DNA of 63,847 nucleotides, filler included, from Dirinaria sp. TL-2023a (taxonomy: Eukaryota): assembly GCA_051941275.1 (NCBI GenBank). It is 29 parts of 29 records of this genome, joined end to end, with 100 filler letters (N's around TTAATTAATTAA, not from the genome) between each part and the next. Parts side by side here need not be neighbours in the genome. Positions count along the whole stretch, not along the records: positions 11,213 to 13,334 come from JAVEBF010002382.1; 28 more parts are not named here. The stretch is one strand, 5' to 3'. Within the stretch, counting starts at the first letter, position 1. Each line of letters begins with the position of its first letter. Positions 1 to 63,847 of this stretch are shown one piece after another. The notes beneath the pieces are model-generated. The model had not been told where the DNA came from and ran no database searches. It saw only the letters and a list, made by a program, of their open reading frames with translations. The position numbers and the translations under genes are program-made.

Positions 1-119
1 TGACTTAAATACACACTGCCAAGCCAACTGCCAAAACCTCACTGCTCATGCTGCTAACCGAATTGGGATAGGCATTGACGATATGCGATATGCGCAAGTT
101 GCTTCGAGAGCATCGCTTT

Positions 120-205
120 GCAATCATTGCTTGGAAATCCAATGCTTGGAAATCAATGTTTTGAAATCAACAAAGCATTGCTTAAAAATCAACAATGCAT
201 TGACC
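120..205. repeat. Imperfect short tandem repeat (unit about CAATGCTTGGAAAT), possibly a transposon subterminal repeat
   Basis: Four degenerate copies: cattgcttggaaatc / caatgcttggaaatc / aatgttttgaaatc / cattgcttaaaaatc. Confidence 0.5.
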
Positions 206-973
206 TAGATGGCAATGTCAGCAACGCACCCGGTAGGCATCTAGACACTTCCCCCTAGCCCTGCTAGACACTGTTTTGCCGGCAGATCATAGCAAGACAT
301 CCACCGAGCCACCCTACCTTATCACATAACACCGACAGTGAGACCTAAAGCTACATCATATGTAGAGTAGATGGGATCTTCAGCCGCTCAACGAAAGTAC
401 TTGGTTCTATTTGTTCGTTTCACTTTGTCTGCAGCGTCATACAGATTTTGTATGTGTGATAGGTTGCGTACTGATAAATTCAGCGTGTTGAATAGTGTCA
501 TTAAGTTGTAACACTCGCTCAACTACTTAATGCCCCATCCGAATCTCGGATCGCTCTTCTCCGTTCTACAAGATGCTACATCATACTTCGCCATATTCTA
601 GTAAGCAAAATCTTTCGTCACTCAGCAAGCATTAAAGCCAGCCCCTGCCGAGTTGCCCGCTAAAAATCTTCACGCTCGTTCCAGCATCTCACTGCAACCC
701 TTGTGACACTGATTATAGTTAAGCTGGTAGAAGCTTGTAATTGAACGTAAGCACATACTCGTATTACTCGAATTGACGCTCATCCTTCTCCGAACAGATC
801 GTGCTATCTTCGAGACATTGCATCAGGATAATTCTGGCAATCGATTCAACGTTCAGAATGGGTACTTCGGAAGTGCAACCACTACAGTCGGCCAATTTCT
901 CTAACAAAACGATTCGTCATTTAAGCCATCATCAGAAAATGAAGACCGATCTGGACGCAATCCATCCGAGTTC

Positions 974-1483
974 GTGACAACAACTCCAAAGGACCAGACT
1001 ACTCCCACCAAATCTTGTCCCGAGTCACAAGGATCATCAGCAAACTCCCTCAATGAAAAATCGCCTTCCACTTCTGCGGATGAAGAATGCGACCCAGAGG
1101 CAGAATGGGAGCCAGATGCCGAGACCCTGAGACAGATCAAGCAATCCGACTTCATCTACGAGACCTGTCTCAAGTACATGGACTGGGAAGGCAAATACTC
1201 CGACTACCCGCTCCGATACTTCAAACCGGGTTACTTCCTCCAACCAGATCCACCCGCAGAGCAATTCAATATACCTGGGCTTGCAGCTCCGGTACCGGCG
1301 CGCTGCTGGCCCCTTGATGGACCGATGGTCGCAGCAAGCGCAGTGTGGATAGAGACCGAAGAGCAAGAGGAAGAGTTGGAAGCGTGGGCGAAAAACCAAG
1401 GACGGAATGGCAGTCTGTGCCCAGATACTTATCTAGTAAGGGAAGAGAAATTGACCGGGTGGGTATTGGATGTGGACCCATAG
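974..1483 (+). CDS. Hypothetical acidic protein (true start or first exon uncertain)
   Basis: 169-codon ORF with protein-like composition (FIYETCLKYMDWEGKYSDYPLRYF). GTG start, upstream CTAAC suggests an earlier exon, no family recognised. Confidence 0.45.
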   Translation: MTTTPKDQTTPTKSCPESQGSSANSLNEKSPSTSADEECDPEAEWEPDAETLRQIKQSDFIYETCLKYMDWEGKYSDYPLRYFKPGYFLQPDPPAEQFNIPGLAAPVPARCWPLDGPMVAASAVWIETEEQEEELEAWAKNQGRNGSLCPDTYLVREEKLTGWVLDVDP

Positions 1484-2149
1484 GAGAGCTCAGGTGGTGA
1501 ATACGCATGTAGCTTGGTCATAAGTAGTTCCATATAGGGGATAGTGGCTGCGAAAGTCGAGACCACTAGAAAGGTCAGATAGGTAGCAAAAGCGCTGGTG
1601 ACGGCCCATTAATGCTCTTGGGAGCAATCTCAAGATATGATATCTCGCCTTCTGTGAGTTTTACCGTGAGCTGGATGCCGAAGTGGCCAATGCTATTCCA
1701 CCCCTTAAAGGTAGACTCTATATATTCAGTACCGATCCACAGTGCTGTCATGCATTATGATTCCAAAAATAATCAGCCTCAGACCAACCGCAAAAAACGC
1801 ACTTACAACACCAGAAACTTTTATCTTCTACTATGTCAAAACCATTAACTAATAATGGAAAGACTTCAAGGGAAGCACAGTGCGCGTACAAAATAAAACG
1901 TCATCAATCACAACACGCCAGCCAAAAATACTCATTCTAGGCGGTCAACATCGGCGAGAGTCTCTCTGCTTTTGGTATTCAAATGCTAGTCACGCCTTGC
2001 TCGTGGGTCCGAGATGTCCTGGCCTTAGGTGATAATCAGCAAGCACGGAGCGCGAGGTGGCGATGACACTAATAACGATGCCACATCTGACATGACGGAA
2101 CGGATGCGCGGACATAGAAAGCAGAAAGTAAGGCAAATTCAGATACAAA

Positions 2150-2249
2150 NNNNNNNNNNNNNNNNNNNNNNNNNNNNNNNNNNNNNNNNNNNNTTAATTA
2201 ATTAANNNNNNNNNNNNNNNNNNNNNNNNNNNNNNNNNNNNNNNNNNNN
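2150..2249. other. Artificial contig linker (44 N + TTAATTAATTAA + 44 N); first of 28 identical linkers
   Basis: The same 100-bp spacer recurs about every 2.2 kb (4398-4497, 6642-6741 ... 61671-61770). TTAATTAATTAA puts stops in all six frames. Contig lengths fall monotonically. Confidence 0.99.
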
Positions 2250-2824
2250 AGGGAGCTACATGCATATTAACGGAAGCAGCTCGACTTAAGACCGATGCGG
2301 CAAAGGTGGCTGAGGTCTGGGAGGTTCTCCTACTCTGCAGCACGGGTTGACAGCGCATCGGAAAAGTTTCAACTCATCTTGTCAGCTGTCATGAGTTGCC
2401 ATGGATATGTAAAGCTACCTTAGGTACGATAAATCGAATACATTTGTTGCCCGCTCACGAGAACAATTACTGGATAGTTTCCAATCGAATTGCATGGCTG
2501 ATAGACACCTACCTTTTTTGGCCTTTTTTGGCCTATGCTGGAAAAGAATTGCCCAATATGATTCCGTGTAGATGTGGACCATTATGTGTTATTGTGAGCT
2601 TCGTCTGTAAATTTGCAGCGGAATTCGTATATGCAACGATGATGGCGTTGTACCCTCTAGAGCTTTCAATTCCTAAGTCGATGCTAGCCCCCATCATTAC
2701 CGAGAGACGACGGTCACGTGAAGCTATCCAAGCTCTTGGCAATTTCTGCCAAGGCGGGAGTCGGGAAGTCGGAGCTCGACGACGATTGAAAACCTATCAA
2801 CAAATTGGTCCACGAAGACTCAGG

Positions 2825-4397
2825 ATGAACAAGAATACCCTGGTCCCCAAAGGCTTTCAGCGATATGAAGTACAAAATCATTGGTTGACAGACCCTCAAA
2901 TATTGATAAGTGGCAGGATGCCGTCAATCTGCTCAACAGCCAGCGTAGGCAGCTTCGACCACAAACGGGCCCTGGCCCCAATGCAAGGATGGAGGCTATG
3001 CCACAAAACCCAACTTTCAAGGGGACACCAAGTTTGTACAATATGAAGCATTGGCTGCACTGCGTTGGGCATTCTGTGACTAGTCTGTACTCAATGTTTC
3101 TAACTAGACGAGCTAACGAAAGCAGGACACCTACATTGACGGCTTGAATGTCATTCATGTAGCCGGAACGAAAGGTAAGGGTAGTACATGCGCTTTTACA
3201 CAGTCTTTCCTTCAAGTGCATAGCAAACGGGCTGGCTTTCCTAAAAAGACCGGTTTATATACCTCACCGCATCTCAAAACAATCCGCGAGAGGATCCAAA
3301 TCGACTCTAAGCCAATCCAGAAGCACCTCTTTACGAAGTATTTCTACGAGGTTTGGAACAGTCTCACCTCCGAAGATCTACCTAGACCCCGGTTTTTACA
3401 GCTCTTGATGCTTGTAGCGGTCCATGCTTTTATTAGTGAGAAAGTAGAGGTTGCTATCTTCGAAACGCACAACGGTGGAGAATACGATGCTACGAATATC
3501 TTCACAAAGCCCATAGCCACCGGCATTGCAACTATCGGCATGGACCACGTGGAGCAGCTTGGACCCTCTATCGAAAACATAGCGTGGCACAAAGCAGGTA
3601 TATTCAAAACAGGGAGTCCAGCTTACTCGGTCAATCAGGAGAGTCAAGCCGCTGCGGTCCTGAAACGTCGTGCAAATGAGAGAAATGTGTCCCTGGAATT
3701 TGTTCGAGACGAGTTGGCAGACAACACCGACGCACCAGCTATGAAGACAGCAGTTCAAAGGAGGAACGCTGCTCTTGCCGTCCGACTTGCGAACGCATTT
3801 CTCTCCCAGAAAGGGCCAAATTGTGAGCATCGTCTAACATCACATGACGTTAGCGAAGGCATAGAAGATTTCTCCTGGAATGGTCGCTTTCAGCAAATCA
3901 GCCAAGGATGTCACAGATGGTTTTTGGATGGAGCACACAATGAATTGAGTGTTCCATACCCAGCACAGTGGTTCGCGGAAATGGTGACGAAAGACCTCAG
4001 GTTGTGGAAAGAAGTGTATCATATTATGCGCCCGCGCTGACACAACTGTACAGACATCTAGGACCAATACCACGTATTCTTATCTTCAGCCACCTTTCTC
4101 AACGTGACGGAGCAGCGATGCTACGTATCATAGCCAGAACATTACATGATCACGGTGTTGTCATCAATCATCTCATCTTAAGTACTTACCGAGAGCGACT
4201 AGATGGCCAAGAGGATACCGGTGAGCTGAGGACCATTATTCTCAGTAGTGCTTGGCCTGACTAAGTATCAGCTGGCGGCCATAAATTCCCCCTTTCTGAA
4301 ATGCTACAACAGCAGTACATCGATGCTTGGACAGAGTTCCAGCCAAACGCCATTGTATCAGTTGAGCCGACGGTAGAGGGGGCTTTGAGTCTTGCCA
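2825..4397 (+). CDS. Folylpolyglutamate synthase (FPGS, MET7/FolC family), 5 exons, 3'-truncated by contig end
   Basis: Motifs RYEDAVNLLNS, IHVAGTKGKGSTC, GLYTSPHL, ETHNGGEYDATN, IAWHKAGIFK, WNGRFQ, FLDGAHN. Introns 2870-2916, 3076-3125, 4001-4053 and 4221-4271 splice in frame. Confidence 0.93.
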
Positions 4398-4497
4398 NNN
4401 NNNNNNNNNNNNNNNNNNNNNNNNNNNNNNNNNNNNNNNNNTTAATTAATTAANNNNNNNNNNNNNNNNNNNNNNNNNNNNNNNNNNNNNNNNNNNN

Positions 4498-4903
4498 TAG
4501 TAGAGTCATCGTCGACGACAATCTCATGAATACGAGCTTTCTGATTAAAGTGCGAGCAGTCATTGACATAGTGATCGACTTCGTCACATTTTCGACAGAT
4601 GATGCGCTCTGAGATATTTCTTGAGATCGAAATATAGAGTCGACTGCTATTGTGAGTTGAGATGCTATCTCGAAAACGCTGTGAATTAAATATAGTGATC
4701 ACAGACGTTGAGTCACGAATAACTGCATTGACTGAAGATCTTAAAGTAGCAGCACTACTTGAAGTCGATACATCTAAACTCGTTTTGGATTTATTGTCTG
4801 CTCGATTTGCTATAAAATGACGTTGACGATTATTCAATTGAGTTAAATACGTTCTCAACTCATTTAGTGTTGTTGTTGCAGAGAAATTATCGATCATAGT
4901 TTT
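4498..4903 (-). mobile_element. Decayed retrotransposon gag with CCHC zinc knuckle (insertion host; continues at 6573-6641)
   Basis: CRKCDEVDHYVNDC fits CX2CX4HX4C. The frame reads through (..KKVLSRMQKT|MIDNFS..) once the insertion and one TSD copy are removed. Confidence 0.8.
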
Positions 4904-5117
4904 TGTTAGAACCGGTGCAGAGTAAGTCAATGCAGGTATAGTTAACTAAGGATATTATCACTAAGAAAGAAAAGAAGAAGAAGAGAAGCTAGATACAATG
5001 GGGGTCTCAGATATATACGCGTGCGAGTGTCGCGTATCCCGATCGAGTTAGCGCGTTACCTCTGAGAACCCTGGGAGATGTTGCCTCAGATAGTATATCA
5101 GATGCATGCTCGTAACA
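4904..5117 (-). repeat. 3' LTR (214 bp, TG...CA)
   Basis: TGTTAGA...CGTAACA; aligns without gaps to 6359-6572 with 18 transitions; abuts the PPT. Confidence 0.95.
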
Positions 5118-5654
5118 CTACCTCTCTCTCCAACAAGTCATGTTCTCATGACTTCATACAAGTCTTATTCCATTGCGCATTATAAGACGTTTGTGAAGAT
5201 TCAATTATTCTAGCAATTCAGTCCATAGTAAGATGTTGTTGTAGATTCAATTTCTAGCGTTTGTATCATGTATGACGACTTCATTCTTCGCTGATTTTGT
5301 ATTCTAATATCCTGATCAATAGATGTTGACTCTGCATCAATGTTGTGTATCTTTTGTAACAGGCCTGCTGTGTGTTGACAATGTAGAAAAGTGTCTGTTG
5401 TAGTCGACTCACTATGTGGGTTGTCTGTCGCGCAGAGCTTTGATAAGATGTCTGAACAGGCCTTGACGATGTAGAAATATCTGCCGCGCAGAGTTTTAAG
5501 AATGTTATGACGTTTGAGCAGACCATGACGCATGAAGATAGAGATTGACGATTTGTCAAATTGTTCGGCGATGCTTCGTTTGCACTCAAGTTTCTCAGCG
5601 ATCAAATCTTTTACATGTTCTTACTTGACGTTGAATTTGATTTCACCGTAACAC

Positions 5655-6305
5655 GAGAATGTCTGAAAAAGTCTTGACGATGTCATTGAAGCAGACTCAC
5701 TGTAAAGAGTGTCTGAACAGATCTTGACGATGTCATTGAAACAGACTCACTGTAGAGAATGTCTGAACAGATCTTGAAGATGTCATTGAAGCAGACTCAC
5801 TATGTAAAATCGAGCCAAAAAAGATTTCTAAAAAATCGATTGTCTGTCGCATCAGAATTTCGTCGCATTCTCTTGATGACACGAATTTTGAACTGTCTGT
5901 CGTATTAGAACTTTATCGACGCATTCTCTAATAACACGAATTTCGCACTGTCTGTCGCATCAGAACTTTATCGACGCATTCTCTAATGACACGAATTTCG
6001 CACAGTTGCTCAATCGTGTAGAGTCTTTTCGCATTCTTCAGATGACACGAACTTGATAATGCAACGATGCTCAAATCACAAGAACAGAGAAACATTATGT
6101 TGCGACAATTGCAGAGATTATACTCGTTCGCAAGCATGACGAGTTTGCAACAGTGCTTCAAAAGAGAAGAACACGATGTTGCGACAATTGCGAAAATTAT
6201 ACTCGTTCGCAAGCATCGCGAGTTTTGATGCAACGATGCTCAAATCACAAAGACAGAAAAACACGATATTGCGACAATTGCGAAGATTATACTCGTCCGC
6301 AAGTA
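5655..6305. repeat. Three internal tandem-repeat blocks of the LTR element
   Basis: About 50 bp x3 (tgtctgaacagatcttgacgatgtcattgaagcagactcact), about 55 bp x3 (ctgtctgtcgcatcagaact...acacgaattt), and ttgcgacaattgc..attatactcgt.cgcaag x3. Confidence 0.85.
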
Positions 6306-6358
6306 TTGCGAGTGTGATCTGAAGTTTACATCCTCAGCTAGATAAAGTGATAATATAG

Positions 6359-6572
6359 TATTAGAATCGATGCAGAGCAAGTCAATGCAGATATAGTTAA
6401 CTAAGGATATTATCACTAAGAAAGGAAAGAAGAAGAAGAGAAGCTAGATACAATGAGGGTCCCAGATATATACGCGTGCGGATGTCGCGTATCCCGATCG
6501 AGTTAGCGCATTACCCCTAAGAATCCTGAGAGGTGTTGCCCCAGATAGTATATCAGGTGCATGCTCGTAACA
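6359..6572 (-). repeat. 5' LTR (214 bp; terminal TG mutated to TA)
   Basis: Direct repeat of 4904-5117. Confidence 0.95.
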
Positions 6573-9500
6573 GTTTTCTGCATGCGCGACAGAACTTTTT
6601 TCTTCAACTTCATCATCACATAGTTCTGCGATATATCGACANNNNNNNNNNNNNNNNNNNNNNNNNNNNNNNNNNNNNNNNNNNNTTAATTAATTAANNN
6701 NNNNNNNNNNNNNNNNNNNNNNNNNNNNNNNNNNNNNNNNNGTCATCAGCAACCACGTCTGTTTCTCGACGAGTCACGAGCGCAAGCCCACAATTCTCGA
6801 ATCACACCCCCCCCTCCTTCCTCCTCCCTCCCCCCCTCTATTATATGTTACCACACTCTTTCAATAATAATAACCAATCCACGTGAATCCTTCCGGCCTG
6901 AGGCACCTAATCGTAACGAGCGAGGCCGATCTACTTATTATTATTGCTTTTTGTGCCGTCCGGGTGTGCGAGAGCAGCTGATTGGCGGAGAGTGCATTGC
7001 AACCATGAAGCAACCAGAGCCGATCGAACAACGGCCGCTAGAGCTAGAGCTGCAGCGATCGGCATCCCTTGCTTCTTACAGGCATGGTCGAAAACGGGAG
7101 TTACCTTACGCGTACCCTTCATCTATCGCTTGATCTTCCCCACCGGGCCGTTGCGATGGGACTGCGAACGTTGCTCAGCCGAGGCAGCCTAAAGCATGTA
7201 TCATGTACCTATGTTGTACTGGACCAAAAAAACCTGCATGCATTTCACAGAGCCTCAACGGGTCGTACACCATGAACGGCATTGAAAGGATCAATGGGCC
7301 CAAATGGTGTACCGAAGTATTTCGATAATCTTATCTCTAATGTCGAGTACGGGGAGGATCGAAATCGAGGTCCGACGCGCACTGGGACCACGTAGCCACA
7401 CCAAACTTCCCTCACCACGTCATTCATCCCATCCTCCGAATCCCTCGGGAAGCATACGAATTCGAACGGACGCTACAAAGGTAGGCTAGCCAATGCCGCG
7501 AGATGGCTCCCGGATGCGAAATCGTCGATTGCGTGAATTGCTCTGTGCCAAAGATTCCAAACCAGGTTTTCTCTTTCGGCTCTGCTGCTGTTCTGCTAGA
7601 TGTATGCACTCGTGCTTGTCCCCCGAACAGTTATCGCTTGACAGTGACAACACTCATGCTATCATTGGAACAGGTAAAGGGCAATTCAGCCGCTTGACTT
7701 AATGGAAATGCTTCTTTGCAAAGACCCGTCTGGCACGACACAATAAGTTCAAATGACATCGCAAATTTAGCGGGCACTGCGTTACCTTATCCTTTGAAAA
7801 TGGTCTACAAATACAGTATGTGCAACGCGTCCTGCCAAGGATAACACTAAGGTACTGGCATCCACACCGCTACTCCCCTCCTCATCCATCTATCTCCTAC
7901 AGCTTCACGGTCCCCCTCTCATGCTTTGATGCGACCGCCTGTCCGCTCAGATCGAAGTCCATAGTAGCTTCCGCTATCATCGATATGCGCTTTTATCTCG
8001 CAGCTCCTCGTAAACAAAAATTGAAGCTCCGCAAGGATTGTTAAAAAGTAAGTCAATAAAGCGAATGCACTCAAGCTTAAGAAAATAAAGAAAATAAAAA
8101 AAAAAGCGCGAAAAGCTTTCGCGTATAAACCTCAAATTCGCTCCTCGGAGAGAGAGCCTCATATTCACCCCTGTCCACACAACCCCCTTCCTTCCAAAAA
8201 ATCTCACCACCATCAGTATAAAAAACATCCTACCCTACATACTTGAAAATCTTCCATCACAGACCAACCTCCCAAGATCCAGCCCACCCTTTTTCTCAAT
8301 TCTTCCCAATAGCATTCCTTTCCCTGCAAAATGTCCCCCCTTTTGTCGTGAACAAGAATATATATAGCTCTGAAACCCTTTATTCCCTGATGAGAAGGAA
8401 AGCGCTTTTGTGTTTTCTTGCCATTGAGGGGGGATTTAAAGGTGAATTGTGATGGGAGGGGATTTTGGTAGGGCTCCTCAACGCACGGGGTGAGGGAGAG
8501 GGGAGCTGTAGATGTAGATGTAGATAGTAAAGTAGAGCGAATAGGTAGGATGGGGGTTCTGAGGGAATGAATGCCTGGGCTAGTATGTGGCGGTTGAGGA
8601 TCTATAGACTGGACTAGGATAGGAAAAGTTTCGAGGTTTTATATAGGGATTAGAGTAGGGTTTTGGTTGTGGGAAAGAATAACTACATGTACTGTGGATA
8701 TAGATGTAATGGTAGATTAGAGTTAATCACCTACCTACCTACCGCCACACACCACCACTACTGACAACTGATAAACTTTTCGCTCGCACACCACGACTAC
8801 CCTCTATCTCTCCTCTTCTCTCTCGTCAAAACTTTGTATAGTGGTGTTCGCTAGATGGAAGATGGAAATTGGAAAATCTCCCCTNNNNNNNNNNNNNNNN
8901 NNNNNNNNNNNNNNNNNNNNNNNNNNNNTTAATTAATTAANNNNNNNNNNNNNNNNNNNNNNNNNNNNNNNNNNNNNNNNNNNNTCGCATAATCGCGAAT
9001 TGCCCTCGGGCATTCTAGCAACAGGAAAGATCTTCAAATACCACAGACTAAATGAAGATTGATGAAAAAGACTATTCTAAGCGAAGCGATAGAGATGGAA
9101 TAAGAAGAAAAATTCAAATGCTAGTAAAGAGTACTCGATATTTATACAAGTATTAGTCTTTGCAAAATCGTTGGCGGTGTAGAAATTTACGCCAATCATG
9201 TATAGCATGAACTGCCATTAGCCATGACCGTGCTTTACTTCTCGGCACTTATTCGAAAAAATTGAGATCCCACGGATTATCTACAACTACGCGTCCATCT
9301 CTATGGTTCAAATAGCGGTACAATTTTCGACAAGATAACTGAAGCGTCAAGACTGTGCATACTACACCTCGTTAACCTGCACAACACCCATCAGTTTTCC
9401 ACAAATTCTGCTCGACGAAACGCCTTAGCCGCCGCCGGGCCGCATATTTGAAAAAGTGGTCTCTCGTATTTCCCCCCCGGATGTGGGCGTCTTCTTCAAA

Positions 9501-11212
9501 AATATCTGTATTTCCGCTACCATTAGATGAAAAAGATCTGTTCGTCATGGTCTGGAACAAAATGTAAGGAAGTACCTATACCAAATTAGTCATTGAAAGC
9601 TGACTAGCCATCCATCTGTCCTTGGACCTAAACGTTGAGGAAGGATGCTCCACAGAAGTCAATCCTCATCATAAAAAACCACTCGCGGAAGCAGCTACTA
9701 AAGTCGCATTTCTTATGTCGCTCATAGACCTATTCAGCGTCACATTTCGGCCAAGTTTTCTGATGCCAAAAGAAATATTGGCTTGGAGAAGCAGATCAAT
9801 TTGACGAAGCTTTCTCTTCTGTAGCAAGTGTAGGTAGTACTTCGATCAACCCCCAGTTGCTACCAAAACCCACTAACCCGGCCCAGGAACCCATGAGCGG
9901 GTCAGCCAAGGGAAATTCTTAATTTCTATAAAACAGCACAAGAGATTGACACGACCGTCATGTAATCATGATAGAAGAATACTCACCCTCAAGCCTCTCA
10001 AACCGGATGGCGTCTCTTTAATCTACCATACAACGTCATAAGGCCAAGTCGGATGCTACGCAGAAAATCTGCGGGAACCAGTCAGCCAAAGCTGAGCCAG
10101 TAATTCCATGCTCTCAGCTCATGCTCTTCGATCATCATCATTCCCGTGGGTCAGATGTAGCGTCGATGGATCATCATTGAGCTTTTGTGTGAGGGAAATA
10201 CTGGCCTTTAATATCCTTTGGAAGAGATCTTCGTGCAGGGGTGAACATGCCACCAAAAAAAAAAAAAAAAAGAAGAAAAGAATGGCAAATGCGTTCAGTA
10301 CCACCTTAAAGATTAGAGAAACATGAAAGATAGCCAGACTCGCAGACCAAGAGAGACCTATATACGAGGCATGTATGTTTGTCACACGAATTTGTTTTCT
10401 CAGCAAGACTCGCAACAAATCGGCGCCAGCGCATATCTCAAGCCCACCAAATCATCAGACAACTCATCTATCACTAATATCAAAGACACAGCATACGAGT
10501 TTGCTTTAGCTTGAAAGATTTTCTCGTCTGATCTGTACGCTCGTCTTCCGTCCATGATTGATCAAACGAACTTTCACGTATTCTCCACGCTAGACATTTT
10601 ATAATCAATAGTACGCTCTGCTATCATGTACCCCCATCATAGAGCTAGCTGGCGATGCAATCAGACTTCTTCTCAACGTATCTCTCATGAATCTCTACTT
10701 CTGTTCGCCAAAGTACTATCAAACGATGCCAGCAAAATTACACGCTATTCGTCTACCAACGCGCAGGCGGACAAACATCAAAATTTCCAATCCAATCTTA
10801 TCATGAATCTCATCATTTATCATCTATATTCATATCAAGTAATTTTGCAAATCAATTGAAATCACGGGACAAAAGCCAGCCCAGCAGCAAAATATTGTCT
10901 TAAAGAAGATCAAATATTTTAGGATGTCAGGATCGACATACAAGAAAACAAAATCGCATAATTCCTCTATTAAAAAAATCTAAATCAAGATGCTACTAAA
11001 TGTACTCTCGGGATATGATTTTCGATCCTGAAAAATAGCAATAAGTCATTAGCGTGTCTTAACGTATCGTCGTTTATCCAACATATACACATACCACACC
11101 ACTCTGCTTATANNNNNNNNNNNNNNNNNNNNNNNNNNNNNNNNNNNNNNNNNNNNTTAATTAATTAANNNNNNNNNNNNNNNNNNNNNNNNNNNNNNNN
11201 NNNNNNNNNNNN

Positions 11213-11638
11213 GCCTTGCTCTTGTGCCATGATTCCTAGGGTCCAGGGATGGACATGAAGAGTAATGGCCCAGTCGTATAGAATCGACTTGATTGCGGCA
11301 CCTGACATGGCCTTGCATTGCAGAAGGTACTGAAGCTTTCTTGTCTTGCGTGGCTCTTTGTAATTGAGCATTTTAATTACCTCCATACCAACAGCGATAC
11401 ATTTGGCGACATATGGTTGATGTGTGGAGACTTTTTTCCGAGTGGCGCACGCTATTCGGGCCCACATCATGAAGTCATCGATGATTTCGAGGCGCGTTGT
11501 GTTCTGTCGATTGGGATCCGACAGCTCGATCGCTGCAACGCCACTTTGATCCATGTTTGTGAGGGTGACTTGCATGTCGGATCGCAATTTGGAGGGACCG
11601 ATCTCCTTGCGCCAATCTACTTGAATGAGTGCTGCCAT
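11213..11638 (-). CDS. Divergent Spo11 / topoisomerase VI-A-like protein, N-terminal catalytic winged-helix domain; 3'-truncated by contig end
   Basis: Residues 76-142 align by eye without gaps to the Spo11 segment KFS..TKRDIYY..VDNIINDISCMLKV..SLHILSTSKG. RKLQY matches RDIYY (Tyr104, codon 11329-11327), and ILYD....LHV....LGI.....G is conserved. Confidence 0.65.
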
Positions 11639-11694
11639 TACGACGTTTGGGCTAGATGAAGCTTGATTGGACTTGTAACGGCTGCGAGAGATTT

Positions 11695-12195
11695 GCGGAA
11701 CAGCGGAATCGCTTGGAACCGACTTGTGATAGTCTTAGGTCAAGAACAAGGGGAAGAGGTTGGCCGGTCCGGTTGGCAGATGTGTGGAAGAGCGGTAACT
11801 TTTGGACCAAACTACGTTGAGCTTGGTCAGGTACAAATGAGCGATGAGATGTGCGGCCGCGGAAGTATGCAAGAGCAGTTGAACTTTGAACCAAGTCACG
11901 GCGAACTTGGACGAGCACAAACCAACGAGAAGAGGCTGACTGAACAAGGCGAAAGATGATGGAAGAGCGATTTAACTTTGGACCAAGTTACGACGACCTT
12001 GGATAAGTACACACGAACAGTAAGGGGGTGGTCCGCTGCGGGGAAAGATGTGCGCAAGAGCAGCAGAAGTTTGGCACAACTTGCGATAAACTTCGGCAAT
12101 ACAATGGAACAGTGAGAGAGGTCTGCCGCGGCGAATGTTCTGAGGGTGAGCTGTAGATTGTTGGAGGAAGTTAAGATAGACTTGGATCAAGCTGG
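11695..12195. repeat. Degenerate tandem array, about 6 units of about 90 bp, in the divergent intergenic region
   Basis: Recurring core aagagc....aactttggaccaagt.acg.cga.cttgg...agtaca at about 11698, 11787, 11871, 11963, 12056 and 12148. Confidence 0.75.
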
Positions 12196-12323
12196 GCTTA
12201 GGTAAACTCTTGGCATCACACACGCTGGAAGTACGAAACCGAGCTGCCACCCTTGATCTCTAAATTCTGTCCGTGAAAGCTGTTGTGTATTGTCAAATTA
12301 GAGTATAGAATTCTTTGATTATC

Positions 12324-13334
12324 ATGGCAGACAATAAGCGTAAGGCAGAAGGCCCGCTAGATGAAAGGGGACGAAGGAGCAGACCCCGAGCGTATACAGA
12401 ACCAAAAAACACGATTGATACCCTCGAGCCGTGGCCTCTTTCCATGAAAGTTGAAGAGCTGACAGCGGACCTACTACCGGTAGCCTTTCAAAACCTCGGC
12501 CGCGGCCGACAGTTGATAGACCTGTGGACCGTCCTTACTTCATCCTATACTGGCACGGACATCGCTTTGTTTGGCGCGTGGACCAGAATCAAGAGAATAA
12601 CAGCAGAGACGATTATGCAGTGGAAGCATGGCCCCGAAGTCTCATCCCTGTCAGATCGTCGACCGACCGGCGCACAGGGTTCAACAAGAATCATGAAAAC
12701 GTTGCGAATGCTAGAAGTAGAGACGCAGCGAGACGAGATGACAAGTTTGAGAGCAGCGGCGATTCAGATGGAACTGGATTACATGATGCTTCTTTACGGA
12801 ACCAACCACCATGTGGTTGATGAGATGGTCCCAGATAACAAGGAGAGGACTGCGCATCTGATACGGGCCTTATCAGATGGGTCATTCATCAACGAGCCCA
12901 CTCACGAGCCCACTCACGAGCCCATCAACAAATCTCCCAATGTAGAGGCTGTCGCAGGAAGCAATACAAGTAACAGTCTAGAGGATTCAATCATGTCCTT
13001 CAAGCAAGAAGTAGACCAAGCGGAGGTACCTTCGTTTGTCGGGTACGCAGATATAATAGACATGTTGGACGACCTTGTAGAGATTCCACAGATCTTCAAG
13101 CATCTCATCGAGCCACGGTCGTCAGTTGGTTTCCAAGGAATCCTTTTGTTTGGGCCGCCCGGGACAGGGAAGACTCTGTTAGCGCAGATGCTTACGGCCA
13201 AGAAGGGCCTCACCTTTTTCAAGGTACCGGCCGACCAGCTGATATCGAAGTGGGTCGAGGAGACAGAGAAGTACGAGTCTCGTCGCCAAACTTGCGGATA
13301 TCTCTGATCATTTCTAGAATGCTACAAGCACTGT
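12324..13334 (+). CDS. AAA+ ATPase of the Vps4/katanin/spastin clade with unrecognised N-terminal region; 3'-truncated
   Basis: GILLFGPPGTGKT (Walker A) and TFFKVPADQLISKWVEETEK. Intron 13271-13317 (gtacga..ctag) continues in frame as MLQAL. No MIT domain seen. Confidence 0.88.
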
Positions 13335-13434
13335 NNNNNNNNNNNNNNNNNNNNNNNNNNNNNNNNNNNNNNNNNNNNTTAATTAATTAANNNNNNNNNN
13401 NNNNNNNNNNNNNNNNNNNNNNNNNNNNNNNNNN

Positions 13435-15552
13435 ATAGACACTACATGCGTCTGATGAATGTTGAAGAATCATCAATATCAAACTTCGTCTTTGCCGCAG
13501 ATACTTCTATTGACAATAACGCAGGGGACAACGAAAACAACAAACCTACATTTCGAGGTGAAAAACAACCTCTCATCTGCATTTGCGGGCATAAACATTG
13601 ATACTTCGAATGTCACTACCTCAATGATGAGAAACGCTCTGTCAATTGAAAATCTAATGAGAGAACTCAGAAGAAGGTTGATGATGCCATGAAGAATGAG
13701 AAGAAAAGAAAGCAGATTGAAAACAACATAGCAAGATCTAAAGAAATACAGACAAAGAAAGTCAAAACCTCTACATCTACCTCTGAGTCTGTCTCAACAT
13801 CTGCTTCAACATCAACCGAAAAAGCAGAAACATTTGCATTCTTTGCATTTGCAACCGAAATCGACGCGCCTCATATTTTGCAGTCCTCATGAATACTAGA
13901 TCACGCGATCAATTTGCACGTTGCAAACAAAGATATGAAGCATCGCTTCATTAAAGAAAAAGACGAGAACGAAACAACGATGTTATCAGACAACGAAAGT
14001 CTTGCAATAAAAGTCTATGACCACATCGATATTAACGTCAAAACATCTACAGAAGACAATATGATAACGTTGCTCAATGTTGTCTATGTACCTGACTTTA
14101 TGATCAACATAGTATCGAGAGATATTCTGAAAGAAAAAGGCGTATATCTTAACACTCGAACTCGACATTTTATGAGAAATGAAGTCCTCATAATAACCGT
14201 TTCTAAGATCGATGACTACTATGTACTGAAACATAATGCACTACATAAAGAGATGGCAGCAACTGCTCTTGCAACTGACTTAACATCAAGCACACGAACT
14301 CGCACTTTAAATGACTGACATCGACTTCTTGCACATGCACACGATGAAGCGATAATGCATTTAGCAACAGCAGTTGAAGAAGTGAAAATTGACGATAAGA
14401 AGTTAGTATCTAAAATAAACAAATGCGAAGAATGTGCACTTTCAAAGACACATAAAATTATATTCAGATCATCAGAAAAATCAGAAACGTCGAACAAACC
14501 TTTTTTTCGCATTATCTATGACCTCATTGACATGACGATTGCTCTGAATAAGGATCAATAAATCTCACACATTGCATGCTCTATGATCGAATTTCATATG
14601 ATATATACTCATCCGCATAAGAGGCAGGCAATCGAAACACTCATCAACGTCATACAAACGATTGAAATTAAATATGAGGTCAAGATAATGTTTGTACGAA
14701 TCGATGACGAGCGTTCACTAGACAACGATTGAGATATCTACAGAGCAAGCAAAGACATTACTATGAAATCTTCCGCATCAGATACATCTGCTCAAAACGA
14801 TTATAGCGAACGCATCGAAGGTATACTTATTTTTAAGTCAAGAATTATGAGAGCTCAAGCAGAATTATCGATTTACTTATGATCATGAATTAATCAAACT
14901 GCCGAGTACCTTATGAATCGCACTTCATCTAAAAAGCATGTCTGAAAAACGTCTTTTGAAATGACAACAAACAAGAAGCCAAACATAGCATATTTAGTGC
15001 AGTTTGAAGCAAAGGTATACTCAATTGAAAAGGCAATACTCAGACGCGAAAAAATAAGAGTCAGAGCACATATCGACTTTCTTGTAGAATACGATAGCAC
15101 AAACATCTATCTCATTTGAATTTCTAGTCAGAAGAAAATTATAAGAACTCGCGACGTGATCTTCGACGAGGATTTCAGCTATAAGTCACACGAAATAGAT
15201 GCAGCACAGCTGATCTCTGAGTCTTTCTTACGAAATGATACACTCGATATTTCACGAAACAACTTCATCAGAGTCACGGAAATTGATTTCGATAGTGACG
15301 AAGACTTATTTGAAGCGCTTACAGACACTATACGCGATGATCAGATATATGAGAAAGCAACAAATACAACAAAGAAAGATACATCAGAATATCTGCTCTC
15401 ATCTGCTTCAACAACTTCAGAAAGCAACACGTTATTTACGTTATCAAGTTCTTTCTCTACTAGTTCGAAATTATCTCAAGCAACAGATGCAGGTTCTACT
15501 CAAGCAACAGATGCAGATTCTACTCAGACAACGAATGCAGACTTTACATCGA
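13435..15552 (+). mobile_element. Ty1/Copia gag-protease-integrase relic, hypermutated
   Basis: CICGHKH*YFEC knuckle; *ILDHAINLH protease; D*HRLLAH...CEECALSK (HHCC); FFRIIYDL, RIDDERSL, QNDYSER integrase core directly after the protease (Copia order); Trp codons read TGA. Confidence 0.92.
15473..15548 (+). repeat. 24-bp tandem repeat x3 inside the Copia relic
   Basis: ctcaagcaacagatgcag(g/a)ttcta units (QATDAGST / QATDADST / QTTNADFT). Confidence 0.8.
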
Positions 15553-15823
15553 NNNNNNNNNNNNNNNNNNNNNNNNNNNNNNNNNNNNNNNNNNNNTTAA
15601 TTAATTAANNNNNNNNNNNNNNNNNNNNNNNNNNNNNNNNNNNNNNNNNNNNGCATTGGAGGCTCCTATTTCTCCCCCCCACCTCCCTTTTTTTTGAAAG
15701 ACGATTGGGATTAAAGCGTGGCATATAATACCGGAACGAAATGGAGGGACCGGGGCGCATGGTATATCCCACTGGCTACCTAGGTATACAAACCCCTTGG
15801 TGCTGCCGTGTTTATGATTTGGG

Positions 15824-15847
15824 TAGCATAGCATAGCATAGCATAGC
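15824..15847. repeat. (AGCAT)n microsatellite
   Basis: agcatagcatagcatagcatagc. Confidence 0.8.
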
Positions 15848-16133
15848 GTGCAGGCCGACAGTTGCAAAGTTGTTTTTTTTTTTATTGATTGCAAGCATGC
15901 TTGGATACAAGCAAGTAACTTGAGCATTACTTACTTCTTAATATTGGGGCTCCATACATGTAAGGTAATCTTATGTCCTTTCCGCAGCTGCTCCATGCTA
16001 TGTATGATGATTTCGGTGAGAGGATTGCAAAATTCTTACCTTACATCCATCCATCCATCTTCAGCGCCTTTTTTTTTTAACACTCGAACTGGTTGGTACA
16101 GTAGGTATTCAAAGTGGTTGGCTGCCCGCTGGG

Positions 16134-17764
16134 CTAGGACGCGAGACTCAAACCTCCAGCATCGGCCGTGATACTCCCCACCAGGCCACCACCATCCTCC
16201 AGCTGCGCCTCCTTCTTCTTCCTGCGAAGCCGTTCTTTCACCTCCTGCACCAACCTGCCTTGCTCAACCAGAACACCATCCTTCTCCGCATGCCCCTCAG
16301 GCAGCCCCAACTCCTTGACCCTCACTTTCCCCGCCGCCAACTCGTCCTCGCCCAGGATGACGGCGAAAGGAACCCCGCCCGCCTCAGCGGCCTTGAACTG
16401 CTGCGGCAGTTTGGGTTTGGCCTTGTACGCGAACTCGGCCTTGACGCCGGCGTCCCACAGCGTGCGGGCGACGGCCATCCGCTCCTCCAGCAGGCCCGTG
16501 AACCCTTTCCCGCCGCCGAAGGCCATGACGAAGACGTCGGTTTCGGTGGTGCGCACGGTTTCGAGGGATTGCGATTGTGAGGATGCCATCAGGCGTGCTT
16601 TTGTGACGGAGAAGATCCGGTCCACTCCGAAGGAGATGCCCACGCATGGGATCTGCGTGCTGCGCCCGCTGAACATGCCGACTAGATTGTCGTAGCGGCC
16701 TCCTGCGGCGATGGAGCCGACGCCGATGGTTGGGTCCGAGGATCGGTCTTCGTCGTTCGGGTTGTGCGATTGCGGCGGTTTGCGCGATGAGCTTTCTTTT
16801 TTGGCGGTTTGTTGGATCGATTGGCTTGTACTTTTTGATGATGATGATGATGATGATAAGGGAGCTGAGCCGTCGGTCACGACTTCGTAGATCAAGCCGG
16901 TGTAGTAATCGAGTCCGCGGGCGAGGGCGAGGTTGAATTCGATCGAGGGCAGGATGTCGAAGGCGGACAGGTATCGGAACAACAGCGACATGTCTTCCAG
17001 CCCCTTTTGCATGGTCGGGTTCTGGTTGCCTCCTTCTTGGAGCGACGGGTCGTTTTGCAGAGATTCGAGGATCTCGGCAGCGCCCCCCTTCCGTTGCACG
17101 TATCCCCATATTCGATCCGCGATCTCGGGTGGAAGGCCTTTTTCTTCGATCATCTCCCGCCGAACTTCGTCCCAGGGGGACTTGTCGAGTTTGTCAACGG
17201 CGCTGCTGATCGCCCGCGTCTTTTCCGCCGGCACCCCGCACACGGCGAACATCCCGTCCAATATGCCCCTGTGATTGACTTTGATGCTGAATTTCCCGCC
17301 CCAGCCCAGGTCTTTGAAGATTTCGCAAACTATCCGCAGGATCTCCGCGTCCGGGAGCATGGGGTCGTAAGTGCCCGCGATGTCGAAGTCGCATTGGTAG
17401 AATTCCCGCATCCGGCCTTTCGACACCGCCGGCTGATCTCGCCGGTAGACTTTGGCGATGTGATACCGTTTGATGTTCTGTACTTGAGGGTTCTGGGCCA
17501 GCCAGCGCGCGAAGGGTACGGTGAGGTCGTAGCGCAGAGAGCAGATTTCTCCTCCTTGGTCGGCGAGGTCGTAGATGAGTTTGCTGTCTTCGCCATATTT
17601 GCCCGCCAGGATCTCGCGGAGCTCGAAGACTGGTCTGAAAACGGTGTCAGGCTAGAAGTCTACTACGGTTTCAAGGTTCCCCCCTTTCGTGAAGCGACGA
17701 ACGTATCTATCGTGACTGCGCCGTGACGCTTGAAGACGTTGGTTATGGTTGAGAATATCCGGTC
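16134..17764 (-). CDS. HTS1: Histidyl-tRNA synthetase, 5'-truncated; exons 17764-17703 and 17634-16134
   Basis: [65 protein letters not shown] and a C-terminal anticodon-binding domain. Intron 17635-17702. Confidence 0.97.
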
Positions 17765-18499
17765 NNNNNNNNNNNNNNNNNNNNNNNNNNNNNNNNNNNN
17801 NNNNNNNNTTAATTAATTAANNNNNNNNNNNNNNNNNNNNNNNNNNNNNNNNNNNNNNNNNNNNTTTGCGACTACATTCGATGCATATAGAATTAGTACA
17901 ATTCTAAAGTTTTAACCTGAACTCTCATCCTCTAATCGATCTAAATTTACAAGCTCGTTATAAACTTTACGTAGCATTGCTCTACTGACCGCATATCTAG
18001 GAAACGTCCTATCCGAAAGCGCTCTAAAAACCCAATTTTCAAGCTCTGCTAGGAGCTATATAGATGCCTGACATACAAGAAATGAATACTATCCTGACGG
18101 GTCGACCGTTGATATGAAGTCTTAAGTAATAATGCCAGAGGTAGAGATCGGGACCGAAAGCGAAGGCGACTCACATATTGACTGAGGAACGTAATCAAAA
18201 AAGGAGTGAGTCGAAATCCGAGAGAACTAGACTGAGAACCAGGAACCAGAAGGCATGCATTTAAGTGAAAGCGCTGCCAACTGAGACCAAAATCCTTATC
18301 TACGAAGAAGAAATCAAAATTCGTAAAGCAACGCATCTCACGACATCCTTTCATCATGATGTGCATCATTATATTTCCGAAATTCTTCATAAAGCTGCCT
18401 CAGAAGTTTTATGAAGATTTCGTTCCACAGCCTTCTTATCAAGTAGTAAGAGAAATTCCGCGAGTAAAGTTTTATACTATCCTCTAAGAACACGCTCCC

Positions 18500-19750
18500 T
18501 TCTTTCTGAAATGGACTCCGAATGATACGAAATGCATGACGATTGTAACAAGTCCTCCGTATCCGAAGAGGTATGTCGAAAGCTGATCACGATTTGAGAA
18601 TGAAAGACATGATGAATGTCTGGTGCGATTTACAAGCAAAAGACTTTGTATGACGCATCTATCTCGGATTTCTGAGCAAGACTGAATGAGAGCAATCGTT
18701 GTGGAATATCAATTGAAATTAGATGAAATCAAGTAACTTGCATAGTGCGCTGACTGTATCACAATTCATCATCGATTCAATTAGGAGCTGATACGCTCAA
18801 CGCTTTGAGTCTACATTCCTGATGCATCTGACGAATTCTTACGGCAAGAACAATTACTATACTTTTAACTGCACTATCTTTATACAGCAGCTTCGTAGAT
18901 AGCTTATGATCGCAACCTCTCGCTGACAGAAGACGATTGTAGAGAGAGTTAGATATTTCAAATTATACTGCGAAAAAGCATGCTATATTAAATGCTTCAC
19001 TCAGTCTTACTTCTCTCGATGACAGAAGTCGCATATTCCGACGCAGACACTGCTTTCAACAGTCATCGCTGAGTTTATCGTACTGCATTTTGACTGAGAT
19101 TGTGAGTGTTTTAATCTCTCATTGAGAATTGATGTGTTGTGTCAATGTCTTTAAGATTGCTCTCATCGCTTGAAAGAATGAATGCAGTTCAGTCAGATGC
19201 TGATGAATGTCGCTAATCTGTCTTTCTCACAAAATCACTCTCGTTGTCTTTATGAAATCATTTGAGTCAACGCATCTGATATTGTCTTTCAGCCTGTTTC
19301 CATATAAGTACTTTGCTCTCAAAAAAGGTGCAATGATCATATCTTACAATGCTCTGATTTCATTCAGTTTGTTCAACACTTGACTAAGACTAGAATTCAT
19401 ATTGATTTCTTTATTCGTCGGTTTCTCGAAAGACTGATTGATCGAATTCAGAAATGCTCAGTTCACTTGAGTATTGAATGAATCGTCTTCTGCTTGATCG
19501 ATCGCTGAGTATAAGTCTTGATCGTGCGCATCGTTTGCGAACAGTCTATTCTGATCGAAAATGATATTCTGATAGTCTGAAAAGTATGAGTCTGATTGAT
19601 TTTCAAATTTCTTGATTAGTTGATCTCACTGTTCTTTCGAAAAAGATTCTTGCTTGATAAACGTCATTCCAAGAATTGAAAGTGCAATGATTATTTCAAT
19701 TTCTTTGAAGAGGCTGACTCTCTTTATCGGCGTTTCTGAACAGCAATATT
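18500..19750 (-). pseudogene. Hypermutated coding relic of an unassigned repeat family
   Basis: Long minus-strand frame broken mostly by TGA, with very few Gly/Pro codons and GG/CC depletion as in the TE relics. No RT, IN or transposase motif recognised. Confidence 0.45.
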
Positions 19751-21177
19751 TGAATGATGAGAGATAATGAAAAGAAGGCTGCAGCTGAGTCTGAGATGAC
19801 TGACTGTGCGTATCTAATCCGATAAATTAGCTAGCGCGCATCGATCCTTCTCTTTGTCACATTAATAATTATCTGCATTAACGCTACACATGAAATTCTT
19901 TCACAAAGACTTTTTCTCCCACATGACCTGCAATCATAGATCTTCGTAATTACTACTCGCCGTAGATGTCTGTGCCNNNNNNNNNNNNNNNNNNNNNNNN
20001 NNNNNNNNNNNNNNNNNNNNTTAATTAATTAANNNNNNNNNNNNNNNNNNNNNNNNNNNNNNNNNNNNNNNNNNNNGGAGGAGAGGGTGCTGTTTGCGTG
20101 AGGTGGCACTCACACCATCCTTTTTACAACTCCTGCCGCATTGCTCGATACCTTCATCTCTCTGGATTACTTGATCCGGTCAAAAGGTTCTGTTTCGTTG
20201 CACAACCTTACCTCGAAATGCAATTCTCTAGCCGCCAACCTCGATCACACACCCCACCTCGAAACAACCTTACAACTAAATCATGAAACCGGAAAAGCGT
20301 GTATCGCACGAATCCACACAAACGACCAATACCCACATTCCACAATCTCAATGACGCTCTCTGACCAGCAAACACCCCCAAACGTGGAAAGAGGAGCCGG
20401 AAAAGTCAGCTTCGAACTCAAAACTTGAATCTCATCAAATCTCTCCCATAGCATACAAATGCAGATTTTCCTGGCTTCATAGATGTGTTCAAAGAATCCG
20501 AGACTCCCTGCACGAGGAACACGGCTGCACCAAATATTCACCATTGATTTTCGGATTTCATGCAATTCAATAGAATAACTGACGAAGCTGAGCGCTTCTG
20601 GTCGACCTGCAGAAGTAGAAGAAGAAGCCAGTTTAAAGCAATGATCTTTCAACCCTTCAAGAAGCAATACACTTTTTTCTCTCGCCTTCGTTTAGTCCCT
20701 AATCAGAACCGCACGTGATTCTCAAGGAAGCCTGAATCGACCATGCAACTTTCGGCGATGTACTTCTATCATGACGTAGATGGCTTGGTTATTCCCCTCA
20801 TGGTGACCTCCGCCTTGCGATCATATCTCTCCTTCTTATCTCTTCCTCAAAGCGGTGATCTATAATTACATAAGTAGAGCAACGTTCAGCTGTATATGCC
20901 CAGCTATCCAATGTATATTTATCGTCCAATACATCTTCGGTGGTAAAATTTCATTGCTAATTCGACCAAAATACATTTCGTAGGTTGATATCTGTTCAGC
21001 CTTCCCGATCATTTCGAACCCTTTCAAAATCTAGCGCTTTTATACAGAAAATTCTGGCTATTCCTGCGTAGACCTCCATTGAAAGACGAAAAGCTGCTGG
21101 CATAGAAGGAGCACAACTTATCATACTCATAAAAGCCACGTTTCTTGTCAAGAGAAGTTGCCAACAGATCGACAGCA

Positions 21178-21822
21178 ATGTGGTGCCAAAACTGTGGAAA
21201 ATTGCGGGCACATTACCATTCAATGGGATCTGACAAAGCCAAGTACTGTGAGAGATGCCGTTCAAGATCAACCACAATGTGGACATACTGCAGATTCTGT
21301 GGAGAAAATCGGTACGACAGAAACGACGATTGCGACGTTCACTATGGCAATCCTGATAGCCGCGGTAAGTAGCTTGCAGCGCCCCCTTACATCATAAGCA
21401 TAAATTCCTTTAACCCGAGGCTCTCAATAGCATCGAGCAATAGCGACTACAGCGATTCCCTGCCAGACAGTCATCCCGCTTATGACGACGACGATAATGA
21501 GGATGAGATTTACGGCACTGACGCCAGCAGTTCACGGAGCTTGAGTCCTCCTCACGCCGCTTATGCGCGGACAAAATGTGGCTTTTGTGATTTGTGGTTC
21601 GATACAGAAAGCGACTACGACGATCACAAGGACGAGAACTTATCCGAATGCTTGAAACACAAAGTCTGCTTTCCCAGTAGCGAAAATTATGAGCATGCCA
21701 AGAACTCTCATCACCGACGTTGTTTTCTTGTCGGCTGTGACTCCGTTTACGCAGAGAATAGTGATAATAGCGATGATGAGATTATGGATCACGTTTGGAA
21801 TTCACACACACGTCGTGGATGA
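21178..21822 (+). CDS. Small Cys/His-rich zinc-binding protein (about 192 aa, 2 exons)
   Basis: Exon 1 has three CxxC pairs (CQNC, CERC, CRFC). Intron 21365-21430 (gtaagt..caatag) joins in frame to an acidic linker and C2H2-like units (CGFC..F......DH; CFLVGC...HVWNSH). Confidence 0.75.
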
Positions 21823-23681
21823 CCAGATCATAAGATTATACAACATCTATATCGACTGAGACTGTGGTCAAAAACACTGCCAGACTAGCCTCTAGGCATA
21901 TATATTGGATTCAATTGGATGTCATTCAAAAAATTGTAAATTACTTGAAATTTAGTGAAGACTTAAGAGCTCTTGAAGAGTCAGAATTCTCTTCCCAACG
22001 ATAAATTGTACACTTAAGACAGTTAGGGCTACGACGTATCAAAATTACTTCTTACTAGCCATTGCGTCGGTCGTCAAATTCTATGGCTCTCGAGGAGCCA
22101 AAATCTCTCATGTTTTGCTGCGCTACGCCTCTGTGCTTCCTCAATGAATTTTTCATGCTCTTTTTGTACTGTCTCGATATGTATATATNNNNNNNNNNNN
22201 NNNNNNNNNNNNNNNNNNNNNNNNNNNNNNNNTTAATTAATTAANNNNNNNNNNNNNNNNNNNNNNNNNNNNNNNNNNNNNNNNNNNNATGAGCTGGTGC
22301 GGCGTAGTTTGAAATTGACTGAGGCCCGGTGCTGTCGAATGAACAATCTATTTCAGTAAAAGCAATTGGGGCCTGTGATTGTTCCCCTAGGCATGATCGA
22401 GATGTACATGGTTCCCGGACCTTGAACTCTGCAGCCGTTCGAGGACTTACATCCAATCGACCCCATGCTCTGTCCGCATCAACGCGCCATTAAAGAGCCC
22501 AAATGGAACTAAGACACGATGCTGTTACACAAGAGCGGGGCTAGAACTGCGGGGACCTGTTTTAGTTGAACATGCAAAAAGCCCGAGCACCATAAGCCAT
22601 ACACAGGCTAAGCATCGAAGTGGGATGAACAGCCCATGCATAGCAGAGGCTAGCGGAGTGAACGCTTGCTGGAATATGGCCAGACCAAGAGGTCGGACGA
22701 GGGTGAAGCACACAGTGAGAGGGGGCCGAAGAGTTTGAAACGAGTAGTAAGCTCACTGAAGGATAGGAAAAAGTTCAGAGACAGATATTGTGCCAGGTTC
22801 TTCAATATGAAAGAATTCCATCTACATGAATCGAGTATCTATCAAGAGAACTTGCCGCTTATTCGCTGATCGTGAGGGGTCTTGCATTTGAGGCGTCACA
22901 GATACGGGAACAAGACAAAGCCATCTGTGGGAAGGCTCGCCGAATAGAATCGGTCAATCTTGACCAAGTAGCTCGCATGGATATCTTTCTTTGAGAGAGT
23001 TCAGCTCTACAAGCTTTAATGAGGACGCAGATCGAAGGAATATGAAATGAAAGCGTCCTAAAACGTGAAAGAAGGAAAGAGAGCGGCCAATGACCCATTG
23101 ATCGACAAGAATTATCAGTCGCAGATCAGTGTCGTATTAGCGGCGGTTGAGACAAGCGCTTTCTCGAAACCAATGCACTCATTTACCTTAGACAGGATCT
23201 CTGACCAATTCGCGCTGTCTATTGAAAGGTACCTCAATGTATATCGGGTAGCTTTCTGGAAAGTGGAGGATCATGTCGCGTCCGAAAACTGCAGTATCAT
23301 ACGCATCGTCTAAACCTGCCATTTTCAAATTAGTTAATCCTAGGCGAGACCAGAGGCTCTTTTTCCATGTTTTCTCCGCTGAAAGTACGATCGCTAGCAC
23401 GCTACCCAAATACTAGGTAAACACACATCCTGGGCTTGTCGTGTCTCGACTGTCTTTTGAGTCTTGCTGCATGAGAGTGCATTAGCCAGCTCGTGAACCA
23501 GTCCATCGGGACACGAGAGCTCATCATGATTCGCTTCTTAGCGTTGGGCTGCTTACGACTCTTGAGATAGGCCATGGAGTCGGCAGACATGCGCATCATC
23601 GCCGGAACATATAGTCGCTGAATCCTCACAATGAGGTCTCTCATCTTTCCATTACCTCGTTTGGCTCGGCTCGGATACAAG

Positions 23682-24396
23682 ATGCTTCCCAGCAAAGATG
23701 GCGATATAGATGACGTGCGAGAAAGGTCAGAGCATTCTGTTACGGAGCAAGGCCGTCAAGATAGCGTCAAGACTGCTATTTCCTAGAAAGATCCTAGAAG
23801 CTACTTGAATCGAACAACGTAGGTATCGTTATTACCACCAATACCATGAGTACATGAGTCTGAGCGGACACTTTACAGCTATCAAGGGTCGCTGGCCTTC
23901 AATCTTCTTACATTTCTGCTCCCCGCACTATACGGTACACTCGATAAATTCTGGATCGCGAACATCGACCCTTCTCAGGTAGTCACTACAGACGTCTACA
24001 CCTATATCGGAGTTATTGTGGAAGTGTTAAATGATGGGCTTCCTCGGGCAGCGTGGCTCATTATTGGGGACAAGGCAACACGTACACTGTCTTCTCGGCT
24101 CGACCTATCTTACACACTCATCTCCGTTCAAACAGTACTGGGCGCCTGCATGACCGTGATCTTTATCTCCTCGTCAGAGCGGCTTGCCGCCGCATTTGTG
24201 CCCGCTGAGGTCAGATCAGCGTCTATCAAATACGTGCAGATCTCATCAGTCTCAGCGCTTTCCTCTGCCCTGCAGGTCGCGGTCTCAAACTGTACTCGTG
24301 CTCTGGACAATCCCGACGTACCACTCCTGATTGCCTCTACAAGCGTCGCCATCAACATAGTCTTAGACCTGCTGATCATTTCTAAGTTTCATGTTG
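23682..24396 (+). pseudogene. Fungal MATE-like multi-pass transporter, 5' part, with an in-frame TAG in exon 1
   Basis: [18 protein letters not shown]...[12 protein letters not shown]...[10 protein letters not shown]. Intron 23819-23878. TAG at 23784-23786 is in frame with ATG 23682. Confidence 0.7.
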
Positions 24397-24496
24397 NNNN
24401 NNNNNNNNNNNNNNNNNNNNNNNNNNNNNNNNNNNNNNNNTTAATTAATTAANNNNNNNNNNNNNNNNNNNNNNNNNNNNNNNNNNNNNNNNNNNN

Positions 24497-25299
24497 AGGA
24501 CGAAAGGCTCCTCCGGAGTGAACGCTTTGTCGTCCTCAGCGATGGATCTTCGCATGTCTTGCAATTTCGCGATGAAATCCTCCTTGGATGTGTCTTCGAA
24601 AAGATCCTGGTCGATGTCCTCCTCAGGCGCGTGAGAGTAATAAAATATCTCTTTATCGTAACATGCGAGCACATATGCTTTGGCCGACTTGTAGGGCCCA
24701 ATATCATAGCACTCTGACGAATGGAATTTATCCTTGATTTCTCAGCACCAGTCACGAGCCTCAAGGAAGATCAGCGCACTTACCCTGCCTTTGAACAGTT
24801 TTATACCCTCAACAGTTGGACCGATTCTGTGATCTAGCATCATACCACCAATCTTGTTAAATGTTGTTTCGCCAAGCTCGACGACGATCTCCGCAATCTG
24901 ACGGGAAACCGCCCATTTGGTGGACTCGTCGTACGTATTCCAGACAGAGCTCAGCACTTGACCGTCAATGTATTCTTCAACGATATGATGGCTCATGCAT
25001 CTGTTCTCATTCAAAGAGTGGCTATATACCTGTGGAACTGTTACACCCGGAATGTGCTGCCTCACAAAGGTCAAGAAAGCGACTTCGTTCCGGATTTGCT
25101 CTGGTAACAGGGCATCTTCCTTCGGCTTACGGATCACGTATTGTCGTACATCCTGGAGTGGCCGAGATACAAGCCATATATCGTTATAACCTCCGCTTGC
25201 CAGCAATTGAAGGTCACGATCTTCATTGCTATCTTCGCCTTTCTGCTCCAGCAGCTCAATGTCCCCTAGTGCAGAGTTTACACCTTTGAGGTTGTCCAT
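24497..25299 (-). CDS. APH/phosphotransferase (protein-kinase-like) family protein, 3'-truncated
   Basis: LASGGYNDIW, YVIRKP, NEVAFLTFV, VPQVYS, IVEEYIDG, FNKIGGM, IGPY. Intron 24733-24783 splices in phase 0. Confidence 0.88.
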
Positions 25300-26974
25300 T
25301 AGCTCCGCGCTTATAATAGAAGACTTTGGGATGAAGATGGCACTGAACCTGGTGTTTCAAGCAGAAGCCGACCTTACGACAGACTTGGCAGTGGTGTGTG
25401 GTAGGCATGGAGGGAAAGAGAGCGCAATATGCTTACTAATCGATTCACATTCCTGACAAAAATATGTCCCGAGGAGAGATGCATGGCAGGCTTCTTGCAT
25501 AAAGCTTTATAGCTCGATTGGAAAGATGCGAATGGATGCAAACGGCAGTCAAGTTCGTGGTTGCAGGCCGCCTTTCTTTGTTGAACTCTTTGTTGCTCGT
25601 AAACTTCTTCTCCGTCAGAGACCAACTTATTTTGAAAACTTTCTTTGGAAAATTTACCTGACCGCATAGTCAACTTCCCTCGCATTTTTGCAAAAGGTTG
25701 AAGCGCTCAGAAAACAATTAGTGCTCAGACTGTGTCGGGTTGCGCCATCATAGTGCCGCTATGGACCGATTTGAGTACCAGCGGAAAGGAGACTATACCC
25801 ACATTGAAAGTCATTATGCTCGCTGCAATAGCGGAATGTAAAGATTTGTACGTGCTGGTGTGTTGCAAATGGCATTACCGATCTCTAATCATATTGGGAG
25901 ATATGTTAAACTACGCAGAGATGCTTGGTGGGTTCGCACCAGGGGTTGCCTATCTAGGCTTTGTGAGCTCCTGGCTTGCCTGAATTACATTAGGTAGATT
26001 ATTTTATCTTCCTCAGGGGCAGTAGTAACATAAAGCTTCAGTATCACGTAGTACTGACTTACTAGTTCATTTACTATGTCAACAATGCCGTCAGTATCAG
26101 ACTACACTAGAGTACCCCAATTAGGTCGTTGCAAATACCGACTGACCTTTTTTCATACACGCTCTACACTTTCGAGCCATAACTCATCCGATATTGATCC
26201 AATGGATTGTGTAACCTGTACAAATCGTTCTCAGAAACAACTACATTGTTAGCCTCTGCGTATTCGACATTTATGTACAAGTCACAGAGCCGTCTGCGTG
26301 CGTCGGCGACAGCATTATCGAGCATGTCATAAACCGAGATTGCCATTGTTGCTTCAGTTCTCAGCCATTACCCCACAGCAACATCTACAGACTCCTTTCG
26401 TTACTTTGACGTGACGAACTCAAGTTTGTAATGAATCCTTTGATTTGTAAAGATCGAGTCCCAATTTTAACGTCGAAAGCGAAAGCCCATCAAGCTCGTC
26501 AGCTCGATATCGGTAGTCCCATATTTCTGAGATTGCGAAACGCCACATATAACATGTACTGCCACGCTGCCGTAAACCTCGACGATATCCAAAAGAAAAT
26601 ANNNNNNNNNNNNNNNNNNNNNNNNNNNNNNNNNNNNNNNNNNNNTTAATTAATTAANNNNNNNNNNNNNNNNNNNNNNNNNNNNNNNNNNNNNNNNNNN
26701 NGTGTGCGTTGGGACATTGAAGACGGGTGAGGGTGGTAAGGAGTATGTTGTGAACTGTACTGTAGAGATTCAATGACGAAGGAGGGAAGAATGGGAACTA
26801 GTTTCGGGGGGGGCATTACTTTTCTGGATTTGTTGGAAGATGATACTGTATATACCCCATAATAATAATGTAAGGTACGAATCAGAAAACTATATCCCAT
26901 TAAAACGCATGATCCTATTTATATATACAAGAAAAGCAATCCAACTTCCACGCTATGATCGCCACCTAAGATCA

Positions 26975-28805
26975 TTATATAATCCCAACCACGACCATAA
27001 CCATGCCTAAAATCGTAATCCATACTGCAGACATCAAGCTCGGCACCGAAACCTCATCCCTATTCGCCGCCGAATCCGTCGGTAAAGCCGCAAGCGCAGA
27101 AGTCGCTAACGCGGTGAAGTTCGATAACGGGACGGTGCTCGAGTCGACTACGATCGCCGTGCCATGCGCCGAGATCGTATGCCCGCTCACCGTGACCACG
27201 GCGCCGGAGCTGGGCAGCTCGGTCCCGTCCACCGAGTACCCGCCGCTGTTTTTGGTGAAGACTTGCCCATCCACCGTGAACACCGGTGAAGATAAAGCGG
27301 TCATGGAGGCCAGGGGTACGGTGTCAGTGCCTACTACGATGGCGCCTGTTGTGGCGAGGCTGATCGGTGTGCCGCTTATAGTAATTTCGCTACCAAGAGA
27401 GAGTTCTGTACCGCCAACGGAGTATCCCGATGGGTTAGCGGTGAGGGTTTGTCCTTCAACAGCGAAGGCTGAACCTGCGGGCAAAGGTAAAGGATAAGTT
27501 CTTGTGCCGATGACTACGCCCACTGGATTCAGGCTGACTGGTGTATTCGATATTGTGACCACTTCTCCAGGGTATAGAGAAGTGCCGTCGATGCTGAAGC
27601 CTCCAGCTGCGGCAGTGAAGACTTGGCCAGCCACATCAAAGACACTCAGTTTAGCTGTAGGGGCTAGATTAAGTGTTCTTGTCCCGCCTATGACGAGTTC
27701 GGAAGTTTGGCCGAGGGAAAGAACGGTGCCTGAGATAGTGATCGCCTGGCCGGCCTGCAAAGTCTTGCCGCCAATAACATAGCCTCCTGAGGGCGCGGCT
27801 GTGATCTGGTTGTTGGCTCCGTAAGAGGTGGGCGTGTTGGGGACTTGCATAGTGCTGAAGCCGACAACGAGCAGACCGGAGGGGCCAAGGGAGACACGTG
27901 TACCGCTAACAGTAATGGCGGGACCACCGGCTGTAAGAGCGGTATTAGCTATTGAATACACCTGTGGTCCTGTGATGGATGGCGATGCGCTAGGCAAGTT
28001 GGCGATGGATGCGTAAGGCACGATGGAGGATCCAACATGCAGTCCGTCTGAACCAAGCGAAAGGACGGTACCGTGGACAGTGATTGGTGCGGAGCCCGAA
28101 GTCAAGGCGGTGCCGTCGATAGAAAAGATGGACGGATGCTGGTCCGGAGCAGGCGTGGGAAGAGAAGAAAAAGGGATGGTACTGCCTCCAAGTACAACAC
28201 CACCGATCTGCAAAACCGAGATTCTCGTGCCCGAAATCGTGGCCTGAGCACCTCGGCTCAAAGTTTGCGAGCCTATGATGATAGCTCCGTCAGCTGCTGT
28301 GGCGATCTGTTGGCCTGCCACTGTGGGTATGTGAGGGATGGAAACTGTGCTCCGTGCGTTCACCACGACTCCAGAGCCACTTGGCAAAACCGAGAGAGTA
28401 GATCCATCGATGGTGGCCGGAGGTCCGCCTGCTTCCAGAGTGCTACCGTGGATGATAATGTTACCACCGGATTGTGTCTGAATGTGCTGACCAGCAAGTG
28501 TAGGAAGAGCAGCTGCAGATGGTATGGCAAGGGTACTGCCGCCGACGACGATCCCATTGGAGGCGAGACTCAATGAAGTCCCTTTGACATTGACACCGGG
28601 TCCGCCGACTGAAAGAGTCTGTCCACTAACAACGAAAGAAGGTTCAGAGCCGCTCGTAGGATCTACACCATTGAGACTAGCAGGGGGAATGGTCTTAGAA
28701 CCTATAACAAGGCCCCCAGAGCCCAGGCTAATCGTTGTGCTAGCAATCGTAATACCAGATCCCCCTTTTGTAAGCACAGCGTTCCCAATTTGAATAGAGG
28801 AAGGA
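26975..28805 (-). CDS. Ser/Thr/Gly-rich repetitive cell-surface protein with putative GPI signal, 5'-truncated
   Basis: Over 600 open codons; about 9 repeats like GQTLTAGGPAITVSGTxVSLGPSGLVVG; hydrophobic C-terminal tail after DSAA. Confidence 0.88.
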
Positions 28806-29698
28806 NNNNNNNNNNNNNNNNNNNNNNNNNNNNNNNNNNNNNNNNNNNNTTAATTAATTAANNNNNNNNNNNNNNNNNNNNNNNNNNNNNNNNNNNNNNN
28901 NNNNNGTGCGTGGCTGAATGAGTTGAGCAGGTGATCTACCTCCTTGATCAGATGTTGAGAGGGGCTAGATCATGTATTCCGGATAATGAGCCGACAGTAA
29001 GAAAATGGTGATTTTTTTGGGGGCTATGATATTGGGGTGAATTGGATGGGAGAGGTGGATGAGAGGATTCAAGCTACTTTATTCTGCAGCTGTGATAATC
29101 TGAGATTGGGGAATGAGATTGCTTATACTATATCTGTCGTGGTCCTGCGCTGTCTGGCGATGAATCAGAGACCTTCCTCAGAAGATTTACCGTGCGAGCC
29201 GGTTGAGTCTCGCAAAGCCGGTCTGGATGCCCGACTGCTTGCCATTGTTGGTGGTGCTTCTGCCCGATGTCTGAAATAGTATATATCAACATGCTCAAAT
29301 CCCGCTCATTGGCTCATGGGTTGGCTTTTACCGTTGGTTCGTGCCTGTTCTCCAGGCAACGTCAACCCGCTCGATCCGCTGTTGGGTCAAGTATGCCCTC
29401 ATTATTTCTTTATCGAGAAATCATCCTCTCTGACCGAACAGCGCTCCGGAGATCCCGCCCAACATGGCGTCCAACGACTCGGATCCATTGCGTCCATCAG
29501 AGCGAGTCTGCCCGGCAGCTCAGTATATATATCGAGACGCCCTCGCCCTTCTCTTTCTCCCGCACGCTCACTGCTCTTCTTCTCTGCTGTATTGCTTGCG
29601 CTATCATCTTTCTGCACACAGCTCTTCACACATCAGCTCTCACTCTCTGATCACTTCATCTTCTTCCTCCTCTCTTGCTTGTCTGTTGGCAAGTGACC

Positions 29699-30910
29699 AT
29701 GGCTGAGAAGGTTGTCCCCTCCCACGCCTCCATCTTCTCTTCCCTTGCTGACGAACACCCTCACCAACAGGAACTCTCCCCGTACCTTCTCGGCCGGCGC
29801 CTAGCCCGCGAAGCTAGGCCACGTCCGTGGGCTCAACCAGCCAAGACACAGCCCGCGGACAGTGATATCCGGACCGGACCGGCAATGTCACGACCTGTCG
29901 CCCCTCGTTTCTCCAGACTCGAGGGTTCCTCCGGAGTCCCGTCACGACTCCCTCTTCGCATCTCCGCCCCCCGTGTCGCCCAGCACGGCGGTAGCCAGGC
30001 CCTGTCACAGCCTGTTCTCGGCACCCAGTCAGTGGCTCTGCCAACTTTGAGCAGTAGGTTGACCCCCTCTCTTTATGTCTTTCGCCCTTTCCAGGCCCTT
30101 TCCTTCCTCATCTTCGTTTCCGTTTGTTGCTCTTGTTTTGGTGTTGTGGTTTTTGGTCTGGCTTTGGTATGGTGTCGCTGCCTGTCTTTATGTCACTGCT
30201 TCTGCGGTTGAGTGAGCCTTCATCCATGTCCCCAGTTTCTCCCTTCGTCGTTGTCGGTCGTCCCTTCCCATGCGGTTCTTTGCTTTTGAGCCATTCCTTC
30301 TACGCTTGAGCCAGCATTCTCCTTGTTCACTGTTTCACTCTTTCGTCGACGTCGGTCGTTGCTTCCCTTGCGGTTCTTTGCTTCTTCCCCCATCATTCGG
30401 CTGACTGTCAGTCCAGTGTCGCATGGACCGGTGCCAGCAAGGCCAACTCCGGAGCCGGCCACGACCTCTGCTCCAGAGATCGACGAACGGACGTCGGTAA
30501 GTCTCTGCTTGGCTCTTTGCCCCTGGCCTCAACCAACACCGCACAGCTCAGGGTCCGGGGCACCACGACTGCCCCACTTCAAGACGTGGCCGCCAGGCCT
30601 ACAGTCGTGTCCCCGCCTCCTGTCGGGAGGCCCAACCTTGACGACAATCTGCAGGAAGCCCTGATCAACTTCCTCGCATTCACGTCGGCGTGGGATCGCG
30701 CGCATCCATCGCAGGCACCTGCTGCGGTGGAGATCCCCACCGATGACAATTTCACCAGCGAGCCCTTCTTCGCAGATGCGGGCTGAGCTCATGTCAGCCC
30801 TCCGTCGTCGACACTACGCCAACCAGCTGCCGCTGCTGCTTTCCTCCGGCAAGCCGATCGACAAGGCACGCACCTGGACATCCTCGTCAAAAGGGATGTG
30901 GGCCAAGGTA
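29699..30910 (+). CDS. Possible multi-exon Pro/Ala-rich hypothetical gene (structure unresolved)
   Basis: ATG after a pyrimidine-rich leader; GC-rich coding-like blocks separated by T-rich intron-like blocks; no family recognised. Confidence 0.3.
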
Positions 30911-31680
30911 CCCTATGGTCGGTGCAGCTGGTTGGCACTTTTCTTTTGTTTTTTCTTTTGTCTTTCTTTTGTTTTTCTTTTGTTTTTTCTTGGAGAGCTT
31001 GGGTGGNNNNNNNNNNNNNNNNNNNNNNNNNNNNNNNNNNNNNNNNNNNNTTAATTAATTAANNNNNNNNNNNNNNNNNNNNNNNNNNNNNNNNNNNNNN
31101 NNNNNNTTATCAAGTCATCCTTTCAATGTATGTATTTCAATAGATTATGAGCTTGGAAAGTGTTTGGTAAGCTCATTTGAATTTATGGTTGGGTGGATGA
31201 TGATTCTTTTGTTGGGTATCTGGTGTTTGAATAAGTAGCACCATCACGGTGTCAAGCAACTAAAAGCTAGCTAATTAGGAAAGAGCAGAAGCAAAAACCA
31301 AGGCCATCACGATGATCGCAACAGCTGCCCCCCAAACTTAAAACACAGCGTCGATCTCGATGTCAATCTAACTTTCAATTAACAGCTTAAAAATTTTATT
31401 CTCTTCGACTCCCATGATAACAACTGTCAACTTCTTCTTCTATTCTTTGTAGATATCTAATAGATTGTTGTATGTTAAATCGTTGATGTGGGCCGGGGGA
31501 GGCGGAGACGATAAATGAAATTTTGATTGATGGTTGTTCACAACAGAAATAAATGTCGATTCATGGTTGCGAATATGCTGGATGATAGGGAGATTACTAG
31601 CAGGCAGCGTGCTATTTTCAAAAGATTATCTTGAGATCTCTTGCTAATAATGCAGGGTACAGGTATTGTGAGGGAATAGA

Positions 31681-31926
31681 TGTGGGATCCTAGGCCTCTA
31701 CATATCGGATAGGCCGGGAGAATGACCTAGCACCAATGCGTGCACCGAGAGCCCAGGGAAACCGACCTGTATAGGTCCTGTATGAATGCTAAAGGAGTGA
31801 TGAGGACCTAGATACAAATGCCATTGCTACATATATCGGCGGAGAGCCGCTCACACGTGATCCCTAGCTCCGTGCCCAGCACGCTGTTGCTCTATGGCCA
31901 GGGCTTGCGAGGTCCACTCTCCCATA
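31681..31926. repeat. Probable LTR (246 bp)
   Basis: TGTGGGA...TCCCATA near-perfect terminal inverted repeat; GC-rich; purine tract just upstream; interrupts an integrase relic; no TSD seen. Confidence 0.5.
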
Positions 31927-32474
31927 CTAAGATGACGAGATGTATTTTCATAGTGAATGATAATTCGAGACAAAAAATCAAACGTCTTTTTTCAACGACT
32001 TTAATGATCTGAAATGAATTTACTCGCTGTTAAGATAATTTCTTGTTTAATAGGTCGAGAACTGTGTATTTGACATGCAAACGAAAATATATCATGATGT
32101 CGAAATGTATGTTGTCAAATATTGCTCTGTGAGTTTTATCGTATCTAACTCTGCTAGTCGCACTAACAAATGTCATGACGAATACTATTTTTTTCACGTT
32201 TGATTTGCTTGATTTTGATAAAATTCTTCGCTGACAAGTCTAAAAGTAGTTTCAAAATATCACTTATTTTGAATTCGTAAACAAGCTCATGAGAAGCATA
32301 ATCAATTACTGAATGTGTCACGTCATTAAATTCTGTTTGTAAAAATGAAAGCACGATCGATCAATCGTCTTCTGACTTTGCAGTGAGATGATATCTCAGT
32401 GCAATCTCGATAGTCTGATTTGTTCTTTCGCTTTGGCCATCGGTTTGTGAGTGATATGCCGTTGATGCTACCAT
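31927..32474 (-). mobile_element. Ty3/Gypsy integrase C-terminal relic
   Basis: STAYHSQTDGQSERTNQTIEIALRY matches the Gypsy STAYHPQTDGQxER motif. Confidence 0.88.
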
Positions 32475-32632
32475 TGTTGGGAGCATGATGAGAGCATGGT
32501 ATTATTCAGTGGATTGATGACTGAATCTTCGTTCAACTATGATCTAGGCAGGCTAGATTTCATGGTGTCAAGCAAAGTGGCAAAAGCTAAGTGAAGAAGA
32601 AGGAGCCATGGCGACAGCAATCAGTCGTAACA
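32475..32632. repeat. Probable short LTR truncating the integrase; a related LTR-like end lies at about 31140-31323
   Basis: TGTTGGGA...TCGTAACA. Shares ggtgtcaagcaa..aaaagcta..gccat with the 31248-31323 segment, which ends in AACA followed by a C-rich PPT complement. Confidence 0.5.
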
Positions 32633-33304
32633 TTGAGACTATATCTGTCAGAAATCTGGCTATGTAATTTCCAAAAATACCATGGCGGCGGATTTGTTCT
32701 GTTTGTTGCGTCTAGATCTTTTTCTCGATCTCCTTTTTTAGTCTAGAATTTCTTCGTTCCCTTCGAACAGAGTCATTAGTAATCTCCTTCTTCAACTTGG
32801 ATTCTCATACTGCCCTCAGTCGAGCGTCTGAAATGACTTCATCATCTTCTTGTTCTGTTCCTTAAGGTCGCTCAACTTGTCAAAAGTGTTTTGATCGGAT
32901 GTGGTTTGTCAGATCTCAATAGCTTTTTGAATTTAAGAATCGGTAGCACGAGAACGATGAAGTCGATATTGTGCTTTTCAATTCGATTGAGAGAGCGTAA
33001 AGGATTCTTTGAGATCTGATACAATAGAGTCAATATATCTCGACTAAGAATATACAGATATTGCCGAGGCTCAAGTTGAGGCTCTCGAGCTGTACTTCAA
33101 GCACTGGAAGATGGAGTTGTTTGGAATCTCATGATCTCGAAAAGTACATCAACGGAACATCTCTCATCGTCTTATTGATTGATGATAGATGCAAGAACTC
33201 TTTNNNNNNNNNNNNNNNNNNNNNNNNNNNNNNNNNNNNNNNNNNNNTTAATTAATTAANNNNNNNNNNNNNNNNNNNNNNNNNNNNNNNNNNNNNNNNN
33301 NNNT

Positions 33305-33658
33305 GGAACCCTGGATCAAGGGGCCAAGATCGGTATCGGAGTCGGTGTCGCGCTGGGGGTATTGCTCATTGTGACCCTCGCGGCGCTGGTATACTTTCGC
33401 ACGACGCGGCGCAAGCAGAGATCCAGAGCCAGGCCCCATGAAGCCGAAGACGATTCCGCATCTGCGAAAGCGCAGCTTCATGGAGAGTCGTCGCATGTGG
33501 AGATGCAGGGAGAGTCGGGGAAAGCGCTAGAATTACCGGCGCGGGCATCGCGGAAAGAACTTCCAGCAGCCGGTTTGGTGCGGGCGGAGTTGCCGGGGAA
33601 ATCGCTTTCGTCGGTGCGTGATAAGGAGCTGCCGGAACCGCCTGGTTTGAAGATGTAG
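33305..33658 (+). CDS. C-terminus of a single-pass membrane protein (Mid2/Wsc-like topology), 5'-truncated
   Basis: GAKIGIGVGVALGVLLIVTLAALVYF TM helix, basic stop-transfer RRKQR, cytoplasmic ELP repeats. Confidence 0.8.
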   Translation, partial: GTLDQGAKIGIGVGVALGVLLIVTLAALVYFRTTRRKQRSRARPHEAEDDSASAKAQLHGESSHVEMQGESGKALELPARASRKELPAAGLVRAELPGKSLSSVRDKELPEPPGLKM

Positions 33659-35499
33659 GAACTGGAAGGAGGTATCCGCCCTCTGGCTACTACAGCCTTA
33701 CGAATGGTGGTGGCATTTATGATTGGGGATATATATTTAATGCGGCCAGAAATTACGGCAGTTCGCTCGATGCAGATTATGAACTTTTTATATAGATATG
33801 AGTAACTTACATATGAGTCCAAATACAATTGGTTGATACTTATCTGCAGAATCTTCGGAAAGTATCTTACTATACATGTGCCAGCCTTCAGGAAGATTCT
33901 CCAGATTAAGAATGCGTTTCAAAGCACGAAGACGAGTAACAAACCCTCCAGTGTACTCGTACATAACGATCAGGAAATAGAGAACATGTGCTGCACAGAC
34001 TTTTCTTTTCTTCGCAGTTGAAAAGAAAATTAAAAGATAGTGACCCAAATCCCAGCTGCCCCAAAAACCATTCAAGAAGCATACACATATCTATATCCAA
34101 GTCCCCAAAACCCAGCTTTATTAATCCCATATCAAGATCAAATAACACCTCACAATATGAACTCCACAAACAAAAACAGAAATCCATCCTCCTCTACAGC
34201 TGGTAACCTACTCGATTGCAGAAAGAGGCAAAATCCCCAAGAAATCGATACCTAATGAAAGAAAATCCTGCCTCCCCAAAAAGTGAAGGTGAAAACGTTG
34301 ATATACCTTCGAAAAACCCCACGCCTTAGATATAGATATTTTCCATCTGTTTTTCCTAAAATTTCTCCCAAAAAGGGTATTCAGCATCGAATTGCGAACC
34401 ATGATCAAAGCAACCACCCACACACATAAAGATTAAAAAAATATGGGATGGACAAGGTAATCTCGTGAAGTGAGCACATAATTCGTTGCTCGAACTAAAA
34501 ACCTCACCCCTCGAACTCAAGCACCTGCCCAAAAAAAAGTACAATCTACAGCGCTGAGATCCCACCTCCTATCCCTCATCATTCTTGAGACCATATATAA
34601 TCGCGCTCATAGAACCACCAACCCTCATCAGACCCGCCTCTATACCAATTCCCCTTTAACCAAGTATCTTGAGAACAGAATTTCTGATCCTGAAGTATGA
34701 CTTTCAGACACGCGAGCTAGATCCTGGGTCTTGATGCATAAGTTATGAGGATCTATATTCTCCTTCTTTTTTTTCTTTTTTTTTTTTTTTCGGGGGAAAT
34801 AAGGGATTTTTGTGGGCGGTGAGTAAGGTATGTTATAGATTAATGGGGTTGGGTTGGTGCGGATAGAACGGTGGTTTGTAGATTCCCATCTAAAAGCGAT
34901 CTTTTATTCTGATGCAGGTTGCGATGGCAGATCAAATGCTGGCGATGCTCGATGTATTAATTCTGCTCTGAGGGGGTCTGGGATCTATGAGTCAGCTGCT
35001 GGTAGCACAATCAAGCTGCTCTCCCAACGGGATATTGTCAAGCCTAGACCCAGGTTCTATGGTTCTACTTGTATGGCTGGGTCTAAAGCTTATCAAGGTC
35101 CGCACTCTGTGCGAGAATATGTTAGTCAAGTGGAAATACAGGATTACGAAGAACATTTTCTGTGTATCACGTCGGTGATATGATATGAGACGTTCGAAGC
35201 TATGCAGATACATAAACTGTAGTTACTGAACCGCCTTCAACGGGGTATCTGAGGATGAAAGTTTAATGCAAGGGAAAGAAAAGATATCAATCTCGATTCT
35301 TCGAGATTGAAAATCGCGCTTCGTACAAGCTTCACATTTCTCAATTTGGCCAGGCTCATTCTCAGATCCATCGTCATCCGATGTCATCTCTGCGACCACN
35401 NNNNNNNNNNNNNNNNNNNNNNNNNNNNNNNNNNNNNNNNNNNTTAATTAATTAANNNNNNNNNNNNNNNNNNNNNNNNNNNNNNNNNNNNNNNNNNNN

Positions 35500-37595
35500 A
35501 TTCTTACTCGATTCAACACTCACTAGGGACCTATGCGAGATCTATGTACTTGTGTCGACGCTGCGCTGACGCTGCGTCTACTTTCTTTATATTACATGTC
35601 GTTTCATCTATTCGTAGTACTAGAAAATCCTTCATGCGAGAACTCTATGAGTTTAAGAATTTAAAGAATCTGAATCTGAAGGATCAGCGACTGTTTGAAA
35701 CTGATTAAGTAGATCAGTGAATAAAATCATTCGTATCGCTGCGATGACGCTCGCGACGCTATTTAGCAGTTTTCTCACGTCTGTGATATTGTTCGTTCTT
35801 TGTTGCATCTTTAGTCTTTTTTGTCTTTATGTAAAACACGTTAGTAACACATGTTTAATTGTCATGCGACTCTGTTCGCAGTCGTAGATTTCTGTAATCA
35901 TTTCGAGAACACGTCGCTCGCTCAAGAATTGATTAAAATCTATTTTGCTCGTTCTCAACTGTGTGAGCAATGCGTTATGTGACTTCGTTCGTTCATCGTG
36001 AAATCGCATATAACGATGAGTTACTGTTGACGTCAATGTGCGATAATGAGTTTCGTTGATATTTTTCTTTCACTTTCTTCGTCATTTCGCGCGAGTTTGT
36101 TCTTGAATTAATGCTGCTCTGACGACAGATTCGCACGTTAGTTAACTCAAAAACGATTGTTTATGTGTTTCATTGACTATTCTGTCTGTTTTTTCGTTGT
36201 TTTTTATTTCTTTGTGATTAGATATTCAATGAAGTTTCAGTTGAGTTTCTTTTTTCTGTATCGTTTTATGCGCGCTCTGTATGCGTCGAAGACGTGATTG
36301 ATCTGCTGTTGATGTCATTGTATTTATCATTCTTAACGAGATCTGACTGTCTGAGTAACTTTTATATATTCTGTCGACGCAGTTATCGTTTTTTACGCAA
36401 TGAGCTGTCAACTACTCGATCTCGACAGTGATACTCTCGAGCTCTTCGTGATGAGTCAATACTATGTCGATTTCTTTAAAACGTCTTTCTTTCTCTCAGT
36501 TTGCGTCGATTGTAACTGCGAACACATCATTGTCTTGATCGTTTTCGTCTGAGTAAATTCTTCAATATGAATTTGATTTGTTCTCATTATGATATTTTAT
36601 CGCTAGTGTTTCGTTTTGAATAACTATTTTCGAAGATTTCACTCACGATGTCGCAGTATAAATCTGTCGACGTGATATGAACTCTTCGTTTAGTGCTCGA
36701 CGCATTCATTTTCTTTTAAATTTCAATGACGTCTTTCTGAGTTTTGATCTACGATCTCTTTTGAAACTTATGTCACGTTTTATACGCGTCACTGCTATTT
36801 CGATCGTTTTTTTTTTGAGTCTCTTGCGTTTATGTTCGTTATTAATCTCTGAAGCAGTTTTTTGAGATGAATGTCGATAAACGTCGTGTTAGTCTTCATC
36901 TGCAGTGTTTTTGTTGATGTCGTTTTGTAAACGTCTGTGATTTGACGAAGTTCTCTATTTTGTATAAAACGCAGTTTCGCGTCGACTGTCTTTCTGTGAC
37001 TCTTAATACTCGTCGACGTGTATCACACTGCTGTTTCGTGATTAATCGCTGAGCGCGACACTGCGAAATATATACTTTTATTTGTCGTTATTGTCGAATC
37101 TCATGTGAAATCAATAATTATTTGTGTCGTTTTGTGTTTAACGACAAACTTCGTCTCGATTTGACGTAGATGTGATCTTCATCGAAATCTTGAGTTCAGT
37201 TGAATTTCAAACATTTTAATGTTTGATTTGATCTTTATTTCGTGATTATTTAACGTAATACTAACGTTCATATTGAATTTTTTGAGAGTTCTCGAGAAGT
37301 GAATTAGTTTATGTTTTCGCTTCGCGAATTTTGAGTCATGTTTCTATGTTTATTGTTCGCACTCGTTATATATCTTCTTGAGTACTTGACAATTGCGTTC
37401 CGTTGACTCACTATAGATTAATATGTTGACGTCGTCGACGAATCTCGTAACGCTAGTTCGAAATCGTATATTGTCGCACATGTCGAGTAAATCCGCGTTA
37501 TAAAATAAATAAAATATCGATGAGAGCGACGATCTCTGAGATATGTCGACTGTTACGTCGCGTTTCACTTGCGTGTAATCATCAATCGTTAATGT
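35500..37595 (-). mobile_element. Tad1-like LINE ORF2 (RT + RNase H + 3' end), hypermutated
   Basis: DISQRSSLSSIFYLFYNADLL (= GIPQGSPLSPILYLFY), FVDD, and RNase H relics YSDSQ and H*ISNH...NEKTD. The 3' end matches 47990-48050. Confidence 0.93.
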
Positions 37596-37695
37596 NNNNN
37601 NNNNNNNNNNNNNNNNNNNNNNNNNNNNNNNNNNNNNNNTTAATTAATTAANNNNNNNNNNNNNNNNNNNNNNNNNNNNNNNNNNNNNNNNNNNN

Positions 37696-37955
37696 GGTAA
37701 GGCGGTACAATTTGTCATTGCAAACACAGCGTAGGAGCCTGCAACGGCTTTTTCCAAAGAGGACGGGTCGCTCATGTCCGCTTTTACAAGCTCAACCCCG
37801 CGCGCCTCGAGGTCGGTTGCAGCTGGCTTAGATACATCTCTTGTAATGCCGCGGAGTTGATATTCCTTTGAGAGCTTGGGATGTTGAAGAATAGATTTGA
37901 TCAAAGAGCCACCTTGGGCGCCAGTCGCTCCAAAAACGGTGAGGAGCTTAGACAT
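37696..37955 (-). CDS. NmrA-like NAD(P)-binding protein, first exon; 3'-truncated
   Basis: LLTVFGATGAQGGS, RGITRD, GVELVKADM, GSYAVFAMTN, then intron donor gtaccg at 37708. Confidence 0.9.
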
Positions 37956-39251
37956 TGTGGGCTCATGGACGAGTACAGGCCTAGATTTCGAATTCGAAAA
38001 ATCACTCGCTCCTGGCGTCTTTACCTGATTGCGAAGTATCTCGGAGTCTTTAACAATTAAAAGATTTCAAGGAGAAAATTAGATAGTAGAAGGGTGACAA
38101 ATTAGTGGCCTACAGCTATGATTTCTCAGCAATCACCGGGTATCGGAAACATAGCGTGCCGAGGGACTCGAAGGGTGCGTAGACCACGACGCCATTGGCT
38201 GTCTTCCTCGAATCTCCCTACAAATAGCCTCGCGATCTGTTCCAGGACTCGATGGTAGGGGTGACTGCTGGATGATTTACGAAAGCGCTTCATTACGCAG
38301 CTGTCGTAGGCAGGCTGAGAGGTCCACGGGGTTTCAGGCAGCCGTATTCGATTGAGAGAGGAACAGGAGCCGACTTCTCCTTCTGCAAAGCCTAGAAATC
38401 CCATTCCAAGGTGTACAGAAGAATCGGACCCTTCTCTTATCTTAGGTGCGTTACAAAAAGCTCCTTTGGAAGCTTCCTGATGGGGTCGTTCTCTGCCATG
38501 CCAAGACGCGCTAACCTATTCGAGGTAAGGGATCTCAGTCCTTCCGCTTGCCATGACGCGCCCACCAGAGAGATCGATCCAGATCTAAGTGAAAAGGCAA
38601 AGTACCCCGACATGTAGGCTGTGACAGCCTCACTCTTTCTGATCGAACCCAACAACAGCATTGCTTTCCTTCACCGCCATACTGACACAAAAAGCATCAT
38701 CCTGTCTCACTCTCGCTCGTACAAGGATGCCAGATGACAGAATGAAACGGCTCTCCCCATGCCTTCACCGTTGGCTCAGAAAGAATAAGATCGGCATTGA
38801 TGCAGCAAATATGGTCCAACGTCTCGTATAGCTTCGAGCTTGTAGTGACATGCATAACCCGACACTGGTCTAGTCCGGCTGTTCTTGCAGCTGATCGTGA
38901 CTTGGCGAAGGCCAAGTGCAGCCTTCTCGAACGCGCACAGCCTCGTGATATACCCAACATTCATTGGTCATTATGCCACGATGTTGCAGAAGAATCTTGC
39001 AGTAGCGGCTCGCCTATCTCTTCCACATTACGCATTCATGTCTTCTTCGTCTGGAAAGCGCATTTCCTACCTCAGGTTTTGTCGGTGTGTCTGCGCTGCT
39101 CGTTGACCCATAGCCCAGCCTTGCTGTCAGCCCATGTCTTACATCTTCCAAAAGCAAGCAGGTCGTGACTCCTTATTCTCATAAATCTATCTTCTGTACA
39201 GTTCTCCATCGTACACCTTGAGAAAGTTGGAATATAGTTCAACACTCTAGC

Positions 39252-39789
39252 ATGCTGTCTAAATTTGTTAGGTCCAGATTGACCGGCGCAATGTACTTAT
39301 TAGCGCTTCTCCATCTTTTCAGCATTCCTGTCCTTGCTAGGCTCGGCGCTAGCACACAATGCTGTGTTCTGGCTTTACAGAACTCTGCGTATGTCGACAA
39401 AAGCATACCGCAGAGCGACTACCGATGCGATCAAGTGTATAGTCCACTTCTATCCCCAGCTCCAGCACTGTCAGTCCCCACCAAATGGTGCCTGGCTCAT
39501 TGCGGAGGATATCATTTGTTTTCACCGAACGAAACTGCCGCTTGGGCAAACCCACTAGCACAATATATCCTTCCAGCTGTCGTTTTCAGTATGACCATAC
39601 CTCGCCGCTTGGCCTTCGAACCCCCAAGATGGTTTTTCGACTTCAGTCCCCATCACGCAAACGGCCTAATCAAGGCCATGTTTTCTTTGTGCATAGCGGG
39701 CTTGGTAGTGACGCTTGATACTGCCATGTGGATATGCACGATCATGACTGCTTCAGGCCCGTTTCTGTTCAGCGGCCTCGTTGAGGCTG
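39252..39789 (+). CDS. Fungal hypothetical membrane protein with signal peptide (likely start 39291); 3'-truncated
   Basis: Hydrophobic N-terminus, Cys-containing ectodomain (QCC..C..WC..HCGGY), then TM segments (QYILPAVVFSMTIPRR). Confidence 0.7.
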
Positions 39790-39981
39790 NNNNNNNNNNN
39801 NNNNNNNNNNNNNNNNNNNNNNNNNNNNNNNNNTTAATTAATTAANNNNNNNNNNNNNNNNNNNNNNNNNNNNNNNNNNNNNNNNNNNNATATTAGGTAG
39901 GGTGATGGTTATTTATTATGTACAACTAAGGAGCTGCAGGTAGTGAGAGACTGTAGCGAAATAGAAAACTGAACAAAGAAA

Positions 39982-40005
39982 TGGATGGGATGGGATGGGA
40001 TGGGA
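39982..40005. repeat. (GGGAT)n microsatellite
   Basis: ggatgggatgggatgggatgggat. Confidence 0.8.
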
Positions 40006-40691
40006 TATCCCATCGCGGTTGAAGAGACAATTAGCTTGGACCACTACTACTACACTGCTAAGTGCTAAGGCGTTGCACGATTGATCGTTTGCAGGCTGGA
40101 ACTCAAAAGGGGAAAGAACGGGGTGATTTAAATGCCAAGACATAGGCTAGAGTACCTATTTTTAGACATCTAGAACCGAGCTAGTACCTTAGTACGGACG
40201 AGAGGTACGAGTACGAGTAGTCGAGTACCTGCATTACTTTACTTTCCATGTACAGAGAAGTACGGAGTATCACTCCGCAGTAACTTCTCTCTCTCGAGAG
40301 GGTCATGACATCTCAATCCTCGCTACTTAATAAGCGGGTATAGTAGAGATTTTGATTCATAATGCTTTGAGATATCGCTATCCTCGTACGAGTAGCGATG
40401 ACTGCTCTGAATATCTATGTGAGCGTTCAATCTCTTCGATGATTTCGTTGGCGTATACGAAGATGCTCGGAGCTCGTGGGATATGAGTGAGGGGGGGTTA
40501 ATTAGAAGGGATCTTGGATTCTGAGGGACTCAGAGAAAAAGACAGTAAGCAATGCTAAGATGCAGGAAACAGTTCTTTCGGAATTTGGCACTTCTGTTAT
40601 GAGTGCGAATCTGGGTGTAGGTACATACTTGACACGAAGTACTTTAACCCAAGATACAGATAAGTGACTTGTACACTACTTTCAAGTAGCT

Positions 40692-41654
40692 CTATTGAAA
40701 CACGATCACGAAATTCTTTCCTTTACCACTACCCATCTTTTCATACGCGCCAATCGCCTCCTCGATCCCCACCTTCTTCAAGTCGGTCTCCCTCGCAGTC
40801 GTCAAGTTTCCACTCTCAAATCCTTCTCTCATCTCCTCTAGATCCTTCGCCGTCTCCGCCATCGTCATCAATAATGAATTGCACCCCACAATGGCGAGCT
40901 CCTGACGATATGCATATTTCATATCTATCGCCAACTCGGTCGAGCCTGCCTTCGGCGCGGTAATGAACGCGAATCGACCTCGTGGCGCCAGACACATCAA
41001 CGCCGCCTTCATCAAATCCGGCGTGCCCACGGTATCAATGACTACGTCCGGGCCTTTGCCGTCTGTCAAATCTCTGGCAGTCTTCAATTGCGGATCCGAA
41101 ACCAGATTCACATCTGCAGTATCCCTACGCGCGGCACCGAGGACTTTGCAACCTCGATTGCGTGCCAGCTGACACGCCGCCGAGCCCACCGCGCCTGTTG
41201 CGCCAAGTACGAGCACCGTATCCGTTGGTCGAAGCATGGCGCGGTGGAGCGCCAGTGCCGCCGTCGTGAATGGTACGCCGACCGTCGCTGCCTGTGTGAA
41301 ACTCAGGTTCGAAGGCTTTTTGGCAATTGCATCGCACGGAACGATAAGGTACTCCGCGTGGGTGCCGTCGGTTGTGAAACCTAGAGCGTCGCCGCTGGTC
41401 CCATAGACCTCTTGGCCTATGTAATCCGCAGGGCCATCAGTGATGATACCGGCGTAGTCGCGGCCGGGGACACGGGGATAGGTGGTGTGCGGAAAGGCGC
41501 CATGGGCGTTGCCGACATCGCTGGGGTTGATGCCTGCGGCGCGGACTTTGACGAGGACGCTGTCTGGAGGGAGAGATGGGATGGGCAAGCTAGTCAGGGT
41601 GAGGCTATCGCCAGCGGAGTCGAGGCGAAGTGCGTGCATAGAGTCTTTACTCAT
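40692..41654 (-). CDS. MDR-family (GroES-like, quinone-oxidoreductase type) NADPH oxidoreductase, complete and intronless, 320 aa
   Basis: VLVKVRAAGINPSD, PRVPGRDYAG, DGTHAEY, KPSNLSFTQAA, VLVLGATGAVG, GPDVVIDTVG. Confidence 0.93.
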   Translation of the reverse strand: MSKDSMHALRLDSAGDSLTLTSLPIPSLPPDSVLVKVRAAGINPSDVGNAHGAFPHTTYPRVPGRDYAGIITDGPADYIGQEVYGTSGDALGFTTDGTHAEYLIVPCDAIAKKPSNLSFTQAATVGVPFTTAALALHRAMLRPTDTVLVLGATGAVGSAACQLARNRGCKVLGAARRDTADVNLVSDPQLKTARDLTDGKGPDVVIDTVGTPDLMKAALMCLAPRGRFAFITAPKAGSTELAIDMKYAYRQELAIVGCNSLLMTMAETAKDLEEMREGFESGNLTTARETDLKKVGIEEAIGAYEKMGSGKGKNFVIVFQ

Positions 41655-42083
41655 GGTAGATGTTCAAGGTAGAGAAGGGAGAATGAGGGGCAGAGCAACA
41701 GCATGGACGTCCGCATTGTTTATGTAGTCGATTGGCCGTCGCGATAATGGTCTATTTTTCTCGCTTTCCTGCCATATGGAGTCCCGACACAATCGCCCTA
41801 CGCTTCTCTTGTATTTTCTACTACCGTAACAGGCTCTAACGACTTTCGATATCGCTAAAGTCAAGGTAGGACTGCAGAACTTTAATTACGTGCAGATGAA
41901 TCAGCGGCGCAACGGCCCGGGATTTTCAATTCCGCTTGGCTTTCGTCATTGTCATAATATTTAATTGATGGATGATCAGCGGCNNNNNNNNNNNNNNNNN
42001 NNNNNNNNNNNNNNNNNNNNNNNNNNNTTAATTAATTAANNNNNNNNNNNNNNNNNNNNNNNNNNNNNNNNNNNNNNNNNNNN

Positions 42084-42730
42084 CCCCAAATGGAAAATGA
42101 TTCGATACGGGCGGCATTTTCCGGACCGATCTGCGCGACAAAGGCCAAAGCCAAAGCAAGCTGTTCACAACGCGTCCCAGAGAATAAATCCGAGATGAAG
42201 AAGAAGTGGTTCTCGGAATACAAGACACTTGCTGCTTCGGCGGCCACAGATTTGCACGTGGGAAGTAAAGCCACGGGAAAATCAAGTCTGTTGCTGGCAG
42301 CGAGGCAGCACTTAGTATCGAGATGATGGCTAGTGTTGCTATCGTTCTGTAAAAGTGTATCAGTGACTTTGCAAGCCATGCTAGGTTCTCAGTATACCTC
42401 TTCATCGGACATGTGGTCACGTAGGCGAGAGTAGTGCCGACTGGCCTTATGGGGTTTCTTATCATCGCTAATTCCACTATCATGAGTGCTCTGAGAGCTT
42501 TTTAATAAGCTTGCACGCCGCGATGGCCTCAGCACGGAACCGACTGTCTCTTGCCACCATGAAACTTTGTCGGACCAATGCTGGATTATGTAGATTAATC
42601 TATCAGGGATCTTTTCGTGGCTGAATACGAAAAGAAGCTTGTAGATCATGTTGCGGATTTCAGCTGGAAAAGGTAAAGGATGGATTTCCGAGGCCAAAGA
42701 ACGAGCTGAAGTGGCCATTGAGACGGCCAT
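42084..42730 (-). pseudogene. F-box-like fungal hypothetical protein with one in-frame TGA; 3'-truncated
   Basis: PFPAEIRNMIYKLLF and LLPTCKSVAAEAASVLYSENHF lie in one frame, separated only by TGA at 42391-42389. Confidence 0.72.
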
Positions 42731-44276
42731 GGTTGAACTTGGAATGTTCGCAAACTAGGGTTGTCATGGAGTACTTCAAAGCTTGCTAAAGAGGAAAATG
42801 TAAAGTCGAGGATAAATAAGGCAAACGCTTTTCTTCTTCTGGTGATAGAAATAGTTGAGTGTCAAGATATAAACTCAGTTGCTCAACACGAGTGTTATCA
42901 GGACAGATGTTGCAGACATGGGAGTTTGGATGCTCTCTGCGGCATCATCCAACACATGCTCGAGTGCTCAGAATCTTTATTTCATTCCGACTCCTTCGAT
43001 CCGTCTTGTACATAATTCTAGTCAACACCGTCAATACGAACACATTCCAGTTAACCTTGTTCAATTAAGTCACCCTTGTGACATTCAGTCATGCAATTCT
43101 CGAAGCATGAGCATCACCAGTGTCATCAACTAGCGGCGATCGTTTTCAGTGCCAATTGAGTCATAGACGGTGAAGCGTCGACATCAAATGAAATTATCCA
43201 TATATATGATCCTCAAATTGTTAGTAGCAGCAGCGTCCTATAAAGATCACAATAGTAATAGCGCTTGGTACAGTCATACCTATTGAACAGAAGAAAGCAT
43301 AATTTTTCATCCGTGGAGGATCAATACTAGTCGAATAATATGTTCTACATGCTTGTGAAGACAGAGTTCTGTATAGAATTCCAAAAAAAAAAAAAAAAAA
43401 AAAGACTTTTCGCTTCATCAAACTCTCTGCTGAGTCGGATGATCCTTGCTTGAGATGATGAGACTCCGGCTAGAAATGGAATAAGAAGAAGTTCCACTCA
43501 CCAACCTAAGTACTGAGCTTTGAGACTTGTTAGAACCCAACCATGCTTCATGGTGGTACACCTCCTCTACGGCCTGCTTGTGTATAGTAATGCAGGGAGT
43601 TCGAAATACAAAAAAAACTTCGTGCTGGATAAAGCCCAACAACGAAGAGTGACAATATTGATCCCTGATTCCCACCAAAAAAAAAAAAAAAAAAAAAAGT
43701 ATGTCGTATCTTTCATTTAAAGTCTGTCTCGTCTTCTGCTCTTCGTTATCACTGGCACCCTTATTCGGAGCAGAACTACGTGCCAGCTATTGTCGGCTTC
43801 CAAACCTTTGTGAAATAGATTCTCCATCAGCGCTGCAAACGGTTTTGCCTTCCGACAAGCTACACTCTGATACTGTTTTGTAGAACTTAGGCGGCCAAAA
43901 GCGAGGATGACCAATCATTCGAGATTGCTGAAAGAACGCGTTTCAGAACAAATCACATGACCCAAATTCCTTGGCACAATGACATCACAGATCACATGCT
44001 AATCCACCCGGGGCAGCCTTATCTCGCTCCCGCATAATAAACAGCTGTAAAATCCCCATCTCCAAACTCTCTTAACCTGTCTGTCTAAATTACCCTCACC
44101 AAAAAAATAACCCTTAGCACCAGTATTTACCAAAAACAAACCCTTCGCCCAGCATGCAATCAATCAAGTAAGTAAGNNNNNNNNNNNNNNNNNNNNNNNN
44201 NNNNNNNNNNNNNNNNNNNNTTAATTAATTAANNNNNNNNNNNNNNNNNNNNNNNNNNNNNNNNNNNNNNNNNNNN

Positions 44277-45720
44277 GTTCAAATATCAAGGAGTGCCGTT
44301 CTTCAATTACAGGATTCAGTAGAGCTCACCCAAGAGAGAGCCATTTGTATGGTCTGTTCCTGGATAAAGGGTTTTCTCATGCGCAGGGCTATGATCACAA
44401 TCTGGCGTCAGTATGGGTACTAGAATCTCTCTCCCGCGAAAGTGAAGCGTCTCAGGAAGCGTTTGCCATGCTGTATATTATCGCTTTCATGGACTCCGAA
44501 TGCATATCGGAAGAGCTCTTGCGGCCGGACCCTAAAAGGAACCAGCTACTCAAATATCCTCACACTGAGCCTGACCTCTTTCAGAGACTCAGAATTCTTC
44601 TAAATGCCTCACTTGTGGAGAGGGGCCCTAGCGAGTCGGACATCAAGGTTCACCGAATGGTTCAGCAAGTCGTCCGTGCAAAAGTTTCAAAAGACCCTCC
44701 CCTTGCTGAAAAAGTTTTTCATGATGTGCTCGCCAGGGTATCAATGTATTGGCCGTACCTTGACCGGATCTTCGTCGCTGGTACGCAAGCGAAAGTAGAT
44801 CTATGGCCGAGATGTGCCGAATTGCTTCCACACGTGTTAAGTGTAAGTCGAGATTATTTCGAGCTCAGAGATATAGGTAGCGTCTCCCAACCGAGTCTTG
44901 ACCTTGCAGAATTGCTTTACGAAGCCTCCAAGTAAGCGAGTAAGCCCTATCATTCACGAAGACTCTCTTTGACTAATTACAGCTATCACATCGAGCGAAA
45001 CGATCCTAGCTAAGCCACGCAGTTGCTCGATCTTGCCTGTTCGATATGTCCCTCCATAAAGGGAAGGACTGATTTGACGGAATACCATCTACGTATATGG
45101 CGAGGCAGGATAGGGGTGGCTTTCTTGACTCGAAATCAGGTCGAATACCACAAACATGCCGAGAAGTGTTACAAGGTCGAAATGGGCTTTTACGAAAAGC
45201 ATGCCCAATTATCCGTTGGGTTGGCAACAGCGAACCTCCACATGGGTATCGCCTACAACATGAAGTCCCTCTATTGGGAAGCAATACCTTTTCTGGAAGA
45301 GTCTGCAAGAGTTCGAAGAGGACTGCCCTGCTTTAAGAACGATTGGCTATTTAGCCCCATGTATCAACTTGCACACTCGCACCTTCATCTTGGGGATTAC
45401 GCCAAGGCTGCAGAGCTCTTAGAAATGGCGATAGACGATCGTTGGGAAGTGCTAGGAGAAAATGACCGTTTTTCTGCGAGGTTAATGAAAACCATTACAA
45501 GGGCGCTTCAGAGAATTGGCATTCACAGGACTGGAGCTCTTTTCTATACGCTTGGCGATGTGAAAAATCATCAAGAACAATTTGATCAGAGTTTATCACT
45601 TTATCTCAAAGTCGAAATTCACTTCAGACTGACAGCAGAATCTACAAATTTGAGAACATTGCATTACGAATTCAAGATGGCGGCTCATTATGCCAGACTG
45701 TGTGATTATGAAACGGCAAG
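44277..45720 (+). pseudogene. NLR-like (post-NB-ARC winged helix + TPR) gene fragment with an in-frame TAA
   Basis: LASVW, IIAFMDSECISEELL, LLNASLV, VHRMVQQVVR, then TPR-like helices. Introns at about 44932-44982 and 45481-45528. TAA at 45011-45013 in the spliced frame. Confidence 0.78.
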
Positions 45721-46465
45721 GTGAAGCTTCCGCTTCCGTATACGTAGGCATGGTGTTGATTATCTCGACGGGACCTGTCTTGACGAAGTCCTTTATCATT
45801 ACGATCTCGAGCCTCATGCACGTCGACACGTATGCTGAGCTGCATGGCTGTACTCACAGTGCCTATCGTCGACTGAGGAGGATTTTCCCCCTCTGCTTGA
45901 TAAAGCAATTCAGGTCTTCAACGAAATTTCACCAAACGATCCAAGGACTGCATATTCGCTGACAGAAATAGATGCTGGGAGCTTAGTCTCGTATGATTAT
46001 CTGTAATATGTGTTGCTGATGACTATCAGATAATGTTGAATATGAAGGTCATTGAGCCGCAATGGCATGAGAATGTGAGGACGGACACAAAAGCGCTTGC
46101 ACATCTTCTGCAAAGATGCAGTACGTGCATTAGCTTGAGTTGGCCTGTTTCTACAGCCTTACCTTAGTCCAACGAGAGGCAAATGTTGTGGCTTATTTCG
46201 AGCCCGCTTACCTATTGATATTCGCCAAGGTCAAAGTTCAAACCCACCCACCTCTCTTTACGATTACCCTGCTTCGATCTTACCGCTGTTGCATTCAGAA
46301 TCCACGTTGATAGAGACCTAAGGTATAAGTTCACCTTGATGTATCCGTTTCTGTGATGCCAAATANNNNNNNNNNNNNNNNNNNNNNNNNNNNNNNNNNN
46401 NNNNNNNNNTTAATTAATTAANNNNNNNNNNNNNNNNNNNNNNNNNNNNNNNNNNNNNNNNNNNN

Positions 46466-48085
46466 ATTCGACAATGACAGCAAACAAACGCATATATTTC
46501 GCAGTGTCGCGCTCAGCGATCAGTCACGAAACAGTCGTTTGATACACGTCGACAAATATCAAAGATCATAAAAAGACGATCGATGCGAAGCTTCGTTTTA
46601 TACAAAACAGAGAGTTTCGTCAGATCACAGACGTTTATAAAACGACGTCAACAAAGACATTACAAATAAAAATCAACACGACGCTCATCGACATTCATCT
46701 CAAAAAATTGTTTCAGAGATCAATAATAAACATGAACGCAAAAGACTCGAAAAAAACGATCGAAACAACGATGACACGCATAAAACGCGACATAAATTTT
46801 CGAAAAAATCGTAAATCAAAGCTCAAAACGACGTCATTTGAGCTCAAAAAAAATGAATGCGTCAAAAATTGAGTGAAAAGTTTACGTCACGACGACAAAT
46901 TTATATCGCGACATCATGAGCGAAATTTTCGAGAGTAATTATTCAGAATGAGACATTAACAACAAAAAATCACAACGCGAACAAATCAAATTCATATTGA
47001 ACAGTTTATTCGAACGAAAATGATCGAGACAATGATGTGATCGCAGCTGCAGTCGACGCGAATTGAAAACAAAAAAACGTTTTGAAAAAAACGACATAAC
47101 ATTAACACATCACGAAAAACTCGAGAAACTCATTATCGAAACTGAGAAATTGACAACTCACTGCGAAAAAAGTGACAACTGCGTAGACAAAGTGTATAAA
47201 ATTTAATCAGACAGTTAAATCTCATTAAAAATCATACACACAATGATCTCGACAGTAAATCAATCACGTTTACGACGCATACAAAACGCGTGCGAAATCA
47301 TACGAGAAAAAAAATTTCACTCGAACTTCATTGAATATTCGATCACAGAGAAATAAAAAACAATGAAAAAACGAATAAAATAATCAGCGAGACACACAAA
47401 TATTCGCTGCTCGATCAACTGACGTGTGATTTTATTGTCAAAACATCGCTGATTCAAAAACAAACTCGCGCAGAATGACAAAGAAAATGAAAAAAAAAAA
47501 AAAACATCAACGAAACTCATTATCGCGCGTTGACGTTTACGATAATTCAGCGTCATATGCGATTTCACGATAATCGAGCGAAATCACACAGCGTTTTGTT
47601 TACATAGCTGAGAACGAGTAAAATAAATTTCAATCAATTTTTAAACGAGCGACTCGTCTCTGAAATGATCACAAAGATCTGCGACTGCGAACAAAATCGT
47701 ATGACAGTCAGACACGTGTTATTAACGTGTTTTACGTGAAGACAAAAGAGACTAAAGATGCAACGAAAAACGAATAACATCACAAATGTGAGAAAACTGC
47801 TCCATAACGTCATTGATGTCACAGCGACGATACGCATGATTTTATTCACTGATTTACTCAGTCAATTTCAGACGATTGCTCTCTCTTCAGATTTTTAAAC
47901 TCATAAAATTCTCGCATGAAAGATTCTCTAGTATTATGAATAAAGAAAACTGCACGTAACAAGAAAAGAGTCGACGCAGCGCTGACGCGCCGTCGATATA
48001 AGTATATAGATCTCGCATAGATCTTTTGTGAATGTTGAATCGAGTAAGAAAAAAAAACAAACAAAAAAAATCAACAAACAAAAAA
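46466..48085 (+). mobile_element. Tad1-like LINE 3' half with A-rich tail, heavily hypermutated; same family as 35500-37595
   Basis: Collinear with the reverse complement of 35500-37100; ends gttgaatcgagtaag followed by an A-rich tail. Confidence 0.92.
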
Positions 48086-48654
48086 TTAAATCGTTCAACG
48101 AAATTAACAAACAAAACAAAAATATCGTTAGAGAGTCAATTGATCAAAATCAATAATAAAATTAAATTAAACAAAAAAGACTATTTAAACAAAATATATA
48201 AATCAGAGAAAAAATTGTCAAACTGACGAATTTAATTTTCTCAAATTCGAGTGACAAATCAACTCAATCACTCATTGATCATACACATCATATAATCAAT
48301 TTTGTCGACAGCGATCACAAACTCGTCGAGAAATTTGATTATTTTATCATCAGTTAAGTCAAGAAAATCACAAAAAAATATCAACTCTCAAAACTTATCA
48401 AAACGAAAAACAGCATTAACACGAGATTCAAAAACTTTTCAACTAAATCATTCTCAGAAAACTGAGCAATCGATAAAACGTCAATTGTAAAAATCAATGA
48501 GAATTTTGTCAAACGAGTATTAAATTGATCAATCAACGTATTCAACAACATTATNNNNNNNNNNNNNNNNNNNNNNNNNNNNNNNNNNNNNNNNNNNNTT
48601 AATTAATTAANNNNNNNNNNNNNNNNNNNNNNNNNNNNNNNNNNNNNNNNNNNN

Positions 48655-48680
48655 TCCTCCTCCTCCTCCTCCTCCTCCTC
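48655..48680. repeat. (TCC)n microsatellite at contig start
   Basis: tcctcctcc run directly after the linker. Confidence 0.85.
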
Positions 48681-49332
48681 TTCCCGTCTCCCTCTCTCTC
48701 TCTTCTCCCCCCAAAAATAAATTTCCTAGGAGGAGGAGCTGGAAAACGTCATTATTTACAATTTTTTTTTTGGAACGATATTTCGGGTTCCGGCACCCCC
48801 CTTGCGGTTTTTTGATGGAAGCCCGCAAGACCTCGGCGAGGAACAAGGCATAAGAGCTTTTTTCTTCTTTTTTGGAAATGAGGGAAGATGTAATCATTGG
48901 GTTTTATCATTGATAGAGTATCTAAACCCTCCTTGACCAAAGGGCCCTCAACGCATCATTTCCCACGCATCCGTTCATACTTTTTGGATACTTCATAGGC
49001 CCCATGCAGATTTCCAGCATACCTATGGTTCCACCCTAAAACTCCCCCATAAGACTACACAGCAGGAAAGAAGTAAGGGGATTTCCGCCATCTGCGCCAT
49101 TTATGAAGCCGTTCCAGTTTTTCGCCCTTTCAACGGGGTTGAGTGAACTGCATCACAAACTGCATGTGGTGTAGAAAGGGGGAGACAAGGGAGAAATAAC
49201 CTAGGTTGATAGGCCGTCGCAACGTGCTCGATGCTCTTCGTTCGACTTGCATGCGCTGATCGGCCAACCAGCCCCATGAAGCCTTTTTGCACAAAGAGCG
49301 TTTGTCGACACAAACCCCCCTTCGATCTCGAT

Positions 49333-50494
49333 TTACCATTCGAACTCGCCAGTGGCTTTGTGGAAGACATATCTATGATTATTAGCGAGAGTTTCATGGC
49401 TCTTTGGAGGTTGAAGGCAGGGTATACTCCTTGCCGCCAGTGGTCAAAACCCCGTCTTTCAGGGTACACTTCCACTTGTTCTTTACGCGCGCAACCTTGT
49501 CGTAGGTGCACACCATGATCTGCCCCTGTGGCCCTTCCTCAGGATCCTGTTCCACAATGTTATCGTCCGGGTCGTCTAGATCAGAATTGATCGCATCTTC
49601 ATCATCTTCGAGGTCATCCTCGTCTTTGATCCCGGCCTTGCCTTCGTCGTCCGACTCGCCTAAGCCATCGAGCTGAGGAACCTTCGTTTTACGAGGCGTA
49701 TTACTCGTCTGCAGTGCCGCGTGAGCTTTGTACGAGGATGGCGTAAGTTCAGCAATGGCTACCTTGCGCTTCTTGGCCTGCGGCTGATTGGCTCGCTCGG
49801 ACAGCGGCATCATCAAACCTCCACCTTCCATATCATGGCTCATCTGCTCAAGCCGGTCGCGCAGGGTCAAGTCCGCCTCATGCATGGCATTTGGATTCTC
49901 CAAGGCTGCAGCACGACGCTGAGCAACCATCTCACTCCATTCGCCAGCGCCGTCTGTTTGCGCATTACCCACGATGGGCCTCTGTTGAGCCTGCTGAGCC
50001 TGTTGCATCTGTTGTGACTGTCGCTGGCGTTGCTGAGCGGCGTATTCCCTCCTCTGCTGCTCCGACAGTTGTGGAGGAAGCTGAATATTGCCGGGGTTTG
50101 GCGAGGGCCGTCCGCCAGGGTAAGGACTGTGGGCTTGACCAGTGAGTTGACTCACTTGCAGGTCTGCATCTGTGCCAAACTTCTGCTTCAGAGCCGCTGC
50201 TGCGCGCTGTTGGGCTTCTTTATTGTCGTAGTTCAAGTTCGGCTGATAGCCGCTAAATGCAGGAAGCGGAGAGTGATCGGTGTCGGGTTCAGATTTGATA
50301 CGCACATTCCCGGCACCGGCAGGGGCAGGAGCGGCAGCCGAAGGTGTCTGCGCATTCGAGCTTGACTGTGCGTTGATAGGCTTCGGTCCATTTGAGGGCA
50401 CTGTGGCAGCCATGGGCTGCGGAGGCGGAGGTGCTGGGGTTGGCTCCCAAGGGAAGGATGCGACATGGAGATTGCTGAGCTTCGTCTGCCATGT
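49333..50494 (-). CDS. TOA1: Transcription factor TFIIA large (alpha/beta) subunit, 5' exon(s) missing
   Basis: TWQTKLS, QTDG/QLDG cleavage-type motifs, DAINSDLDD, IMVCTYDKVARVKNKWKCTLKDG. Intron 49373-49427 gives the terminal EYVFHKATGEFEW*. Confidence 0.96.
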
Positions 50495-50623
50495 CTGCAT
50501 GAGATGATATTAGCATATTTAAAGAGCAGAGCATAGATGCAGAACCCAGAAAACCCGGGAGATGCTGGCTTGTATTGAAAACAGAACGGATTAAGTGTAA
50601 GAAACACGGGAAGAGCTTCGCAT

Positions 50624-50742
50624 CGGGTCGTCTAGATCAGAATTGATCGCATCTTCATCATCTTCGAGGTCATCCTCGTCTTTGATCCCGGCCTTGCCTT
50701 CGTCGTCCGACTCGCCTAAGCCATCGAGCTGAGGAACCTTCG
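50624..50742. repeat. Exact 119-bp duplicate of 49568-49686 (TOA1 coding sequence) at contig end
   Basis: cgggtcgtctagatcag...gaggaaccttcg is identical at both positions. Confidence 0.95.
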
Positions 50743-52563
50743 NNNNNNNNNNNNNNNNNNNNNNNNNNNNNNNNNNNNNNNNNNNNTTAATTAATTAANN
50801 NNNNNNNNNNNNNNNNNNNNNNNNNNNNNNNNNNNNNNNNNNTATTCGAACGAATATTGCAATCACGTTCAGCAATTGACTCAGCCTTCCTGAGATCCAT
50901 GCACGTCAAGAGCTAGCAGCGGCTTCGGGTCACCTCTTATAGACCGTAGTCATGTAAAGCACGTCGACGAGAGCTTCAAATGATCTCGTGTCTCATCACG
51001 CGAGATCATTCTTTGTAGATCGTAGTCATGCGAAGATCGTCTCTTAACGCGTAATAACCGAGTGTATGTCTTTATGTTTCAATGCTCAAACTCAATCTCA
51101 ACTCTTATTCGTACATTCACGCACACAGCGTTTTTCGTTCGAGACATAACGAAGTCACTGCTCTCGACAGAATCAGAAATCGCCGCTGTCGTCTTTTGAG
51201 GTGAACGAGACCTCTCATCGTTTAGCTATTCTGAATGCGCAGTCAGAGTCGAAGAGTGATAAATTCTTTCAGCCATCTCGCTGCGACTGATTCATGTATG
51301 ACAGAAACTTTCAGCCTTTCGTGTGCGATGTACGCGTGTATAACTCATTCTCAGCGTTTCTAAATCCACGCACAGCACTTCGCGGCTAGTACGCGGTATC
51401 TCAAAACGTGTTTCTTGCGACCGTGACAGAGAGACGACTGCGACGGCAGCAACGAACGCGTACGAAGAGAGAGAAGAAGATAGTTATAATGTTGAAATTG
51501 CGTGCCCTCTCTTCGAAGAATACAGATGAATTGATGATGCGTGTTGTTTTGTATTATCGTTGTCGATCGAGAGAAAGACTGAATTGCTGCGACGATCGCA
51601 TCGTGACGACAACGATGCTAGAACATTTGGCTCTGTTGAGTATTGCAAGCAATACCAGCAGGTTCGTAGCCAGCACCACGTACAGGTAGTCCTTGTCGCT
51701 GGCCGATACTGGGTTTTACGGCAAGCTAAGTGCAGTATAAAGCTAAATTAGCCAGTATTAATACCAGGATTTCTTTCGAGCAACACATGATATAAGTTCG
51801 TACATACGGTAAAAAAGATTTTTCTCCCTCCGCGGGCGATGTGAAAAAGACTTTGGCATTTTTGTATATGTTTGAAGGTTGTGAAACCTTATTATCTAGA
51901 AGTAATAAGGAGGGAAGGTAGGCGTGTAGATCGGGATCTGGACGTGAAAAAAGGCGATTTAGAAGACCTGATCTAAAAGAGAAAGTTGGAGAGGATTTGT
52001 TTTTCTTTCTCTCTGGTTGTTCGGGCTGGTGTTTAATGTGTTCGTCTTCATGAAGTTTGACTGATGGGCCTCTTTCTTGGACAGGGTTGAAACTGTGGGA
52101 CGTTCCTCCTTTCTCCCCAAGGGGGTAGAAGTATATTGGGCGTTTAGATGGGTTGAGCAATTGAGAAGTGAGTGAAGCAAATCGTCTCCGCTTTTAGCTC
52201 TTGGAAGGACTGGCGGTGATGGAATATGCCCAGACAAGTTGGCTGGCGTGCGAGAAGCGGAAAAGGTACTTAAGGTAGGGAAGGTAACTTTTAAAGTGAA
52301 GGAAGACGGGGTATTTGGATTGACACAATGGGTTAAGGGTTTTATTAGAAGTGGTTCCTTAACAGTTAAACTGTCTTGTTCGTAAACTCTCCTCGAAAGA
52401 TTGGAATCATTTGCTGACGTTTCAAAGAGCGACAATCGTTCGGTAAAAACCTCCGCGAAGAAAGAAAGATAAGCGAAATCGCAAATCACCCTTTTACAAT
52501 TCGGGATTGGAGAAGTTGAAGATGTCACTTCTCAGCAACCCCGCTCCTGGAGGGCCATGATGC

Positions 52564-52930
52564 TCAGAGGCCAACTCTCAATTGGAATACATGGTCTTTG
52601 CTGCTTGTGCCTTCAGCTGAGTCGTCAAGAGGGCAGTGGTCGCCCAGCTGTTCTGTGCTGACTTCGCAGCTTGCACCTTCATAAAGATCATTGCAGTCTC
52701 CGAGGAACTTAACTCGGCCGGAATCGCTCTTGCACACATACAAGGAATCTCTGACCCTTTTCTCATCGCTTGGGCAGCGTTCACGGTCACAAGACTCTTT
52801 CAATTGATATAGAGAGTAGCCTGTCGTTGACCGAAAGATGATCAGTTTCATGAATCGAGACACTATTCATCAGAGTAGACACATCAATAAGAGCTTACCA
52901 TAGTTATCTAGTAAATTTTTACCGCAATAC
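52564..52930 (-). CDS. Small cysteine-rich, probably secreted protein, 5'-truncated (exons 52930-52899 and 52820-52564)
   Basis: Spliced product YCGKNLLDNYGY...DSLYVC...LGDC...SC...GDHC; intron 52821-52898 (gtaagc..cag). The signal peptide would lie beyond the contig end. Confidence 0.7.
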
Positions 52931-53030
52931 NNNNNNNNNNNNNNNNNNNNNNNNNNNNNNNNNNNNNNNNNNNNTTAATTAATTAANNNNNNNNNNNNNN
53001 NNNNNNNNNNNNNNNNNNNNNNNNNNNNNN

Positions 53031-53648
53031 GCTGTCAACGTTGCAGAACAAATTATTATTGACGAACGAAGATTCGTCGCGTAGAGAACGCAACTCGACA
53101 CAGATCGATGCATTTTCGATAACTGATGTTGAAGCTAACGCTGTCGACAGATTTAATAATGAGCTGTCGCAAAACAAATAAAGATTATTCACTGAGTTGA
53201 GTTCTGTTTTCGATTTAGCTGAGATGCAAGTCGTTATCTCGCGGAGAGTTATTAAAGACATGTCAGAGAGCGTTTACGAAAAGTCAGCGAGATCATTGAA
53301 ATTCTTAATTAAGGAGCTTTAAGAACAGAATAAATGAGCAAAAAAGTTTTGCGTCACAGATCAGTCGACTGATCATCGAAGTGACGATGATTCTGATTCG
53401 TCTCAGAATCGGCGCAGACAAGTTAAGACATGATCTTTAGATCAAGAAGATTTAGTTAAACATGAAGATCGATTTTATGTTCTCGGGGATGAGGCTGTAA
53501 GGGAAGAACTTATGCGCAAGAATCATGATGATTCTTTGATCGATCACTTTGATGCGGAAAAACTCTGGAACTAATTCAGAGAAAATATTACTGATCCGTC
53601 TACGGAGAGTAGATGAAAGAATATATTCGATCATGTGATATTTGTCGA
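53031..53648 (+). mobile_element. Gypsy pol relic (pre-integrase region and HHCC zinc-binding domain)
   Basis: LMRKNHDDSLIDHFDAEKTLELIQRKYY* matches HD...GH.G..KT..L..R.YYW. Confidence 0.8.
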
Positions 53649-55118
53649 AACTTTATCAAACGTCGTTTTGTGTATTGCTCTCATTACTTCTCGTTCTGTG
53701 ATTGAAACGTTTTTCTCGATGAGCAGTGAATAAATAAATTCTTCGATATCGTTCATCGACATTTTCGACGAAAATGAAAAATGCGTTTGAAACATGAATT
53801 TTGTTTTTTGTGCTGTCGTGACGATTATGTTTTCGTCTCGATTTAACGATGAAATGATCGCTTAAATCAACGTGTCTGTTATCGCGTTTTGAGCTTATTT
53901 GACGTTGCTGAAAAGAGTTTTATTAGTCGTTTTCGAGATCTGCATGATCGTGCGAAACTCGTTTCATTTATGTTTTCTCAATATTTTTCTTTTGCGATCG
54001 CAGACTTTTATATACGTTTGTCAGTCTGTCGAAATACGACATTCGCGACGCAGACGTTTAATCGTTTTCACTGCTTGAGTGCACTCGTTTGTTCATGCTG
54101 TTTTGATTATTTCATGCGATTTGACTCAGAGCGTGAATATCTCTGTTGTTTTTTCTAAAACATTTAGTAGTTTCATTGTGTACTCGTCAATGCGCTGACG
54201 ATTTGTCAGTTCTTGTGACATTGATTCTGATAAATGATCTCGTAATACATTGTCGAATTTCTTCACATTTATTTTCTTTCAATTGCGTCGAGAGTAACGT
54301 TGTAACTTTTTCTGTGTGCGAAGATTCAGTATCGTTCGTATTGATAAATGATCAAATGAATTTTTCATTTCATTATTTATTTCGCAGTATATTAATCTGT
54401 TAGCAACATCGTCTGTGATGAAGCTCAGATCTATAATGATCTGAGTTTTTTGATAATCTCGCGTTATGATATCATTTGAGAGCGTCAACGAGACGTCGAC
54501 GTTTCGCATAATATTCAGCAAATCATCGATCAAAAATGTTGTCTGAGATAAAATGAGTCAATTCATAACGAGTAATGCAAATTAAAATTTTCAATTATCA
54601 CATTTTTTTCGTGTATACTCATTGTCGTTTTTATTTTTGATAAACTTTTTTTGTTGTTTATTTCGTTATGATTGATCGAGAACGAGTTGTACATCTCATG
54701 AACATAAAATGTCGTGTTCTCGTTTCTCTCGTCGTCAAAACGTAAATGCAATGTAATCGTGCTCACGTCTTTGAAATGTCATTTCGTGTGTCAATTGTTG
54801 CTGTCGATTCGTTTGTTGACGTAAAAACACGTTTTTTTTTTCATTGTTTTTTAGCGTGAAGTCGATGTTTCGTAAATTGTACGTTCTCGCGTCTTCGCTG
54901 TGACGTTAGAGCTTTTGTATTATTAGTATATCGTATCTCTTAGTTTTCTTCTTCTGCAGCAGAGTTATCATCATCTTGTTTCTCGATTTTTGAACGTTGT
55001 ATTATAGTATTCGAAACTCTGAACGTCTCTTTATTATAATTTCTCGTCTGTGAATGAGCTCTGTATGAAGATACGTTTTATATTCTGTGTGAATGACACG
55101 TTCTGTTCTGTTTTCATG
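53649..55118 (-). mobile_element. Tad1-like LINE, end of ORF1 and ORF2 APE endonuclease region, hypermutated
   Basis: FRIL*YNVQKS, YDILIIQKL*, IIENFNLHYSL (GDFNLHH), IIDLSF, SFDHLSI (SDH.PI). 53690-53840 matches 63701-63847 in reverse. Confidence 0.9.
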
Positions 55119-55218
55119 NNNNNNNNNNNNNNNNNNNNNNNNNNNNNNNNNNNNNNNNNNNNTTAATTAATTAANNNNNNNNNNNNNNNNNNNNNNNNNN
55201 NNNNNNNNNNNNNNNNNN

Positions 55219-57304
55219 CATAATGCTCGTGTGTAATTTGAGCTCATCTCATCTGAGAACGAAATTCTTGATCAATTGAGTTCATTTTGTTCAAGTAACG
55301 ATTGACATGAGCACGAAACATACGTTGTCGTGTTGTGAGATTTAAATTATCGAGATCTCGAGCTGACTCGAAACTCAGATTGAGATGTTGCTCGAAGTTT
55401 GCAAAGAACGAAATGCATTCATTTGACTCAAATACGTGATTATTGATAACAAACTCAGCAGAAAATACTCATACAACTCAATCATTTTGTAAACAAACGC
55501 AGAAAACTTTGAGATACTGTTTCACGATATTATTCAGTCGTTCGTTTTGATCATCTGTTTTCGAGTGATGAGCAGTAAATAATTGAGTTTTGATCTTGAG
55601 TCGTCGACAAAGTTCGTTTCAGAAAACGTTCACAAATTGTGAATCACGATCGCTAATTATGATTTTGAGTAAATCATGAAATTTTCAGACGCAGACATGA
55701 TAAAATTTGAAAACATTCTCGAAAATCAAATCGTTGATAAATTCTACGTGAATTATCTTCGATAAACGATTAGTAACTACTAGCATATTCTCGCAGATGA
55801 CATCTCAGTGATTCTTGCTAAATGAAAAATCAACAACGAAATTCATTGAGATGTGATTTCAGCGACGCTCAGAAATAACGAGAAATTTCAGAGCGTCGAA
55901 GTATTTATTGCGAAAGACTTTGATTCGAGAGCAGTGATGACAGTTACGAGTGAAGCGACGAATGTCGTTAGTCATATCTATTTATCAATAATTGCGGACG
56001 AGGATATCATAAATTTTCGTGACGTCGAAATGATCAGCACTCGAGATATCGTGAGTTAAACGAATGAGTCGAAGACGAAGTTCTTCGTCGTCGAGTATCA
56101 TTATACGATCATTTTCTCAGCGAGTTTCATTGTTGCAAATGGTTTTTTGAGCTCTATATTGTATCTCGTTGTTGATCAAGTGACATTCTGTTAACGAAAA
56201 TTCTTTGATGATAGCGAGATGATCTAAACGTAGTGCTCGACGAACTTTTTTATATAACGAATCGTTTCGTCGAGCAATGTTAAATTGTGTTTCTAGAGAG
56301 ATTTCGACGTTGTCGACAAACGGTGAAGACGATCTTCTGAGAGATTCTGATGAAAACTCGAGCTCGAGCTCATTAAAGATATGAACGTCTTCGTTTATCA
56401 GTTGATCGATAATTTCATCGATCTCTGATGTGATTAAATCGAGGACACGAACTGAAGAGATTTGAATGAAGAAATTATCTTTTTTAAATATCGTTTGTCA
56501 TCTGAAACGATCGTCTTTTTTTTTGAACGAGATTCGAAGCGACTCAAAACATCTGCTGCGACGTTGCTCTTGTTCGAACGATAAATGATGCGAAACTCAA
56601 AACGAGATAGATATTCGAATCAACGAGCTTAACGTCGATTTAAAAGTTTAAAAAACATGAAATACTCTAAATTTTTGTGATCGATGATGATTTGAATAAA
56701 AAACTTGAAGTTTTTCAACTCGTGTCACGGGTTTAGCGCGATAGTGTTGGAGCTCCCTCGGAGGAACCTCGGGAGCGCTAGCGGACGAGGTTTATACTTA
56801 AGCCTCGTCCCCATGTATCTTAGTTCTGCATAGCTAGTATTCTCGTCAATATCATACCTATCTATGCAGCCTAGATCCCTGAAAACTCGAGACGTCATTC
56901 TTTAAAGACACGAATGATAACTAGTAATTTCTTATCGTAAGTTTTATAGTTACATTCGATCGATAACATTGTCTTAGAAAAAAAAATTACTGAGTGAAAT
57001 TTTTGATCGAGATCGATTTGAGACATCAGGTCATCGAGTTTTTCATTCGAAGCATCGATTTCAACGATAATTTTCAGCTCGAGATCGAAATGCTGCAGTA
57101 TAGAGACTGAAATAAAGACTTCTTTTAGTTGATCGAAAGGTGTTTGACAGTTCGAGAATCATAAAAAGAGGCGATTCTTTTTGATGAGATCAACTAAAGA
57201 CTTCACGATTTTACTAAATTTATGAATGAATCGACGATAAAAATTGACAAATTCTAAAAGATTTGTATTTTTTTAAAGATCTGAGATGATTCTCAGTTAA
57301 TAAT
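55219..57304 (-). mobile_element. Ty3/Gypsy pol relic (RT end, RNase H, integrase), interrupted by a solo LTR
   Basis: FVNFYRRFI, VEIDAS, NYKTYDKKLL, IIDHKNLEYF, NVAADVLSR, H..H..CHHC, HISMNFV, IISDRDSQF, TAHHSKTDDQNER. Confidence 0.94.
56723..56884 (+). mobile_element. Solo LTR (162 bp) with 5-bp TSD ACTCG
   Basis: TGTCAC...TGAAA (from TGACA); ACTCG at 56718-56722 and 56885-56889; same family as 63539-63700. Confidence 0.93.
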
Positions 57305-57799
57305 NNNNNNNNNNNNNNNNNNNNNNNNNNNNNNNNNNNNNNNNNNNNTTAATTAATTAANNNNNNNNNNNNNNNNNNNNNNNNNNNNNNNNNNNNNNNN
57401 NNNNATGTAGTTGAGTAGCTATCCGACACGTGATCTCAAGTAGTTTTATCCGACACGTGACATGGAGGTCAGCACATAGAATTTCCAACAGTCAATGGCA
57501 ACAGCAAACGATACAGAAGTCTGTCAGCGGCAGTGCGACTCAAGCAGGGTAAACTTACCCAGCATCACTAAGGGCTTGGTTTTGACCAAGGGTCGCAAGG
57601 TATGTGCCGGGTAGAACTACAGCGCGGAAAACCCTCAAAAATAATATTTTGCAAAAAATGGGGGTCTCGGCGAATTTTTTTACGCACGCACGTATGTGTT
57701 GAAATTCGACATTAAACCCAACCTGCACGGTTTATGAATGGGCGAGCCAGAGAAACTCTCGCAATCTCTGCTAAGAAGGCAGCGCTGCATATTAATGCA

Positions 57800-58888
57800 G
57801 GGGATGTTTCCGGGTCGATTCCCTAGAGAAGAACGGCTTGCCAAATGACGCGTGGAAAAAGCTATCGTTGTGGGTAAGGGCGGTCAACTGTGAAGACGTT
57901 GGTGAGGTTATTCCTGTCGAGGCAAGGGATCCACATAATTCCGGCCTGGTTTCAGGGCGGAGTACAGTACTTGAATTACGAGAAGAGAGACCTAGTCAAC
58001 GTCAAGAATTACCGATTGCTCTCCATCATGAGCTCTGAATGTCGGCTCTATACACGGATCCTGGAGAGTCGGCTGATACATGTGCTTTCTTAGGTGATAG
58101 GAGATTGCCGGTCAGCATTTCTATCTGGTCGCTCAATAGGGGGCAATGAAAAGCTGATGCAGTGTGTCGTGATCTGCACAAAAGGTAGCGATGAAGATGT
58201 GGACATTCTCTTTCTACATGAGAGAAGCGTCTGATCGAGTGATTTATAACTAGCTGTGGAGGGTAATGAAGCATGTTATGGTACCTGACGGATTTATCCG
58301 ATAGTTGAAGGCATTGTACTTCGAGGGGACCGTGGTCCTCTACATCAATGGGTACTCTGGGGATCAGATCAAGGTATAGAGTGAAGTTCGGTAGGGAGAC
58401 GCCATGTCGGAAATACTGTTCAACCTTGCAATGAAACCGCTGACACTGATGATACATCATAGCCAGCTCCTGATGGGCATCGAAACACCGAGTGAAGGCG
58501 TGGTGAAGTGCGTGCTATACGCGGACGACATCGTCTTCATCCGCTCTCTAGCGTAGCTGAGAAAGGCTATCCGCATCCTACGACTATTCAGAAGGGCGTC
58601 TTCCCGATGCTGCTGGGAGACATGGACATTGGGAAACCCCCGGTGAAAGCGGCGGAGCTTCATATTCTCCGCGATGGGGAAGCCTACAAGCACTTAGGCA
58701 TATTCGTTGGGATGAACGTCACCGAGAACATGGATAAGTTTTGGAATGAAATGCTACAGGAGTTAGAAGAGTAAGCGGAAGAATACTTCAACGAGACTGT
58801 CGCAACGAGCACGAGTCCGGGTCTCAACGACCTTGGTGTTGTCCGTGCTGCGATATGCAATCTCCCTTAACCGCAGCAGGTCTCCAAG
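57800..58888 (+). mobile_element. Non-LTR retrotransposon RT relic of L1/Tx1 type
   Basis: KNYRLLSIMSSECRLYTRIL..RL, SAFLSGRSI, DRV, EVR*GDAMSEILFNLAMKPL, VLYADDIV, YKHLGI; frameshifts and stops present. Confidence 0.85.
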
Positions 58889-59347
58889 TGTTACGACCCT
58901 GTGCTGGGACATACCTTATGTATGGAACTCTGGAGCACAGGTACGTATCATGATCAAGGTCGCCAAGACTCTTGGCGCTTGAGCAAGCTAGTGGGGGTCA
59001 CGTGATGGGATCAGGGTGATCAAGAGGATCAATGCTTGAGCAGCTTGGGCAGCTTGAGCAGATCGGAGAGATCAAGGTGACCAAGGCTTGAGCAGCTTGA
59101 GCGACTTGAGCACTTAGCGCGGGAGAGTAGTATATAGATCTCCAACACGACGCCCTTCTGGCATTGTGTTCAATCTTAGTTAACTTGTCTACTACTGTTA
59201 CAAGTACCAAGTACCTACCTTGTGTGATACTTGCTCTATCACGTTGACACCCGTTGCTCCTAAGACTTGGACCTCTCAAAACAGACAAAACCCTAGCATC
59301 TCTTATTGGATACCTGGAACCCTAGGTTGATAGTAGAAGACGTAACA
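58889..59347 (+). mobile_element. Solo LTR (459 bp) with 5-bp TSD CCAAG
   Basis: Perfect 7-bp terminal inverted repeat TGTTACG...CGTAACA; CCAAG at 58884-58888 and 59348-59352; internal GCTTGAGCA repeats and a TATA-like element. Confidence 0.93.
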
Positions 59348-59904
59348 CCAAGGTGAACAGCCTCTAGTTGATAGAACAATGTGAGCTCCCTTTCAATCAA
59401 CCATTCAACCACCGCTAACTCTTCGCAGGTAGATAAGGTACGTACGAATTTTTCTTTACGCAATAGAACAAGCGATCCATAGTGCTCGNNNNNNNNNNNN
59501 NNNNNNNNNNNNNNNNNNNNNNNNNNNNNNNNTTAATTAATTAANNNNNNNNNNNNNNNNNNNNNNNNNNNNNNNNNNNNNNNNNNNNATGATGTGGTGG
59601 TACGTTTATTTTAAAGGGTGGGTACGGGGGAGATTGAACTGGTAATATTTCTTTGTTTTCTCGATTTGTGGACGCAGGGTTCAAGAGAAGATTGGAAGAC
59701 TGCAAAGGAACATATATATCGAGGAGAATCTATACACGAAATTTCTCTAATGACGCGGCATATAAAACCCCAACAAGAATTGTCTCTGACGGACAGGAAA
59801 ATGACTTCTGTGTATCAGAACAATAAATCTCAAATCATATCTTCGTCACCGTGTTACGTCCATCTGTGGTTGTTTTGGAAGGCTTTGCCCAACTCTGGGC
59901 TCCA

Positions 59905-61670
59905 TCACATGACTGTACATAAGACTCTGATTGCAGCGGCAACGTCTCTTCGAAGCTCTTCGTCACGTCTCAGGGCTTCTCTTGCTGGAGGCAAAGGATC
60001 TGAACTTTGCTTATTCCTTAAAAATGGCGCGATCTCTGAAGATGCAACTTCGGTCTGTTGCAGTAGTTGCGTCTTTAGCAACGCTAGCTTCTTGTAAAGC
60101 TTCTTCATTTCGTGAATTTTTTCTTTGCTTCTAGGGCGTGCACCAAGAGATAATGGCCGAGTTTCGAGCAAATCCTCGTAAAGCTCGTCAATGCTAGCTA
60201 TTTCTGAAGCTAATAGTTTAACGCCATGTATCTTCTCGCCAGTCTCATTGATGCTGGACAGTTTGGAAGCTGATGTCTTAACTTGTTTTAACTTCTCTAC
60301 TATTCTTTTGAACGTGCGTATATGGAAATGAAACCTGGCTGAATGTAAATAAAGCGCCCATCCGTATTCTCTTTCTGAAATTAATAACTGGATTTCAAAT
60401 AACTTCTTGTCGATCGTCAGGATTCTGATCGGATCTAAAGCTGATAGCTTCACTAGGTAAGAATCTTCCTTGAAGTCAACATCTTGCTGGTGTATCGGTT
60501 CCAAATCATGTACTGAGGCCACAGTTTCGAGATAAGGCGCAAGAGCTTGGAGGGCCGATTTCCTAGTCCCGTCAAAGTGAAAGACCCACTGCTTTGGCGA
60601 GAATCCAATTTTTTTAAATCCTGCTTCTCTTTTTCCGGCTACGTCGGATCGAAAAAGATCCCATTTGGTTGTGAGCAAGGTGAACATCTTGTATTGTTGA
60701 GTCCGTGGATCTTCAACCGATTCCCACAGGCGGCGCTTAGTCTGTGGACTTGTTAAGGTAATCGGATGCACCGATATCACGCCGTTGAGCAGCAAACTAC
60801 TACCGTACTCTTCGCTAAGCCAGGTTTCGGTATCTCTAAAAGCGTCGAATACCGAAATCATGGCGCCGTCAAAGCCCGGTGTATCGATCAAATGGACTGT
60901 TGTGCCTTGATGGAAGAAAGAGTAGCATTGCACCGCCTTCATTTTCGAGTCTAAGCCACTAGCAGCTTCCACTGCTTTCCCACTAGCTTCAGCGATAAAA
61001 CTACTTTTACCTGCTCCCCGCTCACCTATGACAGCGATAAGGATATCGTCCCTTATGATAGTGGGATATTGGGAGCTATCCCTCGGTGCGTGCACCAATT
61101 TAGATTGTTTTGATGATTTGTAATCTACTTTTTGGCCTGTGGGTTCTTCGCTGGGAACAGGTGCCAACTCCTGGGACATGAAGTTGGGTGTTTTGATATA
61201 GCCGACGCAGTAATATGCTGCATTGCGAGGGAAGAGATCCCAGACAGCGACCGGCATCGACATCAACCCCAAGGTAGAATGAGCTCCCCACAGACCTTCC
61301 GGCTTGATCATTTTTAGATTTTTGACATCCGTAGGCATATGAGTCGTAAGCCATTGAAGCCAATCGTCGACATCATGGAAGCCATCTTTCAAAGATACAG
61401 CGACCAAGACTCGCGTTGAAGAAGGAGAATCCTTCTCAAGTAGGCTGGATGAGCTAGAGAGGGAGGATTGCTGCGACAAGTCGGAATCGGTCAGTGGGGG
61501 AGGAGGTGTGGAGCCCGGCGTTACAGGATACAATCGTATACTAGCCTTGTCTTTACCACTCATAATGCTATGGACTGGTGTCTTTAGCAGCTTTTTTGAT
61601 CCCTCTGCTCCTCGATAGTTAATGAGCTTGGCATGAAGCATAGCGACGGTCAAGGGCTTTTCTCTAGAGT
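59905..61670 (-). CDS. Multidomain protein: conserved fungal N-terminal domain + P-loop GTPase + coiled coil; 5'-truncated
   Basis: G1 GERGAGKS, G3 LIDTPGFD, G4 TTKWD. Upstream TVAMLH..L..TPVH, VLVAVSL..W.QWL, STLGLMSMPVAVWDLFP..AY..VGYI. Confidence 0.88.
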
Positions 61671-61770
61671 NNNNNNNNNNNNNNNNNNNNNNNNNNNNNN
61701 NNNNNNNNNNNNNNTTAATTAATTAANNNNNNNNNNNNNNNNNNNNNNNNNNNNNNNNNNNNNNNNNNNN

Positions 61771-63700
61771 CTCGATAAACGAAACATTGAGATCACGCGC
61801 TCGAGTTATTTCTTGAACTATAAGAATCTCGACTCGTTCAAAATCATTGAGATCATTGATAACAATAACGCATATAGACTCGAATTGCTCGAATCGATGT
61901 CGACAATTCACTCAGTGTTTCATTTTTGATTTCTTCATTTAAATTTCCGTCGCTCGTTACGAGAACAGCGTCGTCAACTCTCGTCGTCGATACATATCTC
62001 GAATTATACACATCACGACGCTCTCGTTATAGTGAATTCGCGCATGAACATGCGAAAGAAAGACTTTAAATCGAACTCTACGCGATCGACAGAACAACGA
62101 AGCATATTACAATATCAAATTCATTATGTCGACGATCTCGATTACAATCAATAATCGATCTGACAAAATTACACGAACGCGAAAGAATGCTCGAATCTTG
62201 TAATTGACTTTTATCATGCACATTCAGATAAGTTCGAATCACACTGAAATTTCAAGATCTCGAATGACTGAATTTTATTGAGTTAAAGACATAAGACTAT
62301 CATGCAACGTATGCATAAAAATAAAATTCTTCGATTCGTTAACGATTTATCGAGTGCATTTTAACGTTCTCGCGTATTATTTAAACAAATCTTTATCGCG
62401 AAAACGAACTCGATTAAAGACGATGTATACTCGTATCATAATTAGCATCGTTACTCGAAATCGTTTTAAATATCTCGAACTTATTGACATACACGTAATC
62501 GTTTTGATGAACACATTAAATTTCACTTTATCATTTCGACGAACTCAGTTGATATACGACTTTCTCGAACTCATTTGAAAGCAATTGAAGCACTCAGTTG
62601 AGACACATTCATTATCTAAACGTCTGTCTATGTCAAACAACGCAAATCTATCGTTTGACATCTTTTTATAAATACTAAAGATTCAATCTAATCTCAAAAT
62701 CATGAACATACGTGCATGCGCAAAATAAAACGTCGCATTATAGCGTTTTTGCAAAATATTCTTTTTTGAGATTTTTTTACTAAAGAATGATCACGTTTAT
62801 TACTCGATCAACACTCTCGAAACATAGTCAAAATCGAATTTAGATCACATCTGCTGCTCGGCACGATGCATGATCACATGCGCATATCTTTAGATAGAGA
62901 TGCTCGTCATCGTTATGCGCACGTTTGTTACTCGAATATGCACTCTGAGACAATCAAATTCAAAATCAAATCATTTTCGATACTCGACAAATCGCACTCA
63001 CTCGAAAGCACGTTTTCTGAAGACAGAATCATGATCAATGCATATATGCTCATTACTCGACAGACTCACGTCTATCTCATGATCAAAATTAATTTCGTTA
63101 CTCGAAAACTTTCAAAAATACTTGATCAATGATTTTTTATCTGCTTCACGTTTGTACAGTATTATCATTTTCAATACTCGATTTCGACGTCACAACGAAC
63201 TCTCACGAACTTATTCATCTTTGTTACTCGAAAACTTTTATCTTTTTATGAATATCAGAATTTTTATATCTGATATTAGAATTTTTTCACTCTTATTACT
63301 CGAATATGAAGCACGATCGTTATCAGATTCACTCTCACTACTCTGCGACTGTCACTCTCGTTACTCTGCGATCGTCACTCTCGTTACTCTGCGAACGCTT
63401 TATCACCTTCATTACTCGTTTCTTTCACGCTCGATATTCGACTATTTTCACGTCAAATATTCGAGTATGATCACGCACGCTACTCGACGTTTTTGAGATA
63501 AACTCACGAGAGCTCGCCGTCGTTGAAGAGGGAGATGATGTCACGAGTTTAGTGCGATAATGTTGGAGCTCTCTCGAAGGAATCTCGAGAGCGCTAGCGA
63601 ACGAGGTTTCTACTTAAACCTCGCCCCCATGTATCTTAGTTCTGCATAGCTAGTATTCTCGTCAATATCATATCTATCTATGCAGCCTAGATCCCTAACA
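61771..63700 (+). mobile_element. 3' end of a Gypsy chromovirus: integrase GPF/Y region and chromodomain relic, about 1.25 kb 3' non-coding region, PPT and 3' LTR
   Basis: LDSFKII..NAYRLEL..IHSVFH, LQYQIHY..., FYHAHSDK; PPT GAAGAGGGAGATGA at about 63525-63538; LTR 63539-63700. Confidence 0.9.
63539..63700 (+). repeat. 3' LTR (162 bp)
   Basis: TGTCAC...TAACA; aligns without gaps to 56723-56884. Confidence 0.93.
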
Positions 63701-63847
63701 CGAGACGAAATCATAATCGTCACGATAACACAAAAAACAAAACTCATGTTTCAGACGCATTTTTCATTTTCGTCGAAAATATCGATGAACGATATCGAAA
63801 AATTTATTTATTCACTGCTCATCGAGAAAAACGTTTCAATCACAGAA
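63701..63847 (+). mobile_element. Tad1-like LINE ORF2 fragment (insertion host of the chromovirus)
   Basis: Reverse-complement match to about 53690-53840. Confidence 0.85.

What the first reader, a model, noticed from the sequence alone, without database searches (positions are those of the whole stretch)
4904..6572. RIP-like hypermutation with a CpC (then CpT) target preference instead of canonical CpA
Seen, counted by hand: the two 214-bp LTRs of one element differ at 18 sites, all C:G>T:A transitions with no indels; 14 are in CpC/GpG context, 3 in CpA and 1 in CpG. The 162-bp LTR pair (56723 vs 63539) gives 8 of 12 transitions in CpC. In the Copia, Gypsy and Tad relics Trp codons become TGA rather than TAG, Gly becomes Asp/Glu, Pro becomes Ser/Leu, and CpG and CpA are retained. 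Known: Neurospora-type RIP prefers CpA and standard RIP indices assume this. Inference: this lineage has a genome-defence mutator with a shifted specificity that standard indices would miss.
Basis: partly seen in the sequence, partly recalled or inferred. Interest (0 to 1): 0.75.

Follow-up and report, generated by a model that had tools for sequence, protein, structure and literature searches.

The report
CpC-targeted hypermutation of fungal transposon relics
In this lichen-type fungus the transposon copies have lost almost every C that is followed by another C, a repeat-mutating genome defence like RIP but with a target that standard RIP tests do not detect.

Summary
The window is 29 short contigs joined by N spacers. 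The element at 4904-6572 is a real LTR element with a 5-bp target duplication. Its two 214-bp LTRs differ at 18 sites, all C:G/T:A transitions with no indels. Normalised for availability, 14 of 27 CpC sites differ, against 3/23 CpA, 1/22 CpG and 0/30 CpT (p=6e-7). Eight contigs of transposon relics have almost no CC/GG: 2 in 2089 bp in the extreme case. CpA and CpG stay at normal density, and classical RIP indices are negative in all 29 contigs. Against 40 homologues, a Copia relic kept 0/6 conserved Trp (all TGA), 2/15 Gly and 3/14 Pro. Both strands and both copies are hit, and the borders to normal DNA are sharp.

Best reading: a RIP-like mutator of repeats that targets the 5' C of CpC. The enzyme and the timing are untested because no genome is held.

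Corrections:
- The 162-bp "pair" lies on two contigs and is not one element.
- The secondary CpT preference is not seen in young LTRs.

Seven literature searches found no CpC-dominant RIP. A 2025 survey of 1,239 genomes concluded that RIP-like defences share a CpA preference.

The parts
4904..5117 (+). 5' LTR (214 bp, TG..CA) of a non-coding LTR element
   Evidence: CC+GG 16 observed against 21.6 expected from base composition, so only mildly mutated.
5118..6358 (+). Interior of the element: 1241 bp made of several tandem-repeat families, too short for gag-pol
   Evidence: (family D4). CC+GG 18 observed against 95.6 expected.
6359..6572 (+). 3' LTR. Differs from the 5' LTR at 18 sites, all transitions.
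   Evidence: CC+GG 18 against 20.2 expected.
4899..4903 (.). Target-site duplication GTTTT, with its partner at 6573-6577
   Evidence: Read directly.
4498..4903 (.). Older, saturated relic into which the LTR element inserted. It continues at 6573-6641.
   Evidence: CC+GG 1 against 28.4 expected on the left and 0 against 5.6 on the right.
13435..15552 (+). Ty1/Copia gag-protease-integrase relic (contig 7), one reading frame, 10 in-frame stops
   Evidence: Pfam Pol_BBD and SH3_retrovirus. 4224 homologues. Polarised codon analysis. Stops TGA 9, TAA 1.
35500..37595 (-). Saturated repeat relic (contig 17), paired with contig 22.
   Evidence: CC+GG 7 in 2096 bp. 1606-bp match at 77.8% identity to contig 22. 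Pfam and PDB gave no match.
46466..48554 (+). Second copy of the same repeat (contig 22), the most extreme case
   Evidence: CC+GG 2 in 2089 bp, odds ratio 0.02, CpG odds ratio 2.29. Pair spectrum.
53031..55118 (.). Saturated relic (contig 25). 53694-53840 matches 63701-63847 in reverse orientation.
55219..57304 (-). Ty3/Gypsy pol relic (contig 26), interrupted by a solo LTR
   Evidence: Pfam RT_RNaseH_2 5.9e-17 and Integrase_H2C2 8.6e-11. Integrase-part stops TGA 9, TAA 1.
56723..56884 (+). Solo LTR (162 bp) with target duplication ACTCG at 56718-56722 and 56885-56889
63539..63700 (+). Second copy of the 162-bp LTR, on another contig (29), preceded by a purine tract
61771..63538 (.). Saturated relic upstream of that LTR (contig 29)
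17865..19976 (.). Contig 9: CC/GG depletion increases from left to right
   Evidence: Left part 47 observed against 67 expected; right part 21 against 89.
31925..32430 (-). 506-bp CC-free island inside an otherwise normal contig (15). It reads like the C-terminal part of a Gypsy-type integrase on the minus strand.
   Evidence: CC+GG 1 against 26 expected; flanks 84 against 77 and 42 against 64. No Pfam hit there, so the integrase reading is by eye.
50843..51600 (.). Depleted left part of contig 24, next to normal sequence
   Evidence: CC+GG 21 against 78.5 expected; the right part has 132 against 134.8.

Best explanation
Repeated DNA in this fungus, at least its retrotransposons, has been hit after integration by a mutator that converts C:G to T:A on both strands of double-stranded chromosomal DNA. 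The fungus is a member of the Pezizomycotina whose nearest named relatives are lichen-forming Lecanoromycetes. The mutator strongly prefers a C whose 3' neighbour is C (CpC>TpC, read on the other strand as GpG>GpA).

Repeated rounds run to saturation. Old relics end at about 33-36% GC with essentially no CC/GG left, while CpG and CpA survive. Coding capacity is destroyed in a characteristic way: Trp TGG>TGA, Gly GGN>GAN (Asp/Glu) and Pro CCN>TCN (Ser).

In logic this is repeat-induced point mutation: repeat-directed, transitions only, both copies, both strands, sharp borders. Its dinucleotide preference is the reverse of the experimentally studied systems, where CpC is the least preferred context.

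Shown here: the spectrum, its direction, the 3'-neighbour dependence, both-strand and post-integration action, confinement to transposon-derived stretches, and the failure of the classical indices.

Inferred, not shown: that sequence duplication is the trigger, that the process acts in the sexual cycle, and that a RID- or DIM-2-type DNA methyltransferase homologue with altered target recognition is the enzyme. The last point rests on my recollection that DNA methyltransferase-type enzymes and RIP read the 3' neighbour, whereas AID/APOBEC deaminases read the 5' neighbour.
For: 1. Young LTR pair of one element (identical at insertion): 18/18 differences are transitions. CpC 14/27 against 4/75 for other contexts, p=5.6e-7.
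2. Second LTR family: CpC 8/21 against 4/60. Pooled odds ratio 13.4, p=2.9e-9.
3. The 5' neighbour is nearly irrelevant. A preceding C is not enriched: 9/48.
4. TC rises and CT does not: odds ratios TC 1.40-1.66 and CT 0.67-1.17 in the affected contigs. So the 5' C of CC is the base that changes.
5. Eight contigs have a CC odds ratio of 0.02-0.44, with CpG 1.1-2.3 and CpA about 1.0-1.2. Per-kb ratios to normal contigs: CC 0.12, CA 0.95, CG 1.04. All 78 tetramers containing CC/GG are depleted below 0.5x in the five saturated contigs.
6. Direction, polarised with 40 homologues of the Copia relic: 170 conserved columns, 59 changed, 42 explainable by C>T/G>A alone. Inferred contexts: CpC 34, CpA 6, CpT 3, CpG 0. 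Kept: Trp 0/6, Gly 2/15, Pro 3/14, against His 7/9 and Arg 11/13.
7. Both strands: on the Copia coding strand there are C>T changes (Pro>Ser, 10) and G>A changes (Trp>stop 6, Gly>Asp/Glu 10). Both LTR copies carry mutations, 10 and 8.
8. Sharp borders within single contigs: the contig 15 island has 1 CC/GG against 26 expected, next to 84 against 77.
9. The affected stretches that could be identified are retrotransposons: Copia and Gypsy by Pfam, plus LTRs with target duplications.
10. Classical indices are negative in 29/29 contigs.
11. Published order (passage read in PMC5496416): N. crassa CpA>CpT>CpG>CpC. In T. reesei too, CpC is the least preferred.
Against: - No whole genome is held. Copy numbers, RID/DIM-2 genes and genome-wide spectra could not be examined.
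- Dependence on duplication is not demonstrated. All identifiable targets are retroelements, so another feature of such DNA, for example heterochromatin, could be the trigger.
- The LTRs of the 4904-6572 element are far less depleted (16 and 18 observed against about 21 expected) than its interior (18 against 95.6). A uniform post-insertion process does not explain this by itself.
- In contig 15 the depletion stops in the middle of what reads like one integrase. The cause is unclear; a chimeric assembly is possible.
- The contigs are short, and only contigs 9, 15 and 24 physically link depleted and normal DNA.
- Other Lecanoromycetes are reported to show RIP with CpA-based tools or by GC drop (passages read). 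The trait would therefore be lineage-restricted.
Confidence: 0.68

Rival explanations
1. Methylation-driven decay rather than RIP proper. A DIM-2-type methyltransferase methylates heterochromatic repeats with a CpC preference. Spontaneous or assisted deamination of 5-methylcytosine then accumulates over mitotic time, without homology sensing or a sexual stage.
For: The footprint would be the same: transitions only, both strands, confined to transposon DNA, dependent on the 3' neighbour. Methylation-dependent C>T mutation of repeats outside RIP has been reported in Zymoseptoria; this is recalled and was not read here. In N. crassa a second RIP pathway depends on Dim2 (introduction passage of PMC12543289).
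Against: Saturation is close to 100% of CpC sites, with flanks untouched over a few bases. That needs a very high, tightly bounded rate. The young LTR pair already differs by 8.4% with not one other substitution, which fits bursts better than slow decay. No methylation data exist.
Confidence: 0.15
2. The lesion is on the guanine. A chemical or enzymatic alkylation-type modification of the 3' G in 5'-GG mispairs with T, in repeats that are poorly repaired or specifically targeted.
For: The data cannot tell C followed by C from G preceded by G. C>T at CpC, and secondarily CpT, resembles the signature of SN1 alkylating agents. That resemblance is recalled and not checked. Old relics show a mild CT/AG deficit of 0.82.
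Against: A diffuse damage process should not spare flanking DNA so sharply, nor spare genes (CC odds ratio 0.82-1.12 in the 16 control contigs). CpT is not elevated in young LTRs: 2/57.
Confidence: 0.05
3. AID/APOBEC-like editing of retroelement cDNA during reverse transcription, as APOBEC3G does at CC sites.
For: All identified targets are retroelements, and CC is the motif.
Against: - Both strands are mutated about equally in the Copia coding strand.
- The two LTRs of an integrated element diverged from each other, with mutations in both copies.
- The context is set by the 3' neighbour, not the 5' one: a preceding C gives 9/48 against 21/135 for the others.
- TC rather than CT accumulates.
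Confidence: 0.03
4. UV photoproducts at dipyrimidines in unrepaired heterochromatin of a sun-exposed thallus.
For: CpC and CpT are dipyrimidines. The organism's relatives are lichen fungi.
Against: - TC, the main UV context as I recall it, is enriched rather than depleted: 1.20 per kb, odds ratio 1.40-1.66.
- CpT is 0/30 and 2/27 in the LTRs.
- At the one adjacent pair of sites (5026/5027), each copy carries one of the two changes.
- Borders are sharp and genes are spared.
Confidence: 0.02
5. Not a mutational process in this genome: an assembly or sequencing artefact, DNA of another organism in a mixed sample, or transposons that are natively CC-poor.
For: The window is the short-contig tail of a fragmented assembly, with at least one likely assembly artefact: a 119-bp exact terminal repeat. 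The organism looks like a lichen fungus, so the sample may be mixed.
Against: Depleted and normal DNA are joined within contigs 9, 15 and 24. The relics are bona fide Copia and Gypsy sequences in which exactly the Trp, Gly and Pro codons are altered relative to homologues. The LTR pair of one element shows the changes arising in place.
Confidence: 0.03

Closest known systems
Neurospora crassa RIP (RID-dependent and DIM-2-dependent pathways)
   Same: C:G>T:A transitions only. Repeats and transposons are the targets. Both strands and both copies are hit. The 3' neighbour decides the context. Repeated rounds run to saturation, borders are sharp, and coding capacity is lost through stop codons.
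   Different: The target is CpC, the least preferred context in Neurospora (CpA>CpT>CpG>CpC; passage in PMC5496416). TpA is not produced and CpA is not consumed, so the TpA/ApT and (CpA+TpG)/(ApC+GpT) indices stay negative. Saturated relics stay at 33-36% GC. Enzyme and timing are unknown here.
Trichoderma reesei and Aspergillus/Penicillium-type RIP, with CpG as a co-preferred target
   Same: They show that the dinucleotide preference of RIP differs between lineages.
   Different: In T. reesei CpA and CpG lead and CpC is again last. The Aspergillus/Penicillium CpG preference is recalled, not read here. In this window CpG is the best preserved context: 2/42 in the LTRs, per-kb ratio 1.04, odds ratio up to 2.3.
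TpCpG hypermutation of transposons in Pucciniomycotina such as Microbotryum (recalled, not read here)
   Same: A RIP-like, context-specific C>T hypermutation of transposons with a non-CpA target.
   Different: There the mutated C lies inside a CpG preceded by T. Here TCG accumulates (1.61x) and CpG is spared. It is also a different phylum.
APOBEC3G editing of retroviral and retroelement cDNA
   Same: A CC motif, C>T deamination, retroelement targets.
   Different: As I recall it, A3G deaminates the 3' C of CC on single-stranded minus-strand cDNA, giving strand-specific GG>AG. Here the 5' C changes (GG>GA), on both strands, after integration.
RIP as reported in other lichen-forming fungi (Endocarpon pusillum, Cladonia rangiformis, Xanthoria)
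   Same: Relatives by lifestyle and, for two of them, by class. Transposon-rich compartments are degraded by C>T mutation.
   Different: Endocarpon repeats give classical indices of 1.47 and 0.70. Cladonia relics fall to 10-20% GC. Xanthoria RIP regions are called with the RIPper tool. None of the passages read reports a CpC target. Here the classical indices are negative and GC stops at about 33%.

Membership tests
Repeat-induced point mutation (RIP, Neurospora type) | Mutations are C:G>T:A transitions, essentially without other changes | tested here: met
   18/18 in the LTR pair and 12/14 in the second LTR family. 276 transitions against 55 transversions in the old 1.6-kb pair. Direction confirmed against homologues.
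Repeat-induced point mutation (RIP, Neurospora type) | Both copies of a duplication and both DNA strands are mutated | tested here: met
   The C/G state is retained by the 5' LTR at 10 sites and by the 3' LTR at 8, on both strands. Pro>Ser and Gly>Asp/Glu both occur on one coding strand.
Repeat-induced point mutation (RIP, Neurospora type) | Confined to duplicated sequence, sparing adjacent single-copy DNA | tested here: inconclusive
   Sharp borders are seen in contigs 15 and 24, and normal contigs are unaffected. Copy number cannot be measured without the genome. Only 4 repeat relationships among the affected contigs are visible inside the window.
Repeat-induced point mutation (RIP, Neurospora type) | CpA (TpG) is the preferred target; TpA/ApT above 0.89 and (CpA+TpG)/(ApC+GpT) below 1.03 | tested here: not met
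   CpA 4/36 against CpC 22/48. TpA/ApT is 0.51-0.72 in the affected contigs and the composite index is negative in 29/29.
Repeat-induced point mutation (RIP, Neurospora type) | A RID (Masc1-type) and/or DIM-2 cytosine methyltransferase homologue is present and required | not testable with these tools
   No genome is held. None of the 17 ORFs of 150 aa or more that were scanned is a DNA methyltransferase.
Repeat-induced point mutation (RIP, Neurospora type) | Acts premeiotically in the sexual cycle | not testable with these tools
   Needs crosses or progeny sequencing.
AID/APOBEC-type editing of retroelement cDNA | Strand-specific G>A on the element's plus strand, with context set by the 5' neighbour of the C | tested here: not met
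   Both strands are hit. The 5' neighbour is uninformative and the 3' neighbour decisive.
Basidiomycete TpCpG hypermutation | The mutated C lies in TCG | tested here: not met
   CpG 2/42 mutated. TCG is 1.61x enriched in affected contigs.
Non-autonomous LTR retrotransposon (TRIM/LARD-like), for the element 4904-6572 | Two direct LTRs with TG..CA ends, flanked by a short target-site duplication | tested here: met
   214-bp LTRs and GTTTT on both sides.
Non-autonomous LTR retrotransposon (TRIM/LARD-like), for the element 4904-6572 | The interior lacks gag-pol coding capacity | tested here: met
   The interior is 1241 bp of tandem repeats. No ORF of 150 aa or more lies within it. Pfam was not run on it.

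The most novel reading that the evidence does not exclude
A lineage of lichen-type ascomycetes carries a genome-defence mutator whose intrinsic specificity is 5'-[C]C-3'. The enzyme would be either a RID/DIM-2-type enzyme with a re-specified target-recognition region or a different enzyme altogether, possibly one acting on the G of GG.

It erases every CC/GG from repeats while leaving CpG and CpA intact, so the relics stay at moderate GC and are invisible to CpA-based RIP detection. If so, the current generalisation that RIP-like defences share a CpA preference is wrong for part of the fungal tree. Some 'RIP-negative' calls would then be false negatives. The lineage would also offer a natural specificity variant for working out how the RIP enzyme reads its target.
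Probability: 0.45. Interest if true: 0.85.

Novelty: new variant of a known kind. Interest (0 to 1): 0.72.

Why it matters
RIP is usually detected with indices built on CpA>TpA. This window shows transposon relics mutated to saturation that score negative on those indices (29/29 contigs). Surveys using such indices could therefore misclassify lineages of this type as lacking repeat-directed mutation.

In both experimentally studied systems for which I read a passage, CpC is the least used context. A kingdom-wide survey of 1,239 genomes concluded that RIP-like defences share a CpA preference (section 9 of PMC12543289). A CpC-specific process would be a clear exception.

It would give a natural specificity variant for asking which part of the RIP machinery reads the neighbouring base.

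There are practical consequences too:
- The relics keep CpG and a moderate GC content, so GC-drop or AT-isochore methods under-detect them.
- The index (CpC+GpG)/(TpC+GpA), already defined in RIPCAL, separates them cleanly.
- De-RIP reconstruction of transposons in such genomes must restore TC>CC and GA>GG rather than TA>CA/TG.

Tried and rejected
- Whole genome: none is held. RID/DIM-2, copy numbers and genome-wide spectra were out of reach.
- Further copies elsewhere: a 35-nt purine/pyrimidine-degenerate LTR motif gave 0 matches in metagenome contigs. The Copia relic gave 59 pattern matches there, but none was confirmed as a relative.
Named hits only place it near lichen-forming Lecanoromycetes, at no more than 70% identity for HisRS and 30-39% for a fast-evolving ORF.
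- 'Tad' identity of contigs 17/22: Pfam gave 0 families and PDB 0 matches. An RT-like motif seen by eye is recollection only.
- Pfam on the contig 15 minus-strand frames: 0 families.
Done for the chosen frames instead.
- Earlier findings of this scan: nothing relevant.
- Literature: seven searches found no report of CpC-dominant RIP. Several 'CpC' hits were strain codes, software names or figure legends. One paper noted a CpC decline alongside dominant CpA>TpA. Clutterbuck's 2011 survey of ascomycetes is not in the library and was not seen; it could hold a precedent.
- Readings rejected on the data: canonical CpA RIP, cDNA editing, UV damage, native CC-poor transposons, and artefact (see the rival explanations).
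Full report
**What the window is.** The 63,847 bases are not one molecule. They are 29 contigs of about 2.1 kb each, in descending length, joined by 28 spacers of N44-TTAATTAATTAA-N44. No whole genome is held.

The gene-bearing contigs encode ordinary eukaryotic proteins: histidyl-tRNA synthetase, TFIIA, a zinc alcohol dehydrogenase, an AAA ATPase and a DUF7779+TPR protein. The HisRS fragment places the organism in Pezizomycotina. The best unnamed hits are 76-82% identical. The best named hits reach about 70% and are lichen-forming or rock-inhabiting ascomycetes. A fast-evolving 600-aa ORF has named hits almost only in Lecanoromycetes, including Toensbergia, Trapelia, Lobaria, Schaereria, Cladonia and Physcia, at 30-39% identity. 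The closest clusters carry no names.

**The reported element.** Coordinates 4904-6572 lie within one contig (4498-6641). The element has two 214-bp direct repeats, 4904-5117 and 6359-6572, starting TGTTAG (TATTAG in the 3' copy) and both ending TAACA. It is flanked on both sides by GTTTT, at 4899-4903 and 6573-6577. The 1241-bp interior consists of tandem repeats and cannot encode gag-pol. It is a non-autonomous LTR element inserted into an older relic.

**The LTR differences.**
- The two LTRs align without gaps and differ at 18 of 214 positions, all transitions.
- Taking the C/G state as ancestral, the 3' neighbour of the C is C at 13 sites in the C-bearing copy.
- Per available site: CpC 14/27, CpA 3/23, CpG 1/22, CpT 0/30 (Fisher p=5.6e-7).
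- The 5' neighbour has little effect (pooled A 12/39, C 9/48, G 4/48, T 5/48).
- Mutations lie in both copies (10 and 8) and on both strands.

**The second pair.** The copies at 56723 and 63539 show 12 transitions, 8 of them CpC, plus 2 transversions. Normalised, CpC is 8/21 against 4/60 for the other contexts, p=0.0016. Pooled over both pairs, CpC is 22/48 against 8/135, odds ratio 13.4, p=2.9e-9.

These two copies are on different contigs. The copy at 56723-56884 is a solo LTR with its own duplication ACTCG, sitting inside a Gypsy pol. The copy at 63539-63700 follows a purine tract on contig 29. They are two members of one LTR family, not the two ends of one element.

Eight contigs (3, 7, 9, 17, 22, 25, 26, 29) are nearly free of CC/GG. 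Counts run from 2 to 68 per ~2.1 kb, against 153-335 in the other contigs apart from the partly affected contig 15 (127). The CC odds ratio is 0.02-0.44. Contig 22 has 2 CC/GG in 2089 bp at 33% GC.

In the same contigs:
- The CpG odds ratio rises to 1.1-2.3, CpA stays near 1.0-1.2, TC rises to 1.40-1.66, and TA stays low at 0.46-0.69.
- Per-kb ratios of affected to normal contigs are CC 0.12, CA 0.95, CG 1.04, CT 0.82, TC 1.20, TT 1.58.
- All 78 tetramers containing CC or GG are depleted below 0.5x in the five saturated contigs.

TC accumulates and CT does not, which shows independently of the LTRs that the 5' C of CC is the one that changes.

Classical RIP measures are negative. TpA/ApT is 0.45-0.86 and the composite index is below zero in 29 of 29 contigs. 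RIPCAL's (CpC+GpG)/(TpC+GpA) index is 0.006-0.185 in the eight affected contigs and 0.39-1.15 elsewhere (index definition read).

**What the affected DNA is.** With stops read as X:
- Contig 26 matches RT_RNaseH_2 (5.9e-17) and Integrase_H2C2 (8.6e-11), so it is Ty3/Gypsy.
- Contig 7 matches Pol_BBD and SH3_retrovirus, so it is Ty1/Copia.
- Contigs 17 and 22 are two copies of one repeat: 1606 bp at 77.8% identity, in reverse orientation.

**Direction of change.** The Copia relic (13437-15551, one frame) found 4224 homologues. Forty long ones were aligned with it.
- Among 170 columns conserved in at least 60% of the homologues, 59 differ in the relic.
- Of those, 42 are explainable by C>T/G>A alone and 17 are not.
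- The inferred contexts are CpC 34, CpA 6, CpT 3, CpG 0.
- Conserved Trp is kept at 0/6 (all TGA), Gly at 2/15 (mostly changed to Asp/Glu) and Pro at 3/14 (mostly changed to Ser). His is kept at 7/9, Arg at 11/13 and Cys at 6/8.
- In-frame stops are TGA 9, TAA 1, TAG 0 in Copia and in the Gypsy integrase part. The Gypsy RT/RNase H part has TGA 2, TAA 2, TAG 1.

C>T changes (Pro>Ser) and G>A changes (Trp>stop, Gly>Asp/Glu) both occur on the one coding strand, so both DNA strands were targets.

**Old pair and the CpT question.** Contigs 17 and 22 differ by 276 transitions and 55 transversions. In their restored consensus the differing fractions are CpC 23/25, CpT 116/183, CpA 58/187 and CpG 61/268.

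The CpT figure is confounded. A CpC whose second C mutated in both copies is scored as CpT. In the young LTRs CpT is the least hit context together with CpG (2/57 and 2/42). The only other hint is the CT ratio of 0.82. I therefore regard a secondary CpT preference as unproven. CpA (4/36) is the second context in young LTRs.

Within CpC sites, a following C lowers the rate: CC-C 3/19, against CC-G 7/8, CC-A 4/6 and CC-T 8/15. The numbers are small.

**Confinement.** Depleted and normal DNA are joined within single contigs.
- Contig 15 has a 506-bp island (31925-32430) with 1 CC/GG against 26 expected. Its flanks have 84 against 77 and 42 against 64.
- Contig 24 has 21 against 78.5 on the left and 132 against 134.8 on the right.
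- Contig 9 shows a gradient.

**Mechanism.** The features are those of RIP: transitions only, both strands, both copies, post-integration, transposon-limited, sharp borders, saturation, and a context read from the 3' neighbour. The exception is the target dinucleotide.

Rivals considered (reasons are in the rival explanations):
- cDNA editing of the APOBEC3G kind, UV damage, and artefact or foreign DNA are each contradicted by the data.
- Two variants cannot be excluded: slow deamination of context-specific 5-methylcytosine in heterochromatin, and a lesion on the G of GG rather than on the C.

**Two observations that do not fit a simple uniform process.**
1. The LTRs of the 4904-6572 element are barely depleted (16 and 18 against about 21 expected), while its interior is strongly depleted (18 against 95.6). 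Possible causes are survivorship of copies with functional LTRs in a non-autonomous family, or weaker mutation at repeat edges.
2. The contig 15 depletion ends within what reads like one integrase.

**Literature.** Seven full-text searches found no report of a CpC-dominant repeat mutator. Passages read:
- PMC5496416: N. crassa CpA>CpT>CpG>CpC, and T. reesei with CpA and CpG leading and CpC last.
- bioRxiv 10.1101/344036: CpA stands out and other neighbours are minor.
- PMC5737583: a CpC decline in two species, but CpA>TpA predominant.
- PMC3897900: Endocarpon repeats with classical indices 1.47 and 0.70.
- PMC12542154: Cladonia rangiformis relics at 10-20% GC, RID and DIM-2 present, no context given.
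- bioRxiv 10.1101/2025.11.25.690456: Xanthoria RIP regions called with RIPper.

In my data the k-mers enriched above 2x in saturated contigs are generic A/T-rich ones plus a few CpG-containing tetramers such as TCGA. The specific signal is depletion. I infer that an enrichment screen would not reveal the CpC target. Supplements of these papers were not opened. Clutterbuck's 2011 survey is not in the library and could hold a precedent.

**Verdict.** The interpretation as a RIP-like mutator with CpC specificity that standard indices miss is supported. The enzyme, the trigger and the timing remain inference. I rate it a new variant of a known kind, with interest 0.72.

Noticed in passing
whole window, e.g. 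2150-2249, 4398-4497, 6642-6741: The window is a concatenation of 29 contigs (2149 down to 2077 bp) joined by N44-TTAATTAATTAA-N44 spacers. Anything that appears to span a spacer, such as a 6.8-kb 'element' from 56723 to 63700, is not contiguous DNA.
   Followed up: yes
49568-49686 and 50624-50742: A 119-bp repeat at 100% identity, 1056 bp apart, whose second copy ends exactly at the contig end, within the TFIIA gene contig. It looks like a de Bruijn-graph assembly overlap rather than a biological duplication. It carries no mutations.
   Followed up: partly
4904-6572: The LTRs of this element are only mildly CC-depleted (16 and 18 against about 21 expected). Its interior (18 against 95.6) and the flanking relic (1 against 28.4) are strongly depleted. 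One possibility is that the family kept transposing with a decayed interior and only copies with intact LTRs survived. Another is that mutation is weaker at repeat edges.
   Followed up: partly
31925-32430 (contig 15), minus strand up to about 32520: A CC-free island ends abruptly on the left at normal GC-rich DNA. On the right it fades out inside what reads by eye like one Gypsy-type integrase (a ...STAYHSQTDGQSER... motif). The cause could be a mutation tract limited to a duplicated sub-segment, or a chimeric contig. Pfam found no family there.
   Followed up: partly
56718-56889: A solo LTR (162 bp) with target duplication ACTCG is inserted into the RNase H-integrase junction of a saturated Gypsy relic. 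This younger, less mutated LTR nested in an older relic gives a relative time order.
   Followed up: yes
contigs 17, 22, 25, 26, 29: CpG-containing tetramers flanked by A/T are 2.6-3.4x enriched (TCGA, ACGT, AACG/CGTT, ACGA/TCGT) and the CpG odds ratio is about 2. TCGA is what CCGG becomes when both outer cytosines change. CpG appears fully protected, which argues against CpG methylation decay in these repeats.
   Followed up: partly
LTR pairs 4904/6359 and 56723/63539: Within CpC sites the base after the doublet seems to matter: CC-C 3/19 mutated, against CC-G 7/8, CC-A 4/6 and CC-T 8/15. A preceding A is somewhat favoured (9/13). The numbers are small.
   Followed up: partly
44345-45724: Two adjacent ORFs carry DUF7779 and TPR_12 repeats, the C-terminal architecture typical of fungal NOD-like receptor genes as I recall it. 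They lie on a contig of normal composition.
   Followed up: no
5655-5800 and 6059-6316: The interior of the LTR element carries at least two tandem-repeat families, with units of about 54 bp and about 89 bp. Units 1 and 3 of the 89-bp family differ by 10 transitions and 3 transversions.
   Followed up: partly

Follow-up and report, generated by a model that had tools for sequence, protein, structure and literature searches.

According to the abstract of PMC4071758, SPO11 is present as a single gene in fungi, and the paralogue section of PMC12203943 names only plant Spo11 paralogues. Phages and archaeal viruses have A-subunit-like proteins that stand alone, termed Mini-A (PMC7671362). In the openly accessible literature surveyed, no second Spo11-like family in fungi was found to be described. 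The Spo11-like family considered here, one member of which is partially encoded in a genome fragment of Dirinaria sp. TL-2023a, would be additional to the single SPO11 reported for fungi. It appears to keep the fold and catalytic residues of a DNA-breaking subunit, yet has diverged beyond the reach of the usual profile for the N-terminal domain.

The window, which is the whole stretch of DNA analysed (63,847 nucleotides), consists of 29 contigs of approximately 2.1 kb each, linked by N/TTAATTAATTAA linkers, and the locus fills one entire contig (11213-13334; 2122 bp; GC 0.50), of which no second copy was found in the window by blastn. Two genes, ORF A on the minus strand and ORF B on the plus strand, are oriented head-to-head on this contig and both are cut by its ends, and the divergent arrangement proposed in the first-pass annotation is thus confirmed by the ORF coordinates. 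The genes have a common upstream region of 685 bp (11639-12323; delimited from the sequence and the ORF coordinates), which was also claimed to be made up mostly of a tandem array; this is a fair description because six aligned units span 537 bp of the spacer, though the array is degenerate. These units, of 84-92 bp each (11689-12225; repeat family D1 and alignment A5), have a mean column identity of 70%. A repeat search of the intergenic region recovered a 27-nt core in five copies at a spacing of 84-93 bp, and Tandem Repeats Finder with a minimum score of 30 reported nothing there. Units 2-4 contain a palindromic CCAA-N12-TTGG core, a pattern which occurs seven times in the window against an expectation of 2.65, with three of the seven located inside the array. 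The adjacency of a Spo11-like gene and an AAA gene is so far a single case.

ORF A begins with an ATG at position 11638 and remains open for 141 codons, without a stop, to the contig end (11213-11638, minus strand; protein P0001), forming the 5' part of a divergent Top6A/Spo11-like gene. The encoded part comprises the N-terminal helix together with the predicted winged-helix (5Y-CAP-like) region; the Toprim half would lie beyond the contig end. The fragment matches no Pfam family at E ≤ 1 and no PDB sequence at E ≤ 10 (phmmer), and its search in the ESM Atlas gave no usable match. The earlier assignment of this gene to Spo11/Top6A is supported, but only by way of its relatives, as the full-length members carry the PF21180 domain and a model of one of them fits both domains. 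An exhaustive phmmer search of 1.84 billion representatives identified 37 relatives at E ≤ 1e-3, of which 14 are retained at E ≤ 1e-10 and three at E ≤ 1e-30; the only named member of this Spo11-like family comes from an ascomycete. The identity of the members ranges from 23 to 73%, and many are fragmentary. Twenty-four of the 37 matches, together with the translation of a related locus (L001), make up the 25 rows of alignment A4, from which the shorter matches were omitted. A 962-aa repetitive protein with six matched stretches (P0142) was judged to be an unrelated repeat protein and was removed from all alignments.

The ATG of ORF A lines up with the N-termini of the family (..[IV]xLDWR..) in alignment A1, in which Y104 is the sole invariant column across 16 sequences, while R61, R100, H130, P131 and G135 are nearly invariant; the ORF A protein keeps all six of these residues. 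The tyrosine is also conserved in at least 90% of the 25 sequences in alignment A4. Tyr104 (codon TAC, 11327-11329, minus strand) is thus a candidate catalytic tyrosine, with Arg100 (codon AGA, 11339-11341, minus strand), four residues ahead, a candidate partner arginine, and the R100-x3-Y104 spacing presumably matches the R-x3-Y of Spo11. Both positions fall in the second helix of the winged helix in the model of the relative P0147, the ORF A fragment being aligned to residues 1-153 of P0147. The predicted winged-helix assignment of ORF A itself comes from this medium-confidence model of a protein with which it has 31% identity, rather than from profile matches.

The C-terminal half of the family is represented in its longer members. 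PF21180 (TOP6A-Spo11_Toprim) is found above cutoff in seven of the 25 aligned members, with a best E-value of 4.9e-17, and from a reading of the sequences these seven are all those long enough to reach the Toprim region; TP6A_N (PF04406) was not found in any of the 25 at E ≤ 10. Archaeal Top6A (2zbk_A) is matched by P0147 (E 1.6e-5) and by the A2 profile (E 8.3e-8), and both also match 1d3y_A. In the Toprim alignments of P0147 and the A2 profile to Top6A, VVVEH falls on VLVVEK and DHD on DAD/DGD, and the corresponding residues in the loci L001 and L002 are EYRN/EHN and DHDxxG. The A4 profile, which is without Toprim columns because most A4 rows are short, retrieved no Top6A from the PDB and only four matrix-protein chains (E 0.74-0.95), and a homologue search of proteins with A2 returned only P0147 itself. 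In L002, a GT..CTGAC..AG intron occurs between IFVT and TGGYPD, and it accounts for the ending of many called ORFs of the family at this point. A metagenome scan with A2 gave 474 pattern matches and two loci, and one with A3 gave 38 pattern matches, of which none was confirmed. Similarly, none of the 75 pattern matches in prokaryotic genome contigs and none of the 119 in viral contigs was confirmed as a family relative.

The AF2 model of P0147 has a pLDDT of 67.2 and a pTM of 0.64. With this model, each of the ten top-ranking Foldseek matches is a Top6A or a Spo11 (E-values from 3.6e-11 to 2.8e-6), and the match at rank 11 has an E-value of 2.2e-3. VIA-align superposes the model on Methanosarcina mazei Top6A with Z 19.9, 321 aligned residues and an rmsd of 4.3, where model residues 11-415 align to chain residues 9-368, and on yeast Spo11 with Z 17.6 and coverage of both domains; across Top6A and Spo11 the structural alignment runs from residue 11-13 through 412-415. 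The relatives have two domains: a winged helix, as predicted by the model, in which Arg-x3-Tyr is conserved, and a Toprim domain that bears a Glu and DxD(xxG). From this fold and these conserved residues, the enzyme most likely would cut DNA as Top6A and Spo11 do: the tyrosine would attack the backbone, Mg2+ bound by the Toprim domain would assist cleavage, and a pair of subunits would produce a double-strand break in which enzyme and DNA are joined by a covalent 5'-phosphotyrosyl link.

A further copy of the family, comprising its Toprim half, is located on the minus strand at 32822-33203, beginning at the end of another contig. It was identified by tblastn with P0156, P0157, P0149, P0131 and P0132, the match with P0156 having an E-value of 8.75e-8 against the window and 4e-12 against the contig alone. 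This copy is decayed, with five in-frame stops, one frameshift and DHE replacing DHD, and the GC content of its contig is 0.395, as against 0.50 for the ORF A contig. The decay is not called RIP because the classical RIP indices mark no contig, that of the decayed copy included, with TpA/ApT ranging from 0.45 to 0.86 across the contigs. This second copy argues against ORF A being a single-copy orthologue. Three tblastn queries also coincided weakly at 30587-30649 (E ~1), in GC-rich sequence where ORFs overlap, and this coincidence was put down to chance.

ORF B starts with an ATG at 12324, and its first exon (12324-13270, plus strand) encodes a protein (P0002) in which PF00004 covers residues 273-316 (E 2.9e-9; score 37.9 bits, cutoff 21.2). 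The Walker A motif GPPGTGKT (residues 277-284; 13152-13175, plus strand) was read from the translation and aligns to the GPPGTGKT of a CDC48-family protein, and BLASTP aligns ORF B to both the D1 and D2 domains of CDC48. At the pore-loop-1 position (W-V-E; 13251-13259, plus strand), SKWVEETEK aligns to SKWVGESEK and SKYVGETEE, and a Glu is thus present where CDC48-type proteins have Gly (W/Y-V-G). The exon is most likely followed by a 47-nt intron, GTACGA...CTGAT...TAG, read from the sequence at 13271-13317 (plus strand), which is proposed because its removal yields the sequence that AAA proteins usually have behind the pore loop, the frame running on as WVEETEK-MLQAL; the second exon (13318-13334, plus strand) would then continue as ..K MLQAL up to the contig end. 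Of the ATPase domain, the contig encodes approximately 100 residues, and Walker B, the second region of homology and the arginine fingers would lie beyond its end.

The N-terminal part of ORF B is distinct. Neither MIT nor any other N-terminal family was found in Pfam at E ≤ 1; residues 1-235 matched only the 327-aa protein of the window itself in a protein homologue search; and residues 1-225 had no usable match in the ESM Atlas. A search with the full protein gave 991 matches, the best 120 of which cover 14-37% of the query, corresponding to the AAA part; both homologue searches used a word index and have a lower sensitivity than the exhaustive one made with ORF A. An AF2 prediction without alignment was unusable (pLDDT 35.2). 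The identification of ORF B as an AAA ATPase holds, since it is a classic AAA with PF00004 (E 2.9e-9) and Walker A. The further claim of the first-pass annotation, that of an atypical Vps4/katanin-clade AAA, stands in part: the altered pore loop and the N-terminus without relatives make it atypical, while a Vps4/katanin placement may or may not apply to a protein in which no MIT was found and with ~100 residues of the domain available, whose best PDB matches are VAT/Cdc48/p97 (VAT E 4.2e-20) with Vps4 lower (E 8.6e-12), a comparison affected by the summing of two domains in the VAT/Cdc48/p97 scores.

Taken jointly, the best explanation, which we consider probable, is that ORF A belongs to a Top6A/Spo11-like family that is divergent, intron-bearing and stand-alone, and comprises the first 141 codons of its gene, and that the neighbouring gene, simply adjacent to it, encodes a classic-clade AAA ATPase which is lineage-restricted and has an altered pore loop. 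The family, with more than one copy in the genome, one of them decayed, seems to be separate from canonical meiotic SPO11, because no aligned member matches TP6A_N, its relatives are few and a decayed copy occurs in the window. Were ORF A instead the fast-evolving canonical meiotic SPO11 orthologue of this organism, which is very improbable, the two-domain fold which the P0147 model has in common with Spo11 and the conservation of the Tyr, Arg and Toprim residues across the family would be expected; the absence of TP6A_N and the presence of a decayed paralogous copy argue against this, as do the A2 profile, whose PDB matches include archaeal Top6A and no yeast Spo11, the identities of 23 to 73% and fragmentary state of many members, and the total of 37 relatives obtained by exhaustive search, whereas many more would be anticipated for a conserved SPO11 domain. 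It is likewise unlikely that ORF A is a non-functional relic of the family whose first 141 codons are intact by chance. The clearly decayed state of the other copy in the window, the truncated or degenerate appearance of several database relatives, among them P0130, P0133 and P0136, and the location of ORF A on a 2-kb unplaced fragment would all fit a relic, but its 141 codons are free of stops and keep all six conserved family residues, the GC content of its contig differs from that of the decayed copy's, and a conserved intron, not decay, accounts for many of the short database ORFs.

The first-pass annotation further proposed that the two genes form a module, with the Spo11-like protein and the AAA acting as a co-regulated DNA-breaking system (selfish element, defence or meiotic drive). 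On such a reading the array would serve both genes as a bidirectional promoter, and the covalently bound nuclease would be remodelled or taken off by the AAA. This proposal, which we regard as improbable, draws on the head-to-head orientation over 685 bp filled by six repeats of ~90 bp, of which three have the palindromic core, on the atypical nature of both genes, namely a divergent Top6A-like gene and an AAA with a W-V-E pore loop and an N-terminus without relatives, and on the occurrence of a multi-copy family with a decayed copy, which would fit an accessory or selfish lifestyle. Against it, head-to-head gene pairs are common, as approximately one quarter of adjacent pairs are expected to be divergent from orientation alone, and the module is unsupported at the sole informative related locus (L001; n=1). 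In this distant relative (29% identity), the family member lies at ~3340-4590, preceded by 3.3 kb and followed by 5 kb of sequence, in which there is no P0002 match at E ≤ 1e-3; ORFs with ankyrin repeats and an NB-ARC match below threshold surround it. Furthermore, the pair is not seen to be conserved because the N-terminus of the AAA is without detected relatives while the Spo11-like gene has 37, although a conserved AAA partner with a fast-evolving N-terminus may exist, for which the lower sensitivity of the AAA searches leaves room. A GHKL B subunit (Top6B or Top6B-like) was found neither on the ORF A contig nor in L001. That ORF A and ORF B flank a 685-bp spacer filled with repeats most likely reflects simple adjacency, rather than a dedicated two-gene system.

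A multi-copy family of this kind would be a candidate source of DNA breaks, programmed or selfish, that fungi make outside meiosis, and a natural test of the abilities of a Spo11-type enzyme without its usual partners. Extending the preferred reading of a stand-alone family, ascomycetes could conceivably carry, in addition to meiotic SPO11, a second, intron-bearing and multi-copy Top6A/Spo11-like family with fast turnover and with its catalytic Tyr and Toprim residues intact, which makes double-strand breaks outside canonical meiosis, in a selfish, mobile or allorecognition/defence role, as its ankyrin and NB-ARC-like neighbours in L001 might hint, and possibly assisted by an AAA, a suggestion we offer as doubtful. 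More speculative, and hardly to be expected, is that this lineage recruited an AAA unfoldase without detected relatives, driven by a repeat-filled promoter common to both genes, which would keep the covalent protein-DNA adduct in check or strip it off.

Among the described systems, ORF B resembles the classic AAA proteins (VAT/Cdc48/p97, Afg2 and Vps4) in its Walker A and flanking region, and differs from them in the lack of an MIT or Cdc48 N-domain, in its 235 N-terminal residues without a detected relative and in the substitution of the pore-loop Gly by Glu. The Wadjet protein JetD (7til_B) is similar to the P0147 model in its Toprim half only (Z 8.3), and sub-threshold Pfam matches to JetD_C and DUF2399 occur in three and two of the 25 family members, respectively; the N-terminal domain of the family is, however, unmatched in JetD, the scores are far below those of Top6A and no SMC-type partner was seen. 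Mini-A proteins are, like the family, A-subunit homologues without an evident GHKL partner, in which the catalytic Tyr and E...DxDxxG are conserved (PMC7671362). In a comparison with Mini-A by description only, the alignment of the P0147 model from residue 11 (chain residue 9) suggests that the N-terminal part is present in the family, whose relatives, unlike Mini-A, were not found in the viral or prokaryotic contig scans. With the yeast Spo11 core complex (PDB 8urq/8uru) the P0147 model has in common the fold of both domains (Z 17.6 and 17.2), and a candidate catalytic Tyr preceded by Arg and acidic Toprim residues, as in eukaryotic Spo11, are conserved in the family, whereas the PDB Spo11 chains have no detectable sequence match with P0147 or the A2 profile and the family is not single-copy in this genome. 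Relative to archaeal Top6A (PDB 9o0g, 2zbk, 2q2e and 1d3y), the family is without a TP6A_N profile match, carries the motifs RKLQY, EHRN and DHD instead of the usual forms, and consists of eukaryotic genes with an intron and in several copies, one decayed; yet the P0147 model has the same winged-helix and Toprim architecture (Z 19.9), PF21180 is matched by the family, and the Toprim E and DxD of Top6A align with those of the family at the sequence level.

The window comprises 29 contigs of approximately 2.1 kb each, separated by N/TTAATTAATTAA linkers, and represents several loci rather than one. The two genes of interest fill exactly one of these contigs (11213-13334; 2,122 bp; GC 0.50). ORF A, the start of a Spo11/Top6A-like gene, is encoded on the minus strand; its ATG is at 11638, and the frame stays open for 141 codons up to the contig end. 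ORF B, the start of an AAA ATPase gene, lies on the plus strand from 12324 onward and encodes a Walker A motif (GPPGTGKT) at 13152-13175. A 47-nt intron is predicted in ORF B from its sequence (13271-13317, plus strand; GTACGA..CTGAT..TAG), the removal of which would link WVEETEK to MLQAL, with the latter reaching the contig end. The 685-bp spacer between the ORFs harbours six degenerate units of 84-92 bp each (11689-12225; 70% mean column identity in an alignment of the units), which were picked up by a general repeat search and missed by Tandem Repeats Finder, and a CCAA-N12-TTGG palindrome is present in three of the six. The ORF coordinates and repeats thus bear out the layout proposed in the first-pass annotation, namely a divergent gene pair with a repeat-bearing spacer on a single contig. 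The repeat array may act as an upstream regulatory sequence.

The 141-residue ORF A fragment alone matches no Pfam family at E<=1, no PDB sequence at E<=10 and gives no usable match in the ESM Atlas. When 1.84 billion representatives were searched exhaustively with phmmer, 37 relatives were recovered at E<=1e-3 (14 at <=1e-10 and three at <=1e-30); the majority are short ORFs, and four span 391-507 residues. These four match the TOP6A-Spo11 Toprim family PF21180 above cutoff (E 1.8e-14 to 7.8e-8). Among the members of a 25-row family alignment (A4), seven match PF21180 and none matches TP6A_N; by our reading, the seven appear to be those whose sequences reach into the Toprim region. The archaeal Top6A structure 2zbk_A is matched by the full-length relative P0147 (E 1.6e-5) and by the profile of a four-sequence alignment, A2 (E 8.3e-8), as is 1d3y_A, and in these alignments the family VVVEH falls on the Top6A Toprim Glu and DHD on DxD. 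In a 16-sequence alignment (A1), Y104 of the ORF A protein is the sole invariant column, with R61, R100, H130, P131 and G135 nearly invariant, and ORF A retains all six residues. The R-x3-Y spacing is one we take to be the same as that of Spo11. An AlphaFold2 model of P0147 with A4 as input (pLDDT 67.2, pTM 0.64) has Top6A or Spo11 as all of its best ten Foldseek matches in the PDB (E 3.6e-11 to 2.8e-6), with rank 11 dropping to E 2.2e-3. The family is thereby shown to have this fold class and to conserve the Tyr, Arg, Glu and DxD residues. The winged-helix, Spo11/Top6A-like assignment of ORF A is upheld through its relatives and the predicted structure only, given their Toprim and Top6A matches, the P0147 model matches and the conserved Tyr and Arg.

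Only one member of the family has a named source, a hypothetical protein from Cirrosporium novae-zelandiae, an ascomycete, and the family genes are eukaryotic. Pattern scans yielded 75 matches in prokaryotic genomes and 119 in viral contigs, none of which was confirmed. Two metagenome scans with family patterns identified two related loci, L001 and L002. In L002, a canonical GT..CTGAC..AG intron separates IFVT and TGGYPD, and an intron at this position explains why many database ORFs end there. A second copy in the window, a decayed Toprim half (33203->32822, minus strand), starts exactly at the end of its contig (31107-33203) and is disrupted by five stop codons and a single frameshift, with DHD replaced by DHE; this contig is AT-richer (GC 0.395) and shows no rise in the classical RIP dinucleotide indices. 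According to the abstract of PMC4071758, fungi possess a single SPO11. The lack of a TP6A_N signal, the few relatives, their 23-73% identity spread and the decayed second copy argue for a probably separate, multi-copy and fast-turning-over family rather than the canonical meiotic SPO11.

The AAA assignment of ORF B also holds, the protein being a classic AAA ATPase that matches PF00004 (E 2.9e-9), with VAT, Cdc48 and p97 as its best PDB matches (lowest E 4.2e-20, with two domains contributing to the score), followed by Afg2 and Vps4 (8.6e-12). The contig holds only ~100 ATPase-domain residues, too few to decide the Vps4/katanin placement. At the pore-loop position, ORF B has W-V-E, compared to W/Y-V-G in CDC48 domains. 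Residues 1-235 give only an insignificant PT-repeat match in Pfam (E 0.22), and this N-terminal region has no usable match in the ESM Atlas; a single-sequence fold of the ORF B protein is unusable (pLDDT 35.2). Searches for AAA relatives, less sensitive than the exhaustive search for ORF A, matched the AAA part alone of the ORF B protein (P0002) in longer proteins (best 120 of 991 matches), and residues 1-235 only to the window's own 327-aa protein among those of similar length.

The first-pass annotation further proposed that the two genes form a candidate module. L002 is too short to inform on neighbours, while the 9.5-kb L001 carries an apparently intact family member at ~3340-4590 (RFLQY, VEYRN, DHDFPG) and no P0002-like sequence at E<=1e-3. 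The pairing is thus seen in none of one informative locus, which represents one distant relative. Divergent gene orientation by itself is common, and together with the unpaired locus and the AAA N-terminus lacking detected relatives, this makes a functional module of ORF A and ORF B very improbable. L001 also contains long ankyrin-repeat ORFs at 6295-9502 (minus), on the strand opposite to the Spo11-like gene, and an ORF at 526-1098 (plus) whose NB-ARC P-loop match (E 0.0082) falls short of the Pfam cutoff; the location of the Spo11-like gene between them hints at an NLR-type neighbourhood.

Elsewhere in the window, ORFs at 44279-45721 (plus) with DUF7779 (E 1.4e-17) and then TPR repeats occur on a small contig of their own; this arrangement presumably corresponds to the C-terminal portion typical of fungal NB-ARC/TPR NLR-type proteins. 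The AT-rich contig 13435-15552, which adjoins the two-gene contig in the window with no physical linkage, contains a transposon relic at 13893-14315 (plus), a retrotransposon Pol beta-barrel domain (PF22936, E 8.1e-7). Five AT-rich contigs (35500-37595, 46466-48554, 53031-55118, 55219-57304 and 61771-63847; GC 0.33-0.365) have CpG observed/expected ratios of ~2.0-2.3 and no TpA enrichment, an unusual signature that seems unlike classical RIP. Two long stop-to-stop frames, at 26978-28804 (minus, 609 aa) and 59908-61668 (minus, 587 aa), match no Pfam family at E<=1e-5. Pieces of housekeeping genes, namely histidyl-tRNA synthetase (16137-17651, minus), the TFIIA large subunit (49397-50509, minus) and a zinc alcohol dehydrogenase (40695-41663, minus) on 2-kb contigs indicate that the assembly is fragmented in general and that its small contigs are not only repeats.

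The PF21180 tag on P0147 is already present in databases. No description of a fungal Spo11-like family of this kind was found in full-text searches of the openly available literature or in passages of PMC9665070, PMC11302465, PMC7671362, PMC6652019, PMC12203943 and the Tiamat preprint. By analogy with Top6A and Spo11, the family enzyme would act as a dimer, introducing Mg2+-dependent double-strand breaks and forming a 5'-phosphotyrosyl link, and with no evident GHKL partner it may function as a nuclease rather than a topoisomerase. The family represents a variant within the Top6A/Spo11 type, of moderate interest. In VIA-align comparisons, the P0147 model aligns with Methanosarcina mazei Top6A over 321 residues (model residues 11..415, Z 19.9, rmsd 4.3) and with yeast Spo11 at Z 17.6, whereas its likeness to JetD (Z 8.3) is restricted to the Toprim half.
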